This document shows positions 1-64,000 of a stretch of 64,000 nt of DNA, piece after piece. The notes under the pieces are model-generated. The model saw nothing but the letters and a program-made list of their open reading frames with translations. It made no database searches and had not been told where the DNA came from. The stretch is taken from NCBI RefSeq assembly GCF_053078305.1, contig NZ_CP166879.1. One strand, written 5' to 3'. The translations under genes and the position numbers were made by a program. Positions within the stretch are counted from its first letter, which is position 1. Each line of letters starts with the position of its first letter.

Positions 1-509
1 CTGCGCTCCGACACTGCGTGGGTCGGTTGCTGCCTTTGTCCCGACAGCAGCTGTACCCACCACAGCGGCAGCCACGCACCCCTGTAACAATAAGGCTGAA
101 GTAAGGACAACAGCAGAATATAATAAACGCATATCTCCCCCGGAATTGTTTTGATTTTTACTTCATATTCCCGGAATTTATCGTACAAAAAGTTTACCTT
201 CAGTGAAACAAAACAAGCTACAGACTGTTATTATCCTCCGGCACAGCCGGAAACAGCGGATGCGTTACGTGGCATATCTGTATCTGTCAGACGGAAAGAT
301 TTATATCGGATATGGATGTACTGGAATTTAATATTGATCATGTTTTTTGCACGAAAACTTTGATACCGTCGTAAAGATTCTTTTTTTAACTATCTGGTTC
401 GCTGAACAGGATCTCCTTTTCGTTATACACAGGCTGAAAGGCACCGTGGAGCCCCCGGTGCCTTTTTCATAAAACAGAGAAAACACGTCTTTGAATATAC
501 CGTTTATGA

Positions 510-737
510 TTACCGTTCGCCCTTTTCTGACTCATCTTCAAGGATTTTCTGGATTTCTCTTTTGATCTCAAGTTTTTCAAGCTTCAGCCTGACCACTTTC
601 GTCGAATACGCTGAACCAAATTCATCTTCAATTCTTTTTATTTCGTGATCAAGTTTATTATGCTTTTCAAATAAAGAATCAAAGCGTTTATGATTTCCTT
701 TCAATGCTGAAATCAGTTCTCTGTACTCCGGGAACAT
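510..737 (-). CDS. YdcH-like DUF465 family small protein
   Basis: 75 aa; N-terminal MFPEYRELISALK and coiled-coil rich sequence closely resemble the YdcH/DUF465 family as I recall it. Confidence 0.65.
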   Translation of the reverse strand: MFPEYRELISALKGNHKRFDSLFEKHNKLDHEIKRIEDEFGSAYSTKVVRLKLEKLEIKREIQKILEDESEKGER

Positions 738-2250
738 TGTTTTTATCTCCTTTCATCAACACTGTAACAATACATATAAACATTAATATTATTAAAGATT
801 CTCACCATCAATATTCGCAGTGAATAATGCAGCATCTCATATTCACATCCTGCAGAGAAAACCCCTCCGGAGAGGGGTGAGTGTAGCGTAATGGAGTGTT
901 ATGTAGCATGGTGCCGGGTGCCTCCCGGTGAGTTCAGTATCAGCACCTGAACCCGCACAGATAAGGGATGTGACCAAACACCTACGATACTGATATGCCC
1001 CGCCGCTCAGGGGGATTCACCATGCAGTATTTTTTTAACAAATATCCCGTAAGACCGACAATAATCCACTGACTGAACTGTGAGGTATTTAACATTTACA
1101 GATGACTGACTGTGGTGATCAGAGGTATTACAGTCATCCCCCTGTGGCTGCAGTCCGACCATACCATAACCAGCCATACGTCTTACCCGGAAAGCAAATG
1201 GAGCTTTTTGCCATAAACAACACTCTCCGGCTTCAACAAATGGAGCAGAGAATATCTTCAGAAAGTAACAATCAGTTAAAAACAGATCTTTTTTGTATTC
1301 CGTAAATTTTTCAGAAGAGAAAAAGAATTAATTGTCGCCAACGCCTTCAACAGATCGCATCATCAACGAATGATAACAACCTGAAGGATACCGCGATGGA
1401 GTTGACTGTAGACCTGCTAAAAAACCTTAACAACATCAGACAAAATGCTACTATATATGTTCACGCATACCACTATACTGATGATGAAAAATGCGTTATG
1501 GTGCCACGGATATCTTTACCATCACTGAAATTAACTCCGTTGCAATCAGAAATAATTATTCTGACATCTTCTTAATGGAGTCAATTATATAAGGCACGAC
1601 GGGTATGTTCAGGGATATGAAGAAAAAAATGTGGCAACTTTCACAATACAGGAGGAGGGACACCATCGTTTCAAAGCAGACTTATCACAAAATGGGGAAA
1701 GTGATATAGCCAGCAATGTACTAAATCACTGGCTACATCGTATACATAAAACAGATATCATTGTTCTGTCTGTTGTTCTTACAGAATAAATCCTGTTACC
1801 TCCTGAATGTTACAAGGTTTTATATTTATCCTATGAGCATACGTACGTGAAAACTAATAAAAAAGGCACAACATGGCACATTTTTTACCGTGAAAATTCA
1901 GGCGCGGAAGTTTTGCTTGAAATACCATCATTTCGGGAATGTCTTTCAGTATCTAAAGAATTAATGACCCCATCAAATTACATGATATGCATAGAAAAAA
2001 ATGGCGAAAGAATAAAACGCCGGGACAGGGAAATCATCGCTGGCTCTAACAAATGGATTAACTGCCCACCTGATAACTTCGAAATATCAGGTGAGCTAAT
2101 AACCATTAACAGAATTATTAAAAAGTAACTCCGGATTCAGACAATGCATTAAGCAAGGCACTATAACAAGCAACGGGTTCATTTTTTGCGGGAGAATGCC
2201 TGTAAGATATCTCTGTGCCAGCACTACCCCTCTATTTTTATAAAACACCT

Positions 2251-2718
2251 TTAACAAACCTCGTCATTCTGATAAACAGAAGCATTCTCCTCATGATGTA
2301 ATTCACCACAGACAGCCCCTTTCCTGTTTAATTTTGCCTGATAGTGTAAATCTGGATATAACTTCACAATATATCGAAGAAACACGGAGTAAGATATATG
2401 ACTGAATAACGCCTCATGCACATTTTTCAGCAAACAACCGGAATTAACCATGAGAGCCATCTCAGAATGTTGTTTCTGCATAAATACAGCAACAGTACTG
2501 CGATTAAAAAGAGCATTTTCATGTAACTCACTTGCATCACGTCTCAGTGAAAATACAAAACCATTCTGTGAAAACGTCAGTTCCGGGTGTTTTTCCTTCA
2601 GTAATCTGTAAATATCTGGCAGTCTCATTCCATCCTTAATCCAGAGTGCAATGGCGTCACGCTCCTGGTTGATTAAGTTTTTTATCTTATTTTTTTCTGG
2701 TATAATCTTACCTTTCAT
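2251..2718 (-). CDS. hypothetical protein, divergent from mod
   Basis: ORF 2251..2751; internal ATG at 2718 has a GAGGGAGA Shine-Dalgarno 4-5 nt upstream; no recognisable family. Confidence 0.4.
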   Translation of the reverse strand: MKGKIIPEKNKIKNLINQERDAIALWIKDGMRLPDIYRLLKEKHPELTFSQNGFVFSLRRDASELHENALFNRSTVAVFMQKQHSEMALMVNSGCLLKNVHEALFSHISYSVFLRYIVKLYPDLHYQAKLNRKGAVCGELHHEENASVYQNDEVC

Positions 2719-2900
2719 ATTATCTCCCTCAGGAACAACAAAGAAGTTCACATATACAGAACCAGCTTTGTCTACATACCCGGAATTCAGTAAAGAAACA
2801 TAATCTATAAGACTTACTCACTTTAACAAAACAACATTCCTGGATAAAATAATATCCGATGAAATAATCTCCGCATAAATACATGAGGCTGCCATGACAC

Positions 2901-3005
2901 GCAACGCAACGCAACGCAACGCAACGCAACGCAACGCAACGCAACGCAACGCAACGCAACGCAACGCAACGCAACGCAACGCAACGCAACGCAACGCAAC
3001 GCAAC
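2901..3005. repeat. perfect pentanucleotide tract (GCAAC)x21
   Basis: 21 uninterrupted GCAAC units read directly at 2901-3005 (a degenerate unit precedes at 2896-2900); lies 64 bp upstream of the mod ATG. Confidence 0.95.
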
Positions 3006-3068
3006 AATATGCTCGCCTGAACTCTCTCCGTCAAGTACCTCTACCTCCGTGCTTTCTGGAGGTACTGT

Positions 3069-5105
3069 ATGAATATACGCAACAATCATCTACCGGGAAC
3101 AGAAACTCTTTTTTCTGAAACTGAAACTGCGAACAGTAAACAACTTGCTGTTTTGAAAACTAACTTTCCACAGTGTTTCGATAAAAACGGAGCTTTCATT
3201 CAGGAAAAGCTGCTTGAGATCATCAGAGCATCAAATGTTGAAATCTCTAAAGAGTCATACTGCTTAAACTGGCTTGGCAAATCCTATGCTCGCCTGCTGG
3301 CTAACCTACCACCAACGACATTGCTGTCAGAAGATAAAGACCATAACCGACGTGAAGAGAACAAGAACAGTCAAAATCTGTTAATCAAAGGGGATAACCT
3401 TGAGGTATTAAAGCATATGGTTAATGCTTATTCTGAAAAGGTTAAAATGATTTATATCGATCCGCCATATAACACGGGTTCTGATGGGTTCGCCTATAAT
3501 GATGATCGCAAATTTACACCAGAACAGCTTTCTGATCTGGCGGGTATCGATCTTGATGAGGCTAAACGTATACTTGAATTTACCACGAATGGTTCAAGCA
3601 GCCATAGCGCATGGTTAACGTTCATTTATCCTCGTTTATATATTGCTCGTGAGCTTCTACGTGAAGATGGTGTGATATTTATTTCGATTGACGAAAATGA
3701 ATTAAATCAACTTAAAACTATTTGTGATGAAATTTTTGGCGAAGCAAATTTCATAGAAAATATTGTATGGAATAAACGTATCCCTAAAAATGATAAGGGT
3801 ATTGGTAATATCCATGAGTACATCCTTGCTTATGCGAAGAATAACGAAATAAGTAAAGAATTTTTAATGCGGAAAGATGGTATTGATGATGTATATCAGT
3901 TTATTGAAAAGTTAAAAAAGGAAAAGGTGCCATTAGATAAAGCAGAGCAGCAACTCAAAAAATTCTACAGCTCCAACGGATATGATCGTGGAATTACTCT
4001 TTACAACGGTTTGAACGAGGATTATAGGCCATGGGGTAAAATTAATATGAGTTGGCCTAATGCAGATTCATTTGGACCCACGTATGAAGTATTGCACCCT
4101 TTGACTAATAACCCTGTCAAAATCCCAGACAGAGGCTGGCGTTGGAAAGAAGGCACTTTTAATCATATTGCAAAAAGAATAGATGGAAAGTATGCAGATA
4201 TCAAAAAACTACATGATGGTAGCGTTATTTGTGGTGGAATTTGGTTTGCCCGTACAGAAAAAACCCAACCCAGTTCGGTTAAATTTTTAGATGAAGTTGA
4301 AGAGTTTTTACTAAGATCAATTATTTCAACTAAAAGTGATGGTGGTGTTGAGGTTGAAAATCTTTTTGGTGGGAAAGGATATTTCTCCTACCCGAAGCCA
4401 ACAAGTTTAATAAAAACACTATTTGGTTCAGTAAGAACCGAAGATAAAGACATTTATCTTGACTTTTTTGCTGGCTCTGGAACTACAGCTCATGGTATTC
4501 TGGAGTTAAATATTGAAGACGGCAGGAAAAGAAACTTCATCTGTGTTCAATTAGATGAAGAAACAGATAAAAAGAAACAAGCCTATAAAGAAGGGTATAA
4601 ATCCATCTTCAATATAACAAAAGACAGAATTATTAAGGCAGGAAAAAAGCTGAAAAAAGATAATCCTAATTATAATGGAGATTTGGGATTTAAAATATTT
4701 GAAACAGTTCATGATTTTCGAGCGAAAGATGAGTCTGAACTTACGCTTTCTAATCTTAGTTTCTTTGACGATGCTGTATTGACACCAGAGCAGTATGACA
4801 CTCTATTGACGACATGGTGCGTGTATGATGGCAGCTTGCTAACAACACCAATTGAAGATATTGACCTTAATGGCTACAAAGCACACTTGTGCGATGGTCG
4901 GCTATATCTAATTGCGCCTAATTTCACAAGTGAGGCTTTGAAAGCTTTACTTCAAAAGCTGGATGCAGACAAAGACTTTGCCCCTAACAAAGTTGTATTT
5001 TATGGCAGCAACTTCGAAAGTGCGAAACAGATGGAACTCAATGAAGCACTAAAAAGTTATGCTAATAAAAAATCTATTGATTTAGATTTGGTGGTAAGGA
5101 ACTAA
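3069..5105 (+). CDS. mod: type III restriction-modification DNA methyltransferase (Mod), N6-adenine
   Basis: 678 aa; IYIDPPYNTG (DPPY catalytic motif) and FFAGSGTTAHG (AdoMet-binding FxGxG); GGAGG RBS 6 nt upstream of ATG 3069; res follows directly. Confidence 0.9.
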   Translation: MNIRNNHLPGTETLFSETETANSKQLAVLKTNFPQCFDKNGAFIQEKLLEIIRASNVEISKESYCLNWLGKSYARLLANLPPTTLLSEDKDHNRREENKNSQNLLIKGDNLEVLKHMVNAYSEKVKMIYIDPPYNTGSDGFAYNDDRKFTPEQLSDLAGIDLDEAKRILEFTTNGSSSHSAWLTFIYPRLYIARELLREDGVIFISIDENELNQLKTICDEIFGEANFIENIVWNKRIPKNDKGIGNIHEYILAYAKNNEISKEFLMRKDGIDDVYQFIEKLKKEKVPLDKAEQQLKKFYSSNGYDRGITLYNGLNEDYRPWGKINMSWPNADSFGPTYEVLHPLTNNPVKIPDRGWRWKEGTFNHIAKRIDGKYADIKKLHDGSVICGGIWFARTEKTQPSSVKFLDEVEEFLLRSIISTKSDGGVEVENLFGGKGYFSYPKPTSLIKTLFGSVRTEDKDIYLDFFAGSGTTAHGILELNIEDGRKRNFICVQLDEETDKKKQAYKEGYKSIFNITKDRIIKAGKKLKKDNPNYNGDLGFKIFETVHDFRAKDESELTLSNLSFFDDAVLTPEQYDTLLTTWCVYDGSLLTTPIEDIDLNGYKAHLCDGRLYLIAPNFTSEALKALLQKLDADKDFAPNKVVFYGSNFESAKQMELNEALKSYANKKSIDLDLVVRN

Positions 5106-5107
5106 TC

Positions 5108-8020
5108 ATGTCTAAAGGGTTCACATTCGAAAAAAATTTACCTCATCAAAAGGCTGGCGTTGATTCGGTAATGAATGTCTTTGTATCCGCCATACCTCAT
5201 CAGACGGATCATGTTGCAATTCGCCTGTTAGCTAATCCAGAACTGAATCTATCTGAACAACAATACTACAACAACATAAAAAATGTTCAGGAGTTCAATG
5301 GTATTGAGCACTCAAAAGATAATTACGATGCTAAAAGCAACGTAATTGATGTTTCTATGGAGACAGGTACAGGTAAAACTTATACTTACACCAAAACAAT
5401 TTTTGACCTGAACAAATCATTTGGTATTAACAAATTTATCATCATTGTTCCTACCCTATCGATCAAAGCCGGAACCGTTAACTTTTTAAAAAGCGATGCT
5501 ATAAAAGAACACTTTCGAGATGATTACGAGCGTGAACTAAAGACTTACGTTGTTGAAAGTCAGAAAAGTTCGGGTAAAAATACAAAATCGTATATGCCTC
5601 AAGCTATCCATGATTTTGTTGAAGCAAGTAATTTCAATAAGAAATATATACACATTCTTGTGATCAACTCAGGGATGATTAACTCTAAGTCTTTAACTGA
5701 CACTTATGATGTTGGCTTGCTTGATAATCAGTTTGATACCCCATTTTCTGCACTTAGTGCGATAAAACCATTCATTATCATTGATGAGCCTCATAAATTT
5801 CCTACTGGTAAAAAGACATGGGAACATATTCAAAAATTTAATGCCCAATATATCATCCGCTATGGCGCAACCTTTAGTGAAGGCTATAAGAACTTAGTTT
5901 ATCGTCTTACAGCCGTAGATGCCTTCAATGAAGATCTTGTTAAAGGTATTGATGCATACATTGAGGATATAGTTGGTGATGGTAATGCCAACCTCAAGTT
6001 GGTCAAATCTGACGGAAAAGAAGCTACATTTGAACTGAACGAAAATAATAATAAAAAAATTTTTAAGTTAGCCAAAGGTGAATCACTATCTAAGACGCAT
6101 AGTGCGATCCATGATTTAACTCTTGATGCTTTAAATAAGAATACAGCAGTGTTGAGTAATGGTATTGAGCTAAAAATTGGTAGTTCGATAAACCCCTATT
6201 CTTACGATCAGACACTTGCTGATAACATGATGCGTAAAGCTGTCAAAGAACACTTTAAGTTAGAAAAAGAGTATCTGACACAAAGGCCACGCATAAAACC
6301 TCTTACTCTTTTCTTCATTGATGACATTGAAGGCTATCGTGATGGTAATGATATTGCAGGAAGCCTGAAAACTAAGTTCGAAGAATACGTTTTGGCAGAA
6401 GCAAATGAACTGTTAAAAACAGAGAAAGATGAGTTTTACAGAAACTACCTTGAAAAAACTGTTAAGGATATATCTTCTGTTCATGGTGGTTATTTTTCAA
6501 AAGATAATAGTGATAAAGATGATAAAATTGAGCAGGAAATCAACGAAATCCTTCATGATAAAGAGCTTCTATTGTCTTTAGAAAATCCTCGCCGTTTCAT
6601 TTTCTCTAAATGGACGTTGCGTGAGGGATGGGATAACCCAAATGTCTTTCAGATTTGTAAGCTCCGTTCGAGCGGTAGCACCACATCTAAACTTCAGGAG
6701 GTAGGGCGTGGTTTACGTCTTCCAGTGAATGAATACATGTGCCGTGTGAAAAACCGCGATTTTACTCTCAACTATTATGTTGATTTTACGGAAAAAGATT
6801 TTGTTGATTCTCTTGTAAAAGAGGTTAATGATAGTTCTTTCAAAGAAACTGTTCCAGGTAAGTTTACTCAAGAACTTAAGGATAAAATCTTATCTCAGTA
6901 TCCTGAGCTTTCATCCAGAACACTCATGAATGAGATCTTTGATGCTGAAATTATTGATGATAATGAAAACTTCAAAGATTCCGATGCCTATAGCCGTTTA
7001 AAAGCAAAATATCCGGCTGCATTCCCTACCGGGGTGAAACCAACAAAAATAAAAAAAGCCACGGATGGAAAAAAGCGTACTAAAATGCGTATTGGTAAGT
7101 TCAGTGAGTTGAAAGAACTATGGGATTTGATCAATCAAAAAGTAGTAATTGAGTATAAAATAAATAGTGAAAATGAATTCTTATCCATTTTCAAATCATT
7201 CATGATTGAAGAAACAGATAGATTTACTAAATCAGGTGTTCATACTCGCATTGATAGAATTTATATTCATAATGATACGGCGATGTCGAAAAGTATCGTC
7301 AGTGACGATGATAACTTTGCTAAACTAAACACAATGAGCTATCGGGAATTTCTTGATAACTTATCACAAACTATTTTTGCTAAACACGATACCTTACATA
7401 AGGTTTTTTGTGATATAAAAGACACTATCAATATCACCGACTACCTGAACATTCAGACAATCAGAAAGATTAAATCTGGGTTTAGCAAGTATTTGTTGAA
7501 CAATTCATTTAACAAATTCAGCCTTGGATATAATGTAATTTCAGGCTCAATTCATCCTACAAAATTCACTAATGCAGACGGTAATCACCTGCATGAGGTA
7601 TTATCAGGTGATCTTGGAGTATTACAGGATAATACAAAAGCCCCCCTAGACTCTTATCTTTTTGAAGAAGTTTTTTATGATTCAGAGCTTGAAAGACTCA
7701 ATATAACAGACGGAGAGATCCACTCTGTTGCTGTTTTTACAAAGATACCGAAAAACTCAATTAAAATTCCAGTGGCAGGTGGATACACATATTCTCCTGA
7801 CTTTGCTTATGTTGTAAAAACAACAAAGGGTGACTACCTTAACTTTATTATTGAAACAAAAAATGTCGAAGGTAAAGAAAGTTTACGTAAAGAAGAACTG
7901 GATAAAATAAAGCATGCACAAAAACTTTTCGAACAGGTAAGTAAATCTGTAAAAGTAACTTTTATAACTCAATTCTCAGGTGACAGAATCCATGATCTGA
8001 TAAAAAATGTGATTCAGTAA
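5108..8020 (+). CDS. res: type III restriction enzyme Res subunit (SF2 helicase-nuclease)
   Basis: 970 aa; helicase motif I METGTGKTYT and motif II IIIDEPHKF; ATG 3 nt after the mod stop. Confidence 0.9.
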   Translation: MSKGFTFEKNLPHQKAGVDSVMNVFVSAIPHQTDHVAIRLLANPELNLSEQQYYNNIKNVQEFNGIEHSKDNYDAKSNVIDVSMETGTGKTYTYTKTIFDLNKSFGINKFIIIVPTLSIKAGTVNFLKSDAIKEHFRDDYERELKTYVVESQKSSGKNTKSYMPQAIHDFVEASNFNKKYIHILVINSGMINSKSLTDTYDVGLLDNQFDTPFSALSAIKPFIIIDEPHKFPTGKKTWEHIQKFNAQYIIRYGATFSEGYKNLVYRLTAVDAFNEDLVKGIDAYIEDIVGDGNANLKLVKSDGKEATFELNENNNKKIFKLAKGESLSKTHSAIHDLTLDALNKNTAVLSNGIELKIGSSINPYSYDQTLADNMMRKAVKEHFKLEKEYLTQRPRIKPLTLFFIDDIEGYRDGNDIAGSLKTKFEEYVLAEANELLKTEKDEFYRNYLEKTVKDISSVHGGYFSKDNSDKDDKIEQEINEILHDKELLLSLENPRRFIFSKWTLREGWDNPNVFQICKLRSSGSTTSKLQEVGRGLRLPVNEYMCRVKNRDFTLNYYVDFTEKDFVDSLVKEVNDSSFKETVPGKFTQELKDKILSQYPELSSRTLMNEIFDAEIIDDNENFKDSDAYSRLKAKYPAAFPTGVKPTKIKKATDGKKRTKMRIGKFSELKELWDLINQKVVIEYKINSENEFLSIFKSFMIEETDRFTKSGVHTRIDRIYIHNDTAMSKSIVSDDDNFAKLNTMSYREFLDNLSQTIFAKHDTLHKVFCDIKDTINITDYLNIQTIRKIKSGFSKYLLNNSFNKFSLGYNVISGSIHPTKFTNADGNHLHEVLSGDLGVLQDNTKAPLDSYLFEEVFYDSELERLNITDGEIHSVAVFTKIPKNSIKIPVAGGYTYSPDFAYVVKTTKGDYLNFIIETKNVEGKESLRKEELDKIKHAQKLFEQVSKSVKVTFITQFSGDRIHDLIKNVIQ

Positions 8021-8103
8021 ACACATGCATGATAACAAAGTGGAGGTGGTTTCACCCCCACTTTATAATTATACACACATCACAAAATTCGCAGGTGAGT
8101 TCA

Positions 8104-8802
8104 ATGACAACATGTTCTGAACTGAAGGAAAGAGCCCGTTTTGATGGTATGCATGATGCTTCTCTTGAAGTGGCATGGCAATTACTTATGACGAAAAGTG
8201 TATCCACTATTACTACTGAGATAATATCCGGTGCAGACATGTCCAATTTTTCAGTGATTATCAGGGAACGATATAAACATGCAATAGCAAAATCTCTTCT
8301 CAATCATTTATCTCCCGATGTTGTTTCTGACATCATCGGTTTATCTCATGATGAGTTCAATCAACAATATAAAGGCAATTTAACCAGACAACAACACCTG
8401 AGAGATATTGCTGTAAGTTTAACAGATAAAGGATTCACAGAATCATCTGCATGTAATATTGTCAACCTGGACCTAATGTTACTTCCTGAAGAAAACTGGT
8501 TACTTTATAAAGAAAATTACAATACAGGATATCAGGATGCACTTTATAAATCCGTATGGAGAATGCACACATACGAATATCCAACAGCAACCATCAGTTG
8601 TTTGACAAAATTAAATAATGAAAATATATTAAATATTATTACAGGTATAGAAGTAATACTCCTCGCAGCAAAAAAACCTGCATGTAAAGACAGAACAGAT
8701 AAAATTGCTGAAATGCTGAAAATACCATTCTCTGTCGTCAAAGAATTTATTGATGAACAGGCTTTATTGAACAAATCAAACATTCAGGGAACTGGCAGTT
8801 GA
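8104..8802 (+). CDS. hypothetical protein downstream of res
   Basis: ORF 8029..8802; in-frame ATG at 8104; no recognisable motifs; AT-rich like the R-M genes. Confidence 0.35.
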   Translation: MTTCSELKERARFDGMHDASLEVAWQLLMTKSVSTITTEIISGADMSNFSVIIRERYKHAIAKSLLNHLSPDVVSDIIGLSHDEFNQQYKGNLTRQQHLRDIAVSLTDKGFTESSACNIVNLDLMLLPEENWLLYKENYNTGYQDALYKSVWRMHTYEYPTATISCLTKLNNENILNIITGIEVILLAAKKPACKDRTDKIAEMLKIPFSVVKEFIDEQALLNKSNIQGTGS

Positions 8803-8848
8803 ACAAAACGCCAGTCCGAAGACTGGCGCAGTGATAAAACATTCTGCA

Positions 8849-9535
8849 TCATGCCACATTCTGCTCCTGAAGATGACGCAGACGATGGTCCCAGTTTCCC
8901 AGGTAATGCCCGGGCGTCAGCAGTACGCGGCGTCGCTCATTACAGAGCGAGTTACCAATCACCACTTCTCCGGCCACACCACACAACGACAGTTGTATAT
9001 ACGCCATGCCGGCTGCCAGCGGGTCAATATCCGTTGCCGACACCCACATCCTGCGATATGCCGGATACCCCGAACGGTTCAGGGTGTCAGCCATTGCCAG
9101 AATCATACTGCCGGCACCACAGGCAGGTTCACTGAGCGTGATAAAGGGTTTGTTCTCAAACAACGCCTTCACATCTCCCATCTGCATCTGTGCCATCATG
9201 CTGGCAACACTCCAGGGCGTGAAAAACTGACTCCGGTATTTATCCCCCAGTTCCAGTTGCATGAACACACTCCCCAGAAAATCACAGACTCCCTGCTCCA
9301 GTCCCTCAATGACATGAGCAAGCAAATGCGCAATGTGGATAACATCCTGCTTTTCATAACCACTGACGATCCGCAGATACTTCTGTTCCCGGGCCTCACT
9401 GAACTGAAGCCGGTTTTCCAAGGCAATCACACTACAGCTGACAAAGTCTTCAAACACCTTATGACGTTTGTGATAACAGGCTGTCCGGTTAAACAACGAA
9501 ATGAACTCCTTCTGATGGTCAGTCATGGTGGCCAT
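8849..9535 (-). CDS. N6-adenine methyltransferase-like protein (possible orphan or antirestriction methylase)
   Basis: 228 aa; SQFFTPW and EPACGAGS resemble amino-MTase motifs X and I; no clear NPPY/F catalytic motif seen. Confidence 0.45.
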   Translation of the reverse strand: MATMTDHQKEFISLFNRTACYHKRHKVFEDFVSCSVIALENRLQFSEAREQKYLRIVSGYEKQDVIHIAHLLAHVIEGLEQGVCDFLGSVFMQLELGDKYRSQFFTPWSVASMMAQMQMGDVKALFENKPFITLSEPACGAGSMILAMADTLNRSGYPAYRRMWVSATDIDPLAAGMAYIQLSLCGVAGEVVIGNSLCNERRRVLLTPGHYLGNWDHRLRHLQEQNVA

Positions 9536-9572
9536 GTTTTCTCCGTAAAAACAGGGAACACATGGCCCGGAC

Positions 9573-9590
9573 AGGGGAACAGGTGTTCCC
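9573..9590. promoter_or_regulatory. GC-rich palindrome GGGGAACAGGTGTTCCCC upstream of 8849..9535
   Basis: perfect 18-bp palindrome about 40 bp upstream of the gene start on the minus strand. Confidence 0.4.
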
Positions 9591-9646
9591 CTTCGGGTTG
9601 AAATGTTGATAAAACGGGCATCACGGACATGATACCCGGAGGTTAA

Positions 9647-10594
9647 TTACTGGGCTGAGACCAGAGGAACCGGTAAAGGTGCGGCTTTCGTCTGTTCTTC
9701 AGCGCACTCCTCCACCAGGTACAGTCGGGGCTGTGGAAGTGTTTCCCTGCCCGGCCATTCGGCCTGCAGATCACTGTCCGTATGCTCTCCGCCATCGTAA
9801 CAGTTGTAACCCTGTATACCGTGTACCGGCTCGCTGTACCAGTGTCGGACCTCGCAGTCAAACACCTTCGAGATCTCACCAACCAGTTCGCCTGAAGGCG
9901 GATACCAGGGCGTGTCGATCAGCAGCACCAGACTGCTCATCTCATCACGCGCATGGCGAACATTATTTCCTGACGGCCACTCCACACCGTATATCCGGCT
10001 GTAAAGGCTGGTCGTTGTGGAAATACCCTGCAGCAGTCCACCTGAACCATTCAGCTCTGTAGCCAGACGGGAGGGTATGACCATCAGCATGTCACAGGGC
10101 TGCGCCTGTTCCGGGTAATCCGACAACCAGCTCCAGCAGGCTTCTGCATCAATGTGTTCACTCAGCCCGGCCAGACCAAACCAGTCAGAATACTGACGGC
10201 TCATCAGCGTGGTGATGATCTCCCTGGCATTATCCGGCAGATTACCCCAGCGAACAGCGCCGATACATGACTGGTGATAAAGACGCTCAATGGTCTTTAT
10301 CGTTTCACCATCCAGAACGGCATTTTTTACCAGCAACCCCAGCCACTGCTCAAACGCCTGGTTAGCCGGAGATGACAACCCCGTTCCGTGACGAACCAGC
10401 GCCGGATATGGCGGATACTGCGTCGTCCGTGTGGGTTTTACCAGCCCTGCACAACCGGCCAGAAACAGCTGTATACTCTGCTGTATGGCATGACGGTAGC
10501 GCGGGGTCTCACGCCCTTCAATCCACTGTGTAAGTACATCAAGACAGACTGATTTACCGGTAATTTCAAAACGGTTTTTGCACCATTCAGACAT
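9647..10594 (-). CDS. hypothetical protein
   Basis: 315-aa ORF; no family recognised. Confidence 0.5.
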   Translation of the reverse strand: MSEWCKNRFEITGKSVCLDVLTQWIEGRETPRYRHAIQQSIQLFLAGCAGLVKPTRTTQYPPYPALVRHGTGLSSPANQAFEQWLGLLVKNAVLDGETIKTIERLYHQSCIGAVRWGNLPDNAREIITTLMSRQYSDWFGLAGLSEHIDAEACWSWLSDYPEQAQPCDMLMVIPSRLATELNGSGGLLQGISTTTSLYSRIYGVEWPSGNNVRHARDEMSSLVLLIDTPWYPPSGELVGEISKVFDCEVRHWYSEPVHGIQGYNCYDGGEHTDSDLQAEWPGRETLPQPRLYLVEECAEEQTKAAPLPVPLVSAQ

Positions 10595-10630
10595 TGTTTA
10601 CGCTCCTCTTTTTTATACAGATGTAAAAAG

Positions 10631-10668
10631 AGGGCATTGTCCCGTGAGGTACAATGCCCTCACGGGAA
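10631..10668. promoter_or_regulatory. palindromic element, family A (CCCGTGAGG-ACAATGCCCTCACGGG)
   Basis: complex inverted repeat about 40-70 bp upstream of start 10594; near-identical copy at 11468-11500. Confidence 0.45.
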
Positions 10669-10677
10669 AACGGGGTA

Positions 10678-10992
10678 TCACGCCCCGTTGTTGCGGATAA
10701 AACCCTGCAGCCAGGCAGTTCGCTCAGGGCCATACCGCCTGTTGACATTCATCAGTTCGTCTGCAGACGGATTGATGAAAAGGTTGTAGTACCAGAGCTC
10801 TTCCTTTAAATCCGCCAGGTTCCCCCTGCCGGTCCTGAGCCACTCCTGTACAACATCCCTGATTTCAGATGTGACATCTCCACGGTAATTTGACGTGATC
10901 GTAACATCTGCCAGTAATTCACTGATATTTCCTGCTATCAGACACGGTTCAGAGATCCCGTTACAGAACCAGACAAGGCATTTACCAGCCAT
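10678..10992 (-). CDS. hypothetical protein
   Basis: 104-aa ORF in a co-directional array; no family recognised. Confidence 0.4.
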   Translation of the reverse strand: MAGKCLVWFCNGISEPCLIAGNISELLADVTITSNYRGDVTSEIRDVVQEWLRTGRGNLADLKEELWYYNLFINPSADELMNVNRRYGPERTAWLQGFIRNNGA

Positions 10993-10995
10993 ACC

Positions 10996-11433
10996 TTACC
11001 TCCTGTATTTGCTGGTATTTATCCCGATCTCGTTTATGGCTACGGATATGTTGCCCGGAAAACGCGCTGTTTCAATCTTCTCCAGCTCGTTTTTCCGGTA
11101 ACGCTCCACGGTCACACTCAACGGGACGTTCCCCTGTCCGTACTCTTTACGAAGGCGATCAATACACTCCTGTACCAGTTCATCGCTGAAATAACGGGAT
11201 TCAAGCACAGACAGCAGCCCGTCTTTATTCTCAAACCCCTCTGTGACAGAGCGTACTTCGGCCTCCGTTGGACCATCCAGCCAGCTCACCCACACATTGT
11301 TGAAAACTTTCGGGAAAGATGGATCGCATTTCCGCACAGAAAATTTCTGTCCCGGAAATGTATACGCCAGCACATCCCTGATACGGGCCACAACAGCATC
11401 GTCAACATCAACCAGTGCGTTATCGTTCATCAC
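10996..11433 (-). CDS. hypothetical protein
   Basis: 145-aa ORF; starts 4 nt after the stop of the downstream gene; preceded by a family-A palindrome. Confidence 0.45.
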   Translation of the reverse strand: MMNDNALVDVDDAVVARIRDVLAYTFPGQKFSVRKCDPSFPKVFNNVWVSWLDGPTEAEVRSVTEGFENKDGLLSVLESRYFSDELVQECIDRLRKEYGQGNVPLSVTVERYRKNELEKIETARFPGNISVAINEIGINTSKYRR

Positions 11434-11467
11434 TCAGTTCCTCTGTAATCCTGAAATAACAGAGAGC

Positions 11468-11500
11468 ACTGCCCCGTGAGGGACAATGCCCTCACGGGAT
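11468..11500. promoter_or_regulatory. palindromic element, family A
   Basis: CCCCGTGAGGG-ACAATG-CCCTCACGGG: 10-bp perfect stem with 6-nt loop, about 40-65 bp upstream of start 11433. Confidence 0.45.
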
Positions 11501-11539
11501 AAATGGCGGTCAGGTTATAACCGCCACCGGTAGTAAAAA

Positions 11540-12517
11540 TTATGCTGCGCACTCCTGCGAAGTTCGCCGCGTCAGTAAATACTCTGATGCTTCACGTGCC
11601 TGCCGGCAGGCGCGAAACAGCGCTTTTTTGTCAGACTTCAGAACCTTAAGCCATCCGTCAATATAACTTTCGTGCTGTACGTCACCGGCAATCCCGAGAT
11701 GTGCACACAGAAAAGCACTGCCCATCTCGGCAATCAGCTCTTCAAACGCATATTCCGGGCTTTTGCGACCGGTAAAGGTACTTATCCCCACCCGCCGCAG
11801 GCGCTTTTCATGACCGGTACTGTGTACCAGCTCATGCAGCAGGGTGGCCTGGTAATCAGCCACCTGGTCAAACTGCGACGACAGTGGCATCACGATACGG
11901 TCAAGATCAGGCCGGTAGAATGCCCTGTCCTGTGGAAGTGACGAGACGCTGACGCCGCTGCCATTCAGTACCTGCAGCACCCGCTCACTGAAGGTATCTG
12001 CCGGCAGTGCATCCGCGCTGCCTTCCGCCTTCACCATCAGATGTTCAGGTAAACCGTCACACTGCCCCACATTAAACAGAGGATTCGATTTCAGTACCGG
12101 TACGATTTCCATGAGAGGCTCCCCCTCACTGTCCGTCAGCCGGTTACCGTGTTCATCCACAGCCTGTTTTTTCCAGTCTTTGTAAATCACCGCCAGCGTG
12201 GCCACCTCCCCTTTACGGACGTGGCCACCCAGTTGTTGCGCCTGACGGTACGTCAGCCAGTCATTGCTGACATACCCGGCTTCATCCGCGGCCAGCCACA
12301 GCAACAGGACGTTCACCCCTGTATAAGGCTTCCCGGTCAGGGCATTTGCCGGCATCATCTCCGGAAGCCCCACGCCATTACGCGCAGAGCGCCAGGGACG
12401 TTTCCAGGGTGGCACACCATTTTCAATGGCCGTAACAACCCTGTCGGTCACAAGCTGATACAGGTCACGTTCCGGAGTTTTAATCGCGGTACGTGAAGTA
12501 TGTTTTTTCGTTTTCAT
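11540..12517 (-). CDS. ardC: ArdC-like antirestriction protein (ssDNA-binding N-domain plus zincin-like metallopeptidase domain)
   Basis: C-terminal HExxH motif LLHELVHSTGHE; overall resemblance to ArdC/DUF1738; ORF 11540..12616 but ATG at 12517 (MKTKKHTSRT) with AGGGGG RBS is the likelier start. Confidence 0.7.
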   Translation of the reverse strand: MKTKKHTSRTAIKTPERDLYQLVTDRVVTAIENGVPPWKRPWRSARNGVGLPEMMPANALTGKPYTGVNVLLLWLAADEAGYVSNDWLTYRQAQQLGGHVRKGEVATLAVIYKDWKKQAVDEHGNRLTDSEGEPLMEIVPVLKSNPLFNVGQCDGLPEHLMVKAEGSADALPADTFSERVLQVLNGSGVSVSSLPQDRAFYRPDLDRIVMPLSSQFDQVADYQATLLHELVHSTGHEKRLRRVGISTFTGRKSPEYAFEELIAEMGSAFLCAHLGIAGDVQHESYIDGWLKVLKSDKKALFRACRQAREASEYLLTRRTSQECAA

Positions 12518-12550
12518 AAGAGCATGCCCCCTGAAAAAGATGCACGCTCC

Positions 12551-12576
12551 CTGTACGGTGAGAGTGCACCGTACAG
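12551..12576. promoter_or_regulatory. perfect inverted repeat CTGTACGGTG-AGAGTG-CACCGTACAG upstream of ardC-like gene
   Basis: 10-bp perfect stem about 35-60 bp upstream of the ATG at 12517. Confidence 0.4.
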
Positions 12577-12609
12577 TTAAATTAATAACGAAAATCAGAC
12601 TGGCCAGAA

Positions 12610-12993
12610 TTACCACAACGCCAGCATCACCAGTGAACGACGCTCAAAATCAAACGTCTTCAGCGTATTGCTGACCCACGCTTTTACGTCATCCACGTCA
12701 TACCAGTAATCACCGGCATAATCTTCCCCCCGTAAACACGAGCCTGTGACATAAGGAAACAGCCTGTGGCAGTTCCCCGGTGTCAGCATACTGAGGTCGC
12801 GCAATAATGCAGCCAGTGAACTGCGGGTTACAGGGAAAGCATGCTGCTCATCTGAAGCACCGGTATGTTCACGAAACCATGTCAGAAGAGGTTTCACCTT
12901 ACGGAAAGCCCCCACCTCCTGATGTTCCTGTGTTCCCACAACGGCACCACTGTGATGGTTATCACGAGCCAGAAAGTAAATATCGAGTCCCAT
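12610..12993 (-). CDS. hypothetical protein
   Basis: ORF 12610..13029; ATG at 12993 (MGLDIYF) has an AGGAGA RBS; palindrome CAGGGATATGTCCCTG at 13029-13044 lies upstream. Confidence 0.4.
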   Translation of the reverse strand: MGLDIYFLARDNHHSGAVVGTQEHQEVGAFRKVKPLLTWFREHTGASDEQHAFPVTRSSLAALLRDLSMLTPGNCHRLFPYVTGSCLRGEDYAGDYWYDVDDVKAWVSNTLKTFDFERRSLVMLALW

Positions 12994-13108
12994 AACAATT
13001 CTCCTGAATAAAGCCGGGACTCTCCCCACAGGGATATGTCCCTGCCGGGTGATATAATGACGGAATACGTGATGACGTTATTCCGGATAAAGAAACTACG
13101 GCGTTCTG

Positions 13109-13738
13109 TTACCGCCCACCGGCAAGAGCCCGCAGCCAGTAAAGCTGATATTCGGCCTCTTCCAGTGCTGCCCAGTCATCCGGGGATAACTGTCGCCCCT
13201 GACCGGACAAAAACTGCAGCAGTAAGCTGTCAAACACATCTCCCCTTACCAGGGTGGTTAATACAGACTCCGGAGCAGAAAAATTCTCATGCCCCAGGTA
13301 CCGTTTTATCCATTTCAGCGGCAGCGACCAGCTGGCACCACCGACAGTGGAATGAATACGAAAACAGTCCGGACACAGATTGTGCAACAGCACAAAGACT
13401 GTACGGGCAAAGAAATCTCCCGGCTGACGTCCGAAATTCAGCTCATTAAGAGCCAGAATATTCCGGCTGTGCTCCCGCTCAATAGTGACATTCACCGACC
13501 ACAGCCCGTCGGCAGACCGGCAGTAAAACGCCAGCGTGTCCGTTACCGGAAACAACTCTGACGCCCGGGTCAGGGAGCCGAAATACGCATTCTGCGGCCG
13601 TAACGCCTCCGGCAACTGCCAGAAGGTTTCAGTGGCAGCCAGAACAAAAGCATGCCACTGCTTTTCCGGTATTGTGGAAACCTGCTCAAGGGTATATACC
13701 ACCGGCTCACGGGCCGGACGTGAAGATAACTCAGACAT
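13109..13738 (-). CDS. hypothetical protein
   Basis: ORF 13109..13768; ATG at 13738 (MSELSSRPA) has a GAGGAA RBS. Confidence 0.45.
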   Translation of the reverse strand: MSELSSRPAREPVVYTLEQVSTIPEKQWHAFVLAATETFWQLPEALRPQNAYFGSLTRASELFPVTDTLAFYCRSADGLWSVNVTIEREHSRNILALNELNFGRQPGDFFARTVFVLLHNLCPDCFRIHSTVGGASWSLPLKWIKRYLGHENFSAPESVLTTLVRGDVFDSLLLQFLSGQGRQLSPDDWAALEEAEYQLYWLRALAGGR

Positions 13739-13790
13739 GGAACATTCCTCATGGTTAAAACGAAACAACGGGGAATGTCTCCCGGACGGA

Positions 13791-13817
13791 GAACTCCCCC
13801 GTCAGGGTCAGGTCATG
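13791..13817. promoter_or_regulatory. palindromic element, family B variant (CCCGGACGG-AGAACT-CCCCCGTCAGGG)
   Basis: imperfect inverted repeat about 50-80 bp upstream of start 13738. Confidence 0.35.
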
Positions 13818-13819
13818 AA

Positions 13820-14197
13820 TTACATCATGTCGTGCCGGGCAAAATATTCATCCGCTCCGGCCACCATCTTTCCGGTACTGATACTGTCAGCCCAGATTTC
13901 ATGATTAATTTCACGCCCCAGAGCCATCAGACTGTCGAGTGCCTGACGGGCCTGAATTCCCGGTGCGGAAATCTCCTCCTGCTCCAGGTCATACAACAGC
14001 CAGCCCAGCGCCTCGCCGGTATCCCACAGATACACGTATACCAGTGAAGGCTCCGTCTCATCATCCGGCTCCGGGGTAATACCCAGCCGTTGCCAGGCTC
14101 GTAACCGCATCAGCTCGCCTTCCATCTGACTGATATGAGCCAGCAGAGCAGACTGCGTCTGAAGCGCTGAATAATGAGCAATTAAAGGTGAATACAT
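13820..14197 (-). CDS. hypothetical protein
   Basis: 125 aa; ATG at 14197 with a GGAGG RBS. Confidence 0.45.
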   Translation of the reverse strand: MYSPLIAHYSALQTQSALLAHISQMEGELMRLRAWQRLGITPEPDDETEPSLVYVYLWDTGEALGWLLYDLEQEEISAPGIQARQALDSLMALGREINHEIWADSISTGKMVAGADEYFARHDMM

Positions 14198-14227
14198 GAT
14201 GACCTCCGTCTCTTAAAGGAAGTCCTG

Positions 14228-14257
14228 TCCCTGACGGAACAAAACTCCCGTCAGGGA
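14228..14257. promoter_or_regulatory. palindromic element, family B (CCCTGACGG-AACAAAACT-CCCGTCAGGG)
   Basis: 9-10 bp stem with an A-rich loop about 30-60 bp upstream of start 14197; near-identical copy at 15379-15406. Confidence 0.45.
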
Positions 14258-14509
14258 AAACACCGGCGCAAAAACACGGTGCAGTAAGTAAAAGAAAAAC
14301 CGTTACGGGAGCAAAACAGCCATCATTGCAAAATGGCAGTTGCATCGCTCACGATTTGACATCCTTCCTGTGACTGACTGGCATCCTGCCCGTCAGTCTG
14401 CGTCGGAAAATTCAATACAGGCCTGCTTCAGGAGCCCGGCTATACGTTGATTCAGACATTCCGTCCAGCCATCGTTCCATCCACGCTCCCATGGATTGCA
14501 GACATCCTC

Positions 14510-14872
14510 CTATGGATTGCAGACATCGTTACAGCCATTCTTCCATGTCTTCCATGCCTCCATCTCCATGACAGCCCCCAGCCTGTGGCCTTTCACACGT
14601 ATATGCCACAGAAACGGCCGGAAAAGTCCTGATTTCAGTTGGTCACCACCGCTTTTGTAGCCCAGATGACATGCAACACTTTCAGTATATTCAAATGCAT
14701 CATTCTGCATTCCAGCCGCCTTAGCCAGCGAGCTGTACGCATCACGAAGTATCGTCATACCTTCCAGTTGATACTCACACCACGCACGGACAGCCGACAC
14801 TGGTGCGATTACCCGAAGAATGGTGCAGGGACGCCATACAACAATGTAAAGGAGTATTAACAGACTATGCAT
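14510..14872 (-). CDS. hypothetical protein (weak call)
   Basis: 120-aa ORF preceded by palindrome GGGAACACAC...GTGTTCCC (14900-14933); no family recognised. Confidence 0.25.
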   Translation of the reverse strand: MHSLLILLYIVVWRPCTILRVIAPVSAVRAWCEYQLEGMTILRDAYSSLAKAAGMQNDAFEYTESVACHLGYKSGGDQLKSGLFRPFLWHIRVKGHRLGAVMEMEAWKTWKNGCNDVCNP

Positions 14873-14954
14873 GTGTTCACCTCAGATACAAAAAATAACG
14901 GGAACACACCTGCCTTGCGGGAAGCGTGTTCCCGACAGGGTAATAAATGATAAA

Positions 14955-15293
14955 TCAGCAGGGCTGTGCGACGATTCCATCACCCTGCAGACCAAACCGG
15001 TAACGCAGGGTGGTCAGTTGCTCCGCCATACGGCAGGCAGCATGCCATGTCCTGCGACGGGATATCCGTCCGGTAAACCGGTTCAGATAAATGACCTCAC
15101 GCGGTAACGGCTGATACCATCCTGTGTACTCGTTGCGATACATTCCCTGCCGGTAATACAGGCAGGGTGTCCAGACACCGCCACGACGGAACATACAGAC
15201 CCGCACGCTCAGATTGCCGGCCGGATTAGTGTACCAGCGACTGTAATATGACAGGTTATTGCGGGAAAAAAACACCCGCAACTGAGCCGTCAT
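14955..15293 (-). CDS. hypothetical protein (weak call)
   Basis: ORF 14955..15515 runs through a palindrome; internal ATG at 15293 is the more plausible start. Confidence 0.2.
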   Translation of the reverse strand: MTAQLRVFFSRNNLSYYSRWYTNPAGNLSVRVCMFRRGGVWTPCLYYRQGMYRNEYTGWYQPLPREVIYLNRFTGRISRRRTWHAACRMAEQLTTLRYRFGLQGDGIVAQPC

Positions 15294-15378
15294 TCGCCGG
15301 AAAAAAGAAGAGATGCCCGGTTCAGGGCACAAAATAAACGTTGACATAAAGACTCCTGTAAAAAAACGGGAGCCTTCG

Positions 15379-15406
15379 CCCCGACGGACAAAAACTCCCG
15401 TCAGGG
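15379..15406. promoter_or_regulatory. palindromic element, family B (CCCCGACGG-ACAAAAACT-CCCGTCAGGG)
   Basis: read directly; same architecture as 14228-14257. Confidence 0.45.
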
Positions 15407-15450
15407 TTAAAACACCACCAGTACAGCATGGTGTTGCTGTCAGAAAAAGC

Positions 15451-15706
15451 CCGTTAATAAAGGGCGCAGTTATAAAGAAACCTTCATCGTCATGACTGAC
15501 GATATCTGCTCTCAAAGGTGGGCAGATTTACCACCACCAGAAACATCCTGGCTGCACATCCCCTTTCAGGTTACGGGGGTGTTGATCACCCGAAGGCGTT
15601 CCTCTCAGATCAACGGAACATTGGTGCCCACCGAAGCGGGATGTGGTCACCCGAAGGCGCTCCTCTCAGACCACTTATGGAGCATTGGTGGTCGCCGAAG
15701 CGACAT
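15451..15706. repeat. direct repeat copy 1 (~255 bp) flanking the recombinase cassette
   Basis: near-identical to 17784..18037 by eye; contains tandem ~63-bp hairpin units. Confidence 0.85.
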
Positions 15707-15770
15707 GTAGCCACCCGAAGGCGCTCCTCTCAGGCCACTTGTGGAGCATTGGTGGTCGCCGGAGCGACAT
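15581..15770. repeat. tandem array of three ~63-bp structured units
   Basis: units begin at about 15581, 15643 and 15707; each opens with a 6-7 bp stem (TTGATC/GATCAA; TGGTC/GACCA) around the conserved loop ACCCGAAGGCG(C/T)TCCTCTCA. Confidence 0.8.
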
Positions 15771-15812
15771 ATAAGCCTGTATATTTTTAAATCACAAAAG
15801 ATGAATGTCAAG

Positions 15813-16136
15813 TTATTCAACATCAATCCAAAGAGGAATATTATGTATTCCCTTAACGGGTTCTCCCAGAGGAAAAACACAGGTCCCTTTAATCAGTATT
15901 TTTCTTCCCGACCATCTGACATCACAGTTAAAATCTCCCACCACATCAAAATAATCCGCAATGGATTCATAGATGTCCCATTCATCATAGATATCCCATT
16001 TATCTGCTGTTCCTTCACATTCAAACTCGGCCTGATATCCGGAATCAACATATCGCGCCAGATAGTGTGACCACAAAGGCGAATTTTTTGTAATCTCTTT
16101 TACAGAGATTATTTTCAGCAAAATAGTACAATCCAT
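15813..16136 (-). CDS. hypothetical protein downstream of recombinase
   Basis: 107-aa ORF, AT-rich, acidic; no family recognised. Confidence 0.35.
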   Translation of the reverse strand: MDCTILLKIISVKEITKNSPLWSHYLARYVDSGYQAEFECEGTADKWDIYDEWDIYESIADYFDVVGDFNCDVRWSGRKILIKGTCVFPLGEPVKGIHNIPLWIDVE

Positions 16137-16168
16137 AATATTTACCCGTACGAAATCGCCATGAGTTA

Positions 16169-17071
16169 TTACTCATAGCCTAACAACTGACAATAAACCT
16201 GTTCAATATATCGTCCTCTGCCATCACCATGACCAAGATCAATTGATGTCAGTGCAAGTGCCTCCTTATAACTGTAACCGTTCATAATATGATATTTCAT
16301 GGCACTTGCAGCGTAACTGTACCGAAAACTGTGTGCAGTCTCATCTCTGCCTTTCAGTTCTCCATAACGACGTAATGTATTAAGATAATAATCCATTGCC
16401 GACTTAAGATTATCTCTGTCTATAAGACGTCCATTATGTTCACTGGCATATTTGAGTGCATAATTAACAGCATCAAGAACGTTATCCCGGTCAACAACCG
16501 TTGTCATTCTTTCCCGTCCCCCTTTCGTACCAAAAATCACTCTTATTTTTTCATCTCCCCGTTGTAACGCTTTTTTCCAGGTTCGTAATGATTTGGCCGA
16601 CTGGATAGCTTCTTCATTTCTCAGACCGAGGTAACGTGACAGTTTAACAACAGCAGCCACCCCTTTATCTTTTGCTTCCACACGCTGAAGAATCTCCCGA
16701 AAACGCTCATCCGTGATTAATTTTTTTGTTCCCTTACGACTGGAGCCGGAAATGCCTAACGCTTTATTGCTGAGACGAGGATGTTCGGGATCAGCCATCT
16801 TATATTTACCTGCCTGACGTAACATAACCCGTATTGCAGACATTTCATTTTCCCTTGTTCGCCCAGAAACATTATTCCGGCTTCTCATATATAGCTCAAT
16901 ATGCCGGACTTTTACCTGCGCGGCAGAACTGATCTGTACATTCATTTTTGCCAGACTTTCAGCAAAGCGGTGCATGATCCTGGTGTAATCACTCAGCTTC
17001 TTGAAGCTGCCTTTGTCTTTTCGAATGTGAGCAACCAGATCCTGTTTCAGTAATTTTTCACGTCTGGACAT
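16169..17071 (-). CDS. tyrosine site-specific recombinase (phage-integrase family, ~300 aa)
   Basis: C-terminal catalytic signature HSFRYSYA ... LGHGDGRGRY (HxxR ... Y) and box-I-like RYLGLRNEE; ORF starts with GTG at 17086, ATG at 17071 has an AGGAG RBS. Confidence 0.85.
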   Translation of the reverse strand: MSRREKLLKQDLVAHIRKDKGSFKKLSDYTRIMHRFAESLAKMNVQISSAAQVKVRHIELYMRSRNNVSGRTRENEMSAIRVMLRQAGKYKMADPEHPRLSNKALGISGSSRKGTKKLITDERFREILQRVEAKDKGVAAVVKLSRYLGLRNEEAIQSAKSLRTWKKALQRGDEKIRVIFGTKGGRERMTTVVDRDNVLDAVNYALKYASEHNGRLIDRDNLKSAMDYYLNTLRRYGELKGRDETAHSFRYSYAASAMKYHIMNGYSYKEALALTSIDLGHGDGRGRYIEQVYCQLLGYE

Positions 17072-17120
17072 CAACTTCTCCTGCACATAATAATTTTTAC
17101 CTTAAACAGCTGTACGTTCG

Positions 17121-17171
17121 GCAGATGAGTTTTTCTGTTGTGCCGTGAACACAACAGAAAAACTCATCTGC
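17121..17171. promoter_or_regulatory. 22-bp perfect inverted repeat upstream of recombinase gene
   Basis: GCAGATGAGTTTTTCTGTTGTG - CCGTGAA - CACAACAGAAAAACTCATCTGC, 50-100 bp upstream of start 17071. Confidence 0.5.
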
Positions 17172-17783
17172 ATTTCTCCCTGACGACACGGTTAAACGTT
17201 GCGATCCTTCGGGTAGTGACTGCCTGTGCGCCAGGGTAGCGCAGATTGTTTAGGTATTGAGGGGTAACAAATCGGTGTTGCACACCGACTGCAGCATTTG
17301 CTGTACCTGTCTCCAGGTCGCCCCCGACACCACCTCTAATAAGTGGTATCGCCGATTCGGCATCTCACTACATAAAACTCCTTAAAAAAACAATTGATTC
17401 TGCAAAAAACCATTTATGGACGTTATTCACAAAATCGTCCGTAAATTTGCAGAAGAGGTTGAAAAAACACTCTCACGCCGGGTCACTTCTTCAAATGTTA
17501 AAAAACATCACGTGAAACGGCAGTTCGTGCGGGTTCGTTAAGCAGACGCGCGTGCGTCACTTTGTCATCGTGACACGCTGACGAAAGTGACGCCGCGCAG
17601 CTTCAGACGCCAGATACACGCGTAAGCGACCAAATTTCAAATGGTCTTATACAGCGCGCACAGTCGCAGGAAGTGCTGGCAAACAAATGAAAAGAATAAA
17701 AGAAGTCAATACCGCCATTACGCAGTAAGAACATTCCGGCATCACCGGATGGATAAGGATCACACAACCACTGCTGTGTATTG

Positions 17784-18037
17784 CCCGTAATAAAGGGCGC
17801 GGTTAAAAGAAACCTTCATCGTCATGACTGACGATATCTGCTCTCAAAGGTGGGCAGATTTACCACCACCAGAAACATCCTGGCTGCACATCCCCTTTCA
17901 GGTTACGGGGGTGTTGATCACCCGAAGGCGTTCCTCTCAGATCAACGGAACATTGGTGCCCACCGAAGCGGGATGTGGTCACCCGAAGGCGCTCCTCTCA
18001 GACCACTTATGGAGCATTGGTGGTCGCCGAAACGACA
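17784..18037. repeat. direct repeat copy 2 (~255 bp) with two tandem ~63-bp units (17913-18037)
   Basis: near-identical to 15451..15706. Confidence 0.85.
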
Positions 18038-18385
18038 GATAATGTATTCTGAGCATATCAGAGCGCATAAAAGGCGTCAATTATCCATGCTCCCTCACGA
18101 AACAGAAGCTGAACTCTTAACACCTGCTATCGGAACTCACTGAATAAACAACTAAAAAGGACATTGTGAAAATTAACATCAACAGTATGTAAAGTGATTT
18201 GTTTTGTCTTAAATGGGTGAATGTAAAAAAATATTCTATACAATCCACACATCCTTGTATCATATATCAAGTAAACATCCACAGAGATAACAGCTTATTT
18301 CAAATAAGCAGATTCTGTTTGATACTTCAGAAAAATAGTATATGCTCCTGATTTACTGATGTTATAAGTTATACAGGATAGTTAA

Positions 18386-19342
18386 ATGTGTGATTTTATA
18401 AAATCATGTTATGCAGCACCAAGAATTAACAAAATGGCTGATTTTTTCTCATCAACAGCATCTGGAGTAAAACATAAACCTTTGAAGCATGTAAAAATTG
18501 ATAACAGGCTTTTCCCATCTCCTGAGTATATAATTTTTTCTGACTATCTTACGAAAAACAGTGGTCCATTTGTTAACCACTACTTTTGCAGTATTCCATA
18601 CAGCAAAGAAGAAGAATGCAGGCTGGGTGTGACTATTATGAAATATGCAAGCCATCGAAATAAGCCATTGAGCTTATGGTGTCTTGGAATGGCAGAAGGA
18701 GCCATGGCCAGAACAATTTCTCAACTATCAAAAGGACAGGTTTTATCATTAACAACCAGCCCAACAAAAGAAAATGAACCTGTATTCTTTAGTCATGGTT
18801 CTCATATTCACTCTTACTTTATTTGCTCCCCATTCTTTCTTGTTCATGAAGAAATAAAAAATAACAACCCTGAACTATTTCCTCATGGTTTTGATATTAT
18901 AATAGAAGATACAACGTTTCAGATGTATTCTCCCGACAGAGAACAACAAATAAAACATGTAAAAAAAACATTAAAATACGATGGTATTTTCATTTTCACA
19001 GAGAAATTTTCCACCTCCACAAAAGAATATCAGATTAGAGAATATCAAAAAGATTTTTCATTTAAACAAAGATATTTTTCACAAGATGAAATAGACGCAA
19101 AAAAAGAAAACGTTCTTAATATCATGAATTTAAATGAAGTAACTCTCGAAAGAATGATTACAGCCATTAAGTCACATTTTAAATATTATTCTGTCTACTG
19201 GAATAGTGGTAATTTCTATTCAATAGCTGCCAGCAATTCGCAAAAAAACATTTCTGACTTTATAATGTTGCTTCCTGAGGCAGCCATACCTATGGAGTAT
19301 GTTTATTTTAAGGTTCCAACCAGAATAACAGGAGTTATATAA
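18386..19342 (+). CDS. hypothetical protein, possibly SAM-dependent methyltransferase-like
   Basis: 318 aa, very AT-rich; weak motif-I-like SLWCLGMAEGAM and motif-II-like FDIIIEDTTF. Confidence 0.4.
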   Translation: MCDFIKSCYAAPRINKMADFFSSTASGVKHKPLKHVKIDNRLFPSPEYIIFSDYLTKNSGPFVNHYFCSIPYSKEEECRLGVTIMKYASHRNKPLSLWCLGMAEGAMARTISQLSKGQVLSLTTSPTKENEPVFFSHGSHIHSYFICSPFFLVHEEIKNNNPELFPHGFDIIIEDTTFQMYSPDREQQIKHVKKTLKYDGIFIFTEKFSTSTKEYQIREYQKDFSFKQRYFSQDEIDAKKENVLNIMNLNEVTLERMITAIKSHFKYYSVYWNSGNFYSIAASNSQKNISDFIMLLPEAAIPMEYVYFKVPTRITGVI

Positions 19343-19346
19343 TCCC

Positions 19347-19922
19347 ATGGACTTCTCAACATTAATAACATTCTCTATTATAACCTTATCACAAACAGTA
19401 TCGATTGGTCCGGGGGTGGCATTAATCATATCTGAAAGTCTGACATATGGTGCAAAAAAAGCAATAACGACAAGTATATATATAAGATTTGGCGAAATTG
19501 TTGTCATGCTAGTCACACTATTTTCTATAGCACTGGCAATCAATTTAGAAAAACATCTTGACACAATAAAAACTTGTGGTGGTGGATATCTGATTTTTCT
19601 TGGTATTACTCGTCTCATCAAGAGAAAAGGATCTAAAGGAAACAAAGCAAATATCCCTTTTTTAATACCGATGCTCAATCCAAAGGCCTTTTTGTTCTTT
19701 GCTGCATTTATGCCATCATTCATAAAAAACAACAGTAACTTTAATACTGACTTTTTGTTACTTTGTATCATTTTTATAATTGTGTCATTACTCACTGACT
19801 TAATATATATATGTATATGTTTAACTATAAGAGGGCGTATAAATTCATCATTTTCAAAATATGTTAATTTTATCAGCTCTTTATTTATACTTTTAACTGG
19901 CGCATATCTGGTTTTTTTATGA
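19347..19922 (+). CDS. LysE/RhtB-family amino-acid or metabolite exporter
   Basis: 191 aa, multi-pass hydrophobic; N-terminal SIGPGVALI resembles the LysE signature; starts 4 nt after the upstream gene. Confidence 0.65.
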   Translation: MDFSTLITFSIITLSQTVSIGPGVALIISESLTYGAKKAITTSIYIRFGEIVVMLVTLFSIALAINLEKHLDTIKTCGGGYLIFLGITRLIKRKGSKGNKANIPFLIPMLNPKAFLFFAAFMPSFIKNNSNFNTDFLLLCIIFIIVSLLTDLIYICICLTIRGRINSSFSKYVNFISSLFILLTGAYLVFL

Positions 19923-20070
19923 TATGCCGTCAGGGTGTGCTTCCTTACATATCACGCCCTCTTCCAGACGTCGCTGGTCGTCGCCCTCTGCGTCCCTTAC
20001 TTTCAGCCCCTCTGAGCATAATCGCCCCTCCAGAGGAGCCCATCACAACGACAATGCCAGCGGGTTAATT

Positions 20071-20643
20071 TTATCTGACCCGGCCTTCAGCCACATCCTT
20101 CACACGTTTAACTAATGGCTCAATAAATTTATCTTTCAGATGCCCCGGTGCCGGAGATGCATACGTTATATATATCCGACTTCCTTTGCCATTTTTTTCA
20201 AGTTCAAGCGTCAGATGATCATCAAACTCGCCACCATCCCAGTCACTGCCCATTTTATAATAACTACCGGGCATGGCATCCCACATATGCCCGTTCTGAC
20301 TTATTGCTGCTGCGGCCCACTTCCCGTTCGCATGTCCGTTATTACGAATCGCATCGACTTCTTCATTTGAATAAAACTTATAGTACCGTTTCAGTCTTCC
20401 CGCAGCTGTATCCACATCAACAGGGACTTCTATGACATGATCACGTTTCTCTCTTTTTGCCCGGGGTGCCTGAGACAGATATTTGAGATCATCATCTGCC
20501 TGGTTTACACCTACGTTCAGTACTTTTGTCACAGCAAATGCACCGTCACTTATCTGCCTGTTCAGCTCTGCAATTTCCTGTGCAGAACAGGCACTCAGCG
20601 CAACACACGAAGCACAAACGAGTAACATTTTTTTAGTCAGCAT
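20071..20643 (-). CDS. putative lipoprotein
   Basis: 190 aa; signal peptide with lipobox VALSAC. Confidence 0.5.
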   Translation of the reverse strand: MLTKKMLLVCASCVALSACSAQEIAELNRQISDGAFAVTKVLNVGVNQADDDLKYLSQAPRAKREKRDHVIEVPVDVDTAAGRLKRYYKFYSNEEVDAIRNNGHANGKWAAAAISQNGHMWDAMPGSYYKMGSDWDGGEFDDHLTLELEKNGKGSRIYITYASPAPGHLKDKFIEPLVKRVKDVAEGRVR

Positions 20644-21601
20644 GTCTTCATCCTCATCAGCAGCTCTTCAGTGGATAACATCCACAGTTACACCTGCATT
20701 TACGCGCAACAAAAACACCAGATGAAGATTTTATTCATTCAGCTCCGCTAAAAATTAATCTTGCTGTGGAATATCGGGAAAACAGGAAGTTACGTTAAAA
20801 GCCGAAGGAAAAACTCACAATCCCTTCTTCAATCAGCCTCTGAAAATCGGCTTTTCAGCATGTCTTCCCCCATTGTTCGTATACCCTGTTCGATGGATTA
20901 TTATTGATCCATATGATCGCTTCACGTAAACACGATTCTGGCTCCACACCATTCTGGACGCGATTGTTACCAAAAAAGACAACCATCACAAGACGTCACA
21001 GACGGTGCGTGCGCTTACTCCTGTATATCTGGCGCAACAGAATCTACCAGTGTAAACTCTCTATGCTTTTGCGCAGAAGCAGTGGGCCTGGGTTCGCTTA
21101 TGTCCTGCATCTACAAGCGAATGACTGACCAGAGACTCCCATATCTGGTCAGTCGCCCATTTTTATTTTCCCTATACACTCAGACTACAATAGCCGTAAC
21201 AAACAGCATACCCCCAGTCATAGTGGCCCCTTTATCTTCTTATGGCTTGTCTGTGGTACTGGAGATAGAGCAACTGTGGGAGTACTGTTATGGCCCCCGG
21301 TAAGAAAAACTCTTGCTTAATGTACAGCAGAACTGTTCCCAGAAAGAAGCCTGTGCATATTTTCATAGAAGGAGATCACCCATAACGGCGTTTTTCACGG
21401 TAATACACGCCAGGTAAAGAATGCTGGATTATCAATCAAAGCTCCGCACAGGAAGCGCTTATGCCGTAGAGCGCCCTCTGGAGAAAAGTGCTACTTCTTG
21501 TCGATTCAGACTAGTTCAGGAAATTATACGAAAATATTACCTGAATGAGCTAAATGTTATTTACCTTCCTTTCTGTTCATTGTAAATTTTTTCTTGCTAA
21601 C

Positions 21602-21620
21602 GCAAATCATTATCATTACG
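21602..21620. promoter_or_regulatory. Fur-box-like sequence upstream of TonB-dependent receptor
   Basis: GCAAATCATTATCATTACG contains AATCATTATC, matching half of the Fur consensus GATAATGATAATCATTATC; about 20 bp upstream of the ATG. Confidence 0.55.
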
Positions 21621-21640
21621 ATTTTAGAAAAGGGAAATTT

Positions 21641-23689
21641 ATGAAGAACAAATATATCATTGCTCCGGGCATTGCCGTGATATGTTCTGCAGTCATATCA
21701 TCAGGTTATGCCAGTTCTGATAAAAAAGAAGATACGCTTGTTGTTACTGCCTCCGGCTTCACTCAGCAACTCAGAAATGCACCGGCCAGTGTTTCAGTCA
21801 TTACTTCAGAGCAACTGCAAAAAAAACCGGTTTCAGACCTGGTCGATGCGGTAAAAGATGTTGAAGGGATTAGTATCACCGGTGGGAATGAAAAACCGGA
21901 TATCAGTATACGTGGGTTAAGTGGCGATTATACATTGATTCTGGTCGATGGACGACGTCAGAGTGGTCGGGAATCCAGACCAAACGGCAGCGGCGGTTTT
22001 GAAGCCGGATTTATCCCTCCTGTGGAAGCAATTGAGCGTATTGAAGTTATACGTGGCCCTATGTCTTCCCTGTATGGTTCCGATGCTATCGGAGGAGTTA
22101 TTAATATCATAACCAAACCTGTTAATAACCAGACATGGGATGGCGTACTTGGGCTTGGGGGAATTATTCAGGAACATGGGAAATTTGGTAACTCAACCAC
22201 GAATGACTTCTACCTGTCAGGCCCATTGGTTAAGGATAAACTTGGTCTTCAGTTATATGGAGGAATGAACTATCGCAAGGAAGATAGTATCTCTCAGGGA
22301 ACACCAGCAAAAGATAATAAGAATATAACGGCAACACTCCAGTTTACTCCGACTGAAAGCCAGAAGTTTGTTTTTGAATACGGAAAAAATAACCAGGAAC
22401 ATACATTAACACCTGGTGATTCTCTTGATGCCTGGACTATGCGGGGAAATCTTAAACAACCAAACAGTAAAAGAGAAACACATAACTCACGTAGTCACTG
22501 GGTAGCAGCATGGAATGCCCAGGGCGAAATACTGCATCCTGAAATTGCTGTTTATCAGGAGAAAGTTATTCGTGAGGTTAAATCTGGTAAAAAAGATAAA
22601 TATAATCATTGGGATCTTAATTACGAGTCAAGAAAACCGGAAATAACCAACACGATCATAGATGCAAAAGTGACGGCATTTCTGCCGGAAAATGTGCTGA
22701 CCATCGGAGGTCAATTTCAGCATGCAGAACTCCGTGATGACTCAGCCACAGGTAAAAAAACGACAGAAACACAGTCTGTTTCAGTTAAACAGAAAGCTGT
22801 TTTTATAGAAAATGAATATGCTGCAACGGATTCTCTCGCCCTGACTGGAGGGCTGCGCCTCGATAACCATGAAATCTATGGCAGTTACTGGAATCCAAGA
22901 TTGTATGCTGTTTATAACCTGACCGATAATCTCACTCTCAAAGGAGGGATCGCAAAAGCATTTCGGGCCCCTTCGATTCGTGAGGTCAGTCCTGGATTTG
23001 GAACACTGACGCAGGGTGGTGCCTCTATTATGTATGGAAACAGGGACCTGAAACCGGAGACCAGTGTAACCGAAGAGATCGGTATTATTTATAATAATGA
23101 CAGTGGTTTTTCAGCAAGCGCGACTCTGTTTAATACAGATTTTAAAAATAAGCTGACCAGTTACGATATAGGCACAAAAGATCCAGTCACTGGGCTAAAC
23201 ACTTTTATTTATGATAATGTGGGTGAGGCAAATATCAGAGGTGTGGAGCTTGCAACTCAGATTCCTGTGTATGATAAATGGCGTGTATCTGCAAACTATA
23301 CATTCACTGACTCCCGTCGAGAAAGCGATGACGAAAGTCTCAATGGCAAGTCGCTGAAAGGGGAACCTCTGGAAAGAACTCCCAGACATGCAGCCAATGC
23401 AAAACTGGAATGGGATTACACTCAGGATATTACATTTTATTCATCTCTGAATTATACAGGAAAACAAATCTGGGCAGCACAAAGAAATGGTGCCAAGGTT
23501 CCCCGTGTTCGTAATGGATTCACTTCTATGGATATTGGTATGAATTACCAGTTCCTGCCAGGCACGCTGATTAATTTTGCCGTACTTAACGTCACAGACA
23601 GAAAGAGCGAAGATATCGATACCATTGATGGTAACTGGCAGGTCGATGAAGGACGTCGTTACTGGGCTAATGTAAGAATATCCTTCTGA
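21641..23689 (+). CDS. ireA: TonB-dependent outer-membrane siderophore receptor (IreA-like)
   Basis: 682 aa from ATG 21641; signal peptide, TonB-box-like DTLVVTA, plug motif IEVIRGPMSSLYGSDAIGGVINIITK, terminal aromatic ...RISF; size and sequence match my recollection of IreA (Iha not excluded). Confidence 0.75.
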   Translation: MKNKYIIAPGIAVICSAVISSGYASSDKKEDTLVVTASGFTQQLRNAPASVSVITSEQLQKKPVSDLVDAVKDVEGISITGGNEKPDISIRGLSGDYTLILVDGRRQSGRESRPNGSGGFEAGFIPPVEAIERIEVIRGPMSSLYGSDAIGGVINIITKPVNNQTWDGVLGLGGIIQEHGKFGNSTTNDFYLSGPLVKDKLGLQLYGGMNYRKEDSISQGTPAKDNKNITATLQFTPTESQKFVFEYGKNNQEHTLTPGDSLDAWTMRGNLKQPNSKRETHNSRSHWVAAWNAQGEILHPEIAVYQEKVIREVKSGKKDKYNHWDLNYESRKPEITNTIIDAKVTAFLPENVLTIGGQFQHAELRDDSATGKKTTETQSVSVKQKAVFIENEYAATDSLALTGGLRLDNHEIYGSYWNPRLYAVYNLTDNLTLKGGIAKAFRAPSIREVSPGFGTLTQGGASIMYGNRDLKPETSVTEEIGIIYNNDSGFSASATLFNTDFKNKLTSYDIGTKDPVTGLNTFIYDNVGEANIRGVELATQIPVYDKWRVSANYTFTDSRRESDDESLNGKSLKGEPLERTPRHAANAKLEWDYTQDITFYSSLNYTGKQIWAAQRNGAKVPRVRNGFTSMDIGMNYQFLPGTLINFAVLNVTDRKSEDIDTIDGNWQVDEGRRYWANVRISF

Positions 23690-24362
23690 GAGAATATAGA
23701 TAACCTGAGGCCGTGCGCCTCAGGTACCAGTATAGTAATCAGTAACGTCAGCTTCCAGGTTGTAATGCTTTTAATTTTGATAAAAATAAACTTAATAAAT
23801 TACATTTGTTAAATATTGATAATTTTAATTTGGTTTTATTACTCCAGTTATACTCACACTCTATCTTTACACAATTCATCACCATTACACCTCCATAGCC
23901 TGTTGATTTAAAAGATTTAATTTCCTGTGAAACAATCAGGCCTGTATGAACCTGATTATACCACAGAATCTTTTAAGTTATTTAAATTTAACTCTCGGGC
24001 TTTTCTGTCAGTAAAATCAGAAAAATTGCAGGATTTCGTTTTTTTTGCTGCGAAGTGAAATGTATCTCATTTTTACTGCCTTCGCCAGTGCGTCAGGCAA
24101 TGGCAGGTAGTGTACCTGCATTCTGCTGTAACGCGTAATGTCGGGTAGTTTACTTAAACTTAATATGTTTTATGTTTGCATTATTATAAATCACTTTATT
24201 GCCTTTTGTCTGCTTTTTAATGGTTCCCGTTTTGTTCACTTCTGGCTTTATAAAAAATGGATGCTGAAGAAATGAAGGTAGTCCACCTTACATAATATTC
24301 ATGCATGATTTTTATGCTATTCCGACTGAGTGGAAGAAAATAAAGGAGAAAAGAGGGTATAT

Positions 24363-27300
24363 ATGAACCTCAGAAAAAAACATATCTGTATAGCCATATC
24401 ACTTGTTCTTAATCCGGCATCCATATCACAGGTCAGTGCTCAGGCAGATACAAATAAGTTAACTGTTGAAGTTGATGAAACCAGCCTTGGCCATGATGTC
24501 TATGGCGATGACTGGAAGAGCATTGAAATAGGTACAACGAAATTTACAGCAAAAGATGAATCAAAGGGAATTAATTTCGACCATAAATCACCGGTGGCTG
24601 AAGGACGTAACTCTATCGCGATTGGTACCAGTGCAGAGGCTGGAGGTGACATTAGCACGAAGGAAGGTTTGTACACAGGCGAGTCTATTGCGATAGGAGC
24701 GAAAACGAAAGCAACTAAAGAACAGTCAATTGCAATAGGTGGCGATACCAAAGCTACCGGATGGGGGGCTATTGTTATTGGTGGGGATGATTTAACTCCT
24801 TTGCATGGTAAGACTTATGGTCGGGAAAAAATAGAGAATGGCTATCTTGCATCGGAAGCGCAGGGGGATGGCAGTATTGCGCTGGGCAGCAGAACTTTTG
24901 CTAAAGGCGAATTGTCAGTATCGCTTGGTTCGGTGAGTTCTGCTGAGGGGATGGCCTCGAATGCAATTGGAGCCACGGCGGAAGCTAAAGGGGATATGGC
25001 GACTGCGGTTGGTTTTAATGCGCTGGCTAATGCCGGTAATGCTCTGGCCGTTGGTAGTCAGTCCTCTGCAAATAAAAACGATGCTCTTGCTGTTGGTTCA
25101 GAGGCAAATGCCGCTCAGAATGAAACGGTTGCCCTGGGGCATGGAGCAACCGTTACTGTCGCAAAGGGGAACGTGTCCATCGGCGCTGACTCCAGGGATA
25201 AGCAGGCACAAAAAGTAACAGAGGCTAAGGTCAGAACTAAAAGAGGCGCGGAAGTCACATATAGTGGCTTTGCCGGAAATAACGCAGCATCAGTAGTATC
25301 TGTTGGTGATGCGGGTAAAGAGCGTCAGATTGTTAACGTGGGGGCGGGTGCGATTTCTGACACAAGTACAGATGCCATTAACGGTAGTCAGTTATATGCG
25401 ATAGCGAAGACACTGAAAGATGACCTTGATGCCATTAATCCGACGTGGACGCTAAAGGATGATAAGGGAGGTTCTGCGACTATTAATGGTGGGAAGGATA
25501 ATAAGAATGGTAACACTTTAACTGTTAAAGGTGATGGAGATATTGCAGTTACTGTTAATGATAAAGGAATGACGATTGACGGAACAACGCTGAAAAATGA
25601 AATAAAAAATGATGCCATCAAAATTAAAGGTGGAGATGGTAAGACGCTGACGAAGAGTCTTGGTGACAATGTCGAAATCACTGGCAAAGGCCCAATAAAA
25701 ACCCAGGTGGCTGGAGATAAACTGGAGATTTCAGCAGAGACAGCTTCGTTGCCTGTAAATGGTGGTAACGGGAAGATTACAGTAAACAATGGTGATGGCG
25801 ATAAACTTGTTACTGCGAAAAACATTGCTGATGCCATAAACCAGTCTGGCTGGAAAATTAAAGCGGATAAAGATACCGGTGGTGTTATCGAGGGAAATGG
25901 TCAGGGAACAGAAACACTGATAAAACCCGGTGATATGGTTACGCTGAAAGCCGGTAAAAATCTCAGCGTGAAACAAAGTGGTGGTGATTTTACATTCTCT
26001 GTTATTGATACTCCGTCATTCAGCAGTGTTCAGCTGAATGGAAAAGGAAATAACGGAAGTGTAACGCTCTCATCCGAAGGTAATAAGCTGACATTGTCAG
26101 GCGGTAATGGTGCCGGACAAAATGGTGTTGTTATCAGTGGTGTGGCAAGTGGACTGGAAGGTAAGGAACTTTCGACGTTAACGAATACTGATAAAGAGAT
26201 GAAAAATGCCGCCAGTGTTGCAGACCTGAAAACGGCAATTGATGGTGTGTCCTCCAGTATGCAGGGTGCAGGTTTCGCACTGAAAGACTCTGATGATAAG
26301 GAAGTGAAACAGTCTCTTGGGCAGGCGATTAAAGTATCCGGGGACAGCAATATCACCACCACAGCCATCACCAATGGGGATAAGGGGTTAAAAATATCCC
26401 TGAATAATGACCTGAGCGTTGGGAGCAATAATACTCCCGGCAGCATCAAAGTTAACGGGGCTGATGGTAAGGAGGCTGTGAGTCTGAATGGTCAGGATGG
26501 CACGATTAAACTGACATCCTCGCCTGCTGCGGGTGGAAAGTCTGCGTCAGCAACCATTGCTGTTAATGCAGGCAAAGGTGGATTAACAGATGCTGCCGGT
26601 ACCACGAAGACACGTCTGACTTATACCCCGGATGGAAAATCACCGGCAGAAGAGCTGGCGACCATGAATGACGGTCTTTCTTTTGAGGGTGATGACGGAA
26701 AGGTTATTCATAAAAAACTGAATGAAAAACTGACCATCAAAGGTGGTGCAGAGAAGAATGCTGAAGTGACTGACGGCAATATCCGGGTTGATAATGATAA
26801 TGGCGGGCTTCTGGTGAGGATGACCAGAAACCTCCGTGATTTGGCCAGCGCGGTTTTTGGTACAGGTGGGCAGATAACAACAGTTAATGATAAAGGCATC
26901 ACAATCACAACACCTGCTGCGGGCGGTGGTCAGGGGAATACGGTTTCCCTTACCGGCTCCGGCCTGAATAACGGTGGAAATCAGATAACCAGTGTGGCCA
27001 GTGGTCTGAACGGCACTGCGCTTGCTGACGCCGGTGGAGATGTTCTGAATAATGCGGCCAATATCGGTGACCTGAAAAATGCTCTCCGTGACAGCAGTGC
27101 GGCACTGGTGAATACCGGCTTTGGTCTGCAGGCGGATGACGGAAGCAAGGTGAACACGTCTCTCGGGAAGCATATCACGGTTGGTGGTGACGGGCAGAAT
27201 ATCAGCACGACTGTTCAGAACGGGAGCCTGACGGTCAGACTCGCTGATAACATTCGCCTGGGAGATGACGGCAGTGTTTCTGTCGGCGGAACCCGGATGG

Positions 27301-28694
27301 ATAAAAACGGACTGACCATCAAGGATGGCCCGTCAGTGACTGTGAACGGTATTGATGCGGCTGGCCGGGTTATTTCCGGCGTGAAAGACGGGGTGAATGA
27401 CCAGGACGCCGTTAACGTTTCACAACTGAACCGTGAAATCAGTCAGGCAACGGCAGCAACGACCTGGGCACTGAAGACTGAATCCGGTGATGAGGCTGTT
27501 GCTGTTTCCTCCCAGACGGTTGAAGTCCGTCACGGACAGAATACCCGGGTTTCAGCCATCAGTAAGGATGATAAGGGAAATTACAGCTATGAGATTGATG
27601 TGACGGGGATTCCGGTGGAGTACACCGACAGCCAGGGGAACCCGCTTGTCAATATTGGTGGTCGTTTTTACACACAGACCGAAGATGCTGCGACCGGGAA
27701 ACTGACAATGACGCCGGCTGAGCCGGCCCGTGTCAGAATAAGCAGTGAGCAGCCTCTTGTTCTGACAAATGTGGCGGCCGGAAATGTGTCACCGGTATCC
27801 ACGGATGCGGTTAACGGGAGCCAGCTGGCATCTGCAGCCAGAATTGCTGGCGGTGATAATGTTGTCTGGAAAGACGGAAAAGCAGCGCTGGCTCCTGACA
27901 CCTTCAGTGAGCTGACAACTGCAGGTGGCGGTAAGACAACGGTGAATGGTGGTGTACATAAAACACCGGATAATGTGGCTGATGCAGTGAATATGCTGAA
28001 CCGTGAAGGCACGAAGTATTTTAAAGCTGCCTCTTCCGGTCAGGCAGCAAAAGCGGAAGGGCGTGACAGTATTGCTGTCGGACAGGGGGCCGTTTCCCGG
28101 GGACAAAACAGCATTGCCATGGGTAATGGTGCTGAAGTCACGCGTCAGGCTGCTGCCGGCTCTGTTGCAGTTGGCAGCCATGCCCGTGCTGGCCGCGCGA
28201 ATACCGGGACTTATGCCCTGAACGGTCAGGCTGTTGCGGGACGTACCGGAAGTGATACTGCGGTGGTTTCTTTTGGTCAGCCGGGACAGGAGCGTCAGCT
28301 GCAGTCAGTGGCACCGGGTGTGTTGTCTGCGAATTCAACGGATGCCGTCAATGGCAGTCAGTTGCATGCAACTAACCGTCAGGTTGCCGGAAATACACAG
28401 GCGATAAACACCCTCGGGAATAAATTCAGTCAGCTGAGCTACCGGGTGGAAGAGCTTAACCGGGATATCCGTGGTGTTGGTGCATCGGCTGCGGCCATGA
28501 GCGGGATACCTCAGGCCTATCTGCCGGGTAAAAGTCTGATGGGGCTGGGTGTCGGTGGATATGGTGGTGAAAGCGCCATTGCAATAGGGGTGTCCCGAAT
28601 CTCCGATAACGGTAAGATGATAATGAAACTGAATGCAGGTCAGAACACCCGGGGTAATTTCTCCGTCGGTGCCGGTGTGGGCTGGCAGTGGTAA
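24363..28694 (+). CDS. trimeric autotransporter adhesin (YadA-like anchor)
   Basis: 1443 aa from ATG 24363 (ORF opens at 24330); signal peptide; recurrent neck motifs DAVNGSQL / AINGSQLYA; YadA-type C-terminal anchor ending GVGWQW. Confidence 0.85.
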   Translation: MNLRKKHICIAISLVLNPASISQVSAQADTNKLTVEVDETSLGHDVYGDDWKSIEIGTTKFTAKDESKGINFDHKSPVAEGRNSIAIGTSAEAGGDISTKEGLYTGESIAIGAKTKATKEQSIAIGGDTKATGWGAIVIGGDDLTPLHGKTYGREKIENGYLASEAQGDGSIALGSRTFAKGELSVSLGSVSSAEGMASNAIGATAEAKGDMATAVGFNALANAGNALAVGSQSSANKNDALAVGSEANAAQNETVALGHGATVTVAKGNVSIGADSRDKQAQKVTEAKVRTKRGAEVTYSGFAGNNAASVVSVGDAGKERQIVNVGAGAISDTSTDAINGSQLYAIAKTLKDDLDAINPTWTLKDDKGGSATINGGKDNKNGNTLTVKGDGDIAVTVNDKGMTIDGTTLKNEIKNDAIKIKGGDGKTLTKSLGDNVEITGKGPIKTQVAGDKLEISAETASLPVNGGNGKITVNNGDGDKLVTAKNIADAINQSGWKIKADKDTGGVIEGNGQGTETLIKPGDMVTLKAGKNLSVKQSGGDFTFSVIDTPSFSSVQLNGKGNNGSVTLSSEGNKLTLSGGNGAGQNGVVISGVASGLEGKELSTLTNTDKEMKNAASVADLKTAIDGVSSSMQGAGFALKDSDDKEVKQSLGQAIKVSGDSNITTTAITNGDKGLKISLNNDLSVGSNNTPGSIKVNGADGKEAVSLNGQDGTIKLTSSPAAGGKSASATIAVNAGKGGLTDAAGTTKTRLTYTPDGKSPAEELATMNDGLSFEGDDGKVIHKKLNEKLTIKGGAEKNAEVTDGNIRVDNDNGGLLVRMTRNLRDLASAVFGTGGQITTVNDKGITITTPAAGGGQGNTVSLTGSGLNNGGNQITSVASGLNGTALADAGGDVLNNAANIGDLKNALRDSSAALVNTGFGLQADDGSKVNTSLGKHITVGGDGQNISTTVQNGSLTVRLADNIRLGDDGSVSVGGTRMDKNGLTIKDGPSVTVNGIDAAGRVISGVKDGVNDQDAVNVSQLNREISQATAATTWALKTESGDEAVAVSSQTVEVRHGQNTRVSAISKDDKGNYSYEIDVTGIPVEYTDSQGNPLVNIGGRFYTQTEDAATGKLTMTPAEPARVRISSEQPLVLTNVAAGNVSPVSTDAVNGSQLASAARIAGGDNVVWKDGKAALAPDTFSELTTAGGGKTTVNGGVHKTPDNVADAVNMLNREGTKYFKAASSGQAAKAEGRDSIAVGQGAVSRGQNSIAMGNGAEVTRQAAAGSVAVGSHARAGRANTGTYALNGQAVAGRTGSDTAVVSFGQPGQERQLQSVAPGVLSANSTDAVNGSQLHATNRQVAGNTQAINTLGNKFSQLSYRVEELNRDIRGVGASAAAMSGIPQAYLPGKSLMGLGVGGYGGESAIAIGVSRISDNGKMIMKLNAGQNTRGNFSVGAGVGWQW

Positions 28695-28718
28695 CAGGGA
28701 AAAGCAAGGAGAAATGTA

Positions 28719-29498
28719 ATGTTATTTAGTCGAATGATGATGACGGGTGTGCTGTCCCTGATGCTTGCAGGATGTGGAAATCTGAGTCATGTCACGGATG
28801 AAGGAACGACGGAAGAAGTGGTATGGCCTTCTCCGGAGAAGGTGATGTTTAATCATGACGGAACACAGAAAGGTTCGTGGCCACTGCCAGAAAAGTTACG
28901 TCAGATAAAGGCGGGTATGAATAAGGACCAGATTTATCAGCTGGCGGGGAGACCACACTTTGCTGAAGGGATGTCTGGTGTAAGGGAATGGGATTACCTG
29001 TTCAACTTTACCGGACCGGAGGGGGATTATACCTGCCAGTACAAGATACTGTTTGACCGGAACATGGATGCCCGCTCTTTCTACTGGAAGCCGGAAAACT
29101 GTCTGCCGGAGGCAGAGACAGCAGAATACAGGGAGTCAGTCCCCGGTGATATATTATTTGATTTTGATTCATGGACTCTGACAGAGAGGGGGCGTGATGC
29201 GCTTTCCCGTGTGGCAGAGAAGTTTCAGGCGGGTCATGTTGTCGGGGTGAAGATAGAAGGATTTACGGACCATCTTGGCGGGCAGGCGTATAACCGGCTC
29301 CTGTCAGAGAAACGGGCGGAATCAGTCAGGGGGTGGTTTATTGCCCGGGGATTCAGGGCTGAAAGGATACATGCAACGGGCCGTGGATATGATGCACCAG
29401 TGGTGTTCTGCCCGGATGTGGAGGGCGAAGCACTGAAGGAATGTCTGCGCCCCAACCGCAGGGTTGAAATAACCGGGGAAACATCAGTGACTGATTAA
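28719..29498 (+). CDS. OmpA-domain lipoprotein, TpgA-like partner of the adhesin
   Basis: 259 aa; lipobox LAGCG; C-terminal OmpA-like peptidoglycan-binding region (GFTDHLG ... NRRVEI); AGGAG RBS, 24 nt after the adhesin stop. Confidence 0.7.
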   Translation: MLFSRMMMTGVLSLMLAGCGNLSHVTDEGTTEEVVWPSPEKVMFNHDGTQKGSWPLPEKLRQIKAGMNKDQIYQLAGRPHFAEGMSGVREWDYLFNFTGPEGDYTCQYKILFDRNMDARSFYWKPENCLPEAETAEYRESVPGDILFDFDSWTLTERGRDALSRVAEKFQAGHVVGVKIEGFTDHLGGQAYNRLLSEKRAESVRGWFIARGFRAERIHATGRGYDAPVVFCPDVEGEALKECLRPNRRVEITGETSVTD

Positions 29499-29612
29499 CA
29501 ATAAAGTGCCCCGGGAACTAATGCCAGTCAGTTCAGCAACTGACTGGCTCTTTTTCGGGGCTGTGGGGTATTTCCAGGGAGCCTGTTTAGGAATCTGTGT
29601 AAATGCCTTTTC

Positions 29613-30134
29613 TCAGAAGTGACCGTCCAGGCGGTCACCGAACTCGATAATAAAGCGGCTCATTGCCATTCGCCGGTTTTGCCATTCTACAACCTGCTCC
29701 ATCACGGCATCGGTGACCTTTGATATCAGTGCCGGTGAAACATCTGCGTCATACAGCTCTTTGAACGCAGCAGCGATCTCACGGGTGGTCATCCCTTTGG
29801 CATACAACGAGAAGATCTGGTTATCCATCCCAGTAATACGGGTCTGATTTTTCTTTACCAGTTGTGGTTCGAAGGTACCGTCACGATCGCGCGGAGTACG
29901 CAGTTCCAGTGGACCGTCGCCTGTGATAACGGTCTTTGTGGAATAACCGTTGCGGGAGTTAGTTCCCGGTTTGGACTGATTTTTCTCATACCCAAGATGG
30001 TGTGTCATCTCTGCATTGAGAGCGGCTTCAACGCTGATCTTTTTCAGTAGACGGTCAAACTGGCTGAGGTCTTCAGGGGTTTTGAGGTTTTTGGCCAGTT
30101 CGTTAGCCAGAGCCTGTAACTGTTTTTCGTCCAT
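29613..30134 (-). pseudogene. IS256-family transposase, 5' fragment
   Basis: 173 aa (MDEKQLQALANELAKNLKT...EWQNR) matches the N-terminal third of IS256-family transposases, then diverges and stops. Confidence 0.7.
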
Positions 30135-31560
30135 AAATTAACCTTCATTTGATGCTTGATTGAACATATCAAAATCAGGCAATTACACAAATCTATGTAC
30201 AGGCTCTTTCCAAGGCCTCTCCTTTACCACTCTCGGGAAGCCCCTTTCCCTTCTTGTCGGTAATTTCACAAGTTGTCCCATACTTGCAAGATCGCGCATC
30301 AGCCCCGGTATACGTCCCGGTGAAGCGCCCTGCAATGTCATCACCATTCCGCATGATTCTGAGAAACTCAGTTGATTCGGCCAGTAACCTTTCAGATGTT
30401 CCGCCATTTTAATCATCTGACATCTTACCAGATTATAAGCCAGTAAGACACCCCACAGCTCTTGCTCCACAAGCTCCGGCTTTTTACAGCGTCAGCCTGC
30501 TCAGTTGCATCGTCTGTTTTATCTCCCTGTATCCCAGTTCAATTTCCCGGCGATGACTGTACAGATCCGCCATTTCTCCCCCGGGGAAGCGCATGGCGTC
30601 CGTCATCGACGTCAGCAGATGGCAGACTTCTCCTTTGCGCGTCACGGTCAGCAGGCGGGCTGTCACCTCATTTCCCAGTCCCGGCCACTTTTTTCGTGCC
30701 TGCGGGCTGGTTTTCAGCTTCACCAGATGATCGCCTTTACCCAGTTTTCTGATCTCTTCATATTGCGCTCCCTTTCTGAGAGGGATCATCCAGTGGCGGT
30801 GTTCTCCCACCAGGCTCCAGGCATTTAACAGTCCCAGTGAGTAATAACCTTTATCCATTAACGTCAGGGTGTTATCGCCGGTTTGTTCTATAAGTTGCTC
30901 AGCAAGCTCATTTTCGCTGTTCTTCATCGTGCCGAAGGCTCAGCCGTAAGCAGATGGCTGGTCAGTTCCATCTGGCAGACTATTTTGACCTGCGGGTAGA
31001 GCGCCGGGTTGCCGGCATGTATCTGGCGGGGGAAGGCTGCATCGTTCTCTGGTGTATCCGGTGTGCGCCAGAACATACCATCGATGGCCAGCAGGGTCAG
31101 GCCGCATCAGTGCGGATGCGGCGTGGCGTTATGCCAGAGCTGCGCTGTTTTCGTGAACACGCGGCGGACAGCCTCACTTCCCAGGTGCTGGCGGGCCTGA
31201 ATAACGGCACTGGGGGCAACGAAGGGGCGATTGCCGGCAGCATGATGTCCAGGCGATTCACAATCTGGTGAAGGGGCTCTTTACGCTCAAGCGCCATGCC
31301 AACAATACACCAGACCATCATTTCGAGGGGAAGACGGCGCTTGCGTAGCGTTACCGTACCTGATTCGGCAAGGCAACGAGAGATGAGTTCGGGGTCGAGG
31401 TAATCCCCCAGAGAAGCCAGTGGGTTACGCAGAGAATCGTAACGGGATACCAGATCAAGGGCCTGTCCAGTGTGCATAAAAAATCCGGAAACGAGTGAGC
31501 GTTTCCGGATTCTTACACAACCACTGGATCGGTCAACTGATCCTTAACCGATCGGCATTA
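30135..31560 (-). mobile_element. IS4 remnant (disrupted transposase; one terminal inverted repeat present)
   Basis: ORFs 31097..31477, 30484..30927 and 30183..30470 together match IS4 InsG in three frames; IS4-type terminal repeat ...CCGATCGGCATTA ends at 31560; the other end is not recognisable. Confidence 0.7.
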
Positions 31561-31590
31561 CGGCATTGCCGGGGTCAGACTAAGCATCTT

Positions 31591-32166
31591 TTAGACGTTG
31601 ACGCCGTGCTGGGAAGCAAGCGCTGACAGGCCACCGGAAAAACCCTGACCGACAGCTTTAAACTTCCACTCAGCGCCATGGCGATACAGTTCACCGAAGA
31701 CCATTGCGGTTTCAGTTGAGGCGTCTTCAGACAGATCGAAACGGGCAATTTCCGCGCCGTTATCGTTGTTGTAAACGCGCATGAAGCTGTTGCTCACCAT
31801 GCCGAAATTTTGTTTACGCGCTTCTGCATCATAGATGGTAACGGCAAATACCAGTTTTTTGACGTCAACTGAGACTTTTGCCAGATCGATTTTAATTTGC
31901 TCATCGTCACCATCGCCTTCACCGGTACGGTTGTCACCCTGGTGCTCTACTGCGCCATCAGGGCTGGTTTTATTATTGAAGAAAATGAAATGGGCATCTG
32001 ACAGCACTTTACCGTCTTCACCTACTGCGAATACGGAAGCGTCCAGATCAAAAGCCTGACCGTCAGTTACACGGGCATCCCAGCCAAGACCAACCATAGC
32101 AACATTCATGGTCGGTGCTTCTTTGGTCAGAGATATGTTGCCGCCTTTTACGAGAGAAACTGCCAT
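31591..32166 (-). CDS. terE: tellurium resistance protein TerE
   Basis: 191 aa from [13 protein letters not shown]; TerD-family fold signature [13 protein letters not shown]. Confidence 0.9.
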
Positions 32167-32233
32167 TTTTAACTCCTGCAAACAGTTGAATGAGGGCTGA
32201 ATCAACAGCCCGGAATGAAAAGTTAGTTTTCGA

Positions 32234-32812
32234 TCAAGACGCGTTAATGCCGTACTGAGCACATACAGATGCCAGCCCCCCCGCATAACCCTGACCTACA
32301 GCACGGAATTTCCACTCACCATTGTGACGATACAGTTCACCGAACAGCATGGCGGTTTCAGTGGACGCATCTTCAGTCAGATCGTAGCGAGCAACTTCAG
32401 TCTGGTTATCGTCATTAACCAGGCGAATAAACGCCCCGGAAACCTGACCAAAGTTCTGACGGCGAGCCTGAGCATCATGGATCGTCACAACGAAGATGAT
32501 CCTGTCGATGTCAGACGGGACAGTATCAAGTTTAATTTTCAGCGATTCATCATCACCATCCCCCTCACCAGTACGGTTATCGCCGGTGTGCGTTACAGAA
32601 CCGTCGGATGACGTCAGGTTGTTATAGAAGATGAAATCTGAATCGCCACGCACTTTGCCGTTTGCGGTCAGCAGGAATGCTGAAGCATCCAAGTCAAAGT
32701 CCTGACCGTCAGTTGAACGTGCATCCCAGCCAAGACCCACCAGGACGTTTTTCATTGACGGAGCTGCTTTACTCAGGGAGACGTTCCCGCCTTTGGAAAG
32801 AGAAACACTCAT
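32234..32812 (-). CDS. terD: tellurium resistance protein TerD
   Basis: 192 aa from [13 protein letters not shown]; TerD-family. Confidence 0.9.
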
Positions 32813-32860
32813 AAAATAACCTCTTCGATTAGTAATTGCTCCGGTTAACACTTAAGGGGA

Positions 32861-33901
32861 TCAGTTCCCCTTTTCCTCAGATTCAGGTTTGCCGGGGAAA
32901 ATAACGCTTGCGAGAATGCCCAGCACCAGAACCCCCAGTACAACATACAGGCTGGTTGTCGCAGCGATGCTGTAACCATGATGCCAGATGTGATCGGTCG
33001 CGTTCAGGCCCAGTTTTACCGCAATGAAGAACAACAACACGATAACAGCCTTTTCCAGATGAATCAGGTACTGTTTCAGTGCTTCAAGGACAAAGTACAG
33101 AGTACGCAGCCCCAGGATAGCAAACATCATGGCACTATAGACGATAAGCGGTTCACGACTGACAGCAATGATTGCCGGTACCGAGTCAAACGCAAACATA
33201 ACATCCGAGAGTTCAACCACGGCCACACACAGGAACAGAGGGGTCGCATACAGCGCCGCCTTTTTACCACGGTCAATGGTTACATCACTGTTTTCTGGTT
33301 TCGCCAGTTCAGCATCCACTTCCTTCTGGTTAAGCAGGAAGGCATGCCCACGTAGCTTCGGCCAGACAGGGAAGAAACGTTTAACCATGCGGTAAGCCAG
33401 ATGCTGGGAGTAATCTTCAATTTCATCATCATCATCACCGCTTTTAAGCATCATGACCGCTGTCCAGGCAACGATGATAGCGAAGACGACTTCAACGTAC
33501 GGCCCCAGACTCAGCAGGCTCGTACCGATGGCGACAAAGATTCCCCTGAAGACGATCGCTCCAATGATCCCCCAGTAAAGCACACGGTGCCGATAACGAT
33601 CCGGAACAGCGAACCAGGAAAAGATGGCCATCATGACAAACAGGTTGTCGACCGACAGTACTTTCTCCAGCGCATACCCCGTGACAAACAAACTGGCAAC
33701 TTCAGCACCGTGGTGGATATAGAGGAAACCGGCAAATGCCATCGCAACAACAACCCAGAATACGGACCAGAGCGCCGCACTCTTCAGGGAGATTGGCTTG
33801 TCATCACGGTGCATAAACAGGTCAATAAAGATGGCTCCGACTGAAAGAGCAATAAAAACAATGACCGTTTCAGTCGGGAAGCCGATGTGTGTGGAAACCA
33901 T
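32861..33901 (-). CDS. terC: integral membrane protein TerC
   Basis: 346 aa, multi-pass membrane protein in conserved ter gene order. Confidence 0.9.
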   Translation of the reverse strand: MVSTHIGFPTETVIVFIALSVGAIFIDLFMHRDDKPISLKSAALWSVFWVVVAMAFAGFLYIHHGAEVASLFVTGYALEKVLSVDNLFVMMAIFSWFAVPDRYRHRVLYWGIIGAIVFRGIFVAIGTSLLSLGPYVEVVFAIIVAWTAVMMLKSGDDDDEIEDYSQHLAYRMVKRFFPVWPKLRGHAFLLNQKEVDAELAKPENSDVTIDRGKKAALYATPLFLCVAVVELSDVMFAFDSVPAIIAVSREPLIVYSAMMFAILGLRTLYFVLEALKQYLIHLEKAVIVLLFFIAVKLGLNATDHIWHHGYSIAATTSLYVVLGVLVLGILASVIFPGKPESEEKGN

Positions 33902-33919
33902 ATTTTACCCTTAGGGATG

Positions 33920-34375
33920 TCAGAGGCCAAATTCAGCCGGCTCGAAGCCCAACGCGATAGCGATCTCGCGGGAGGCCAGTTTCTCGTCCTGATCGAAGTT
34001 ACCGTCGCTTTTCGCAACAGCAATACCAACACGTAAGGCCAGTTGAGCGGCCTCAGGCTGATCTTTCAGCGCCAGGATGTATTTCATGGTCTCGCCCTTG
34101 CCGATTTCAACATCGAAATCGAAGCTTGAAACCAGTTTATTGAAGAACTCGATCACCTCATTGGTATCGAAGACCTTCAGCTCTTCTGAAGAGCGCAGAA
34201 AGCCCATCATTTTCTGCTTTTCTTCCGAACTCACGCCGTCACTCGATACGGCAATACGGGCACATACAGCAACGGTGCCCTGCATGAATTTTTTGTTTTT
34301 GAAACGACCAACCTGGCGGGTCAGTTCGTCACGACCAGAGTTAATGGCACCTTTAACTTTGTCGAAAAAGCTCAT
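33920..34375 (-). CDS. terB: tellurium resistance protein TerB
   Basis: 151 aa from MSFFDKVKGAINSG; conserved order. Confidence 0.85.
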   Translation of the reverse strand: MSFFDKVKGAINSGRDELTRQVGRFKNKKFMQGTVAVCARIAVSSDGVSSEEKQKMMGFLRSSEELKVFDTNEVIEFFNKLVSSFDFDVEIGKGETMKYILALKDQPEAAQLALRVGIAVAKSDGNFDQDEKLASREIAIALGFEPAEFGL

Positions 34376-34397
34376 ACCAGTTTCCTTTATTGCTGTG

Positions 34398-35555
34398 TTA
34401 TTTAGAACCGGCGCTCCAGCGAAATCCCCAGCCAAATGCCCGGTCCATTTCGTCCTGGCCTTTGAAGTACTGGTTGATACGCTCAACTTTAATCGCACCG
34501 TTTTCGTTTACGAGTCTGGCAATGGCGCACAATGTGCGACGGTTTTCACCTTCAGTCAGGCGGGTCTCAATGGGCGGTTGATCCGGCACATAAATGGTGA
34601 CCACTCCATCAGTCTTGTCCCAACTGGGAACACCTTCATAAATAAAGGCGTAAATCAGCACTTCGCGGATATGCTTCCATTCACGTCCATTGATATGCAG
34701 CCACTCGCCGTCTGATACATCACCCGTCCGGTCATCGCCCTTGAGCTGAACATAAGGTTCATCGCGATAATCACCGAATGCATTACCGAGCGCCTGAATG
34801 ACCGACTTATACCCGTCCTGAAGCTCAACAAAGGCTCCCAGATCCAGGTCGATGCCTTTGGAGCCGAACATGCCTGCAAAGCCGGATTTGCCGCTGCCCC
34901 GGTGCCAGTTCAGGTTGATCCTGATTTCACCGAAGTTATCCCGTTTGGTCAGACTGATTGCAGGCATCTCTTTTGTCAGAGATACTTTACTCAGGCTGAT
35001 TTTTGTCTCAGCTGGCAGAGGGGGTACAACCGGAGGAGTCGGGGCTGCGGGAGCCGGTTCGTCGGCAATATTTACGCCGAAATGCTCTGCCAGCGGTTTA
35101 AGTCCACCGTTGAACCCCTGCGCAACGAAGCGGAATTTCCAGCCATTATTACGACGGTAAAATTCACCCAGAATTAAGGCTGCTTCCTGACGGCCGCTCA
35201 GTTCGACACAGCCGCTCACCAGGCCGGTAGCCCCTTGCTCCACGTCGATGGAAAGATTACGAAGACCGGACACCGTCTGCCCACCGTCACAGGTCACGGT
35301 GAACGCAATTTTCTGGACATCAGGTTTCAGCCGGTTGAGCGCGACAGTAAAGGTTGAGTACTGACCTTCACTGACCAGGCTGACAGTACCATCATCGTTA
35401 CGTGGCTGACCATAAAACACCATGTCCGCATCCCCCTGCACCTTCCCGGCGGCATACAGGCGAAACGCTGAAGCATCCACCTGGACGCCCGAGGTTATCC
35501 GGACCCGCAACTCCTGGGCTGGAACGGGGGCATTGCCCCCCGGCATCAGGTTCAT
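34398..35555 (-). CDS. terA: tellurium resistance protein TerA
   Basis: 385 aa with TerD-like domains. Confidence 0.85.
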   Translation of the reverse strand: MNLMPGGNAPVPAQELRVRITSGVQVDASAFRLYAAGKVQGDADMVFYGQPRNDDGTVSLVSEGQYSTFTVALNRLKPDVQKIAFTVTCDGGQTVSGLRNLSIDVEQGATGLVSGCVELSGRQEAALILGEFYRRNNGWKFRFVAQGFNGGLKPLAEHFGVNIADEPAPAAPTPPVVPPLPAETKISLSKVSLTKEMPAISLTKRDNFGEIRINLNWHRGSGKSGFAGMFGSKGIDLDLGAFVELQDGYKSVIQALGNAFGDYRDEPYVQLKGDDRTGDVSDGEWLHINGREWKHIREVLIYAFIYEGVPSWDKTDGVVTIYVPDQPPIETRLTEGENRRTLCAIARLVNENGAIKVERINQYFKGQDEMDRAFGWGFRWSAGSK

Positions 35556-36136
35556 TAGCGAATAACCGCAGAAACGATATCGGAGTGCATATCGTCAATT
35601 GTGCGACCGCGACAGGCATGACCAAGGGCGGTAAAGTCCCAGTTGCCGTTATTACGGCGCAGCGAAGAAATAACGATCCCGGTATGTGAGCCCTGCTCAG
35701 TCAGCTTGTAGCAAGCCAGCTCTTTGCCGGTTTGATCGACCACACGACAGAACGCATTTTCGACGTCATTGAACGACTGCCCACGGAAGCTGTTAACCGT
35801 AAACGCCAGGTATTCAACGTTTGCAGGCAGACGGGAGAGGTTGACCTTAATCACTTCATCGTCGCCGTCACCCTCACCAGTCAGGTTATCACCGCTATGC
35901 ACAACAGCTTTGCAGGTGGATTCCAGTTTGCGGAACCAGATGGTGTCAATTGTTTTACCGGTGCTGTCCATTAATACACAGCCAGCATCGAGATCGATTG
36001 AGTCGTTACCTCCAAACAATCCTCCAAGAAAACCTTTTTTCTTAACCGGATCCCAACCGAGACCGAAATGAAGCTGGCTTAATGCAGGTGATTCTTTGCT
36101 GAGTGATACCGTCTGATTCTTAACTAATGAAACCAT
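35555..36136 (-). CDS. terZ: tellurium resistance protein TerZ
   Basis: 193 aa TerD-family (MVSLVKNQTVSLSK); stop overlaps terA start (TAATG). Confidence 0.85.
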   Translation of the reverse strand: MVSLVKNQTVSLSKESPALSQLHFGLGWDPVKKKGFLGGLFGGNDSIDLDAGCVLMDSTGKTIDTIWFRKLESTCKAVVHSGDNLTGEGDGDDEVIKVNLSRLPANVEYLAFTVNSFRGQSFNDVENAFCRVVDQTGKELACYKLTEQGSHTGIVISSLRRNNGNWDFTALGHACRGRTIDDMHSDIVSAVIR

Positions 36137-36455
36137 GTTTTATTCCTTAAAATGCTGATAACTGAGACAATCAAAAGTATATTTAGTAACTGGCGAAGAA
36201 AATCATATCATGATGAAGTTCTCTGACAAGGGAAATTTGGTAGCTTTCTGTAAAAACACAAAGAGAAATCCTTTTCATGATGTCCTTTCATCTAAATACC
36301 AATTAAATATCAACACATTAACAGGTAACACAAAAACACTGATACACTCCATAACCTCAGGTGTTATTAATCATATTATGATTGACATGTAGCATATACA
36401 CCCATAAACTCACTTCTCGACAATAAATTTTCTTGCCGTTCCGGATAATAAAAAA

Positions 36456-37514
36456 ATGAACAAAAAAATTTGGTTTATGGAAGGTTTGTCCTCTCAGAGA
36501 GATATTATTCAGGGGGTTAAATTATTTGCACAAAAAAATAATTTTGCCATTACCGTTTTTGCCTCCCACCGTAACGAAAGAAATGAAATCCTTTCCGTTG
36601 CCGATTATTCTTTGACTGAACCTGAAGATCCTCAAAAACGTCTTCAGTTTATTCAGGAAACCATTCAGACCTACGGCATCCACCATATTCATACTGGTCG
36701 TAACAACCAGTGGTTTGAAGAACACCGAACCGCCATTGAATCGACCGGTGCCACCCTTACTACCGGTGCAACGGGCATCGACTGGTTAACTCTGGCTGAC
36801 GAAAAAGTTACTTTTGCTCAGTTTATGGAGCAAAAGGGGCTCCCGGTCGTACCATCCTGGCGGGTGAATACGCTGGCAGAATTAAAGACACGCCTCGCGG
36901 CTCCGCCGTTCACTGACAGTCCGGTATGCGTGAAGCCGGTGACGGGTATCTACGGCATGGGATTCTGGCGCTTTGATGACAGTGCTTTGCCTATGGCCGT
37001 CTTTAATCACCCCGAACATCGTCTGGTCAGCCCGCAACTGTATATTGCTGCAGCGTCGGCTTCTGAGTCGTTTAAACCCCTTGTTTTGATGCCGTACCTG
37101 CCTGGCCCGGAATTTTCCGTCGATATCCTCGCGGATAAGGGCGAAATACTCGCAGCCGTGGGACGCCGTAAGGAAGGGGCTATCCAGTATCTGGTAAACC
37201 AAGGAAGCGCCTGGGAACTGGCGTGTGACTGCGCCCGGGTTATGAAGGCCGACGGGCTGGTGAATGTTCAGACGCGAAACGATGTGAATGGCAACCCGGT
37301 GCTGCTTGAAACCAACATGCGTCCGTCAGGCGGGGTGGGTTATACCCTTCACAGCGGGGTTAACCTTCCCGGGTTGTTTGCTGCTTTTAAGCTCGGTCTG
37401 ATGTCTGAAGATGCGGTGATCCAGAGCGCCAGAAATACCTTTTCTCCGGTTGCAGTGAGATCCATCACAGATGTCATCGTTTACCCGGAATCACTCTCTA
37501 ACCTTCTGAATTAA
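36456..37514 (+). CDS. ATP-grasp enzyme of the ter-associated biosynthetic module
   Basis: 352 aa; ATP-grasp-like architecture; first gene of an overlapping operon divergent from terZ. Confidence 0.7.
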   Translation: MNKKIWFMEGLSSQRDIIQGVKLFAQKNNFAITVFASHRNERNEILSVADYSLTEPEDPQKRLQFIQETIQTYGIHHIHTGRNNQWFEEHRTAIESTGATLTTGATGIDWLTLADEKVTFAQFMEQKGLPVVPSWRVNTLAELKTRLAAPPFTDSPVCVKPVTGIYGMGFWRFDDSALPMAVFNHPEHRLVSPQLYIAAASASESFKPLVLMPYLPGPEFSVDILADKGEILAAVGRRKEGAIQYLVNQGSAWELACDCARVMKADGLVNVQTRNDVNGNPVLLETNMRPSGGVGYTLHSGVNLPGLFAAFKLGLMSEDAVIQSARNTFSPVAVRSITDVIVYPESLSNLLN

Positions 37515-37523
37515 GGCGTGTTT

Positions 37524-38666
37524 ATGTCTGATACCCTCGAAGATATGATTTATCGCCGTACCCTCTCATGCGGTACGATTCAGGTAACCCGCGACCAGGG
37601 TGAAGTTTCGCTCGATGACCTGTTTGATATCGCTGAAAGACGTAACCCGAAACGCGCCTTTCTGTTTGTCAGCAAAGTACTCGGCAGGCACATTCCCGTG
37701 CCACCCTCAGTCATGCGGCAGGCCTACAGACAGCTTGCCAGCCAGTTCCCCTCAACGCTGACAGGGCCCATACTGTTTATCGGTATGGCAGAAACCGCCG
37801 TTGGGCTTGGGGCTGGTGTGTTTGATGAAGTGCGCCACCAGCATCGTGAATCTGTCTATCTGACCTCTACCCGTCACCCGGTTGATGGCACATTGCTTTG
37901 CGAGTTCAAGGAAGAACACAGCCACGCCACCGATCATCTGATCTATCTGCCAGACGATGAAGAGAAAAGACGTCGTGTTACAAACGCGCGAACTCTGGTT
38001 TTGATTGATGACGAAGCAACCACCGGTAATACCTTTATTAACCTGCTTTCTGCCCTGCGTAATACCGGCAAGCTTCAACATATTGAACAGGTTATCGCTG
38101 TTACGCTTACGGACTGGAGCGAAAATGCCCTGTCCAGGCGCAGCACTTTACCCGTCACTTCGGTTTCTCTTGTAAGTGGTCAGTGGGGATGGACTCCATT
38201 ACCAGATGCACCTGTCCCGGACATGCCGAAGGTCAACGTAACTTCACGTGGAAAATGGGACATCCAGGGAAAACAGTCCTGGGGTCGACTGGGGATGCTC
38301 GCACCTGCGGCCGATCTCGGTCATGAGGTATCCTTCCGCAAGGGGGAGCGTGTTCTGGTTCTCGGGACAGGGGAATTCGTCTGGGAGCCGTTCCTGCTTG
38401 CTGAACGGCTCGAAGCTGCCGGAGCACAGGCATTTTATGGTGCGACCACCCGCTCCCCTATCGCCGTTGGTTATGCCATTAAGTCCGCAATTTCCTTTAC
38501 GGATAACTACGGCCTGGGCATCCCCAATTTTGTCTATAACGTCGCCCATCAGCAATTTGACCGCATTCTTGTGTGTACTGAGACACCTGCAGAAAGTATT
38601 GACACGCGGCTTCTTAAAGCGCTGGCTGAGGTTGCACCCGTCGTGGAGATTGTTACCTATGAATAA
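37524..38666 (+). CDS. phosphoribosyltransferase-domain protein
   Basis: PRPP-binding-type motif VLIDDEATTGNT; ORF starts with GTG at 37518, ATG at 37524 has an RBS. Confidence 0.7.
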   Translation: MSDTLEDMIYRRTLSCGTIQVTRDQGEVSLDDLFDIAERRNPKRAFLFVSKVLGRHIPVPPSVMRQAYRQLASQFPSTLTGPILFIGMAETAVGLGAGVFDEVRHQHRESVYLTSTRHPVDGTLLCEFKEEHSHATDHLIYLPDDEEKRRRVTNARTLVLIDDEATTGNTFINLLSALRNTGKLQHIEQVIAVTLTDWSENALSRRSTLPVTSVSLVSGQWGWTPLPDAPVPDMPKVNVTSRGKWDIQGKQSWGRLGMLAPAADLGHEVSFRKGERVLVLGTGEFVWEPFLLAERLEAAGAQAFYGATTRSPIAVGYAIKSAISFTDNYGLGIPNFVYNVAHQQFDRILVCTETPAESIDTRLLKALAEVAPVVEIVTYE

Positions 38667-39432
38667 ACCCGTTGTTCTGAGCGACCTTGACGACACGCTC
38701 TTTCAGACCCGTCGTAAAATGGTAGACGAGCTGGCCCTGGAGCCATTCCGTACCGGTGCCGTTGATCGTACTCTGAATCCACGAAGCTTTATGACAGAAG
38801 AACAGTCCATGTTAGTGGACTGGCTCCTAGAGCAGGCTGAACTCATTCCCGTTACCGCACGGGGAACTGAAGAAATCAGCCGCGTAAGGATCCCTTTCCA
38901 CTCCTGGGCAATCACCACGCACGGGGCCGTCATTCTCACGCCTGAAGGCAAACCCGACGAGGAGTGGAAGGCCCATATGCTCGGCCAGCTAACTCCCTAC
39001 CAGGAAAAGCTGGCATCGATGCAGCGTCTGATCACTGAAATGATGGACGCAAAAGGGATCAATGCCTGGGCAAGACTGAACTTCGAATACGGTGAAACGG
39101 CGGTTTATATGGTGATGAAACACCGCGACAGCACTCGCCTTGACGAACTCAATGCCATTGCAGATGAGATAGAAACGGTATTTTCGACCGAGGGCTTCTA
39201 CATCCACCGCAACAGTAACAACGTAGCCTGGCTTCCCACCCCGGTTGAGAAAGGGCTGGCCGTCAGCTGGCTGCTTGAAAAACTTCGGGCTGAACGCGGA
39301 GTTTTCCCCGTAATTGGTCTGGGCGACAGCCTGAGCGATCATCGTTTTATGAAACTGTGCAGCTGGTTTGGCATCCCGCGTCAGAGTCAGTTTGCAGATG
39401 CCATTTCACAGCGAATTTTTGGAGAAAATTAA
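38659..39432 (+). CDS. HAD-superfamily hydrolase
   Basis: N-terminal DLDDTLF (DxDxT) motif; ATG 38659 overlaps the upstream stop. Confidence 0.7.
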   Translation: MNKPVVLSDLDDTLFQTRRKMVDELALEPFRTGAVDRTLNPRSFMTEEQSMLVDWLLEQAELIPVTARGTEEISRVRIPFHSWAITTHGAVILTPEGKPDEEWKAHMLGQLTPYQEKLASMQRLITEMMDAKGINAWARLNFEYGETAVYMVMKHRDSTRLDELNAIADEIETVFSTEGFYIHRNSNNVAWLPTPVEKGLAVSWLLEKLRAERGVFPVIGLGDSLSDHRFMKLCSWFGIPRQSQFADAISQRIFGEN

Positions 39433-39433
39433 A

Positions 39434-40513
39434 ATGCAGCCACATGAAACATTTACCGGCTCATACCAGCCCGGTGACGTGGAATTTCTGCTAAAGCCGG
39501 TTGTCATTGAAATGACGCCAGTTGATCAAAAAGAAGAGCTGATTCAGTCCGGGAAGAAACATTATTCGGACATGCTCAGCCAGGAGCCAGCGCCGACACA
39601 ATGGCATCTTGATTTGTTTCACCGGGCGCTGGATCGGGGCGCAGAGAGACTTGCAAAAGAAGTCACACAGCTCGCTATTGCTCTGGCCGAACGCTTCGGT
39701 GATGAGCCCATAGTACTGGCCAGTCTTGTCAGGGCTGGCGTACCGCTCGGCGTTATGCTACACCAGGCTCTGCGTGACATGGGAAAAACCTCATGGCATT
39801 ACGGCATCAGCATCATCCGGGATCGTGGAATTGACGGTACAGCACTTGATATCATTGAAGAGCGGCATGGTACCAGCGGCATTGTCTTTGTTGACGGATG
39901 GACAGGTAAAGGCGCAATTACCGGAGAGCTTGTACGCGCACTGAGAGATCGCCCGGGCTATCCTGAGCAGCCGCGACTGGTTGTCCTGGCCGATCCCTGT
40001 GGCTGTTCCTGGCTTGCAGCAAGTGATGATGACTGGCTCATTCCTTTTGGCATCATGGGGGCTCCGGTGTCAGGCCTGCTCTCCCGGTCAGTATGGTCCT
40101 CTGAAGGATTACATGGGTGCATGGTTTGCGAGCATCTCAGTGAATTCGAATGCAGCCGGATGCTTGTCGATACCGTCGCTCATTTCCGTAAGAAGTTAAC
40201 ACCGTCATCCCTCGCTCCTCTGAGCTGGAATACGGAGTCAACCCGGGTCTTATGGCAGACAAGTCGCGACGTTATCGCGTTCCTGGCCGATGAATTTAAA
40301 GTGGACAGCGTCAACCGTATTAAACCCGGTATTGCTGAAGCAACCCGGGCTGTATTACGTCGGGTACCGGACCATGTATTTGTGCGTTCGATTGACGACC
40401 CGGACGTTGCCTTACTTGTGGGGCTTGCTCGTGAAAAGGGAATAATTGTTACAGAAATGGGGGGAACCCTCGGCCAGTATCGGGCTGTAACCATTATCAA
40501 AAAGGTATTCTAA
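39434..40513 (+). CDS. ter-associated protein, PRTase-like (possibly StiP family)
   Basis: 359 aa from ATG 39434 (GGAG RBS); FVDGWTGKGAITG nucleotide-binding-like segment; family assignment uncertain. Confidence 0.45.
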   Translation: MQPHETFTGSYQPGDVEFLLKPVVIEMTPVDQKEELIQSGKKHYSDMLSQEPAPTQWHLDLFHRALDRGAERLAKEVTQLAIALAERFGDEPIVLASLVRAGVPLGVMLHQALRDMGKTSWHYGISIIRDRGIDGTALDIIEERHGTSGIVFVDGWTGKGAITGELVRALRDRPGYPEQPRLVVLADPCGCSWLAASDDDWLIPFGIMGAPVSGLLSRSVWSSEGLHGCMVCEHLSEFECSRMLVDTVAHFRKKLTPSSLAPLSWNTESTRVLWQTSRDVIAFLADEFKVDSVNRIKPGIAEATRAVLRRVPDHVFVRSIDDPDVALLVGLAREKGIIVTEMGGTLGQYRAVTIIKKVF

Positions 40514-41469
40514 TGAAAAATCGTCTTTCTCCCTGGAATCTTGGTGCCACTCTATACATGCCTGCAACACGGGAAGATATTGCTGATGCCGTTCTGCACG
40601 AGAAAATCCCGGGTTTGCGCTCTCTGGTGATTTGCCTGGAGGATGCTGTCAGTGAAGCAGACATCCCCGTCGCCCTCAAAAATCTAGAGCACCTGCTGCA
40701 CGAACTCAGTAACAGCATGCGTAGCCTGGGTAAAAATAACTGGCCCCTGTTGTTCATTCGCCCCCGGCATGCCGAAATGGGCAAATGGTTAAAAGAACAT
40801 TATGATCTTTCCGCTGTCGACGGGTTTGTGTTACCGAAATTTACCCTAAGTTCGTTAGCTGAATGGTGGGATATCATGGGCGGAACTCACCTGAGCATGA
40901 TGCCAACGCTGGAAACAGAAAACGTCTTTGATGTGATTCAGATGCGCGAGCTGGCCACCCGGCTGTTGGAACATCCCTGCCACAAGCGCATTATTGCGCT
41001 TCGAATCGGCGGCAACGATCTTATGAACGTCGTGTCGCTTCGCCGTCCCCGAGCCCTGACGCTGTATGACAGTCCGATGGGCTACGTCATCAAAATGCTC
41101 GTTTCAGTCTTCAGCCCGCGTGATTTTGCCCTGACCGCGCCCGTATGTGAGCATATTGACGATCATGCCGTTATGGCCAGAGAGCTGGCTCTTGATATGG
41201 CACATGGACTTGTTGGAAAAACGGCCATTCATCCAGATCAGATAGAGGTCATTCAAAACGCGCTGATGGTCACTCAGGGTGAGTACTCTGACGCTCTGCG
41301 GATCCTGAACTCTACCCAGGCCGTGTTTAAGTCGCAGGGGGCGATGTGTGAACCTGCCACACATCGCCGCTGGGCGGCTGGCATTCTGGACAGAGCCCGG
41401 TTTTACGGGTTACATAACGAGCAAAGCGCTGATGGAATCAGATTACTTACTATAACCCAGCATCATTAA
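40513..41469 (+). CDS. HpcH/HpaI aldolase / citrate-lyase beta (CitE)-like TIM-barrel enzyme
   Basis: ICLEDAVSEAD motif as in CitE/HpcH family; start overlaps the upstream stop (TAATG). Confidence 0.7.
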   Translation: MKNRLSPWNLGATLYMPATREDIADAVLHEKIPGLRSLVICLEDAVSEADIPVALKNLEHLLHELSNSMRSLGKNNWPLLFIRPRHAEMGKWLKEHYDLSAVDGFVLPKFTLSSLAEWWDIMGGTHLSMMPTLETENVFDVIQMRELATRLLEHPCHKRIIALRIGGNDLMNVVSLRRPRALTLYDSPMGYVIKMLVSVFSPRDFALTAPVCEHIDDHAVMARELALDMAHGLVGKTAIHPDQIEVIQNALMVTQGEYSDALRILNSTQAVFKSQGAMCEPATHRRWAAGILDRARFYGLHNEQSADGIRLLTITQHH

Positions 41470-41479
41470 GGAAATCATA

Positions 41480-42487
41480 ATGGGGTTCAGGTTCAGAGGT
41501 ACTTCCGTTTCTTTCTGTAGCCGGGGGGCCTATGCCAATCTGGGGTTACCCGGTACCGAGCTGAGTTACCGTACCCGGTTTGAGCTGGCCGCGCCTTCCG
41601 GAGGTGGAAACAGGACAGCAACCGTCCCGGATCTCAGACAGTCGCTTGAGCAGGAAGCAGTTGAACTCATGTCAGCGGTGACCGCAATTCGTAACATTCA
41701 CGAGTTGACGCTGGATCCAAAAACAGGCATCAATTGGGCAGAGCTGGAAGCAGTATACCTGCATAGCAGAACATCGCTTTTTCAGGTTCCGGCACCAGTG
41801 CGTCCTGAAAAACCAGAATACCATGCATTGTCGGAAAATCCTGCAGGGAACAAAGGCATTGTTTTTCTGGGTAAATGGTTTGAATCGGAATCAGCTAAAG
41901 CTGAGCGTCAAGCAGGGAATCTTCGCCGATGGCGGCAAGAACTGATTGATGTGAAGCGTGAGAATCCCCTTCGACAGCACCGGTACCAGCAACGGCAGAC
42001 GACCAGGGCCGAACAGTATTCAAACTGGAAGTGTGATGCTGAAGAACATGAAAAAAGGCTCGCCACGACTCAGGCAGATGCCCGGCAGTTGTTCCGGGCA
42101 GACGCAGCGTTTTTCGAATCATACCTTGCGGGTGTGCTTTCAGAAACTGAATGGCCGCGTGAAACGCTTGTTGCATTTGAAGTAAAGCCGGAGATATCAA
42201 CAGTCCTGCCGGATGTTGGTTTAGCTGAGATTGAAGATTTCCCTGATAAGATTTACGGCGTCAATGCCCGGGGCATGGAGCTGACGCAAAAAGCCATACG
42301 CGAAAACTATGCCCGCCACAGCCATGGCTGCTTGTTCCGACTGGTCGGTATCGTGTTACATACGCTACCTTTCGACAAGGTGATCGCATCAGGATTTACA
42401 CAACGAGTAAGCGGAACGACTATCTGGAGGATGTTTATATCCTGTCCTGCAAATGCACTCGCAGCCAGAAGGCATAGAACATATTGA
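41480..42487 (+). CDS. hypothetical protein (DUF4236-like N-terminus)
   Basis: N-terminal MGFRFRGTSVSF resembles the DUF4236 signature; AAGGA RBS. Confidence 0.45.
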   Translation: MGFRFRGTSVSFCSRGAYANLGLPGTELSYRTRFELAAPSGGGNRTATVPDLRQSLEQEAVELMSAVTAIRNIHELTLDPKTGINWAELEAVYLHSRTSLFQVPAPVRPEKPEYHALSENPAGNKGIVFLGKWFESESAKAERQAGNLRRWRQELIDVKRENPLRQHRYQQRQTTRAEQYSNWKCDAEEHEKRLATTQADARQLFRADAAFFESYLAGVLSETEWPRETLVAFEVKPEISTVLPDVGLAEIEDFPDKIYGVNARGMELTQKAIRENYARHSHGCLFRLVGIVLHTLPFDKVIASGFTQRVSGTTIWRMFISCPANALAARRHRTY

Positions 42488-42592
42488 TCCGGTTGAAGCG
42501 TTAGGCTATCACCCTGTTATTCGAAAGATGAGAAACACATTCATTTTTCAGCCTATTGAACCACTAACCCTTTAAGCAAACTAAATATTACG

Positions 42593-43060
42593 ATGCAATT
42601 AAATACCAGACAGGCCAGAATTTTTAAGCTTGCCAACTTACTGGGCTCCGGCAAGCCTGTTTCCGCTACCGACATTATAACCTATCTGGACTGCTCAGAG
42701 CCGACATTAACACGGGCCCTCAAAGAGCTACGAAAGTCATATTCTGCAGAAATCAAATACAGTAAGGCAGGTCATTCCTATCATCTCGTTAATCCGGGTC
42801 AACTGGATAAAAAGACACTTCGCCGGATGAATGAGGCGCTTGCACAGAATGCTGATCTGAAAACCGGTGAGTCTACAGGAAAGGTCGTACTCGATAAGGA
42901 TAAAAAAACAGCCGTATCATTATCGCTACGCATGCGAATTTTAAGAAAAATTGACCGTCTGGCTGCACTGAGTGGATCGACCCGAAGTGAAGCTGTTGAA
43001 AAACTGGCACTGCATTCCGTTGACGAACTGATAAAAGAATACAGCGCTAAAAAATCCTGA
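42593..43060 (+). CDS. terW: ter operon regulator TerW-like protein
   Basis: 155 aa, size and genomic context fit TerW as I recall it. Confidence 0.55.
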   Translation: MQLNTRQARIFKLANLLGSGKPVSATDIITYLDCSEPTLTRALKELRKSYSAEIKYSKAGHSYHLVNPGQLDKKTLRRMNEALAQNADLKTGESTGKVVLDKDKKTAVSLSLRMRILRKIDRLAALSGSTRSEAVEKLALHSVDELIKEYSAKKS

Positions 43061-43326
43061 TGACAAATCTCAGCTCGGGGTGAATACCCCGGTTTTTTCA
43101 TATTTCAACTCTGTCTTGGCGTGACGTATTTTTGATCTATTCTCCTCCCGCAATGCCAGCAGCTCCTTACAGCCTACAAAACCTAGCGTCTTGACATCCT
43201 CTTGTGCTACGCATCAATCTTTGGGCGATTTACACTCCACTCATGCAAATCTGTGATGTATGATGATTTTCAGTAAGTGTAAACTGACTGCCGTATGTAG
43301 CCATTAAGCCAGTATTGGTAACGTAG

Positions 43327-44082
43327 ATGCCCACCTTTTCACTTATTTGGTGGACACCACTTTGTCTAACTCGTCAGATTCTGACCAAACGTTTCAGGCT
43401 GTACGCTTACTCTGAAGGGGGGAGAATAGTAGCCCGTGATAGCATTGAGCTAACTGACAGCCAGATCGCAGCACTAAAGCGTAAAGCCAGTGATGACGAG
43501 GCCTGTGGCGAAAGCGAAACGGCTCATCCGGGATATCTGGGTTCGCAGGACACGTTCTATGTAGGCAACCTGAAAGGTGTCGGGCGTATTTATCAGCAGA
43601 CGTTCGTTGATACGTACTCGAAAGTGGCTCACTGTAAGCTTTACGTCACCAAAACACCGATTACCGCGGCTGACTTACTGAATGATCGTGTACTGCCGTT
43701 TTATACGTCTCAGGGCCTGCCGATGCTGAGAATACTGACCGACAGAGGCACGGAGTACTGTGGCAAAGTAGAGCAGCATGATTATCAGCTTTATCTGGCA
43801 ATAAACGATATAGAACACACGAAAACAAAGGCGATGTCCCCGCAGACCAACGGCATCTGCGAGCGGTTCCATAAAACAATCCTGAACGAATTTTATCAGG
43901 TAACGTTCCGTAAAAAACTGTACGGCGATCCTGATACATTACAGTCGGATCTTGATGAATGGCTGGCTCACTATAATAATGAGCGAAGCCATCAGAGAAA
44001 AATGTGCAATGGGCGGACGCCAATGGAAACGTTACTTGATGGAAAGCGCATCTGGGCCGAGAAAAATTTAAGCCAGATGTAA
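43327..44082 (+). pseudogene. DDE transposase fragment (rve integrase-core domain), N-terminally truncated
   Basis: integrase-core-like region (HPGYLGSQDTFYVG ... LTDRGTEY ... NGICERFH); no upstream HTH domain. Confidence 0.55.
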
Positions 44083-44142
44083 TCTGACAGATACCTGTAT
44101 AAATAACCGGTAACTGTCAGATCAGGTCTGAGCTAATACAAA

Positions 44143-45348
44143 TTAAGGTTTTAAATTCATTAAGTAATCAATATCAACTGGATGATTATAATCCACTGAC
44201 TCAAATCCAAAACCATTTAATTGTAAAAATTCTTTTTTGTATCCGATATAATCACCTACAGAAGTAAAGTTTTCATCATTCATTTTTGACATCAAATCAA
44301 TTACTTTTTGTTGCACATCCTCTCTTAATTCAAGATCGTCTATGCGAATTAGTCTTGATGAATCAACAACAACATTATCGACATTGTATAAATATTCAGT
44401 AAAAAGACGATGCATTTGTCCAATACATGTTTCATGCAATCCCATAGACTTCATTACCTTATATAAGCAGAGTATATAAGGAGAGAAACAGGGAATATAC
44501 ACACTAGCCTTCGTAACTAAAGCTTTACAAACTACTACATAAGCGCCACTATGTTTATCTGTGGAAATTAATTTATTTAGACGATCAGATGTTTCGTGTA
44601 AATGTTGTTTGGCTTTTCCTAATGTCCCTGTATGATAAATCGGATAAGTCATTTCTGGACCGATATATGAAAAAGCAATTGTTTTGGTCTTCTTAGTAAG
44701 AACATTATTTTCCTTTAACCAAAGTATCCATGACTCCCAGTCATCCCCCCCCATAACTTTTATAGTATCTGCAATTTCAGCCTCTGAAGCAACATCAATA
44801 ATTGTTGATTCAAGTTTATTATCTTCGATATTAACCGTTTTCCCTGTAAAAGCACTGCCAGTCGTTTTTAAACAGGAACGCCAAATGTTACCTGTTGCTG
44901 GATCTGACCTTTGCCCTGTGGCCAGACTATATATAATAAGATCGACCTCGCCATCAAAATCCTTATTTATTAAGTTAAGAACTTTATTTTTTACATCATC
45001 AGAGAAAGCATCGCCAATAACATTATGAGCAATTCTGCCTTCAGCTTCAGCAAATTCCTTAAAGAATATATTATTATACCATCCTGCAGTTCCTATAGAT
45101 TTCTCAGAGGGACCTTTTTCAAACGAAACTCCGATAGAATCGCACTTTGCGCCGCCAAAAGTGAGAGAAATTCTTGCAGCAAGACCAAATCCTGAAGATG
45201 CACCGAGAATCAGAACTCGTTTCGGGCCATTATTAATTTGCTGAAGATGGGACTGGCAATACTTAATCTGTTCCATTATCGCATGACGACATCCCTCTGG
45301 ATGAGCACTTTTCGAGACAACACCTTTAATTACAGGTTTTATAATCAT
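44143..45348 (-). CDS. fabV: trans-2-enoyl-CoA (or -ACP) reductase, FabV/TER family
   Basis: 401 aa; MIIKPVIKGVV, KRVLILGASSGFGLAARI and SYIGPEMTYPIY match FabV/TER throughout. Confidence 0.85.
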   Translation of the reverse strand: MIIKPVIKGVVSKSAHPEGCRHAIMEQIKYCQSHLQQINNGPKRVLILGASSGFGLAARISLTFGGAKCDSIGVSFEKGPSEKSIGTAGWYNNIFFKEFAEAEGRIAHNVIGDAFSDDVKNKVLNLINKDFDGEVDLIIYSLATGQRSDPATGNIWRSCLKTTGSAFTGKTVNIEDNKLESTIIDVASEAEIADTIKVMGGDDWESWILWLKENNVLTKKTKTIAFSYIGPEMTYPIYHTGTLGKAKQHLHETSDRLNKLISTDKHSGAYVVVCKALVTKASVYIPCFSPYILCLYKVMKSMGLHETCIGQMHRLFTEYLYNVDNVVVDSSRLIRIDDLELREDVQQKVIDLMSKMNDENFTSVGDYIGYKKEFLQLNGFGFESVDYNHPVDIDYLMNLKP

Positions 45349-45373
45349 ATAAGGTCCTTGATAGTTAAATAAA

Positions 45374-45790
45374 TTAAGATTTTGGAGCCATGACTACTGC
45401 AATGCCTTCGATTACAACCTCATCATTTTGATTTGTTGTGATTGTTGAAAGCTTTACAATATTTTTTTCTTTATTAATATCAACTACCTCGCAAGTTGCT
45501 TTAACAGTGTCACCAATAAAAACAGGTTTGCGAAAATTGTTTTCCTGACGAAGATATATTGTGCCTTCACCTGGGAGTTTCATACCTAATACTGCTGATG
45601 TTAGAGATGATACAAGAACACCATGAGCTACTCGTTTCTTGAAAATACTCTTCTTTGCAGCTTCCTCATTAATATGAACAGAATTAATATCGCCAGAAAT
45701 ACCAGAAAAAATTAAAACATCTGCCTCTGTTATTGTTTTTTCAAAGCTCGCCTTCTGACCTAAGTGTAGTTTATCAATAGTGTATACCAT
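45374..45790 (-). CDS. MaoC-like (R)-specific enoyl-CoA hydratase / dehydratase
   Basis: 138-aa hot-dog-fold-like protein (DINSVHINEEAAKKSIFKKRVAHGVL). Confidence 0.75.
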   Translation of the reverse strand: MVYTIDKLHLGQKASFEKTITEADVLIFSGISGDINSVHINEEAAKKSIFKKRVAHGVLVSSLTSAVLGMKLPGEGTIYLRQENNFRKPVFIGDTVKATCEVVDINKEKNIVKLSTITTNQNDEVVIEGIAVVMAPKS

Positions 45791-45792
45791 GA

Positions 45793-47358
45793 TTAATCCT
45801 TTAGTTCTAATCCCATCGGTTGTTCCAAAAAAATACGCTCATCCATAATTTTCAAAGACGGAGAAATTTCTGGAACAAACTCCATGCATTCAATAATATT
45901 TTTTTGCAAATCGACTCCGGGCGCTATTTCAATCAACTCAATGGATTTTTGAGAAAGTCTAAAAACAGCACGCTCTGTAATATAAAACACTTCTTTATTA
46001 TTTTTCCTTGCAGTATCTGACGAGAAAGTGATTTGTTGAACCTTCTTAATGAATTTTTTTACACTCCCATCCTCTTTTATATGCAATTTCCCATTGCTGA
46101 CATAAATCTTATTTTTTCCAGCAGTGAAAGAACCGCAGAAATATACTTTTTTAGCATTTTGAGTTATGTTAATAAATCCTCCGCACCCTGCAATTTTTGT
46201 TCCAAATTTAGAAACATTTAAATCTCCTTTTTCATCTGTTTCAGCTAATCCAAGAAACGCTTGATCAAGCCCACCACCGTCATAGAAATCAAACATCTGA
46301 TCCTGAGTAATTATCGCCTGAGGGAACGAAGAAGCTCCAAATGACAGACCTCCAGCAGGCGTTCCTCCAATTGCACCTGGTTCAACAGTTGCGATAAGTT
46401 CGGAGGTAATCCCCTCTTCATCTGTTACTTCAGCTATAACTTCAGGTGCCCCTATGCCATAATTTACAACTGCATTTTTTTTCAGTTCCATTGCGGCTCG
46501 TCGAGCTATAATTTTTTTTATATCAAGAGGGCGTGTTTCTTTGTCTTTTACCTCTTTTACACCTTTCCCGACATAGCTGAAGTTCATATACTCCGCAAAA
46601 GTTTGCATATGATATTCATCTTCAGAAACAACAACAGCATCAACATAAATACCTGGAATTCTGACTTGTAAAGGATCTAATGTACCGTCACGTACTATTT
46701 GTTTTACCTGAACAATAACTTTCCCTCCATTATTATGGACTAACTGGGCTGCAGCTAGGTTTTCAAGAATCAAACATTCATCCTCCATTGTTATATTCCC
46801 ACTCTGATCAGATGTAGTACCTCTGAGGATTGCTATGTTAGCATCAATCTTCTTATAAAATAGGTTTTCCACACCATTAATTTCTGTGACGGACACAATA
46901 TCCTCTTGTGTTTTATCATTAATTTTCCCGCCCTCTACGCGGGGATCAACAAATGTACCTAAACCAACATGAGTTAATGTCCCTAACTTCCCAGCAGCAC
47001 AATCTCGGAATAAATGGCAAATAACCCCTTGAGGAAGATTATAACCCGTAATTTTTCCCTCATTAGCTAACTTCTGCAATTTAGGTATTAGTCCCCAATG
47101 CCCGCCAATGGCACTAGTGACAAGCCCCTCATGAGATAAATGATTGACAGCTTTTGTTCCTGCATCCCCTTGACCAGCAGCAAAAATAATCTTGAGATTT
47201 CTTGGTTTTCCCGTTTTCAAAAAACGATCTTCTATGCCTTTTTCTATACACTCAGGAACAACTGCACCAATAAATCCGCCAAGAATAACACAATCATTAT
47301 CATGAATCATATTTACGGCATCTTCTAGTGTACATTGTTTTCTTGAATAAATAGACAT
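45793..47358 (-). CDS. acyl-CoA:acetate/3-ketoacid CoA-transferase (YdiF / propionate-CoA-transferase-like)
   Basis: 521-aa fused family-I CoA-transferase. Confidence 0.75.
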   Translation of the reverse strand: MSIYSRKQCTLEDAVNMIHDNDCVILGGFIGAVVPECIEKGIEDRFLKTGKPRNLKIIFAAGQGDAGTKAVNHLSHEGLVTSAIGGHWGLIPKLQKLANEGKITGYNLPQGVICHLFRDCAAGKLGTLTHVGLGTFVDPRVEGGKINDKTQEDIVSVTEINGVENLFYKKIDANIAILRGTTSDQSGNITMEDECLILENLAAAQLVHNNGGKVIVQVKQIVRDGTLDPLQVRIPGIYVDAVVVSEDEYHMQTFAEYMNFSYVGKGVKEVKDKETRPLDIKKIIARRAAMELKKNAVVNYGIGAPEVIAEVTDEEGITSELIATVEPGAIGGTPAGGLSFGASSFPQAIITQDQMFDFYDGGGLDQAFLGLAETDEKGDLNVSKFGTKIAGCGGFINITQNAKKVYFCGSFTAGKNKIYVSNGKLHIKEDGSVKKFIKKVQQITFSSDTARKNNKEVFYITERAVFRLSQKSIELIEIAPGVDLQKNIIECMEFVPEISPSLKIMDERIFLEQPMGLELKD

Positions 47359-47370
47359 ATTAAACCTCTT

Positions 47371-48708
47371 TTAAATTAAAAATAAGAATGCATATACCAA
47401 CATGGAGAGAACCGCAAATGCGGGAAACACACAAGTAACAATAAAAAGCTCTTTATAACTTTGCTTATGAGATAAGCCACAAACTCCTAGCAATGTGATA
47501 ATAAAGCCAGAATGAGGAAGCGTATCCAGCGTTGATGCACTAAAAACAATAATACGATGCATTAAACCTGGCGAAATATTCTGAGCTTGAGATAGTTCTA
47601 ATAAGTCTTGACCAAACGTTACCATAACTAATCCCACCCCTCCTGATGTTGAGCCCACTATTCCCGAAAGAATTGCTGTACCTATAATTGCAGGAAATAA
47701 TGCTACTCCAGGAATAGAAAAAATTGTTGTTTGAATAAGGGTAAACACAGGAAGGACTTTAATTACCCCACCATAACCAACTTGGGTAGATGTATTAAAT
47801 ATTGGTAAAAGAGACTCTGTAGCACCTAATGTAAGTGTTTTCTTTATATCACTTTTAAAAGTATTCCAGTAAATACAAATAGTGACGACAATAGCAATTG
47901 CTATGGAAATTAAAATTGCCCATGTTCCCTGAACACCTCCAAAATCTCTGTAATAATCAACCACTTCGTCAATCTGGAAAAAATATGTTAAAAATGCATT
48001 TCCTATAATAACTATCAGTATAGGTATAAATGCCAAAGTAACTTTTCCAGTCTCAAGATTACAGTCATTACTTACTTCTGTACCATATCCTTCTCCTTTT
48101 ATCTTAGCATTTTTAATTTTTGCAGACATATACCATACAGCGAACAATAACCATACAGCAGTGCCAACGATACCAATTACTAAACCTGAATATATGGTTG
48201 TATTGAACACAGGAATTGGTATTGCATTTATAAACTGGGCAGAACCAGGAGCCACATATGCTGGTAAGCAACCAGCACAGATAGCACTGGGTAATAATCT
48301 TTGAGGGTAATTACTTTTTATAAATATAGTTCTCGCAATAGGTAAAACTGCAAAAACCACAACAAAAACTGATATTCCTCCATAAGTTAATAAAAATGAT
48401 GCAATAATAACTGCAATAATAGCCCTCTTCTCACCCATTTTATCTGATATAAAATGGGCAATAGTTAATGCTGCACCACTTGCATTCATTAATGTTCCAA
48501 AAACAGCACCAACAAGAAATATAGGGAAGTATGCGGATATAAAACTCACAACCGAGTCCATAAATGGACCGGTCCATGAATAAAAAACAGGAATATCACT
48601 TCCCATAAAGACAGCCAGCATTGCCATCAAAGGGGATACTATCAGAACTGGAAAACCACGATATATGAGATATATTAGTAAAATAAGTGAAATTATCAAG
48701 CCTATCAT
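47371..48708 (-). CDS. GntP-family permease (putative short-chain carboxylate transporter)
   Basis: multi-pass membrane protein; ORF starts with TTG at 48759, ATG at 48708 (MIGLIISL) is likelier. Confidence 0.65.
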   Translation of the reverse strand: MIGLIISLILLIYLIYRGFPVLIVSPLMAMLAVFMGSDIPVFYSWTGPFMDSVVSFISAYFPIFLVGAVFGTLMNASGAALTIAHFISDKMGEKRAIIAVIIASFLLTYGGISVFVVVFAVLPIARTIFIKSNYPQRLLPSAICAGCLPAYVAPGSAQFINAIPIPVFNTTIYSGLVIGIVGTAVWLLFAVWYMSAKIKNAKIKGEGYGTEVSNDCNLETGKVTLAFIPILIVIIGNAFLTYFFQIDEVVDYYRDFGGVQGTWAILISIAIAIVVTICIYWNTFKSDIKKTLTLGATESLLPIFNTSTQVGYGGVIKVLPVFTLIQTTIFSIPGVALFPAIIGTAILSGIVGSTSGGVGLVMVTFGQDLLELSQAQNISPGLMHRIIVFSASTLDTLPHSGFIITLLGVCGLSHKQSYKELFIVTCVFPAFAVLSMLVYAFLFLI

Positions 48709-48777
48709 ATTATAACTCTCAATATTAATATTATTATTTAAGTATCTCCTGACAAGCAAGAGATACTTATTTCAAAG

Positions 48778-49986
48778 TTAACTGCACAATTCGATAATAA
48801 CAGCTGTCCCCATTCCTCCACCAATACAAAGGGAGGCGAGACCTCTTTTTTTATTATTTTTTATCATTTGATATAATAAAGAAACAACAATTCTTGAGCC
48901 AGATGCTCCCAAAGGATGGCCTAGAGCTATCGCCCCTCCATTAACATTTGTTCTTTGATTTAGCCAATCAATACTAACTGAGTGATTTTCAGAAATACTT
49001 TTTAAGACCCCTATTGCCTGAGCCGCAAACGCCTCGTTAATTTCAAAAAGATCAATATCTTTAATATCCAGTTTTGCTTTTTTTAATGCATTATCTATTG
49101 CTGGAACAGGCCCCAGCCCCATCACTGATGCATCAACGCCTCCTTGTCCAAATGAGCGAATTTCAGCCAAAGGTTGTAATTCCAATGTCTGAATTGCTTT
49201 CTCTGAAGTAAGAATAAGAGCTGCTGCACCATCGTTTATTCCAGATGAATTTCCTGCAGTCACGGTACCATTTTTTTCAAATGCTGGACGTAACACAGAA
49301 AGTTTCTCTAATGAGGAGTCTCTACGAGGATACTCATCTGTAGTAACTTCAATATTTCCTTTTCGGGTATGTACTTGTACCGGAGTAATTTCATCCTCAA
49401 ATTCTCCATTGTCAATGGCCTTTAAGGCTCTCTTCTGACTTTCAAGCGCAAATGTATCCTGTTCATATCTTGTAATATTGAACTGTCGGGCTATATTTTC
49501 TGCTGTAATCCCCATATGATAGTGATTAAAAGCATCAGTAAGACCATCTGTAATAAGAGAGTCACTCATTACCTGATTACCCATTCGTACACCACTTCTT
49601 GCATGATGATCAATCAAGTAAGGTGCCTGACTCATATTCTCTATGCCTGCCGTAACAACAACATCCATATCTCCACTACGAATTTTCATTGCAGCATCGA
49701 TAATAGTTTTCATACCACTACCACAAATCATATTCAAAGTCAGAGCCGGAGTTTTCCATGGTATACCGGCTTTAACAGCAGCTTGTCTACCTGGCCCCAT
49801 TCCTTGTCCAGCAGACAAAACATTCCCGACAATAACTTCATCAATACATTCAACGTTTATTCTGCTCTGTTTAATTGCTGCAGATATCGCAATTGCTCCA
49901 AGATCTGAAGCTGACACTGTTGATAACGAACCGCCAAAACATCCTATAGGCGTTCTTTTTGCCCCTGTAATATATACTTTTTCCAT
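48778..49986 (-). CDS. acetyl-CoA C-acetyltransferase (thiolase II)
   Basis: 402 aa; thiolase signatures (NMICGSGMK, GAIALGHPLGASG, CIGGGMG); AGGAGG RBS. Confidence 0.9.
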   Translation of the reverse strand: MEKVYITGAKRTPIGCFGGSLSTVSASDLGAIAISAAIKQSRINVECIDEVIVGNVLSAGQGMGPGRQAAVKAGIPWKTPALTLNMICGSGMKTIIDAAMKIRSGDMDVVVTAGIENMSQAPYLIDHHARSGVRMGNQVMSDSLITDGLTDAFNHYHMGITAENIARQFNITRYEQDTFALESQKRALKAIDNGEFEDEITPVQVHTRKGNIEVTTDEYPRRDSSLEKLSVLRPAFEKNGTVTAGNSSGINDGAAALILTSEKAIQTLELQPLAEIRSFGQGGVDASVMGLGPVPAIDNALKKAKLDIKDIDLFEINEAFAAQAIGVLKSISENHSVSIDWLNQRTNVNGGAIALGHPLGASGSRIVVSLLYQMIKNNKKRGLASLCIGGGMGTAVIIELCS

Positions 49987-49995
49987 TCCTCCTCC

Positions 49996-50715
49996 TTAAA
50001 TAACTAATCCACCATCAATTTTTAATGTTTGACCAGTAATAAAAGATGATTTCTCACTAGCTAAAAAAAGAACACCATTCGAAATATCCTCAGGTGTTGC
50101 CATTCGCCCTAAAGGGGTTTTAGCTATCATATGGTTAATGACTTTCTCTGGCAGATTTTCTGTCATCGGGGTAATAACGAATCCTGGAGCTACACAATTC
50201 ACGCGTACTTTAGCACCTTTTCGGGAAAATTCTTTAGCCCAACCTTTAGACATTGCAATAACACCACCTTTAGTTGCGGCATAATTACTCTGACCTATAT
50301 TACCATCAGTTCCTACAACAGAAGACATTGTTATGATTGCCCCATGATTTTGTTCCATCATAATAGGTGCAACTGCCTGAGTTATATTAAAAACACCTTT
50401 AAGGTTTATATCAATTACAATATCCCAGTCTTGCTCTGTCATATTATTGATCAGATTATCTCTTGTAACTCCTGCGTTATTAACTAAAACATCTATTCTA
50501 CCTTCATCAGAATATATCTTACTAATTACTGTATTAATCGAATCCCGATCGCAAACATCAAGAATTACCGGAGTGACATTCTCTGGATAGGATTTATCAG
50601 TATGTTTTATATCACATGCATATACTCTTTTTACCTCTGATTTAGAAAAATCCTCCACAATTTTTCTTCCTATACCTTGTGCTGCTCCAGTAACTATACA
50701 TACTTTATTACGCAT
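49996..50715 (-). CDS. SDR-family 3-oxoacyl reductase (FabG / acetoacetyl-CoA reductase-like)
   Basis: 239 aa from ATG 50715; TGAAQGIGR Rossmann motif and Y-x3-K (YAATK) active site. Confidence 0.85.
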   Translation of the reverse strand: MRNKVCIVTGAAQGIGRKIVEDFSKSEVKRVYACDIKHTDKSYPENVTPVILDVCDRDSINTVISKIYSDEGRIDVLVNNAGVTRDNLINNMTEQDWDIVIDINLKGVFNITQAVAPIMMEQNHGAIITMSSVVGTDGNIGQSNYAATKGGVIAMSKGWAKEFSRKGAKVRVNCVAPGFVITPMTENLPEKVINHMIAKTPLGRMATPEDISNGVLFLASEKSSFITGQTLKIDGGLVI

Positions 50716-51088
50716 TTTTATTCCCTCATTTTTGAATATAGAACAGGATGCCTTTCGTTTTGCAACAAAACATCTTTTAACCATTCTCGTTCATAAAGTA
50801 AAACCTTAAAAATACAGAATCACAAAAAAAAAACACTTATAACACTCACGCAACAATCAAAAAATACATTATTTCCCAATGAGTTATCTGTTAATGAAAA
50901 AACAACCACTATATAAAGTGCAATAATCATCACAAACACCTCTTCAAAAATGAAAAACTGTACTTTATAAATAAAACACAAACCACATTACTTCACATTT
51001 ATCAGAAAAATTAAAAACAAAACTTGTTTGATAAATTTAATATGATATTTTCATATTGCATTGAAGTTTTGTTTGCTTGGGTTGATTC

Positions 51089-52003
51089 ATGATACTTGAT
51101 AAACTTTTATTCTTTACTGAAATCATAAATTCCGGTTCTATATCCGGCGCATCTAATTGCTTTAACATAAGCACTGCAACAGGTAGTCGTTGGGTAAAAG
51201 ATCTTGAAGATAAACTAAATGTTAAATTACTAAGAATCTCCAACAGAGGTATTGAACCTACAGAAGCAGGTATGGTTTTATTCAAAGAGTTTTCTTCTAT
51301 TAATGAAGACATAAATCAATTATATAAAAAGATAAATACCATAAACAATTCCAACAGTGGGGTTATTTCGATATCATCGACCCCATTATTTACAATGAAT
51401 TTTCTATCTACTATTATTGGTGAATATCTTTATAAATATCCTGACATACGTTTTCGCGTAGAGGAGTCACCAATTATTAATGAAAACAATAAAAATATTG
51501 ATTTTTATATAAAAGCATCGTCCACATATAAAGGACATATAGAAAATAATAGCGACTTAGTAAAAAAAGTGTTGTTCAGCTATCCATTGATACTATGCTG
51601 TTCTCCTGACTATATAAATAAATATGGAATACCCTCCAATCCATTCAGTTTAAAGCATCATAACTGTTTATACGCATCTTCTCTTGTTGGAGGGAATTGT
51701 TGGCATTTCTATATTCGTGATGAAATAACAACATTGGAAATAGCTAAAACAGTAAACATTGAAAATAGTGAGTTTTTAAAAGCAGTTGCACTAATGGGTG
51801 GGGGGATAGCATACTTACCATATCCTCTTGTTCAATCAGAAATACTGTCAGGAAAACTAGTATCAATAATGAATGATTATATTAAAACTCGTTTTGAAGT
51901 AAGTCTGTGGTTTAGGAAGCCCCTATCCTTGCGTTGTGTTACATTTAGGAATTTCCTAGTAGAAAGAGCCTCACAACTCAAGGATACTGTACAATTCAGA
52001 TAA
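51089..52003 (+). CDS. LysR-family transcriptional regulator, divergent from the acyl-CoA operon
   Basis: 304 aa; N-terminal HTH and LysR substrate-binding-domain-like remainder; AT-rich like the operon. Confidence 0.8.
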   Translation: MILDKLLFFTEIINSGSISGASNCFNISTATGSRWVKDLEDKLNVKLLRISNRGIEPTEAGMVLFKEFSSINEDINQLYKKINTINNSNSGVISISSTPLFTMNFLSTIIGEYLYKYPDIRFRVEESPIINENNKNIDFYIKASSTYKGHIENNSDLVKKVLFSYPLILCCSPDYINKYGIPSNPFSLKHHNCLYASSLVGGNCWHFYIRDEITTLEIAKTVNIENSEFLKAVALMGGGIAYLPYPLVQSEILSGKLVSIMNDYIKTRFEVSLWFRKPLSLRCVTFRNFLVERASQLKDTVQFR

Positions 52004-52176
52004 ATCACTTAACTTGATGCATCAATCACCCAGCGACCAGTTATGCTCATCATAATCATTATTCAGGTGTGAGCATAATGAGCATAACCCAGCGATCCAG
52101 ACAGGTTCCCTGAATCTCCAGACAACCAATATCAATTAAATAAGTGATAGTCTAAAAACTAGTCATTAGAGAACAG

Positions 52177-52460
52177 ATGATTGATGTCTTAGGGCCGGAG
52201 AAACGCGGACGGCGTACCACACAGGAAAAGATCGCTATTGTTCAGCAGAACTTTGAACCGGGAATAACTGTCTCCCTCGTTGCACGGCAACACGGTGTGA
52301 CAGCCAGTTATTTCTCTGGCGTAAGCAATACCAGGAAGGAAATCTCACTGCTGTGGCTGCTGGAGAACAGGTTGTTCTGGCCTCTGAGCTTGCTGCCGCC
52401 ATGAAGCACATTAAAGAACTCCAGCGCCTGCCCGGCAAGAAATCTATGGTCCCCACCATT
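52177..52460 (+). pseudogene. IS2 orfA (InsC-like), interrupted
   Basis: [29 protein letters not shown] matches IS3-family/IS2 OrfA; reading frame breaks, then the IS110 element begins. Confidence 0.65.
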
Positions 52461-53812
52461 TTTGCAACACTGATTTTGATTGATGTTGGCTTGCCTAAAT
52501 CTATCCGGCGTCATTATGGGCATGGATGCCCGCGCCTCGATGAGTTCCGCACCTGATGAGCCCAAAAAACCATCCGGCTTCAGTGAGCCATTTTCTTGCT
52601 GAGGCTTTTCATCAGGCCGATATGCCGTTCATGTCATCAATAATCAGTCTTCGCAAAACCAGATTGGGAACTACTTTAATTCATGATTAACCTGCCAGCC
52701 AGATTGGCGCCATCGTTACCTTTCGAACACAGTCTGCTGTGTTGTGATTGCCCACGCTATCCGGGCTAATTTGTTGGCCAGTGCGCAACATACTACGCTG
52801 GAGTGTTTTCTTGCCAACAACGCCCTGACCCAATCCGCCAACCTTCCTGACTGATTCTCGATTCTCTGAATAAAGGATCTTGCGCACTGAACGAGTAACC
52901 GTCGCAGATTTTTATCTCCACGTTTACTTATCCCTAAAAGTGTATTTTTACCACCTGTGCTGTACTGCCGGGGTACCAGACCGGTTGAAGCAGCAAAGTC
53001 CCGACTGCAGCTATATTGTTTACCGTCTCCCAGCTGCGATGACAGTACGCTGGCGGTTATCGGACCAATACCGGGTATTGTCTGAAGACGTTGTCCTACC
53101 TCATCACGACTCAGTTCCTGCTCCAGTGCGATTTCAAGCTCGGTGATCTGTCCGACAAGATAAATATAATGGGCATGTAAGCGCATCAGTAACTGCGCCA
53201 GATAGGGAGGAAGTTCGTTCTCTGCAAGTACTGTTGAAAGTCGTTTTACCACTGCGACTCCTGTCGGCATACTGATGCCAAATTCCAGCAAAAAAGCATG
53301 CATCTGATTGGTCGTTTTGACTTTATCACTGACCAATGATTCCCTGGCCCGGTGAAGCGCCCGCATGGCCTGCTGAGCTTCTGTTCGTGGTTGCACAAAT
53401 CGCATGGAGGGACGAGATGCCGCTTCGCATATGGCTTCTGCATCGACAAAATCGTTCTTGTTGCTCTTAACAAAAGGGCGAACGAACTGCGGAGAAATCA
53501 ATTTTGCTTCATGACCTAAATCAGCAATCCGGCGAGCCATAAAATGAGCTCCGGCGCAGGCTTCCATCACAACGGTAGACGAGGCACAGCCTGCCAGAAA
53601 CTCAATAAGTTTGGTACGGGTAAACTTTTTACGCAGCAATACCTTGCCTGACTTATCTTGGCAGTGAATGTGAAAGGAATGCTTGCCAAGATCTATACCA
53701 ATAAGCGTAATGTTTTGCATGATGGTCTTCTCCATGAAAGAAAAACACTCTACTAGGGTACAGCTCACAGGGTGGTGGGGACCATCTCATTAACGATGGA
53801 AAATTAACTCAT
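52455..53812 (-). mobile_element. IS110-family insertion sequence nested in IS2
   Basis: boundaries inferred from where the IS2 orfA sequence is split (GKKSM | TMEN); carries an intact transposase. Confidence 0.55.
52716..53720 (-). CDS. IS110-family transposase / recombinase
   Basis: 334 aa from ATG 53720 (GGAGAAG RBS); N-terminal LIGIDLGKHSF (RuvC-like DEDD motif) typical of IS110 family. Confidence 0.8.
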   Translation of the reverse strand: MQNITLIGIDLGKHSFHIHCQDKSGKVLLRKKFTRTKLIEFLAGCASSTVVMEACAGAHFMARRIADLGHEAKLISPQFVRPFVKSNKNDFVDAEAICEAASRPSMRFVQPRTEAQQAMRALHRARESLVSDKVKTTNQMHAFLLEFGISMPTGVAVVKRLSTVLAENELPPYLAQLLMRLHAHYIYLVGQITELEIALEQELSRDEVGQRLQTIPGIGPITASVLSSQLGDGKQYSCSRDFAASTGLVPRQYSTGGKNTLLGISKRGDKNLRRLLVQCARSFIQRIENQSGRLADWVRALLARKHSSVVCCALANKLARIAWAITTQQTVFER

Positions 53813-53814
53813 TA

Positions 53815-54428
53815 GAGAAGCCGTTGAATATTGGCGTGCAAAAAAGTGGATAGCGCACGCCCAATATTGCCCGGGAATGGGGAGTAAGTTTCGTCAGCCG
53901 TTATCTCCGTGTGTTGCGTGCGCAGTTGCACGTCATTCTCAGACGAACCGATGACTGGAAGGATGGCCGCCGCATGATACGGATGTTTATCTCCGTAATA
54001 ACATGGTGTACACCATGTTATCGGAGAGCTGCCCACGTATGGTTATCGTCGGCTGTGAAACAGTACAGGACGTCATGCTGGGAGCGGTAGAACACCGCTT
54101 CGGCAGCGACCTTCCTGCGTCTCCAGTGGAGTGCCTGACGGATAATAGTTCATGCTATCAGGCTAATGAAACACGCCAGTTCGCCCGGATGTTGGAACTT
54201 GAACCGAAGAACACGGCGGTGCGGTATCCGGAGAGTAACGGCATAGCAGAGAGCTTCGTGAAAACGATAAAGCGTGACTACATCAGTATCATGCCCAAAC
54301 CAGACGGGTTAACGGCAGCAAAGAACCTTGCAGAGGCGTTCGAGCATTATAACGAATGGCATCCACATAGTGCGCTGGGTTATCGCTCTCCACGGGAATA
54401 TCTGCGGCGGCGGGCAGTAATGGGTTAA
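53815..54428 (+). pseudogene. IS2 orfA C-terminus and orfB (InsD-like) with internal deletion and stop
   Basis: ENELLKEAVEY... then [15 protein letters not shown] and C-terminal [53 protein letters not shown] match IS2 orfB; the middle is missing. Confidence 0.65.
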
Positions 54429-54499
54429 GTGATACCAGATGTCTGGAAATATAGGAGCAAATCCACCACGCATGGAGCCTGTTAAGACTCTCACTCTCA

Positions 54500-54763
54500 T
54501 CATTCTCCCTTCTGAGTCCCAACGAAACGACCAAAACGCTGAGTAAAGCGGGCAACATTGCCTTCTGATGCCACCGTTCTGAGTTTACCGGTATAGAACG
54601 GATGCGATTTGGAGGAAACGTCAATCGTCACATACGGATACGTCACACCATCCAGTTCAATCTCGCGATCTGTTTTGATGGTAGAACCTATTTTAAAGTA
54701 CTCATCCACACTCGTGTCATGGAACACTACTGTGCGGTATTCAGGATGGATATTTGGTTTCAT
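54500..54763 (-). CDS. ykgM: 50S ribosomal protein L31 type B (zinc-independent paralog)
   Basis: 87 aa, [30 protein letters not shown]..., matches E. coli YkgM as I recall it. Confidence 0.9.
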
Positions 54764-54776
54764 CTCTCTTCACTCA

Positions 54777-54797
54777 TGTTATAACATAACAATAAGA
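54777..54797. promoter_or_regulatory. Zur-box-like palindrome upstream of ykgM
   Basis: ATGTTATAACATAACAATAAG resembles the Zur consensus (TGTTATA..TATAACA); 14-34 bp upstream of the start. Confidence 0.5.
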
Positions 54798-54952
54798 TAC
54801 ATTCTCAGCTAGATCATTTCAACAGAATCCCCGAGCCCAAGGGTAATGTGGCATCGCAGCCTCTCATCAAATGGAAGACATGTGATTGCACATTTATCAT
54901 ACAAGACGTATGATAACACTGTGTTATTTATCCTGCTGCCGAGGGTATAGAT

Positions 54953-55195
54953 ATGAATAACGAATCTGAAAAAGCAATGTGGCGTTGTAAGCCTGTGGAT
55001 AATCCATGGACGTTGGATTCATTACTAAAAAAGACTATTTCTGCTGTTTTACCTGCATCAGACAAAGTTTCACACCAAAATAAAAACAAATTACGTAATA
55101 ATGAATTCATTAAAATTGAGCATCCATGCTCAAAGTCTGAATCCAGAATCGATGGTGACTACATCATTAGTGGAGGAACAGAATACCGTTTGTAA
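54953..55195 (+). CDS. hypothetical small protein
   Basis: 80-aa ORF with a GAGGG RBS; no family recognised. Confidence 0.3.
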   Translation: MNNESEKAMWRCKPVDNPWTLDSLLKKTISAVLPASDKVSHQNKNKLRNNEFIKIEHPCSKSESRIDGDYIISGGTEYRL

Positions 55196-55242
55196 TTAAG
55201 CAGGAGAATTTTCTGTAAATTCTCCTGTAACTTTTTTACTTC

Positions 55243-56748
55243 CTATTTTATACCTCGATTAGCAATACTTCCTGCACTCGAAGCTGCACCTTTCGCTTCC
55301 GAAATACCATTCGGTAATCCTCGACTGATTCCATCGCCAATATGAACACCAGCCCAGGACAACGCTCCCAGCCACACTGCCGGCAAGACGAGAAACATCG
55401 TCCCCATCACCAGATTCATTATCAGATCATCCGATGTGTTCTGGAATCCCATCATATTGAACCGGGTATGTGTATCCGAACTGTACAGCGCCGTCAGCAT
55501 CCAGCTGTCAAGCCACCGTGCAAGCTCCCACCAGAACGTCAGAAAGTGTACCGCAAACACCACAAACGTCAGTGTGATTAACGTCGACAGTTCATATGCC
55601 GCAAACGCCAGAATCAGCGGTATCATGATGTAAATCGCCATCAGTATTATCGACTGTACCATCGGCAGTGCCTGCCGCATTGCATCCAGTGCCGGAAACG
55701 CACCCAGTGCTGCTACCGCACTGCCCGCCGTTCCCGCAATCCGGGCCACCGCATTCATGGTCGTCATATCTGCATTGCCACCATAGCCACGATACACCTC
55801 TCCCCCCTGAGAGAGCGTCAGGTTTGCCGGACTCACCAGACGCTTGATCACCTCCTCCTTATAATCCACCTGACTACTGCCAATCATCTTCATTGCAGCT
55901 GACAGACGTAACCAGTAATGGTCACTGACCTCCTCCATGACCCGTTTTTTCAGCCCCACACTACTGTCACTCCACCACTCCCGGCATGTCGGATAGCCTC
56001 CCCGCCCCGTATCCGGTCGTCCGCTGTCACGTGCTGTATTCCACGGGAACGCAGCCCGCGGCATCTTTGACTGCAGCGTCCCGTAATCCCCCTGCATGAA
56101 TGTGGCGCTCCCTATCCAGGAGATATCATCAAGCACTTTTTTATCTTTACTCTGCCCCTGATCACGCTGTTTCCACATATACAGTGCCAGTGAATAACAG
56201 TCGTTCATAAAGTCCTGCAGCTCATCAGCAAGTGCCCTGTTTTCTATAAACGTTCGCTGGATCTCAAAACGCAACTGGCGCAAATCAGGCCGGCACGGAA
56301 TCGAAGCCACTGCCGCCTGGGTGACACCTTTCGACAATTTATGAACCACCACCCACCATACCGGGGCTGCAGCAGTCTGATCCCCTATACTGCTGATCAC
56401 CCCACTGTACCCCGTCTCTCCGGGCTCTTCAGGTGTCCATACCCCACAGGTCTGTGCCCTGGATTTATCGAATGACAGCGTATCCAGCGTCACCTGTACC
56501 AGAGGAACACAGCAGGATATCATCACAAAAAAAGCACCATAGAGAACATGCTCAATACGCGGCAGGGAAAGCATCCCTTTGTTTCCCTCATCCGCACCTT
56601 CTTCCCTGACTTTCAGCCAGATCCCGATGATCCTGAATGCCAGTGGCAGGGCAAACAGTCCTGTGCTGATCAACACATTCCACAGACCGTTATTCACCAC
56701 CCAGCCCAGCAGAGTCAGAAAATATTCCAGATAGTTATTTGTGGTCAT
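55243..56748 (-). CDS. conjugative-transfer membrane protein, TraG N-terminal-domain-like (ICE-type T4SS)
   Basis: 501 aa with transmembrane segments at both ends and a large central domain; last gene of a co-directional T4SS array. Confidence 0.55.
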   Translation of the reverse strand: MTTNNYLEYFLTLLGWVVNNGLWNVLISTGLFALPLAFRIIGIWLKVREEGADEGNKGMLSLPRIEHVLYGAFFVMISCCVPLVQVTLDTLSFDKSRAQTCGVWTPEEPGETGYSGVISSIGDQTAAAPVWWVVVHKLSKGVTQAAVASIPCRPDLRQLRFEIQRTFIENRALADELQDFMNDCYSLALYMWKQRDQGQSKDKKVLDDISWIGSATFMQGDYGTLQSKMPRAAFPWNTARDSGRPDTGRGGYPTCREWWSDSSVGLKKRVMEEVSDHYWLRLSAAMKMIGSSQVDYKEEVIKRLVSPANLTLSQGGEVYRGYGGNADMTTMNAVARIAGTAGSAVAALGAFPALDAMRQALPMVQSIILMAIYIMIPLILAFAAYELSTLITLTFVVFAVHFLTFWWELARWLDSWMLTALYSSDTHTRFNMMGFQNTSDDLIMNLVMGTMFLVLPAVWLGALSWAGVHIGDGISRGLPNGISEAKGAASSAGSIANRGIK

Positions 56749-56754
56749 GATTGC

Positions 56755-57096
56755 TCAACGCCCCGGCTCAGCAAAAATGGCGTATTCACACAGCAGGATA
56801 AACAGAACACTGACTGTGGCCATACGCAGAAAAGAAGCCCGGTATTCTGCCCTGAACCCCGGCGCATGCCAGATCCTCCACCCCAGCCATCCGATCGCAC
56901 TGTAAAGACACAGACGCCATCCCAGCCAGCCATAACGTGTCTCATACATCCACTCCCGCAGGGCCGCAAATCCTTCTGCGTGACGTATACCGGTATCGGC
57001 CAGCCAGAGGGAAAACACGGTAATCCCTGTCAGCAACAGCGTATACAGGGCGAATACCTTCATCCTCTTTTTCACCCGGCCATAAATTCTGCTCAT
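56755..57096 (-). CDS. ICE membrane protein
   Basis: ORF 56755..57147; ATG at 57096 has an AAGGAG RBS just after the upstream stop; hydrophobic. Confidence 0.45.
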   Translation of the reverse strand: MSRIYGRVKKRMKVFALYTLLLTGITVFSLWLADTGIRHAEGFAALREWMYETRYGWLGWRLCLYSAIGWLGWRIWHAPGFRAEYRASFLRMATVSVLFILLCEYAIFAEPGR

Positions 57097-57100
57097 CCTC

Positions 57101-58525
57101 TCACTCCTTATCCGGGGCATCGAGAGAATGGATACGGCTGTCAGCATTGTCAGCCTGCTGGATCATCGGGTTATTCCCCACACGCTCGTTATCCCGTTCA
57201 ATGATGGTCAGAACACTGTTACGCGCCAGATCCCGCTTCAGCTCCATCTCGTTTTTCAGCGCCATAATTTCCCGATCCAGCGCCTCAATACGGCGTTCCC
57301 CCTCTTCCAGTGCAGCAGGCTGAGCTGCAGCATACGGCTCGGCCATCCCCGTGAGCAGCATCCTGCGCATCAGCAGCGCCGTTTCAACGGTATCCGCCAT
57401 GGCCAGTTCTCCCGCCAGACGCGACGTCAGGGCACCATTGTCCGGATCACGCTGCAGGGCACGGATCACTCCCGCTGTCACAGACAGACTCCCGGCTTTC
57501 AGTTTTGCCAGATTCCCGGCTGTCGGCTTGTCACGACCATTGACCATACCTGCCAGCAGTTCCGTGTTAACCCGCGTCGCTTCTTCAAGCATCGGCGCAA
57601 ACCCCGTGCCGGCAATACTGGTCCCCGGCTGCTGATCAGCATCCCCGCTGGTACATGCCTTTGCATCACCACAGGTCCGCATGGATTTATCCCCCAGAAC
57701 CTTCACCACCGCCCGGGCAGCTTCCTCTGCATTACGGTATTTCATGCAGGCACTCCCGTTACAGTTCCCGGGACTGACACTGGATGTACTGGTCGAAGGC
57801 AGACTGTTCATCATATTGAAACCGGCAGCTGTCAGATCATGTGTCGGCCGGATAGCAGACTGTCCCGCTCCACCACGCTGCTGCCCTCCGATCCAGCGTT
57901 GCCCCTCCTCCCCGGTAACCTGACGACCTGCTTCATCCCCTTTGATCGCATCACCGTCCCCCGTATTCACAATTTTTTTGTACTCCTCGAGCATGGCCGC
58001 CTGCGTCCACTTATTGCTGTCCGTGAACTCCATCATGCGTTTCGCCATGTTCTGACAATTGAGCTGCGCTTTGTCGAATGCCACATTCGCCTGCAGTACA
58101 CCGTTGGTCAGCATGTCATACAGCCCCGGATTAGCCCGCTGTATCACCATTGCCGGCAGACTCGCCACGGCTCCGCTCGCCCCCTGAATCACATCCCCCA
58201 TCAGGTTTTTGAAACCATCAGTGATCCCGTTCAGCTGGTTACCCACTGTTGTTTTCAGGTCAAAATTGCCACACATCAGATCACTGCTCCACCCGAGATC
58301 CACCCCAAGTTTCTGCATATTGCTGCGCGTTGCCGGCTGCGATATCACCGAGCCCCCTCCCAGGGTATAAAACAGTTTGTCTGATACTGCGCCGTCCACG
58401 GATTTACCGTAGCCAAACGCACTGTCATTCACTTTCGGCAGGGACAAAAAGTTTCCGTCAGCCTGTACCGTACCCGCACAAAGCACCACAGCCAGAACAG
58501 GTATCGTCATTTTCTGTTTCATCAC
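57101..58525 (-). CDS. ICE conjugal-transfer periplasmic protein (TraH-like)
   Basis: 474 aa; signal peptide; Gly/Asn-rich; C-terminal coiled coil; position relative to TraU- and TraG-like genes. Confidence 0.5.
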   Translation of the reverse strand: MMKQKMTIPVLAVVLCAGTVQADGNFLSLPKVNDSAFGYGKSVDGAVSDKLFYTLGGGSVISQPATRSNMQKLGVDLGWSSDLMCGNFDLKTTVGNQLNGITDGFKNLMGDVIQGASGAVASLPAMVIQRANPGLYDMLTNGVLQANVAFDKAQLNCQNMAKRMMEFTDSNKWTQAAMLEEYKKIVNTGDGDAIKGDEAGRQVTGEEGQRWIGGQQRGGAGQSAIRPTHDLTAAGFNMMNSLPSTSTSSVSPGNCNGSACMKYRNAEEAARAVVKVLGDKSMRTCGDAKACTSGDADQQPGTSIAGTGFAPMLEEATRVNTELLAGMVNGRDKPTAGNLAKLKAGSLSVTAGVIRALQRDPDNGALTSRLAGELAMADTVETALLMRRMLLTGMAEPYAAAQPAALEEGERRIEALDREIMALKNEMELKRDLARNSVLTIIERDNERVGNNPMIQQADNADSRIHSLDAPDKE

Positions 58526-58535
58526 TTCCCCTTAC

Positions 58536-59510
58536 TTAAAAATTCGTACTGCCCAGGAATGTCTGTCCCCGTTTCTTGCAGCAACTGTAGGGCTGCCACA
58601 GGGCAAAGGCAGCATTACCTGTTTCAGCCGCTTCATGCTCTCCGTCAGGGAAGACTGCGCAGGACGTGGAGACTGAAGGCGTCAGTCTCTGCCATTTATG
58701 GTTCCGGGTACCCGTATTTTCCTCCACCGGATCCGGTGGCCAGTAACCGTCCTTCTTCCCTGCTTTCACCGCCTGATAGACATGTGGCTCACCGGTGCGG
58801 GTGATAATGTCAGCCACCCGCTGGGCCACCACCGCAGCAGCTTTATCATCATCTGTCTGGGTCACGAACCCGGAGCGGGGATACACATTGCCCCACATAT
58901 TCTCTTCTTCCTGGCTGCCTATTTCGCGTTTACCGGGGATCAGGGCCTCCGGGTACAGTGACTCCGGTAGTCCTGTACGCCAGGCAATACTGTCAAGCGT
59001 ACTGAGAAAATAAGGAACAAAAGGTGTCACCGGTGACTCACAGGAATATCCCGGCACCATCCCTCCGATAAGCGTGGTGGCCGGGTGCCCTGTTGCATCG
59101 GCATATTTAAAACGGATTGACGAACGACGTTCCCCCTGTACCTTCATGTCTGCGGGGTTCCCTCCTCCTGCTGACAGACCGGCAATACCTTTGCTTATGG
59201 CATTCTCCGGACCACCGGCTGTACTGCTGACCGCCGACATTTCACGCCAGGGATTTCCGCCAGGTGCGGTATAGGTGGAAACAACCACTTCCGGGATATA
59301 ATGGGAAACTTTCACTGATGTTCTGACCTTGCAACTGAATTTGGTGCAGAACAGCCAGTAGCAAATCCCGCTGACCCGCCAGCTGATACAGCTCTGTGAG
59401 GCTGCACTGGCCACTATCTGCGCGGTGTTCAGCGATGCCTCTGCCACCGGCAATACCGCCATACTTAACAGCAGAACACCGGCGCGATGACGTGATGTGC
59501 AGGAAATCAT
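58536..59510 (-). CDS. TraU-like conjugal-transfer protein
   Basis: 324 aa; signal peptide and Cys/Trp-rich segment (SGICYWLFC) reminiscent of TraU family; start overlaps upstream stop. Confidence 0.55.
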   Translation of the reverse strand: MISCTSRHRAGVLLLSMAVLPVAEASLNTAQIVASAASQSCISWRVSGICYWLFCTKFSCKVRTSVKVSHYIPEVVVSTYTAPGGNPWREMSAVSSTAGGPENAISKGIAGLSAGGGNPADMKVQGERRSSIRFKYADATGHPATTLIGGMVPGYSCESPVTPFVPYFLSTLDSIAWRTGLPESLYPEALIPGKREIGSQEEENMWGNVYPRSGFVTQTDDDKAAAVVAQRVADIITRTGEPHVYQAVKAGKKDGYWPPDPVEENTGTRNHKWQRLTPSVSTSCAVFPDGEHEAAETGNAAFALWQPYSCCKKRGQTFLGSTNF

Positions 59511-59902
59511 GGCTGCCCTCCCCCTGTACGCAGTTGTTCTGCCAGCACCACGTCTGTGGTTCCGTAGACCACTTCACTGTCATCAAAAACCACAGCCGGA
59601 TATTTTTTCAGTCCAAGGGACCAGGCATGTGCTAATGCACGGTAGTGTTCAGCAAGCCCTGCCTGAAACGACTGCCATTCAGGCGACTGCATCCGTTCCA
59701 TGACACGGGCAGATGCTTCTGCAGGCTCTGCGGGAAGTACCCCGAAAAATGTATCCTGCGTCTGCTCAGGAGCATCAAGCAGGACAACACGAACACCTGC
59801 TGGCGGGTTCATGGGGCGCTGGTGCGAATCGGTATAAATTGTTGTACCGGCAGATGCAGCCACCGGTAGTATCAGGAAGGAATACAGTAACAGTCGGTAC
59901 AT
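59507..59902 (-). CDS. ICE periplasmic protein (small secreted)
   Basis: 131 aa with signal peptide MYRLLLYSFLILPVAASA; within the T4SS array. Confidence 0.45.
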   Translation of the reverse strand: MYRLLLYSFLILPVAASAGTTIYTDSHQRPMNPPAGVRVVLLDAPEQTQDTFFGVLPAEPAEASARVMERMQSPEWQSFQAGLAEHYRALAHAWSLGLKKYPAVVFDDSEVVYGTTDVVLAEQLRTGGGQP

Positions 59903-60037
59903 GATGCGACTCCGTCAGACAACTGGTATCTGACAGCGTGCGCAAAGGCAAAGGGACAATCAGCAATAAATTCAAAACCGGATGATAAAAATTAAGCCTC
60001 TTCCTCTGAATAACGCACACTCTGCATCTGAATCAAA

Positions 60038-60757
60038 TTAATCCGGTTGCATCACAGGAAGCCACTGATTCGGGGTAATACCATAATAACGCCTGAACAC
60101 AGAAATAAAATAAGAAGCACTGGCATAGCCACACAACTCTGCCACCCGGGAAATACGGTTTTCTCCCGCAGACAAAAGCTGAACGGCATACTGCATTCTC
60201 TCTTTCAGAAGAAGCTCACTGAAGGTCGTCAGCTCTTCCTGAAGCTTTTTCTTCAGTAAACTCTCACTTATATATAACAGACTGGCCACTTCACCCAGCA
60301 TCCATGGACGGGACAAATCAGCACTGATAATATTCTTCACCCGGACAGTGCAGCTCCGGATACACCCCGTGAGCAGGGCATGGAAATCCGGATGTTCCTC
60401 AAACAGCGCCAGACTGGAAAAAGCCACCGCATCCCTGAAGTACACCGGCGATGGTTCATCTGTAATAAGTTGTCTGATCAGACATTCCGCCAGCACGGAC
60501 ATCTGTGGCCGGATCTGTAAAAGCAAAGACGACGGGCTGACTGCCATACCGGATAATGGCGTGCAGAACCGCAGATACCGCCTCACCACCTCCTCACTGA
60601 GGTCAGCGATAAGGAAACGTCCGGTATGAGCCTGAAAAGCAGGGCGCAGATGCCCGGCAATCAGAAGCATTGTGCCGGCAGGTATGACAGAGTTCCTGTG
60701 CTCCAGACAAAGCATTGTCTGTTTGAGAGCCATAATGACAGCGCAGGTACAGGGCAT
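60038..60757 (-). CDS. AraC-family transcriptional regulator
   Basis: C-terminal AraC-type HTH (GENRISRVAELCGYASASYFISVFRRYYGITPNQW). Confidence 0.8.
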   Translation of the reverse strand: MPCTCAVIMALKQTMLCLEHRNSVIPAGTMLLIAGHLRPAFQAHTGRFLIADLSEEVVRRYLRFCTPLSGMAVSPSSLLLQIRPQMSVLAECLIRQLITDEPSPVYFRDAVAFSSLALFEEHPDFHALLTGCIRSCTVRVKNIISADLSRPWMLGEVASLLYISESLLKKKLQEELTTFSELLLKERMQYAVQLLSAGENRISRVAELCGYASASYFISVFRRYYGITPNQWLPVMQPD

Positions 60758-60861
60758 CGGATATCCGGTAAATATGCTGATTTATTAAAGAGACAGACAT
60801 GCCCCGTATATAAAATTCCGTGTCACCGGGTGCTGAAAAAAACTGCACCGGCGGCGCTCTT

Positions 60862-61323
60862 TTACTCCTCCGTTACGGATATTTCAGCTCCCTTTTCAGG
60901 AGCGGTATCCTTCACATCACTGAGACCGGACTGAGTCGCTTCAGAGACCTCTGCCACCTTTCCGGCTGCCTGTGTTTTTACTTCCTCCACGGCATCCTTC
61001 ACCTCGCTGAGCCCGGACTGAGCCGCTTCAGAGACCTCTGCCATCTTTCCGGCTGCCTGTGTTTTCACTTCCTCCACGGCATCCTTCACCTCGCTGAGCC
61101 CGGACTGAGCCGCTTCAGAAACCTCTGCCACTTTTCCGGCAGCCTGCATTTTCACGTCCTCCGCGGCATCCTTCACATCACTGAGTTGAGTCTGCGCAGC
61201 TTCCTTTATATCTGCCGCCTTCTTACTTACATTCTCCTTTGTCGCATCATCACAGCCCGCAACCAGAAATGGTGCGGAAATACATAACGCCAGAATTGTT
61301 TTTTTCAGCATACAATCTCTCAT
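60862..61323 (-). CDS. lipoprotein with 29-residue tandem repeats
   Basis: signal peptide with lipobox LVAGC; about 3.4 copies of AAGK(V/M)AEVSEAAQSGLSEVKDAVEEVKTQ. Confidence 0.6.
   Translation of the reverse strand: MRDCMLKKTILALCISAPFLVAGCDDATKENVSKKAADIKEAAQTQLSDVKDAAEDVKMQAAGKVAEVSEAAQSGLSEVKDAVEEVKTQAAGKMAEVSEAAQSGLSEVKDAVEEVKTQAAGKVAEVSEATQSGLSDVKDTAPEKGAEISVTEE
60909..61200. repeat. 87-bp tandem repeat (~3.4 copies) inside the lipoprotein gene
   Basis: repeat starts read at 60909, 60996, 61083 and 61170 with few substitutions. Confidence 0.85.
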
Positions 61324-61694
61324 TATTAAGTGTTAACGCAGAACAGCTTATATTTCGTCCCCGGAAAATGGTCAAAAGACAACCAGAACATCACAGTGTC
61401 AGGGCACACTCCCGGTATATGCTTTTATAACCATAACATGCTGTTCCTGATATTACCGGAAATGTGCCCACTACATTTAACCTGTTTTCAGCACCGGGTC
61501 ATCGGCTGTGCTGTATTTTTTATTCCCGTCACAGAAACACACTATTACCGTTGATTTCATGACGAATAAAATGAATAAATTCTCCCGTGGTCTTTACCAC
61601 CATTATTATACCAATAACACCATTTACACAGATACACTCCGGGACTATCTGTTTTTGCCCCCTCCGACTCCACCGGAGGTTTTTATTTTCATAC

Positions 61695-61940
61695 TCAGGC
61701 CTTCACCACTTCACACCGGAAGTCCTCCACCCTGACGCCAATATACCGTCCCGGCTCTTTTGCGGGCGCAAACAGTTTTTCACATTCATCCTGAGTCATT
61801 TTTTCATCCTGGTAACGCAGCCACTGAACCGGCATATTGCCTGGTTTGATTATTGTCGCAGTTATTTTATATCGCTTTCCCATACTGGCTCTCATCTCAA
61901 CACCAAAATCACCGGCTGAGCCATCACTCCGGTAATGCAT
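61695..61940 (-). CDS. hypothetical protein
   Basis: 81-aa ORF with ATG start; no family recognised. Confidence 0.3.
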   Translation of the reverse strand: MHYRSDGSAGDFGVEMRASMGKRYKITATIIKPGNMPVQWLRYQDEKMTQDECEKLFAPAKEPGRYIGVRVEDFRCEVVKA

Positions 61941-62064
61941 GCGAAAAAAAGTGAGCGTCTCAGCAATGGCTCATGCGGTGATTCTGTACGGTACCCGCAC
62001 AAAATACGGACACCAACAGCGTCGCAGAATACAACGAAGGCATCAGGGCAGCACCTCTCTCCCG

Positions 62065-62259
62065 CTATTTTTCAGAGTTCTTTACCCTCCTCCTGACACG
62101 GGAGTACAACCCTGACAGCATCCGGGCCAGTACATTCGCAAGCACCCATGAAAACACAGCCACACCCACAGCTCCCGCCAGAAACAGCACAGGTTCACTG
62201 GCAATTTGATCTGACAGCGATGGATACAGTGGTCCCGGAAAATCGATATCGCTCCTCAT
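62065..62259 (-). CDS. small membrane protein of the T4SS operon
   Basis: ORF 62065..62307; ATG at 62259 with a GAGGGG RBS, 1 nt after the upstream stop; one hydrophobic helix. Confidence 0.4.
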   Translation of the reverse strand: MRSDIDFPGPLYPSLSDQIASEPVLFLAGAVGVAVFSWVLANVLARMLSGLYSRVRRRVKNSEK

Positions 62260-62260
62260 A

Positions 62261-62638
62261 TCACCCCTCTCCCAGCCACAACAGCAGATAGAACAAATCC
62301 GCCGCATCAGTCACTGATATATACCAGCGGGGATGAATATACTCCTCCTCCGACGGCCAGCTCTCATGCCCACTCACAGTAAGCAGAATATGCACATACT
62401 GACCCTGCTGACCTTCCAGCATCACCGCCACACTGCTGTTCAGACCCACCCTCTGTGGCTGGCAACGGATACACTCCACCCGCCCCAGTTGCGCCGCCAG
62501 ATGCCCGCGAAGACGTTCAAGATTATCCCGTGTGGTGCAACTTATCCCCGGCGCACCCTGTGGCGGCAGAACAAACACACTTCCGGCGGGGTGAACAGCA
62601 GACACCACTTCCGGTTCCGGATACTTCAGACACAGCAT
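62261..62638 (-). CDS. hypothetical T4SS-operon protein
   Basis: ORF 62261..62692; ATG at 62638 with a GGGAG RBS, 5 nt after the ATPase stop. Confidence 0.4.
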   Translation of the reverse strand: MLCLKYPEPEVVSAVHPAGSVFVLPPQGAPGISCTTRDNLERLRGHLAAQLGRVECIRCQPQRVGLNSSVAVMLEGQQGQYVHILLTVSGHESWPSEEEYIHPRWYISVTDAADLFYLLLWLGEG

Positions 62639-62642
62639 AGTC

Positions 62643-64000
62643 TCACTCCCTGCCAGCCAGACCACGTAGCCCGTCCAGCTTTCGTGCCACATGAAACGCT
62701 GCTTCCAGTTCGCTGCACTGGTGCACCTTCATCAGGGCGCGGCGTTCAGCCTTCTCTTCTTTCTCCGTCATCCCCAGAGCCAGATACAGACTCGGTGGCA
62801 CAACCCGGAACAACGCTTCTGTGCGCTTCGCCAGTACCACCCCCTCCGTATAACAGCCGGACAGTTTACTGGCTGACAGCAGTACCGCCTTCTGCTCCTC
62901 CGTCAGGGATTTAAAACGGGCAATATTGTTCACTTCCTCCGGCGGCATGGTCAGGCACACCCACCACTCTGCCATATTCAGCATCTTCTCCGAGACATCC
63001 GGATAATCCTTCAGGTTCTGCGTGGCCAGCCACAGCCAGGCCCCCAGCTTGCGCCACATTTTCACCACTTTGGTCATATACGGGGACAAAAGCGGGTTTA
63101 CCGTCACGATATGCGCCTCATCCACCACAAACAGAATATCCCGTCCCAGATACTGATCGCGCTCGGCAATGTTGTTAATCATATTGGTCATTGACACCAT
63201 GGTCAGTGCCATCTGGGCTTCATAACCTTCACGGGCAAGATGCCCCAGATCAATCAGGGTCACATCCGCTTCCGGCCACAGTTTTCCTTCCCGGTTAAAC
63301 AGCTCCGCTTCAAAACTGCCCGGCTGGGTGAACATCCCCAGCGACTCTGCCATCTCTGCGGCTTTAGCACGGCGAACATCATTACGCTGAGTGTCCCGCG
63401 AAATTTCCCACAACGCACTCTGCAGATCCACCGGCAGCATCTGACGCCCCTCCCGGTACGTGGTGTGCGTGGCCATCAGCAGTGCCTCACGGATCATCGC
63501 CCTGTCCGCACGTTTGAGCGCTGCTTCTTCTTTCGGATCCCCTCCGGTGATCATCATGCGGGCAGAGATTTCCATCTCCCCCAGAATGTCGCGTTTCTCT
63601 TCCTCTTCATCCCCCTCATCTTCATCAAGATCGGGCAGTGAATGCTCATCCACACTCTGCAGCGTCTCTCCCTGCTCCACCAGTTGATGAGCATCCGCAA
63701 ATGGAGGAAGACACACCCCCGTTCCCGGTTTGACACTGATTTTATTAACCGAAAGCCCGAGACTCTCAAAATAATCCGCCAGCAGACCAAACGAGTTCCC
63801 GGCCTCAGCGATAAACAGACGGGGACGATGAACTGCCATTATCTGCGACAACGAACCACACAGCGTGGCCGATTTACCGGCTCCGGTAGGCCCGAAAAGC
63901 AGCAGATGTGCATTCTGGGTCCGGTCCAGCTTGTTCAGCGGATCAAAGGTCAGCACATCCCCGCCACGGTTAAAGAAACTGAATCCGGGATGCCCCGTAC
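62643..64000 (-). CDS. conjugative-transfer ATPase, TraC/VirB4-like (partial; N-terminus beyond window end)
   Basis: Walker A LLFGPTGAGKSAT and Walker-B-like ILFVVDEAH; the reading frame stays open to the window edge. Confidence 0.8.
   Translation of the reverse strand, partial: TGHPGFSFFNRGGDVLTFDPLNKLDRTQNAHLLLFGPTGAGKSATLCGSLSQIMAVHRPRLFIAEAGNSFGLLADYFESLGLSVNKISVKPGTGVCLPPFADAHQLVEQGETLQSVDEHSLPDLDEDEGDEEEEKRDILGEMEISARMMITGGDPKEEAALKRADRAMIREALLMATHTTYREGRQMLPVDLQSALWEISRDTQRNDVRRAKAAEMAESLGMFTQPGSFEAELFNREGKLWPEADVTLIDLGHLAREGYEAQMALTMVSMTNMINNIAERDQYLGRDILFVVDEAHIVTVNPLLSPYMTKVVKMWRKLGAWLWLATQNLKDYPDVSEKMLNMAEWWVCLTMPPEEVNNIARFKSLTEEQKAVLLSASKLSGCYTEGVVLAKRTEALFRVVPPSLYLALGMTEKEEKAERRALMKVHQCSELEAAFHVARKLDGLRGLAGRE

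Follow-up and report, generated by a model that had tools for sequence, protein, structure and literature searches.

In extraintestinal pathogenic Escherichia coli, IreA is known as an iron-regulated, virulence-associated receptor and as a vaccine antigen; it was reportedly described by Russo et al. in 2001 in the uropathogenic strain CP9. In strain CFT073, the orthologous gene (c5174) lies under a Fur ChIP-seq peak of height 1485 (Table S5B, PMC7157518), and deletion of fur raised ireA RNA 39-fold and the protein 185-fold (PMC7157518), making Fur binding and derepression published properties of this orthologue; in APEC, too, iron represses ireA (PMC4988017). The literature calls IreA a "putative siderophore receptor" (PMC7188996, PMC3852070), and adhesin and stress-resistance roles have been ascribed to it as well (PMC4988017, PMC7188996). 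Among the named receptors that resemble it, Iha of pathogenic E. coli is TonB-dependent, under Fur regulation, and carried on islands, often with ter genes adjoining. CirA, the colicin I receptor and a receptor for linear catecholates/DHBS, shares the plug and barrel layout and is of comparable size, but its gene belongs to the core chromosome, unlike the accessory ireA. PfeA–PfeE of Pseudomonas aeruginosa joins a ferric-enterobactin receptor to a periplasmic esterase, a two-gene logic that recurs in IreA-family loci of other genera.

We analysed one stretch of 64,000 nucleotides, hereafter the window, in which a + strand ORF of 711 codons spans positions 21554–23689. By the RefSeq annotation of the orthologue, the ireA coding sequence starts at the ATG at 21641 and its product has 682 aa. 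This product scored 1513.8 bits against the NCBIfam IreA equivalog NF010011 (cut-off 1197), with residues 1–682 aligned on model positions 1–682, and shares 670 of its 682 residues (98%) with CFT073 IreA (WP_000792545.1) in a gapless alignment; the same sequence carries the ireA label in RefSeq in 340 complete E. coli genomes. The first-pass annotation had called the product a TonB-dependent, IreA-like receptor, and the gene is ireA in an intact copy. The gene start given there, 21560, had to be moved, with the true ATG at 21641 and the motif AAGGGA at 21630–21635: because the RefSeq-type ATG lies at 21641, the earlier start spans the promoter and leader, which are non-coding.

Whether the gene is ireA or iha had been left to a BLASTP-type comparison. 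Iha, encoded on the tellurite-resistance islands of O157 and UPEC, doubles as enterobactin receptor and adhesin, and a ter operon, its classical neighbour in O157 islands, is present in the window; both proteins are also TonB-dependent receptors of close length (682 vs 696 aa). Nevertheless, the product and CFT073 Iha share only 34% identity in an alignment with 10% gaps, and the product reached 377 bits, below the cut-off of 924, with the 696-position model PRK13486, which we take to be the Iha model, against 1513.8 with that of IreA. Since identity is 98% to CFT073 IreA and only 34% to Iha, which forms a separate NCBIfam equivalog, the gene is therefore ireA; the iha assignment was ruled out and retains next to no probability. 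CirA is a paralogue, and its equivalog gave 398.6 bits where the cut-off is 745.

Compared with CFT073 IreA, the window copy has the same length of 682 aa, the same Fur-box 19-mer at the same 27 nt from the ATG, and the same cassette boundaries, but the DNA is only about 95% identical and the protein carries 12 amino-acid substitutions. The DNA identity is this low because the window copy is a STEC-type allele, which was matched at ≥99.8% in 20 genomes, mostly STEC. Outside the Fur box, the two alleles differ upstream in a T/C tract and downstream, where the window reads ATTTTAGA and CFT073 reads CCTTTGGC. Their settings differ too: the window ireA lies in an integrative conjugative element (ICE) with a trimeric autotransporter downstream, whereas that of CFT073 lies in PAI-pheU with IS256 and pap genes. 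Features of the locus are collected in Table 1.

Table 1. Features of the ireA locus and their positions in the window.
Feature	Position	Strand	Basis
Conserved ireA cassette: regulatory region, CDS, 3' hairpin	21514..23832	+	blastn boundaries
Smallest upstream region retained in all contexts; putative promoter and operator	21541..21640	+	context alignments
Candidate promoter A: TTTACC (21560–21565), 17 nt, TAAATT (21583–21588); 8/12	21560..21588	+	inferred, read from sequence
Candidate promoter B: TTGCTA (21594–21599), 17 nt, TACGAT (21617–21622); 8/12	21594..21622	+	read from sequence
Fur box array: GCTAAC GCAAAT C ATTATC ATTACG	21596..21620	both	mismatch census and PWM
Ribosome-binding site AAGGGA, 5 nt 5' of ATG	21630..21635	+	read from sequence; invariant in five-allele alignment
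ireA CDS, TonB-dependent outer-membrane siderophore receptor, 682 aa	21641..23689	+	NF010011 profile, RefSeq start
Predicted signal peptide, residues 1–24, MKNKYIIAPGIAVICSAVISSGYA	21641..21712	+	cleavage ...GYA|SS and hydrophobic core read from sequence
TonB box DTLVVTA, residues 31–37	21731..21751	+	read from translation
GC-rich 9-bp hairpin, 14 nt past stop	23703..23725		inside conserved cassette

The protein carries a plug domain (PF07715) at residues 44–153 with 100 bits and a TonB_dep_Rec_b-barrel domain (PF00593) at residues 208–651 with 186 bits, and its translation ends in ...RISF, with a terminal aromatic Phe. Its best solved matches were the CirA structures (PDB 2HDF/2HDI; E = 5e-103 over residues 27–678), and the FepA, PfeA, and PirA structures matched at about 1e-50. 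Query residue 27 aligns to residue 3 of the mature CirA chain, which supports the placement of the signal peptide. TonB boxes of the ETxVVTA type are typical of CirA/FepA-class receptors, and the DTLVVTA of IreA fits this pattern. With an N-terminal plug, a C-terminal barrel, a TonB box, and a terminal Phe, IreA is by its predicted architecture a TonB-dependent transporter, a class built of a plug and a 22-strand barrel.

The Fur box array sits 21–45 nt upstream of the ireA ATG, and its hexamers match the consensus at 4/6 (GCTAAC), 4/6 (GCAAAT), 6/6 (ATTATC), and 4/6 (ATTACG) positions. A near-consensus Fur half-site had been reported here, and we find that AATCATTATC at 21605–21614 is identical to the right 10 bases of the 19-bp consensus GATAATGATAATCATTATC, a perfect half-site. 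It ends the 19-mer GCTAACGCAAATCATTATC at 21596–21614, which matches the consensus at 15 of 19 positions and is, letter for letter, the motif listed for the CFT073 ChIP-seq peak; an overlapping site on the opposite strand (21602–21620) matches at 14 of 19. A consensus search allowing ≤3 mismatches returned no site in the whole window, and because the ireA 19-mer has four mismatches, a mismatch census and a PWM trained on 12 other ChIP-backed CFT073 Fur motifs were used in its place. Only two sites in the window lie within four mismatches of the consensus. The two ireA sites scored 14.2 and 14.4 bits with the PWM, ranking 2–3 among about 128,000 positions. A better-scoring Fur-like site was seen at 52045, in a convergent gap with IS remnants adjoining and no obvious promoter.

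Such a sequence could have arisen by chance in an AT-rich leader, leaving ireA constitutive or otherwise controlled. Consistent with this, the 19-mer has four mismatches, its 14-bit scores fall below every training site (17–26 bits), dinucleotide shuffles gave a chance expectation at that score of 0.82 sites per 64 kb (about 0.004 per 300-bp promoter region), and the better-scoring site at 52045 stands without an obvious promoter. The motif is thus modest alone, and it is its position that makes it significant. Moreover, the 27-nt block TTGCTAACGCAAATCATTATCATTACG around the Fur box is invariant in an alignment of five E. coli alleles and contexts in which both flanks vary, and the same sequence underlies a strong ChIP-seq peak in CFT073, where ireA is derepressed in the fur deletion. 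The IreA-family loci of Providencia, Limnobaculum, Salmonella, and Morganella also argue against coincidence: the top Fur-PWM match of each ~12-kb locus is usually found 5' of the gene, typically 20–45 nt from the ATG (a few up to about 145 nt), so that these orthologues have Fur sites of their own in this position, often stronger ones. A chance origin is highly improbable on this evidence, and a genuine Fur box remains our reading. By analogy with CFT073, the iron- and Fur-regulated expression put forward in the first-pass annotation would extend to the window ireA in the strain at hand, whose allele differs from that of CFT073 just outside the box.

Where the promoter lies is less sharply defined. 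A sigma-70 scan of the + strand upstream of ireA gave no match of ≥9/12 and just two 8/12 candidates. Both hexamers of candidate A are kept in all five alleles, and with its geometry the Fur box would span about +1 to +25. Candidate B would hold the Fur box inside its spacer, but in CFT073 and other ExPEC alleles its -10 hexamer is TACGCC; only A of the two is conserved in CFT073, and since ireA is expressed there, B is less likely. Of the earlier claim that the half-site overlaps the predicted promoter, the half-site stands, while the overlap itself is putative, the promoter scan having no match of ≥9/12; with all candidates under that score, the repression geometry is putative as well. Across genomes, IS2/IS3 or unrelated DNA abuts the locus at 21514–21541, and the 100 nt 5' of the ATG are kept. 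At the other end of the gene, the hairpin past the stop has an RNA fold of -21.5 kcal/mol (z = -4.4); a terminator scan called it on the - strand alone, the + strand being without a U-tract, and it is a probable transcript 3' end or stabiliser. An Rfam scan of 19000–30000 returned zero RNA families.

The cassette that contains these elements is common to ExPEC and plasmid contexts at about 95% identity. Its blastn limits were 21514–23831/23832 against CFT073 and pSTEC2018_553-a and 21541–23832 against MRY15-131, with megablast matches beginning at query positions 215–242. The GC content of the cassette is 0.42, compared with 0.46 for the window, along which GC ranges from 0.32 to 0.56 in a mosaic. 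Full-length ireA was found in 340 of 5426 complete E. coli genomes (about 6%), on chromosomes and plasmids, with flanks that vary between genomes and include IS2, IS3, IS110, IS256, pap genes, and plasmid backbone. Within the window we detected the ICE proteins TIGR03744, TIGR03755, and TIGR03756 together with IS481 and IS110 transposases, and a syntenic record adds an integrase-domain gene, ArdC, IS256, and IS4. The island context noted at first pass is borne out by these transfer genes, the integrase-domain gene, ArdC, the several IS elements, the ter operon, and the mosaic GC. Here ireA is a mobile, low-GC cassette of ~2.3 kb inside an integrative conjugative element.

Searches of the window found no tRNA or att site inside it and no remnant of the inovirus Gp2 gene that lies upstream of ireA in CFT073. 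A LysE gene upstream of ireA was considered as the counterpart of the LysE gene upstream of Limnobaculum ireA and set aside, the 30% identity over 129 aa being taken as coincidence. None of the complete E. coli genomes in the collection holds the entire window; the best covers 8.7–64 kb at about 99%.

Neighbouring genes in other genera bear on the ligand. Of 25 loci at ≥44% identity, 21 have a signal-peptide-bearing PF00756 esterase 3' of the receptor, as does Morganella; the paired loci occur in Morganella, Providencia, Limnobaculum, Budvicia, Leminorella (Morganellaceae, Budviciaceae), and most of the Pasteurellaceae relatives. The nearest solved relatives of this esterase are PfeE (6GI0, E = 3e-27), BES, and IroE. 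The parallel with PfeA–PfeE goes only so far: the E. coli ireA cassette is without an esterase, IreA is nearer CirA than PfeA/FepA, and no PfeRS-type two-component regulator was seen, ireA being controlled by Fur alone as far as discernible. No esterase remnant was found downstream of ireA by tblastn of the window and the E. coli loci. The esterase is also missing from the nearest relatives, in Salmonella (75%) and a metagenomic contig (72%), so what the gene neighbourhoods of relatives at about 60% identity suggest may not carry over. The nearest characterised relatives of IreA, which are CirA, FepA/PfeA, and CfrA, and the esterase pairing in other genera both suggest a catecholate ligand, probably a trilactone of the enterobactin type or the linear products derived from it. 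We further suggest, as a tentative reading given slightly less than an even chance, that E. coli ireA is the orphaned half of an ancestral module of receptor and PfeE/IroE-like esterase, with an ester-linked catecholate as its ligand. E. coli encodes Fes, FepBCDG, and often IroD/IroE.

IreA could instead be mainly an adhesin or an envelope-stress factor, its siderophore import vestigial, with the partner esterase lost and without dedicated periplasmic or inner-membrane transport genes. The trimeric autotransporter adhesin beside ireA in the STEC-type context and the missing esterase of the E. coli copy are in keeping with this, as are the phenotypes published for ireA mutants in adhesion and stress (PMC4988017, PMC7188996) and a literature in which IreA is still a putative siderophore receptor. 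However, nothing is missing from the plug, the TonB box, or the barrel, and divergent alleles with only 95% DNA identity encode proteins that are 98% conserved, which implies purifying selection on the whole transporter. The Fes, FepBCDG, and often IroD/IroE of the host could moreover serve an orphan catecholate receptor. Iron importers are typically under tight Fur control. In APEC, ireA deletion raises other iron-uptake genes (PMC4988017). We regard a main role in adhesion or stress as unlikely and favour a working siderophore importer.

In the working that we propose, Fe2+-Fur would bind the hexamer array when iron is plentiful and stop RNA polymerase at the core promoter or just downstream of it; under iron scarcity, such as that of urine, blood, or the gut lumen, Fur would leave and ireA would be transcribed. 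IreA would then enter the outer membrane and import a ferric siderophore, powered by TonB–ExbBD, and in E. coli a catecholate ligand would be processed by the cell's own Fes/IroD/IroE. The gene moves as its ~2.3-kb low-GC cassette and would carry its own Fur-controlled promoter along. Taken as a whole, we hold it very probable that this is an intact ireA, Fur-repressed from 21596–21620, that encodes a TonB-powered ferric-siderophore importer and travels as a mobile cassette of ~2.3 kb in an ICE.

An ireA with a CFT073-type Fur-binding sequence was already known, and the find is correct but ordinary; the window copy brings no new biology. As an intact, Fur-boxed copy it is a data point on the spread of the cassette, here a STEC-type allele carried by an ICE, with a trimeric autotransporter beside it. 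The esterase pairing in other genera goes beyond the original claim and offers a concrete, testable hypothesis for the IreA ligand. If E. coli ireA is indeed an orphaned half-module, its ligand would be enterobactin, salmochelin, a related trilactone, or their linear products, and a bare Fur-controlled cassette would have been captured whose receptor leans on the Fes/IroD/IroE of its host.

The siderophore receptor gene of the window, for which the first-pass annotation had weighed ireA against iha, is ireA. The NCBIfam IreA equivalog model NF010011 matches its 682-aa product end to end at 1513.8 bits (cut-off 1197), and IreA of the uropathogenic strain CFT073 aligns without gaps at 670 of 682 identical residues, a match of the 98% class. 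Iha was ruled out by only 34% identity to the CFT073 protein and by a score of 377 bits, far under the cut-off of 924, against PRK13486 (696 positions), which we take to be the Iha model; the CirA model likewise scored 398.6 bits, far under its cut-off of 745. Pfam places a Plug domain at residues 44-153 and a TonB-dependent barrel at 208-651, and the closest solved structure is CirA (E = 5e-103, residues 27-678), followed by FepA, PfeA and PirA at about 1e-50. Read from the translation, the product has a signal-peptide-like segment (residues 1-24), a TonB box, DTLVVTA (residues 31-37), and a C-terminal Phe. The mechanical open reading frame covers 21554-23689 on the + strand (711 codons), and the gene first placed at 21560-23689 is a real frame whose proposed start falls within the regulatory region and not in coding sequence. 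In a 99.9%-identical record, RefSeq starts the orthologue at the ATG equivalent to window position 21641 (N-terminus MKNKYIIAPG), with AAGGGA ahead of it at 21630-21635; the 29 additional N-terminal codons of the mechanical frame are thus leader and promoter DNA.

No site within three mismatches of GATAATGATAATCATTATC was found in the window, and only two lie within four, one of them the 19-mer before ireA (Table). The array reads as hexamers GCTAAC GCAAAT C ATTATC ATTACG, and its right half, AATCATTATC, is a perfect consensus half-site, noticed at first pass as near-consensus. With a weight matrix trained on 12 other ChIP-backed CFT073 Fur motifs (Table S5B, PMC7157518), the two ireA sites score 14.2 and 14.4 bits, the second and third highest in the window; dinucleotide shuffles put the number of such sites expected by chance at 0.82 in 64 kb, which corresponds to about 0.004 in a promoter region of 300 bp. 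On its own the motif is of modest strength, and it is meaningful because of its position, with 21-27 nt between the end of the array and the start codon of an iron receptor. The top-scoring site of the window lies elsewhere (52045-52063, GCTCATCATAATCATTATT, 17.8 bits, 15/19), in a convergent gap flanked on one side by a LysR-type regulator gene (51089-52003) and on the other by an IS66-orfA remnant with an IS110 transposase, and thus serves no obvious promoter.

Published data bear directly on the ireA site. The CFT073 gene (c5174) carries a Fur ChIP-seq peak of amplitude 1485; the window 19-mer is letter-identical to the motif under that peak and stands 27 nt from the ATG in both genomes; and deletion of fur in CFT073 raised ireA RNA 39-fold and protein 185-fold (PMC7157518). 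Iron repression of ireA has also been reported in APEC DE205B (PMC4988017). The 27-nt block TTGCTAACGCAAATCATTATCATTACG is unchanged across five aligned E. coli contexts (the window, CFT073, STEC 2013C-3033, plasmid pSTEC2018_553-a and MRY15-131), whereas the adjoining T/C tract upstream and 8 nt downstream differ. At IreA-family loci of other genera (57-75% protein identity, about 12 kb each), the best matrix site is usually 5' of the receptor gene, typically 20-45 nt from the ATG, with maxima of about 20 bits in Providencia and Limnobaculum, 19.6 in Salmonella and 21.9 in Morganella. This conservation in E. coli and other genera points to predicted Fur control as an ancestral, conserved trait of the IreA family.

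The single weak element of the first-pass account is the predicted promoter that the Fur half-site was said to overlap: the Fur site is present, but a consensus scan found no sigma-70 match of at least 9/12 upstream of ireA. Two weaker candidates can be read there. Candidate A, whose hexamers are both kept in all aligned alleles, would put the Fur box at about +1 to +25. Candidate B would put the box in its spacer, but its -10 is TACGCC in CFT073, where ireA is demonstrably expressed, which argues against it. Repression by occlusion is compatible with the geometry of either. The functional promoter is probably within the last 100 nt before ireA, because IS2, IS3 or unrelated DNA, depending on the genome, adjoins the cassette at its upstream edge (21514-21541). 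A T/C-rich tract at 21586-21593, between the conserved TAAATT and the Fur block, varies among alleles in sequence and in length (1-2 nt); if candidate A is the true promoter, transcription would begin at this tract.

Table. Coordinates of regulatory, island and comparative features
Feature	Position	Details
Fur 19-mer	21596-21614	GCTAACGCAAATCATTATC; within four mismatches of GATAATGATAATCATTATC
Overlapping Fur site	21602-21620	opposite strand; 14/19 match
Candidate promoter A	TTTACC (21560), TAAATT (21583)	17-nt spacer; 8/12; read from sequence
Candidate promoter B	TTGCTA (21594), TACGAT (21617)	17-nt spacer; 8/12; read from sequence
Type III restriction-modification system	3069-8020	methyltransferase and 970-aa endonuclease; GC about 0.35
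Trimeric autotransporter adhesin	24363-28694	1443/1454 aa; YadA head, stalk, anchor; weak EmaA/Ata similarity
TpgA-like OmpA-family protein	28719-29498	directly after the autotransporter
Fatty-acid-type cluster	44143-52003	GC 0.32-0.37; flanked by IS481 and IS110 copies, within the ICE
ICE conjugation genes	55-64 kb	TIGR03744, TIGR03755, TIGR03756
Esterase genes at loci of relatives	L008:7068-8003, L011:7033-7968, L073:7596-8456	and other loci

The stretch homologous to the copies in ExPEC and on plasmids, about 95% identical in DNA, begins at 21514 (or 21541) and ends at 23832, and the coding sequence has a GC of 0.43 and a GC3 of 0.36. Of 5426 complete E. coli genomes, 340 carry full-length ireA, either chromosomally or on a plasmid, and 20 genomes, mostly STEC, share the STEC-type allele at 99.8-100% identity. 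The flanks vary by genome and comprise IS3, IS256 and pap genes in CFT073 (PAI-pheU), IS110 in a STEC, and IS3 with a relaxase on a plasmid. A perfect 9-bp GC-rich hairpin, conserved within the cassette, lies 14 nt past the stop (23703-23725; -21.5 kcal/mol, z = -4.4), with no U-tract on the ireA strand and a T-rich tail on the opposite one. About 330 bp upstream of the cassette, across DNA that is not conserved, a patch of about 180 bp (21027-21208) is 86-88% conserved in CFT073, STEC and plasmid contexts; it holds a hairpin with an 11-bp stem (21123-21133 / 21144-21154), with a T-run behind it (21160-21169), and may once have terminated an upstream gene that has since been lost. Many E. coli plasmids carry fragments of the ireA 3' end (window 23448-23742) at 85-92% identity, and one plasmid bearing full ireA has a second, partial copy (locus L067, 1828-2058).

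The island context proposed for ireA is borne out by conjugation genes, ArdC and an integrase-domain gene before ireA, and IS remnants, which with a ter operon lie beyond the autotransporter pair; more exactly, the setting is an integrative conjugative element (ICE). No tRNA was found in the window. The restriction-modification system is about 94% identical to APEC and poultry-isolate copies, and synteny with JNEC-KY171, otherwise the closest genome, does not extend to that end of the window. The autotransporter, with ATG 24363 its likely start rather than GTG 24330, and the TpgA-like protein resemble AtaA-TpgA of Acinetobacter; the pair follows ireA in the window, JNEC-KY171 and STEC 2013C-3033 and not in ExPEC contexts. 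The fatty-acid-type cluster has genes for two reductases (a FabV-like enoyl reductase and a FabG-like one), a CoA-transferase, a thiolase and an unassigned 462-aa protein, together with a divergent LysR regulator.

Scanning one genome per species, we found the nearest relatives outside E. coli in Providencia, Limnobaculum, Budvicia and Leminorella (57-61% identity), with Pasteurellaceae at 44-52%; a protein database added Salmonella enterica (75%), metagenomic copies (71-72%) and Morganella (65-66%). A PF00756 esterase (about 290-310 aa, with a signal peptide) lies 3' of the receptor at 21 of 25 loci with at least 44% identity, plus Morganella, and in most of these immediately so; the gap is 555 bp in Morganella and about 2.4 kb in one metagenome-assembled genome. 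Esterase-bearing groups are Providencia, Limnobaculum, Budvicia, Leminorella, Morganella and most Pasteurellaceae loci. The closest solved match of this esterase is the Pseudomonas aeruginosa ferric-enterobactin esterase PfeE (6GI0, E = 3e-27), with the bacillibactin esterase BES and IroE also close. Among the loci compared, no esterase accompanies the receptor in the E. coli cassette, in Salmonella or in the metagenomic copy at 72% identity.

IreA has been described as a 'putative' or 'potential' siderophore receptor without a defined ligand (PMC3852070, PMC7188996), and one study speculated that enterobactin/salmochelin conjugates may be its cargo (PMC8179508). The receptor-esterase pairing and the CirA/FepA-class similarity suggest that a catecholate trilactone or its linear products are the most likely ligand class, a judgement based on the genes that neighbour the receptor in relatives about 60% identical. 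The first-pass annotation was right on all substantive points, and ireA with a Fur operator on mobile DNA is already known. Mild novelty lies only in the reading of IreA as the orphaned half of a receptor-esterase pair, which yields a testable hypothesis for its ligand.

Follow-up and report, generated by a model that had tools for sequence, protein, structure and literature searches.

A chromosomal, ireA-linked sab operon of Escherichia coli encodes a trimeric adhesin and a TpgA-type lipoprotein that probably clamps it to peptidoglycan

Results

The adhesin and lipoprotein genes form a two-gene operon next to ireA

The locus was analysed within a window of 64,000 nt, which is the whole stretch of DNA studied, and all positions refer to this window. 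Translation and Pfam search identified an intact sab-family trimeric autotransporter adhesin (TAA) gene at 24363..28694 (+). The ORF listing gave an ATG at 24363, a stop codon at 28692-28694 and a product of 1443 aa. A ribosome-binding site (AAGGAGA) precedes this ATG, which confirmed the start given in an earlier note on this DNA. An alternative GTG at 24330, which would make a longer ORF, was rejected as superfluous. The gap of 24 nt that the same note had reported between the two genes proved exact (28695..28718, +), and it is followed by the gene of a 259-aa TpgA-family (PlpD-like) lipoprotein at 28719..29498 (+). The spacer carries a Shine-Dalgarno sequence (AAGGAG) at 28706-28711, which sits 7 nt 5′ of the lipoprotein ATG at 28719. 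A scan of the 24 nt for terminator-like sites found none, indicating that the adhesin and lipoprotein genes are co-transcribed. A strong intrinsic terminator 3′ of the lipoprotein gene (29523..29556, +), with an 11-bp stem of which 6 pairs are G-C and a following T-run (CTCTTTTTCGG), closes this operon of two genes. In the terminator scan itself, this site spans 29523-29548.

The siderophore receptor that had been noted upstream was identified as ireA, a TonB-dependent receptor gene lying outside the operon at 21554..23689 (+; Pfam Plug and TonB_dep_Rec). Its product scored 1514 bits against the NCBIfam IreA model (NF010011, cut-off 1197), and homologous loci also annotate this neighbour as ireA. 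Because the family model alignment begins at residue 30, the true start of ireA is likely to be near 21641. An AT-rich intergenic region of 673 bp (23690..24362, +) separates ireA from the adhesin gene, and the operon promoter should lie within it. Promoter-like hexamers (e.g. 24160-24187) showed no excess in this region, with 11 found against 8.0 ± 2.7 in shuffles. The region is common only to three loci (L001-L003) and is not found at pO113-type loci. On the downstream side, the debris of insertion sequences mentioned in the earlier note consists of an IS256-family transposase remnant at 29613..30927 (−; ORFs of 173, 95 and 147 aa) and then an IS4 pseudogene. The IS256 identity was backed by the annotation of a homologous locus, and an alignment gap against strain JNEC-KY171 revealed a 686-bp internal deletion in the remnant.

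The distribution of the cassette was then surveyed. The conserved block was present in 86 of 5426 complete E. coli genomes; 88 records covered at least 80% of it, and it was found on 65 plasmid records, all from E. coli. In all the full-coverage records listed, both the adhesin and the lipoprotein gene were annotated under the match, indicating that their adjacency is not due to chance. Among the E. coli lipoprotein alleles whose neighbourhoods were read (62-99% identity), each lies about 20-40 nt 3′ of a TAA gene. The cassette adjoins ireA on chromosomes and is flanked by IS elements on conjugative ehx plasmids, in agreement with the earlier proposal that the pair is cargo of an island. The pair is an intact two-gene operon on a genomic island of Shiga-toxin E. 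coli.

The adhesin has the architecture of a type Vc autotransporter

Domain annotation of the passenger, which the earlier note had named as a check, found Pfam YadA_head and YadA_stalk, and a motif scan of the adhesin found three neck motifs. [quoted passage not shown] It is followed by an N-terminal YadA-like head with the first neck (aa ~60-355; 24540..25427, +), for which the PDB matches (aa 78-352) were UspA1 and YadA-type heads. This head is hypervariable, with only 40-66% identity between alleles, and it differs even from that of the closest genome, KY171. The stalk (aa ~356-1135; 25428..27767, +) contains inserted modules. A GW Trp-ring-like motif lies at aa 496, two ISneck-like modules occur, one near aa 591 and the other near aa 1004, and residues 866-1045 include a GIN/Trp-ring-like segment; PDB matches at aa 866-1044 were to BadA, VompD and AtaA fragments. 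A second, membrane-proximal YadA-like head with neck and coiled-coil stalk (aa ~1136-1382; 27768..28508, +) is about 100% conserved across most alleles and matched 4usx, 3la9 and SadA fragments (aa 1127-1370).

The C-terminus is a YadA-type membrane anchor (aa 1383-1443; 28509..28691, +; Pfam YadA_anchor, E 5.9e-19). Among solved structures, the anchor was closest to Hia (E 1e-18), followed by AtaA-TM (9vnj_A, E 5e-7) and YadA (E 7e-6). Its residues K1390 (in PGK) and D1415 (in ISDNGK) align with K3576 and D3601 of AtaA. The adhesin therefore has the features of type Vc, namely a YadA-type anchor with four strands per chain, a signal peptide and head/neck/stalk modules, and anchor homology predicts homotrimeric assembly in the outer membrane.

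The adhesin is a head-variant allele of Sab

Sequence comparison assigned the adhesin as a head-variant allele of Sab, the product of LH0147 on pO113. LH0147 is sab, and its AMRFinder label in pO113 is 'autotransporter adhesin Sab'. The two proteins (1431 aa in pO113 and 1443 aa in the window) have the same architecture and share 81% identity over 1449 columns of the BLASTP alignment. Identity reaches about 100% from aa ~895 through the C-terminal anchor but is only about 50% in the head (aa 1-350). An assembly chimera behind this C-terminal near-identity is unlikely, since the same block occurs in the 86 complete genomes. In pO113, the same lipoprotein gene lies directly 3′ of sab, and its product is 76% identical to the window lipoprotein. 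The N-domains of the two lipoproteins differ at residue 86 alone (Ser in the window, Phe in pO113), whereas the OmpA parts have diverged and the linker of the window protein is 12 aa shorter. The contexts also differ: the window sab locus is chromosomal and lies by ireA, while sab of pO113 is on a plasmid and lies by ehx. Moreover, pO113 and pO104_H21 carry a PapB-like regulator gene upstream, which the window locus lacks, as a tblastn search of the window with a PapB-like protein gave no match.

Sab of pO113 is reported to mediate both the adherence to epithelial cells and the formation of biofilm (PMC12547504). At least one review classed Sab as a classical (type Va) autotransporter (PMC3796261). 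Contrary to this filing, homology places Sab among the trimeric (type Vc) adhesins, with a dedicated partner of the TpgA type. The sab PCR primers LH0147-f/r match pO113 perfectly, whereas the nearest sites in the window differ from them at 5 and 4 positions, and the nearest site for the reverse primer falls outside the adhesin gene. The standard sab PCR would be expected to miss the window allele.

The lipoprotein is a relative of TpgA

The lipoprotein starts with a signal peptide (28719..28775, +) ending in the lipobox LAG|C19, which every E. coli allele shares with the Pasteurellaceae protein PlpD. In the Lol pathway of E. coli, the residue at position +2 governs the sorting of lipoproteins. 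The Gly at this position predicts sorting to the outer membrane.

The mature protein begins with a BamE-like domain of the TpgA-N type (aa 20-128; 28776..29102, +), in which two helices are followed by three strands. Pfam matched BamE at aa 54-115 (E 3e-14). In phmmer searches, this domain matched the TpgA-N crystal chain 9vnj_B with E 1e-11 and the solved BamE chains with E 0.02-0.4. The AF2 model of the domain (pLDDT 91.7) also had 9vnj_B as its top PDB match in Foldseek (TM 0.84, rmsd 2.3 Å), and BamE came next with TM ~0.65. The domain has two conserved cysteines, C106 and C128. The second domain, predicted to be a peptidoglycan-binding domain of the OmpA_C type (aa ~141-255; 29139..29483, +), carries the motif N192-x-x-L195-S196-x-x-R199-A200. 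Among 80 homologues, N192, L195, S196 and R199 were invariant and D184 and A200 were at least 90% conserved. The cysteine pair C231/C242 is nearly invariant and is also found in enterobacterial OmpA. This domain matched the OmpA C-domains of Salmonella and E. coli (E 3e-18), and Foldseek aligned it with 4rha (Salmonella OmpA-C; TM 0.89, rmsd 1.5 Å).

The best NCBIfam match of the lipoprotein was the TpgA equivalog model NF047726, which aligned end-to-end but with 119 bits against a cut-off of 350. By homology, the lipoprotein is thus classed as a relative within the TpgA family and not as an equivalog of Acinetobacter TpgA. Two other candidates were considered. BamE proper was ruled out by the marginal E values (0.02-0.4), the two-domain structure and the length of 259 aa against ~110 aa. 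A SadB-type helper was also rejected, as no SadB-named PDB sequence matched at E ≤ 0.01 in a library that may lack SadB. The earlier note had proposed a C-terminal OmpA-like domain and an arrangement like that of Ata and TpgA. The former was found by Pfam (OmpA, aa 146-228, E 1e-16). The latter was supported by 9vnj_B as the top match in both sequence and fold, by the OmpA_C domain and by the conserved salt-bridge pairs described below.

The electrostatic contacts are conserved but the aromatic tip is not

The roles of individual residues at the AtaA-TpgA interface are published, and the F81A substitution in TpgA weakens the pull-down (PMC12523085). Residues K64, D65 and L80 of TpgA correspond to K69, D70 and M85 of the lipoprotein. 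Both published electrostatic pairs, K64-D3601 and D65-K3576, are conserved as K69/D1415 and D70/K1390. The hydrophobic-aromatic tip pair L80-F81, on the other hand, is Met85-Ser86, which retains the hydrophobic but not the aromatic residue. The tip position is F, Y or W in 125 of the 147 family representatives and Ser in none of them. The pO113 allele has Met-Phe at the tip, and another E. coli lineage has Ile-Ala with a likewise intact ORF. The Ser86 allele is fixed in the chromosomal as well as the plasmid copies (L001-L003), and the cluster to which it belongs at 90% identity comprises 572 sequences. An idea that lipidation relaxes the need for an aromatic tip was not supported: the aromatic residue was lost in 12 of 57 lipobox homologues and in 10 of 90 others, showing no enrichment among the 147 homologues (Fisher p = 0.15).

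Because F81A lowers complex formation between AtaA and TpgA, and Ser occurs in none of the 147 representatives, the F-to-S change might abolish binding, leaving the lipoprotein gene as a decaying passenger of this sab lineage. We regard this as highly improbable. The published substitution reduced binding and was not reported to abolish it. The reading frame is unbroken, the N-domain apart from residue 86 shows 100% identity with that of the pO113 Phe allele, and neither the fixation of the Ser allele with its large sequence cluster nor the equally intact Ile-Ala lineage fits with decay.

The conservation of the two partners was also compared among alleles. In three allele comparisons, the identities of the anchor and the lipoprotein N-domain were 100/100, 99/99 and 86/81%. 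In the second and third comparisons, the passenger was 62% and 49% identical and the OmpA part 54% and 48%. The plasmid homology block stops at the boundary between the N-domain and the OmpA part. Such co-conservation of the anchor and the N-domain could simply be caused by the adjacency of their DNA.

Relatives of the lipoprotein in Pasteurellaceae stand alone

The closest relatives of the lipoprotein outside E. coli are PlpD/Plp4 of Pasteurellaceae, with ~48% identity over 98-100% coverage. In a neighbour-joining tree (without support values), the PlpD clade was sister to the Sab-linked lipoproteins. The PlpD/Plp4 genes of Mannheimia, Actinobacillus, Avibacterium and Pelistega are stand-alone genes in a housekeeping context, 3′ of recJ, sohB or dsbA, and no TAA was found within 7-9 kb of the PlpD loci read (L004-L009, L015-L016 and L020). 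This indicates that the lipoprotein subfamily can do without a TAA encoded in cis. Linkage to a TAA was also seen for two more distant relatives (P0256 and P0265). No assigned role for PlpD/Plp4 was found.

The stand-alone relatives, together with the loss of the aromatic tip to Ser86, would fit with a lipoprotein that is a general PlpD-type tether between the outer membrane and peptidoglycan, makes no Sab-specific contact and is mere neighbouring cargo. We think this improbable, since linkage to a TAA is strict in all E. coli lineages examined, down to 62% identity and next to unrelated passengers. The short gap without a terminator, the TAA linkage of the two distant relatives and the conservation of the salt-bridge residues in both partners also argue against a general tether.

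Discussion

A putative clamp between the Sab anchor and the cell wall

The structure of the genes, the identity of the domains, the homology to Sab and to TpgA-N, the conserved contact residues, and the linkage and mobility of the pair were observed directly, while homology to the described systems predicts lipidation, complex formation, peptidoglycan binding and an effect on display. We consider it probable that the locus is a chromosomal, ireA-linked sab operon of LEE-negative STEC, in which a TpgA-type lipoprotein clamps the Sab anchor to peptidoglycan. Three Sab chains with four strands each would form a 12-strand barrel in the outer membrane, carrying a fibre with the hypervariable head at its tip. 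The lipoprotein gene is co-transcribed with sab and has a ribosome-binding site of its own for translation. Its product, once lipidated at Cys19, would be sorted by Lol to the inner leaflet of the outer membrane, where its BamE-like N-domain would dock on the Sab barrel from the periplasmic side. This docking would rely on the salt bridges K69-D1415 and D70-K1390 and, by analogy, give a 3:3 complex. The OmpA_C domain would bind peptidoglycan non-covalently. With the anchor clamped to the cell wall, more adhesin may be displayed and pull-out under shear may be resisted. No experiment on the pair of Sab and its downstream lipoprotein was found in the searchable literature.

TpgA and AtaA-TM form an A3B3 complex; TpgA also binds peptidoglycan, and it was reported to aid the secretion and surface display of the AtaA passenger. 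The latter effect, the BamE fold of the N-domain and the absence at Ser86 of the tip residue for stable pull-down would also suit a transient BamE-like assembly helper with a SadB-like role, rather than a permanent peptidoglycan clamp. Such a helper seems unlikely to us, for the N-domain is far nearer to TpgA-N than to BamE. [quoted passage not shown] Moreover, a conserved peptidoglycan-binding domain is hard to square with a purely transient chaperone. The clamp on the Sab anchor remains the preferred reading.

Significance of the sab cassettes

Given the dedicated TpgA-type partner, both genes should be cloned in any functional or vaccine study of Sab. The head-variant alleles of sab, some of them chromosomal and ireA-linked, may lead PCR surveys of LEE-negative STEC to under-count sab. 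In E. coli, the cassettes amount to a natural series of alleles, in which the tip residue is Phe, Ser or Ala and different OmpA domains are joined to a constant block of anchor and N-domain. Work with this series in a tractable host could test which contacts matter in TAA-TpgA complexes. In addition, the resemblance to PlpD points to a function that could be tested for this conserved lipoprotein of Pasteurellaceae.

Comparison with known systems

TpgA-like partners behind taa genes have already been reported in Escherichia (PMC12523085). The Sab-TpgA-like system is an ordinary one that is essentially described already. In that work, 91% of the genes of TpgA-like cluster I, which includes Escherichia, lie 3′ of a taa gene, and a separate survey counted 644 TpgA homologues adjoining TAAs.

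Other lipoproteins resemble the window protein in part. BamE shares the fold of two helices and three strands with the N-domain and is likewise lipidated, but it has no OmpA_C domain. SadA-SadB of Salmonella and E. coli likewise couples an enterobacterial TAA to its own lipoprotein helper in one operon, and SadB was reported as a trimeric lipoprotein of the inner membrane. PlpD/Plp4 of Mannheimia haemolytica and relatives have the lipobox, the mature N-terminus CGNLSxV(T/S)xEGT and both domains, as in the window lipoprotein, and K-D-L-(F/Y) at the contact positions. The window gene, unlike plpD, is linked to a TAA and lies on a mobile island. Hia of Haemophilus influenzae (2gr7, 3emo) shares PGK and ISDNGK in its anchor with Sab; its passenger is unlike that of Sab, and no tpgA-like gene has been reported 3′ of hia. 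Among TAAs outside such cassettes, Hia is named as the only one to retain D3601 (PMC12523085). From the sister position of the PlpD clade, its K-D-L-(F/Y), the Hia-like anchor of Sab and the retention of D3601 in Hia, it may tentatively be suggested, as a possibility that we consider doubtful, that PlpD/Plp4 are trans-acting equivalents of TpgA that clamp Hia-type TAA anchors to peptidoglycan, and that E. coli captured one such lipoprotein in cis behind a Hia-like anchor.

AtaA-TpgA of Acinetobacter sp. Tol 5 and Ata-TpgA of A. baumannii have the same order as the window locus, with the taa gene followed by its partner in one operon. Acinetobacter TpgA shares the BamE-like N-domain and the OmpA_C domain with the window lipoprotein, at ~30% identity over the full length. 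The window protein has a lipobox, whereas TpgA of the Acinetobacter type has an ordinary signal peptide, and the N-terminal extensions differ as well (CGNLSxVTDEGT…FNHDG in the window lipoprotein and FPE…SYLKQ…RYEY in Acinetobacter TpgA). The adhesins differ in length, with 1443 aa in the window and 3630 aa for AtaA.

Operon anatomy

The adhesin ORF runs on the plus strand from an ATG at 24363 to a stop codon at 28692-28694 (1443 aa), and the lipoprotein ORF follows on the same strand at 28719-29498 (259 aa). The ATG at 24363, with an AAGGAGA ribosome-binding site just 5′ of it, is the biologically sensible start of the adhesin. The gap between the genes is exactly 24 nt and carries AAGGAG at 28706-28711, 7 nt ahead of the lipoprotein ATG. 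The earlier note had placed an adhesin gene and, 24 nt behind it, a lipoprotein gene at these positions, and the six-frame ORF list, the translations and the spacer count confirmed this. In a consensus scan, no terminator-like site was found in the 24-nt spacer, while a strong terminator (11-bp stem, T-run) was found at 29523-29548, 25 nt past the lipoprotein stop, indicating that the two genes have the anatomy of a two-gene operon. A chance pair of ORFs was rejected, because a conserved block with both genes recurs across E. coli genomes. The promoter scan of the AT-rich 673 bp upstream gave sites no more frequent than in shuffled sequence.

The adhesin is an allele of Sab

Annotation of the passenger domains, which had been proposed as a check, gave Pfam matches to YadA_head, YadA_stalk and YadA_anchor. 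On plasmid pO113, 118908-123200 is labeled 'autotransporter adhesin Sab' in the AMRFinder track of PLSDB and is directly followed by an 'OmpA family protein' gene; the published LH0147 primers are sab primers (PMC10025531). Over its full length, the window adhesin shares 81% identity with pO113 Sab. By segment, the identity is ~48% at aa 1-100, ~40% at aa 201-300, 88-90% at aa 700-900 and ~100% from aa ~1000 to the end, and the head is diverged even from that of strain JNEC-KY171, the closest genome (41% at aa 201-300). This gradient is the usual pattern of trimeric autotransporter adhesins (TAAs), with a recombining tip and a constant base.

A passenger map was built from PDB matches and motifs. 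Behind a signal peptide (aa 1-28) lie a YadA/UspA1-type head with its neck (aa ~60-355) and a stalk (aa ~356-1135) that holds a Trp-ring-like motif, two ISneck-like modules and a segment of the GIN/Trp-ring-like type. A second head, close to the membrane, comes next with a neck and coiled coil (aa ~1136-1382), and the anchor (aa 1383-1443) completes the protein. BLASTP self-comparison found no strong internal repeats in the passenger. At least one review lists Sab among the classical type Va autotransporters (PMC3796261); the anchor, however, is plainly type Vc. A homologue search with the anchor retrieved largely fragments from diverse taxa (Chelonobacter 50%, Comamonadaceae ~45%, H. influenzae 39%).

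The sab PCR primers (LH0147-f/r) sit in the hypervariable head, as seen by comparing window 24363-25400 with 6429-6591 of L018, a pO113-type sab locus. They match pO113 perfectly and match neither the window allele nor the pO104_H21 allele, and head-variant sab genes may therefore escape PCR surveys.

The lipoprotein belongs to the TpgA family

The lipoprotein N-terminus, MLFSRMMMTGVLSLMLAG followed by Cys19, is a classical lipobox. Pfam matched BamE at aa 54-115 and OmpA at aa 146-228, confirming the C-terminal OmpA-like domain that had been read from the sequence. The C-terminal part matched enterobacterial OmpA C-domains at E 3e-18, with the Cys-Cys pair included. The best NCBIfam family was the TpgA equivalog model (aa 4-252 on profile positions 5-267 of 268), with a score of 119 bits, which is under the strict cut-off of 350. 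An AlphaFold2 model of the full lipoprotein was built from 80 homologues (pLDDT 91) and showed two helices and then three strands, followed by the OmpA_C domain. The modeled C-domain superposed on Salmonella OmpA-C with a TM of 0.89 and an rmsd of 1.5 Å. When the full-length model was compared with the PDB, the OmpA domain took all top 50 matches, and the N-domain was hence modeled separately (pLDDT 91.7).

The top PDB match of the separate N-domain was 9vnj_B, the TpgA-N crystal chain (TM 0.84, rmsd 2.3 Å), with BamE chains at ~0.65; in sequence, aa 20-135 matched the same chain at E 1e-11 and the best BamE at 0.02. A BamE orthologue was rejected because the N-domain is far nearer to TpgA-N by both measures. 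A transient, BamE-like role in assembly, to which the Pfam BamE match would point, is unlikely given these values. A SadB-like helper was also rejected, since no SadB-named chain was present among the PDB sequence matches of the lipoprotein at E ≤ 0.01.

In the 80-sequence alignment, N192, L195, S196 and R199 were invariant, and D184, A200, C106/C128 and C231/C242 were at least 90% conserved. We take the Asp and Arg of the OmpA_C motif to be the diaminopimelate-binding pair of OmpA-like domains.

Contact residues are conserved except at the aromatic tip

TpgA-N forms an A3B3 complex with the transmembrane domain of AtaA, with contacts K64-D3601 and D65-K3576 and a hydrophobic tip, L80-F81; TpgA K64A and F81A weaken the AtaA pull-down, and K64, L80/F81 and D3601 are kept across taa-tpgA cassettes (PMC12523085). 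These residues were mapped onto the window pair by counting along HMMER alignments. In the lipoprotein, K64 corresponds to K69, D65 to D70, L80 to M85 and F81 to S86; in the Sab anchor, the counterparts of K3576 and D3601 are K1390 (within PGK) and D1415 (within ISDNGK). Because K69, D70, D1415 and K1390 align with the published contact residues, both salt-bridge pairs are kept in the lipoprotein and in the anchor, whereas the aromatic tip is lost. Together with the N-domain match to 9vnj_B and the OmpA_C domain, these conserved residues bear out the Ata-TpgA-like arrangement that the earlier note had recognized.

When the TpgA-N fragment was used in a word-indexed search, the hits were all short BamE-only proteins of Acinetobacter, and full-length relatives came to light with an exhaustive representative search. 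Among the 147 family representatives found with TpgA-N, the Lys was kept in 136, and the tip was F, Y or W in 125 and Ser in none. The lost aromatic tip is the main caveat on the proposed mechanism. The pO113 lipoprotein allele has Phe at this position, its N-domain being elsewhere identical to that of the window, and in another E. coli lineage the tip reads Ile-Ala. Loss of the aromatic residue could mean that the partner is degraded in the Ser86 lineage. However, Ser86 (codon TCT, window 28974-28976) occurs in chromosomal as well as plasmid copies and belongs to a 90%-identity cluster of 572 member sequences, indicating that it is a fixed lineage trait and not an error; a degraded partner is highly improbable. 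Compensation of the tip loss by lipidation was not supported (not significant, p = 0.15).

The anchor and the lipoprotein N-domain travel together

A search of 5426 complete E. coli genomes placed the conserved block (window 27400-29105: C-terminal passenger, anchor and lipoprotein N-domain) in 86 of them, on plasmids at 72 places and on chromosomes at 22; some strains had two or three copies. Both genes were annotated under the block match in each full-coverage record among those listed. In PLSDB, 65 plasmids carried the block; all were from E. coli, 62 were conjugative and the majority were ehx plasmids. Full-length matches to the head variant of the window were limited to 26 genomes.

Divergent E. 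coli lipoprotein alleles (76%, 63% and 62% identity) lie directly behind TAAs with unrelated passengers. Over three allele comparisons, the anchor/N-domain identities were 100/100, 99/99 and 86/81%; in the last two, the passenger identity was 62% and then 49%, and that of the OmpA part 54% and then 48%. Moreover, the plasmid homology block stops at the boundary between the N-domain and the OmpA part. This pattern would fit two interacting parts maintained as one conserved module; simple physical adjacency on the DNA could also produce it.

Genomic setting

The window is a genomic island of E. coli strains with Shiga toxin, and its G+C is uneven. The flanks are 99.1-99.8% identical to JNEC-KY171, the closest complete genome, where the order is subAB upstream, integrase, ireA, TAA, OmpA-family gene, IS256 and IS4 copies and the ter operon. 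The upstream neighbor of the adhesin gene is ireA (NCBIfam 1514 bits, over cut-off). The IS256-family transposase 3′ of the operon (29613-30927) has lost 686 bp from its interior by comparison with KY171, in which it is intact. The pair had been described as lying between a siderophore receptor and IS debris, as cargo of the island, and that description is correct. tRNA genes, sought as the island integration site, were absent from the window, which places the site outside it.

Other parts of the window were also read. A low-G+C type III restriction-modification system lies at 3069-8020, with Mod (N6_N4_Mtase and EcoP15I C-terminal domain) and then Res (ResIII helicase and endonuclease domain); at this position KY171 has the nan (sialic acid) cluster instead. 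Integrative conjugative element remnants at 9647-17086 and 55243-56748 encode a DUF1281 protein, an ArdC-like anti-restriction/metallopeptidase protein, an integrase (Integrase_1) and a TraG_N protein. A segment of ~255 bp (17783-18037) has a second copy in KY171 near the island integrase (16043-16299 of that locus, L003; 98% identical) and may represent a short repeat or the scar of a recombination event. The tellurite-resistance (ter) cluster at 31591-42487 comes with ATP-grasp, phosphoribosyltransferase, HAD and StiP genes; its identity is 99.8% to KY171 and ~95% to other E. coli ter islands, including that of O104:H4. The minus-strand cluster at 44143-50784 (G+C 0.32-0.37, strong negative GC skew) encodes a CoA transferase and a GntP-family permease (Pfam) and looks like a separately acquired metabolic module; its ORF at 44143-45348 (401 aa) matches KY171 fabV in size and position, and a MaoC dehydratase gene is annotated nearby in KY171.

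In one E. coli draft (L012), a sab-family cassette adjoins IS66 and group II intron fragments and lies ~5 kb from a second, small TAA gene (425 aa) on the opposite strand. The small TAA gene was also called in two other drafts (L010 and L011), and TAAs therefore cluster on such mobile regions.

Relatives outside E. coli

In a published survey, 91% of the genes of the TpgA-like 'cluster I', which includes Escherichia, lie downstream of a taa gene (PMC12523085). A separate published survey of Gamma- and Betaproteobacteria counted 644 TpgA homologues beside TAAs, of which some have the BamE domain only, and in Acinetobacter ata and tpgA have been reported to be gained and lost together. Our spot checks agree with these surveys: the relatives P0256 (45% identity) and P0265 (41%) follow TAAs.

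Outside E. coli, the PlpD/Plp4 lipoproteins of Pasteurellaceae and Pelistega are the closest to the window lipoprotein (~48% identity), and their genes stood alone among housekeeping genes in every locus read. They follow recJ, sohB or dsbA in the nine loci from Mannheimia, Actinobacillus, Avibacterium and Pelistega, and no TAA gene was found within 7-9 kb. These relatives raise the alternative that the window lipoprotein is a non-specific envelope tether of the PlpD type. The E. coli alleles, however, sit directly behind TAAs, and we regard such a tether as quite improbable. In an NJ tree without support values, PlpD/Plp4 are sister to the E. coli clade and nested among TAA-linked relatives. 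The contact positions are retained in PlpD/Plp4 as K-D-L-(F/Y). The Sab anchor is most like Hia among solved structures, and Hia is the only non-cassette TAA retaining D3601 (PMC12523085). On these grounds PlpD might act in trans on Hia-type anchors, a tentative and rather doubtful idea.

P0241, a BamE+OmpA relative that is sister to the PlpD clade in the NJ tree, is encoded directly behind a 1081-aa Peptidase_S8 protein and not a TAA (L023 940-5169). Other surface proteins may thus also have TpgA-like partners.

Proposed mechanism and comparison with known systems

We consider it probable that the adhesin anchor is clamped to peptidoglycan by the lipoprotein. The operon would be transcribed from a promoter within the 673 bp upstream, and Sab would be exported, trimerized and inserted by BAM. 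The lipoprotein would be acylated at Cys19, and the Gly at position +2 would direct it to the inner leaflet of the outer membrane. The N-domain would dock onto the Sab barrel at its periplasmic loops, via K69-D1415 and D70-K1390, and the OmpA_C domain would hold peptidoglycan, which may stabilize Sab display and resist pull-out under load, as has been proposed in the literature for TpgA.

The adhesin is a named and tested virulence factor, and published work covers both the partner family and the association of that family with TAAs, Escherichia included. Since no paper connecting Sab or STEC with TpgA was found in the searchable literature, the specific pairing of Sab with this lipoprotein has not been described before, yet it is what a specialist would expect.

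Compared with the pO113-type plasmids, the two systems differ upstream of sab. There, a PapB/FocB-family regulator gene lies directly 5′ of the operon (2720-3046 in locus L017 and 6922-7230 in L018), whereas the ireA-linked lineage of the window is without one at 23690-24362, a different upstream region that it shares only with loci L001-L003. Compared with Acinetobacter-type TpgA, which has an ordinary signal peptide, the E. coli proteins carry a lipobox; a permissive lipobox pattern was present in 60 of the 147 representatives, so that lipidation would not be unusual in the family.

Follow-up and report, generated by a model that had tools for sequence, protein, structure and literature searches.

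What stands in this locus where terF would be expected, and how did a tellurite-resistance operon come to lie tail-to-tail with an adhesin module? In the window (the whole 64-kb stretch of DNA that was analysed) the minus-strand terZABCDE operon and the plus-strand adhesin and OmpA-family genes converge on a region of insertion-sequence remnants (Table 1). The first-pass annotation, made from the sequence alone, read this region as a recombination scar in which an IS4 with only one terminal repeat abuts a 5' fragment of an IS256-family transposase. Our alignments instead support a two-level nest of dead insertion sequences, an IS1414 element (IS256 family) inside an IS4, at the site of an old IS4-associated rearrangement in which the DNA past terE was lost; we put the probability of this reading at about 0.8.

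The operon is of the published ter-type 4. The type-4 primers TeR 4_4F/4R match exactly at 32894-32914 and 32509-32528 (in-silico PCR product of 406 bp, as published), and the type-1, -2 and -3 primers have one to three mismatches or no match in the window. In the description of type-4 elements by Nguyen et al. 2021 (PMC8193136), their content includes conjugation genes, a fatty-acid cluster and IS256-family transposases. A fatty-acid gene cluster, conjugation genes and an IS256-family transposase are also found next to this region in JNEC-KY171, the one complete E. coli genome in which the entire arrangement is found (99.8% identity on the ter side). The nesting and decay of insertion sequences seen here are ordinary, within a described island type.

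Table 1. Features of the locus, in window coordinates
Feature	Position	Strand	Evidence or remark
YadA-like adhesin, 1454 aa	24330-28694	plus	
OmpA/BamE-family gene, 259 aa, last of the ireA / YadA-like adhesin / OmpA module	28719-29498	plus	PF04355 and PF00691 on identical protein; 'OmpA family protein' in JNEC-KY171
OmpA-family terminator hairpin remnant (5' arm and part of loop)	29506-29518	plus	cut by IS4 end
IS4 distal end, 60 bp	29519-29578	minus	98.4% identity to terminal 61 bp of intact IS4 in L002 and L003
IS4 distal terminal inverted repeat	29519-29536	minus	
Terminator-like hairpin in IS4 distal tip, 11-bp stem, then TCTTTTT	29523-29548		starts 25 bp downstream of OmpA-family stop (29498)
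IS1414 target duplication, copy 1, TTTCCAGG	29571-29578		IS4 sequence
IS1414-type element, 628 bp (full length 1315-1316 bp)	29579-30206	minus	96-97.6% identity to IS1414 copies
IS1414 inverted repeats, 30 nt	29579-29608 and 30177-30206		repeat finder, independent of alignment; 77% complementary
IS1414 ORF, 173 aa	29613-30134	minus	residues 1-153 fused in frame to last ~20 residues, original stop codon
Joint of 687-bp deletion	29674/29675		~1 nt microhomology
IS1414 target duplication, copy 2, TTTCCAAG	30207-30214		7/8 match to copy 1
IS4 main body, insG pseudogene	30207-31560	minus	global alignment to intact IS4
IS4 transposase ORF pieces	31097-31477; 30924-31076; 30484-30927; 30183-30470		frames 1; 2; 0; 2
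IS4 deletion, 12 bp (IS4 positions 1226-1237)	near 30344/3		in frame
IS4 deletion, 5 bp (IS4 positions 1077-1081)	near 30488/7		frameshifting
IS4 deletion, 1 bp (IS4 position 623)	near 30941/0		frameshifting
IS4 deletion, 1 bp (IS4 position 327)	near 31236/5		frameshifting
IS4 deletion, 1 bp (IS4 position 78)	near 31484/3		upstream of start codon
IS4 proximal inverted repeat	31543-31560	minus	
terE 3' untranslated region with truncated terminator	31561-31590	minus	GACCCCGGCAATGCCG left; 3' arm GGGGT and T-run gone
terE, last gene of terZABCDE (ter-type 4)	31591-32166	minus	
terZ-terA-terB-terC-terD-terE	31591-36136	minus	ORFs; annotation of 99.8%-identical relative; Pfam TerD, TerB, TerC on identical proteins

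Anatomy of the IS4 and IS1414 remnants

Sequences of the IS4 and IS256 families, as named in the first-pass annotation, are confirmed across 29519-31560 of the window. The transposase ORF pieces of the region match the Pfam families Nterm_IS4 (E-value 4.7e-22), DDE_Tnp_1 (8.2e-16) and Transposase_mut (3.1e-37), and the NCBIfam IS4 and IS256 models likewise match them. Alignment to intact IS4 and IS256-family elements, a check that the same annotation had proposed, bore out both family assignments and revealed how the two elements are arranged. IS4 occupies the full interval (minus strand) with both of its termini present (TAATGCCAGTCAGTT... at 29519 and ...AACCGATCGGCATTA at 31560; the ends match each other at 14 of 18 positions), the distal tip reading CCCCGGCATTGCCG and the proximal tip GATCGGCATTA. 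Against the intact IS4 of strain SCU-387 (L002) the alignment falls into two blocks that overlap by about 9 bases: window 30207-31574 corresponds to positions 53-1440 of the retrieved IS4 stretch, and window 29519-29579 to its first 61 bases. We considered whether the 14-bp extension of the alignment with L002 is a longer IS4 end or a common target, and rejected both; it is a chance likeness of two different flanks.

Once the insert and one copy of its target duplication are set aside, the IS4 measures 1406 bp (canonical: 1426 bp), of which 1379 positions (98.1%) are identical; compared with an intact 1426-bp copy, it has about 2% substitutions and five deletions that total 20 bp. The transposase had been noted as disrupted in three frames, and this holds: the deletions of 1, 1 and 5 bp displace the frame along the gene. 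Its domains are recognisable, but no single intact ORF exists, the reading frame being spread over three frames and cut by IS1414 as well, so the insG of the window is a pseudogene. The same IS4 is annotated as 'frameshifted; internal stop' in JNEC-KY171. Its sequence is identical across all draft loci, so the decay is older than the spread of this island type.

The second insertion sequence lies wholly within the first. Alignment to a canonical IS1414 (L003, strain KE41) gives two blocks, 29579-29677 and 29666-30207, which contain both ends of the element. The insertion site is about 60 bp from the distal tip of IS4, after canonical position 1366 (about codon 427/442 of insG), and TATTTCCAGGGCCTCTCC, present once in intact IS4, is found copied on both sides of IS1414. 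Members of the IS256 family duplicate 8-9 bp of their target. IS1414 is an insertion nested inside IS4 with an 8-bp target duplication of its own, and for this reason it had no part in joining the ter and adhesin modules.

These alignments bear directly on the reading in which a one-ended IS4 is fused to an IS256-family 5' piece, with the fusion point as the deletion scar. Read from left to right, the IS4 homology does seem to end at 30207, 48 bp from the IS256-family start codon, and a spacing of 48 bp is indeed found between that ATG (30134) and the last IS4 piece (30183). The 60 bp of IS4 that seemed to be missing, however, are present with their terminal repeat at 29519-29578 (98% identical to intact IS4 copies), on the far side of the nested element and 20 bp away from the stop codon of the OmpA-family gene. 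What was taken for a 5' fragment of the IS256 family is an IS1414 that has suffered a 687-bp internal deletion but has both inverted repeats, an 8-bp duplication of IS4 sequence and its own 3' end, with the last ~20 codons and the stop codon. Comparison with intact IS4 and IS1414 thus refutes two butted fragments, and we give this explanation practically no weight.

Relative to the copy in JNEC-KY171, the nested IS1414 lacks 687 bp, or 229 codons, in frame (codons 154-382 of the 402-aa protein). The Transposase_mut match of the 173-aa ORF covers profile positions 16-158 of 379 alone, so the catalytic core is gone; the ORF scores below the NCBIfam cut-off (126.9 vs 150), and no full Mutator-type transposase with a catalytic core is encoded by this copy. 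The canonical astA (element nt 789-905) falls inside the deleted segment, and no such ORF is found in the window copy. The retained 628 bp show high identity to IS1414 and terminal inverted repeats, and are flanked by an 8-bp duplication. Beside the deletion joint there are six linked SNPs in 68 bp (29608-29675), five of which agree with canonical IS1414 and not with the resident variant; this pattern hints that the SNP patch and the 687-bp deletion may have arisen in a single deletion-plus-conversion event.

Decay of IS1414 copies by deletion is reported to be common (PMC12585946). This particular form is private to the locus: among the top matches in 5,426 complete E. coli genomes, no match is another 687-bp-deleted IS1414. 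A dispersed family of such elements was accordingly rejected: the top matches are two-piece alignments to full-length 1315-bp elements. Strain KE41, in which an IS1414 lies 10 bp from an intact IS4, was considered as evidence of a recurrent composite and discarded, the two elements there being adjacent, not nested, and unrelated to the arrangement described here. It is very doubtful that the 628-bp derivative is a non-autonomous element mobilisable by full-length IS1414, and/or that its truncated protein is a trans-dominant inhibitor of IS1414 (hence of astA amplification), with the six-SNP patch as a trace of exchange with an active IS1414 copy. The idea is based on the retention of both inverted repeats, the open in-frame 173-aa remnant and the recurrence of the element at this locus in several genomes.

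The two edges of IS4 and the DNA beyond terE

The 11 nt that flank IS4 on its two sides (GCCCCGGGAAC vs CGGCATTGCCG) match at 2 of 11 positions, that is, there is no target duplication. The duplications reported for the IS4 subgroup range from 10 to 13 bp (PMC2266710), and among ten control IS4 copies in different contexts we found exact duplications of 11-14 bp in eight, with a ninth having 11 bp offset by one base. What is duplicated in the control copies is mostly the middle of a terminator-like hairpin with A- and T-runs on its sides; such sites are a frequent IS4 target among them. Missing duplications are classically ascribed to recombination between copies of an insertion sequence or to adjacent deletion (PMC11708052), and we take the absence here to indicate rearrangement; it does not count against the identity of IS4.

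IS4 is bordered on each side by a 5' half-terminator; the two come from different terminators, each of which is intact elsewhere in an unrelated context. On the ter side, the O26, IncHI2 and TUM9803-type sequences read TAA...GACCCCGGCAATGCCGGGGTTTTTTTT after terE, with an intact terminator (ACCCCGGCAATGCCGGGGTTTTTTTT); the window is the same up to ...GCAATGCCG, where IS4 begins. The terF-side half of this terminator is TAATGCCAGTCAG, and the intact continuation past the type-4 terE 3' end would read GGGGTTTTTTTT. The start of the ter-side flank coincides exactly with that expected for an 11-bp duplication with the terE hairpin at its centre, and this edge looks like the original junction of the IS4 insertion.

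On the adhesin side, the window reads GTGCCCCGGGAAC up to the junction and TAATGCC after it, and IS4-bearing loci have GTGCCCC(G/A)GGA(G/A)C followed by the IS4 tip. Where the same OmpA-family protein is encoded without IS4 (L005, L029, L034 and L037), the stop codon is followed by GTGCCCCCGGAGCAATTCCGGGGGC, an intact terminator, and then by MFS/iol genes or other DNA; the half missing from the window is GCCCC[CG]GGAGCAATTCC or AATTCCGGGGGCC. The joint is exact at the IS4 terminus and falls inside the terminator that is intact in these four loci, which favours a junction made by the transposase, or recombination within IS4, over a random break. Unlike most control IS4 insertions, this junction is not symmetric on its hairpin.

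Could IS4 simply have been inserted into a pre-existing convergent spacer between terE and the OmpA-family gene, its duplication having eroded since? The element is old enough for about 2% substitutions and five deletions, and loci differ from one another in the bases that adjoin the junction. But the flanks match at only 2 of 11 positions while IS4 itself is 98% conserved, they align to two different terminators that are intact in separate genomic contexts, and the adhesin module occurs without ter, beside iol genes or other DNA. We therefore consider an insertion without rearrangement extremely improbable. The converse, ter as a simple insertion into the OmpA-family/iol neighbourhood, was rejected too: iol/MFS genes are not found beyond the ter module in the window. 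Pattern scans of genome and metagenome contig collections gave zero matches for an ancestral or reciprocal junction, be it an IS4 that bears the duplication CGGCATTGCCG with terF on its far side or a type-4 terE whose terminator is uncut.

The cut terminators may matter for transcription. With the 3' arm and T-run of the terE terminator gone, transcription of terE may continue into the dead insG, which points the same way; on the other side, the hairpin in the IS4 distal tip could stand in for the lost terminator of the OmpA-family gene.

That the ter operon ends at terE with no terF, as had been stated at first, was confirmed with two TerF proteins: tblastn with the 128-aa O26 TerF and the 413-aa IncHI2 TerF (a TerD-like N-terminus plus a vWA domain) finds just the paralogs terA, terD, terE and terZ in the 64-kb window, which also has no DNA homology to the O26 terE-terF region. 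A comparison with ter islands that retain terF had also been proposed, and it places terF 84-430 bp past terE in three related lineages: IncHI2, TUM9803-type (a chromosomal island) and pLVPK-type (a more distant plasmid). In a fourth, O26/O157, terF is a truncated stump (128 aa in O26) beside a transposase fragment. Identity to the window operon is 93% for O26/O157 type-1, 92% for IncHI2, 92% for TUM9803-type and 81% for pLVPK-type. Since the terF-bearing lineages bracket the window operon by identity, loss of terF is the parsimonious reading, and the DNA lost past terE was most probably terF. The deletion of terF, which had been called probable from the start, thus keeps that standing, now by comparison among lineages.

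A variant of this reading accepts the rearrangement but supposes that the ter-type 4 ancestor never had terF, and that IS4 removed some other DNA. Operons described as terZABCDE do exist in other bacteria (PMC4633105, for example, gives this name to the operon of Yersinia pestis), Nguyen et al. 2021 (PMC8193136) count six genes in the E. coli operon and make no mention of terF, and terF is dispensable for resistance according to PMC12054061 and to a passage of PMC8123226 that cites Kormutakova et al. 2000. Against it, the lineages with terF past terE (truncated in type-1) bracket type 4 by identity, and the terE terminator of the window has the sequence of those lineages in which the terF spacer comes next. 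We regard an ancestor without terF as unlikely. The closest plasmid relatives (Enterobacter, 93.8% identity) also have no terF, and carry an IS5 200 bp past terE, which suggests that removal of terF by insertion sequences is recurrent. With the O157/O26 stump and the IS5 of the Enterobacter plasmids, the present locus would bring to three the independent cases in which an insertion sequence removed or truncated terF, and recurrent loss agrees with the published dispensability of the gene.

An IS4-associated rearrangement with loss of terF can be laid out as five steps; their order (IS4 insertion, replacement of the far side, IS1414 insertion) is put forward on grounds of parsimony, as is an immediate ancestor that carried terF. 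IS4 would first have entered a terZABCDE(F) island in the middle of the hairpin that terminates terE. Other DNA would then have taken the place of what lay beyond IS4, bringing the IS4 tip up against the loop of the OmpA-family terminator; this outcome is evident from the missing target duplication together with two half-terminators that differ in origin. Two IS4 copies may have recombined, or intramolecular transposition of IS4 may have made an adjacent deletion; the result would be loss of the DNA past terE, most probably terF, and a tail-to-tail joining of ter to the ireA / YadA-like adhesin / OmpA module. In a third step IS1414 inserted about 60 bp from the distal tip of IS4, at about codon 427 of insG, with the 8-bp duplication that is present today. 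The decay of IS4 (five small deletions and about 2% substitutions) is the fourth step. The fifth is the 687-bp in-frame loss from IS1414 in the sub-lineage of this strain, which took the catalytic core and the astA region. It is likely that nothing in the region is mobile or functional today. The earlier idea of a scar that joins the ter and adhesin modules is thus upheld by an IS4 without duplication and two half-terminators, but the anatomy assigned to the junction was wrong, and the IS256-family element was not involved.

Alleles and distribution of the locus

The locus is present in many draft genomes, as look-up of the exact TerE and OmpA-family proteins shows (TerE in 245 collection blocks, the OmpA-family protein in 170). 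The junction between terE and IS4 is identical in all 17 ter-linked loci examined that were retrieved in this way. The IS1414 copy exists in several alleles. [quoted passage not shown] A 60-bp-deleted allele is found in L009, L011 and L013, the 687-bp-deleted allele in the draft genomes L010/L035, L012 and L014 (L010/L035 being 100% identical to the window across 12.6 kb), and in L008 the IS1414 copy is cut by another insertion sequence. A crossover at the deletion joint was considered as a general cause of the unequal divergence of the ter and adhesin sides and rejected: the adhesin side is variable among all loci, including L012, which has the same deletion, and the ter side is invariant in all. 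The junction sequences could be used as a lineage marker for ter-type 4 islands, and the IS1414 alleles (full length, 60-bp deletion and 687-bp deletion) as markers of sub-lineages.

Comparison with known systems

Beyond the correct annotation of the structure, which is IS4::IS1414-delta and not two fragments, the significance of this locus is small. In the E. coli ter-type 4 island, the place where the tellurite-resistance module meets the adhesin module is marked by IS4, not by the IS256-family element. The ter-type 4 description of Nguyen et al. 2021 (PMC8193136) contains neither the IS4::IS1414 nest, nor the missing target duplication, nor the absence of terF.

The operon shares with the terZABCDEF operons of O157/O26 SpLE1, IncHI2 and the Klebsiella pLVPK-type the order terZABCDE, the upstream accessory genes and the terE terminator up to the edge of IS4. 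It differs in what comes next: terF follows terE in those operons (413 aa with a vWA domain, or the 128-aa stump of O26), and none of terF is present here. Compared with IS1414, the carrier of the EAST1 enterotoxin gene astA within its transposase gene, the window copy has the same 30-nt repeats, 8-bp duplication and N-terminal Transposase_mut region, but has lost the catalytic core and all of the astA region through the in-frame 687-bp deletion. The outer element differs from the IS4 of Escherichia coli (IS4 family, IS4 subgroup; insG) in having no 10-13-bp target duplication, five internal deletions and an IS1414 at about codon 427/442; it agrees with it in sequence (98.1% identity), in both terminal repeats, in the remnants of Nterm_IS4 and DDE_Tnp_1 and, like most of the control copies, in having one edge at the centre of a terminator hairpin.

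Polymorphism around the decayed IS4

Variation among the loci compared is one-sided: the ter side (29674-32200) is invariant, whereas the entire adhesin side is polymorphic. Six linked SNPs (window 29608-29675) adjoin the IS1414 deletion joint and set the allele with the 687-bp deletion apart from both the full-length form and the one that lacks 60 bp. The window carries the base of canonical IS1414 at five of these six SNPs, a match which suggests that the patch may have arisen by gene conversion or templated repair, with another IS1414 copy as the donor.

A second polymorphism lies at the adhesin-side junction. In two ter-linked loci with a full-length IS1414 (L030 and L036), the first base of IS4 at the site equivalent to window 29514-29519 is C, not T, and the flank beside the IS4 tip also differs (CCCCAGGAGC). 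The few bases at this junction vary unusually from locus to locus, given that the loci are otherwise near-identical.

The YadA-like adhesin gene is hypervariable in its N-terminal and central part (window 24500-26500), with ~150 differences and indels in 2 kb compared with E. coli JNEC-KY171, against ~0.2% elsewhere. Identity is only 79% between window 24301-25456 and two of the genomes that encode an identical OmpA-family protein and have no IS4 (L034 and L037).

IS elements in other contexts and terF in other ter lineages

Most duplications made by the control IS4 copies (L002, L007 and L019-L024) are 11-14 bp long and correspond to the middle of a terminator-like hairpin with A- and T-runs on its flanks; on Shigella sonnei pSS046 (L023), IS4 is bordered by mutually reverse-complementary sequences and not by a direct duplication. 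IS4 and IS1414 also occur together in strain KE41 (L003 3001-5752), in a separate arrangement without nesting: 10 bp lie between an intact IS4 and an intact IS1414, which directly abuts the IS4 target duplication of 11 bp.

Other ter lineages have independently had terF truncated or lost via IS elements: in O26 it is a 128-aa stump beside a transposase fragment (L004 7734-8416), and in Enterobacter IncF plasmids IS5 lies ~200 bp past terE, with no terF (L028 4810-5981).

Left part of the window and the JNEC-KY171 island

Window genes outside the ter-IS4 region
Feature	Position	Remark
Type III restriction-modification pair (Mod + Res)	3069-8020	
DUF1281 gene	9647-10594	after type III pair
ArdC-like anti-restriction gene	11540-12616	after type III pair
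Integrase_1 gene	16169-17086	after type III pair
YadA-like adhesin gene	24330-28694	

Mod combines N6_N4_Mtase with an EcoP15I C-terminal domain, and Res combines ResIII with an endonuclease domain. The part of the window from this pair to the Integrase_1 gene has no collinearity with JNEC-KY171. In the related island of that genome, subA and subB, which encode subtilase cytotoxin (L025 697-2179, upstream of the window-syntenic region), and a sialic-acid utilisation cluster precede the ireA-adhesin module by ~18 kb; the left part of the window is different.

Follow-up and report, generated by a model that had tools for sequence, protein, structure and literature searches.

Results

An accessory ykgM on an ICE-derived island. 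The ykgM gene in the window (the whole 64-kb stretch of E. coli DNA analysed) is an accessory copy carried on an island derived from an integrative conjugative element (ICE) of the TIGR0375x type (PFGI-1/pKLC102-like), and not the core locus. In all likelihood it entered this element as part of an ICE-borne ykgMO operon, from which ykgO was lost in one old IS2-linked event while ykgM was retained. The ykgM-ykgO operon encodes zinc-free paralogues of the ribosomal proteins L31 and L36 and is repressed by Zur. The location of the gene, its homology, the breakpoint, the scar shared with relatives, and the retention of the core pair in those relatives were all observed, and the features concerned are collected in Table 1.

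Table 1. Features at and around the ICE-borne ykgM, with positions in the window and the basis of each assignment
Feature	Position	Strand	Basis or description
ykgM, ICE-type allele, type-B L31	54500..54763	-	Intact ORF, 87 aa, ATG start, TGA stop
Zur operator (predicted) of ICE ykgM	54772..54791	.	18/20 match to TGWNAYRWTATAWYRTNWCA; 9-28 nt upstream of ATG
ykgM sigma-70-like promoter (predicted)	54794..54822	-	TTGAAA, 17-nt spacer, TATCTT; consensus scan
ykgO stub, first three codons	54492..54500	-	ATG AGA GTG vs ATG AAA GTG; alignments to intact ICE ykgMO and K-12
26-bp filler between IS2 end and ykgO stub	54466..54491	.	No homology to ykgO or IS2
Chimeric 63-codon ORF from ykgO ATG	54309..54500	-	Runs through filler into IS2 antisense strand; ORF list
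Degenerate IS2 relic	52098..54465	+	Aligned to K-12 IS2A; both inverted repeats; frameshifts; ~270-bp internal deletion
IS110-family element inside IS2 relic orfA part	52450..53791 (approximate)	-	350-aa ORF
80-aa hypothetical ORF, divergent from ykgM	54953..55195	+	No NCBIfam match; hypothetical in relatives
Terminator-like hairpin after 80-aa ORF	55200-55228		
traG (TraG_N domain), ICE conjugation module	55243..56748	-	Annotation in relatives; PF07916 on homologues
IreA-like TonB receptor in cargo slot	21554-23689		
YadA-like adhesin, 1454 aa, in cargo slot	24330-28694		

The ykgM allele and its origin. The product of the window ykgM scored 122.9 bits against the NCBIfam type-B L31 model NF002462.1 (cutoff 86), with residues 1-78 covered, and the gene is intact, as the first-pass annotation had stated for this L31 paralog. 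Type-A L31 carries CxxC zinc-binding cysteines. No cysteine occurs in the 87-aa translation, and the gene therefore encodes a zinc-independent form of L31. Compared to K-12 ykgM, nucleotide identity was 82.2%, with 47 nt differing, and 84/87 aa (97%) of the protein were conserved, the codon differences comprising 41 synonymous and 3 non-synonymous changes. The protein was 100% identical to the L31B encoded on the ICE of O22:H8 strain 154, and the nucleotide differences between these two genes were all synonymous (3/3). Across an index of a wider assembly collection, the exact 87-aa protein was recorded in 5286 blocks. Searches for a donor of the ICE-type allele, using an exact 20-mer and a degenerate pattern, returned zero matches in the GTDB species-representative genomes, and a plasmid collection gave only core-like (81-83%) or more distant ykgM copies.

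Homology to the K-12 locus starts about 60-90 nt 5' of the ykgM ATG, spanning promoter and operator, while the sequence further upstream of the promoter region is unrelated to K-12. In sister elements this homology continues through ykgO (84% at the nucleotide level) and then ends. The captured piece would amount to about half a kilobase, consisting of the operon and its own control region.

Predicted Zur operator and promoter. Upstream of ykgM, we scrutinized the DNA for the Zur pattern TGWNAYRWTATAWYRTNWCA, which represents the structure-based E. coli two-dimer site of Gilston et al. 2014 (PMC4219657). The predicted operator was the sole site with two or fewer mismatches to TGWNAYRWTATAWYRTNWCA within the 64-kb window. 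Sites of this quality readily arise by chance in a sequence of that length (32/100 shuffles), but alignment placed this one at a position homologous to the K-12 ykgM operator. The latter, GTTATGTTATAACATAAC, is a perfect 18-bp palindrome that agrees with TGWNAYRWTATAWYRTNWCA at 19/20 positions (1 mismatch). The window operator, GTTATGTTATAACATGAG, is identical to GTTATGTTATAACATAAC at 16/18 positions, the two that differ being outer ones, and fits 7/8 defined positions of the 18-bp inverted-repeat skeleton RNNNYRNNR*YNNYRNNNY. At the outermost skeleton pyrimidine GTTATGTTATAACATGAG has a G, whereas the K-12 operator ends in ...CATAAC. Given these two outer mismatches and the one lost skeleton position, Zur affinity may be lower and repression may weaken.

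The promoter region of the window ykgM is conserved with the region upstream of K-12 ykgM. By consensus prediction, its -10 element ends at 54794 and adjoins the Zur box at 54772-54791, which covers the expected start site. A box placed like this, on the -10/+1 region, overlaps the predicted core promoter, where bound Zur would block RNA polymerase. The Zur-like palindrome that had been noted just upstream of ykgM was thus recovered, with its 18/20 match. An Rfam scan of 51000-57000 (E<=1) gave no match.

The ykgO remnant. The ykgO ATG overlaps the ykgM stop codon as ATGA, the same as in K-12, and beyond this overlap little of the gene was left. Only ATGAGAGTG (54492-54500, reverse complement) aligned with the ykgO start ATGAAAGTG, and the megablast match to strain 154 begins exactly at 54492. 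Searching the whole 64-kb window for ykgO by tblastn (word size 2, E up to 1000) and by blastn-short gave nothing above noise (best E 0.3). A paired ykgM-ykgO arrangement, with an intact 46-aa ykgO directly downstream and joined by the ATGA overlap, was accordingly absent from the window. These data agree with the first-pass annotation that no ykgO is encoded after ykgM, 9 nt being all that is left, with no intact ykgO in 54430-54500 and in a species, E. coli, that does not naturally lack the gene. The IS2 end lies 34 bp from the ykgM stop (54466-54499) and not 70 bp as initially given, since 54430-54465 already belongs to IS2 as its right inverted repeat.

The 26-bp filler was present at the same junction only, in 7 complete E. 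coli genomes and 1 metagenome contig. On the minus strand at 54486-54500, MAFFT alignment past the 9-nt stub read GAGAGT-GAGAGT followed by CTTAAC, which equals ykgO codons 4-5 when a 5-nt insertion is allowed. CTTAAC may therefore be derived from ykgO, placing the true breakpoint after codon 5 with a small duplication; the filler beyond CTTAAC matched ykgO at 5/15 positions counted from the alignment, which is the chance level. An IS-excision footprint and a tandem duplication were each considered as the source of GAGAGTGAGAGT and rejected, since no simple scheme yields the sequence. The chimeric ORF that starts at the ykgO ATG appears in the ORF list as 54309..54503, beginning one ATG earlier, and judging from its sequence it is probably meaningless. 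If ykgM is translated, coupling could yield a Zur-controlled junk peptide from this frame.

The IS2 relic and the junction. The left inverted repeat of the IS2 relic begins at 52098 and the right one ends at 54465, and neither orfA nor orfB is intact, the largest fragment (141 aa) scoring 255 bits against IS2 TnpB (cutoff 597). No 5-bp target-site duplication surrounds the relic (flanks cgatc / ccacg); its left flank is DNA downstream of a LysR-family gene and its right flank is the 26-bp filler. The most economical reading of this junction is a cargo block bounded by IS2 that was joined via IS-associated deletion or illegitimate recombination. The earlier proposal that IS2 removed or displaced ykgO stands insofar as the locus formerly had a ykgO gene, which now breaks off at a junction abutting the IS2 end. 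Displacement by the insertion itself is at odds with the missing target-site duplication, the 26-bp filler, and the lack of a ykgO remainder in the window. Within the IS110-family element nested in the relic, the 350-aa ORF (52716-53768) scored 349 bits against NF033542 (RNA-guided type IS110). This insertion was missing at this position in strains JNEC-KY171 and SCU-171, and the same insertion was found in four public assemblies.

ICE context and the cargo slot. ORFs adjoining traG matched TIGR03755 (536 bits, cutoff 270) and TIGR03756 (429 bits, cutoff 188), and relatives carry TraG_N, TraU, TIGR03757, TIGR03751, TIGR03752, and a conjugative ATPase. TraG homologues 68-78% identical to that of the window were encoded in four ICE lineages, from Salmonella, Erwinia tracheiphila, another E. 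coli lineage, and Klebsiella, where the module comprises DUF1525, TraU, a 470-480-aa ORF, a 110-120-aa ORF, and TraG. Past TraG, the related ICEs hold 2-3 kb of assorted small genes, followed in those of Salmonella, Erwinia, and E. coli by a Phage_int_SAM_2/Integrase_1 gene. At this slot beside traG, none of the four related lineages carried an L31 or L36 gene. A role for ykgMO as a conserved feature of the ICE family is therefore ruled out, and the operon represents lineage-specific cargo.

The cargo slot of the window, measured from the ICE integrase-domain gene to traG (17086-54950), spans about 38 kb, as against 2-3 kb in the related ICEs of Salmonella, Erwinia, and E. coli. Alongside the receptor and adhesin listed in Table 1, it holds a ter cluster and a fabG / thiolase / GntP / CoA-transferase / MaoC / fabV block with a LysR regulator, and the LysR-family gene at the IS2 left flank belongs to this block. 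In strain STEC2018-553, window positions 20835-54277 were absent, with one deletion end within the IS2 relic. The only stretch near ykgM that differed among 99%-identical relatives was 55012-55336, comprising the 3' part of the 80-aa ORF and the spacer before traG. At the other end of the window, a complete type III restriction-modification pair occupied 3069-8020 (Mod, 678 aa, PDLC03641, 775 bits; Res, 970 aa, PDLC03649, 1610 bits). About 2220-8718 had no match in the JNEC-KY171 island stretch compared; between the matches flanking this segment, that strain carries subAB (subtilase cytotoxin) and a sialic-acid (nan) cluster. The element may be immobile, as IS insertions and pseudogenes are numerous both in the window and in related elements.

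Distribution of the allele and a single loss of ykgO. Megablast of 54440-55250 gave matches in 18/5426 complete E. coli genomes and in no plasmid, and a sensitive search with ykgM and its promoter found the allele at >=95% identity in 12/5426. The other 5058 matching genomes showed <=90% identity, nearly all falling at 80-90% and representing core copies. Five of the 12 carriers encoded an intact ykgO (O22:H8 strain 154, STEC1585, OkiPb01714, OkiPb01696, and CFIAFB20190157), and the gene order in those five was traG / small ORF / ykgM / ykgO / 395-aa ORF / DUF2569. ICE relatives with 99% identity over ykgM and traG have an intact ykgO that overlaps ykgM as ATGA. The scar seen in the window was found in 7/12 carriers, namely STEC2018-553, FHI_NMBU_10, JNEC-KY171, -174, -176, and -202, and SCU-171. 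In the wider assembly collection, stub, filler, and IS2 end recurred in 9/10 contexts of the exact protein, apart from one T/C SNP, and the same junction was also present in one metagenome contig. Because the junction is identical across genomes, the scar must have arisen once and then been inherited. In SCU-171, which has the same scar, the ICE ykgM is annotated as frameshifted, which shows that the extra ykgM copy can be lost without obvious consequence. Across complete E. coli genomes more broadly, 5731 ykgM-like places were counted in 5070 genomes, corresponding to about 660 extra copies.

The core ykgM-ykgO pair. A second ykgM copy was present in 12/12 carriers of the ICE allele, each genome having 2-3 ykgM places. 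JNEC-KY171, which is 99.5% identical to the window over 46000-64000 and has the same scar, encodes an intact ykgM (WP_000803999.1) and ykgO (WP_000866436.1) at its core locus (4093292-4093695), between ykgR and ykgL/ecpR. Core-type ykgM was found in 5070/5426 complete E. coli genomes, and 356/5426 (6.6%) were without any ykgM match. The core locus of the window's host lies outside the window; from its relatives, the core ykgMO was very probably kept. The first-pass annotation, which assumed the usual ykgM locus, had concluded that half of the zinc-starvation backup pair remained. The assumed location gives way to flanks made up of ICE genes, 82% nucleotide identity to the core gene, and an allele confined to 12/5426 genomes. 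The conclusion itself is probably wrong, since all 12 carriers have a second ykgM and JNEC-KY171 retains an intact core pair, so that the host would not be left with half of it.

Discussion

Proposed history and function. We propose that a ykgMO operon, together with some 70-90 bp holding its own promoter and operator, was captured as the first cargo beside traG in one E. coli ICE sublineage. More cargo, with a now degenerate IS2 copy at its boundary, would later have accreted in the slot, and the same accretion event would have removed ykgO past its third codon. The order of these events, like Zur binding, expression, and incorporation into the ribosome, is what we infer. Following the K-12 system, in which the L31p promoter is repressed tens- to hundreds-fold, Zn2-Zur on the box would block transcription of the ICE ykgM, and as zinc falls this gene would be derepressed together with the core ykgMO. 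L31B would then replace the zinc-binding L31, as expected from K-12, the net result being added L31B dosage over that from the chromosomal ykgMO. Since its reading frame is intact and it retains a promoter-like site and a near-consensus Zur box, the window ykgM is most likely under Zn2-Zur repression and induced when zinc is scarce. The N-terminal region of L31B is needed for repression of rpmE translation (Rasmussen et al. 2022, PMC9825181). The window protein shares residues 1-81 with K-12 L31B and should therefore repress rpmE translation as well.

Comparison to known systems. The window copy shares with K-12 ykgM-ykgO the gene itself, the promoter layout, the operator, and the ATGA overlap, and the whole N-terminal region is included in the 84/87 conserved residues. 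Unlike K-12, where ykgM lies between ykgR and ykgL, the window copy sits beside traG on an ICE, its L31B ends in the tail GTQKGE in place of STKKGA, its ykgO is cut to 9 nt, its operator matches at 16/18 positions, and its DNA is 82% identical. The closest counterpart is the ICE ykgMO of strain 154 (NZ_CP067426.1 4961322-4961725), whose ykgM is 98.9% identical at the nucleotide level with the same promoter and operator. Strain 154 and STEC1585 both carry the same allele in the same place, beside traG and the small divergent ORF, but there ykgO is complete (46 aa), and the 395-aa ORF and the DUF2569 gene come next. Past ykgO codon 3, the window instead has the filler, then the IS2 relic, and further cargo amounting to about 38 kb.

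A second point of comparison is the solo L31B gene of O157:H7 (WP_000803992.1), an extra island-borne L31B without L36B that likewise occurs in Shiga-toxin E. coli with ter genes. It is located at NZ_CP124742.1 121287-121550 (an EDL933 record labelled plasmid), about 1.2 kb downstream of ureG, and is followed by a hok/gef gene and a hairpin. In contrast to the window copy, it has a GTG start, the tail DAKKGG, its own terminator hairpin, and no ykgO or stub; it is about 80% identical at the nucleotide level to both the window copy and K-12, and only weak (3-mismatch) Zur-pattern sites lie about 100 and 230 nt upstream. The O157:H7 gene is probably an independent acquisition.

Zur control of island genes has a precedent in Vibrio cholerae, where the mobile island VSP-II is reported to carry a gene with a Zur box under the zinc-starvation regulon of the host (PMC8248653). 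The functions carried by VSP-II are novel (chemotaxis, congregation), whereas the window cargo only duplicates a core ribosomal paralogue. An island-borne second ykgM has been listed incidentally, as 'ykgM_2', in the genomic-island gene lists of FDN-4/EC958 (PMC12054123). In the literature searched, no paper connected ykgM to integrative conjugative elements.

Alternative explanations. Several other readings of the locus were weighed against an ICE-borne operon that lost ykgO. That this is the normal chromosomal ykgM locus, from which IS2 removed ykgO so that the cell keeps half of its zinc-starvation backup, is extremely unlikely. It would account for a ykgM stop 34 bp from the IS2 end and for the missing ykgO, and the 6.6% of complete E. 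coli genomes without a ykgM match indicate that core loss occurs in the species. The flanks, however, are ICE genes and not ykgR/ykgL/ecp, identity to the core gene is only 82%, and each complete genome with the allele has another ykgM, the core pair of JNEC-KY171 being intact. A simple IS2 insertion that split ykgO, with the 3' part surviving beyond the IS or nearby, would explain why both inverted repeats are present, yet we regard it as very unlikely: the left flank comes from downstream of the LysR gene and not from ykgO, the flanks cgatc and ccacg do not form a 5-bp direct repeat, foreign filler of 26 bp intervenes, and tblastn and blastn found no ykgO remainder in 64 kb. Least credible of all is the idea that this L31B gene was solo from the start. 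Solo L31B genes are known on E. coli islands, as in the ter/ure island of O157:H7, where a hairpin and no ykgO comes after the gene (NZ_CP124742.1), but that gene is a different allele (80% nt), the window still has 9 nt of ykgO overlapping ykgM as ATGA, and sister ICEs that are 97-99% identical across ykgM hold a complete ykgO.

The remaining alternative accepts the proposed structure and concerns function, with the ICE ykgM as a neutral passenger, silent or redundant, that decays along with a degenerate element. We consider this possible, if on balance doubtful. The core ykgMO makes the ICE copy redundant, related ICEs manage without ykgM, and the operator has two outer mismatches; moreover, the frameshift in SCU-171 and the many IS elements in the ICE suggest relaxed selection on the gene. 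Set against this are the exact 87-aa protein kept in very many assemblies (the 5286 index blocks), the synonymous nature of the ICE-allele differences (3/3 against strain 154), and the conservation of promoter and operator. These observations are few, and recent common ancestry would produce them as well.

Implications. The gene, its regulator, the operator type, and the IS are all known, and the loss of ykgO from the ICE-borne operon is a case of ordinary mobile-element decay. For annotation it illustrates a likely trap: an island ykgM can be taken for the core gene, and the truncation of its partner misread as a lost stress function. For the element, it means that a Zur-regulated ribosomal paralogue operon was picked up, operator included, by a conjugative element. 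The case carries little weight for biology at large, and extra island copies of L31B are fairly common in E. coli; broader interest would follow only if L31B dosage affects fitness under host zinc limitation. What keeps some mild interest is that extra L31B genes, frequently solo, turn up repeatedly on pathogen islands. The ICE copy and the ure-linked copy of O157 are two solo alleles unrelated to each other, and both occur on ter-carrying islands of Shiga-toxin E. coli. It seems improbable that extra L31B genes without L36B are selectively maintained cargo of pathogen islands as opposed to debris. If they were, Zur-controlled L31B dosage could speed the switch from L31 to L31B, and with it the repression of rpmE, under host zinc withholding.
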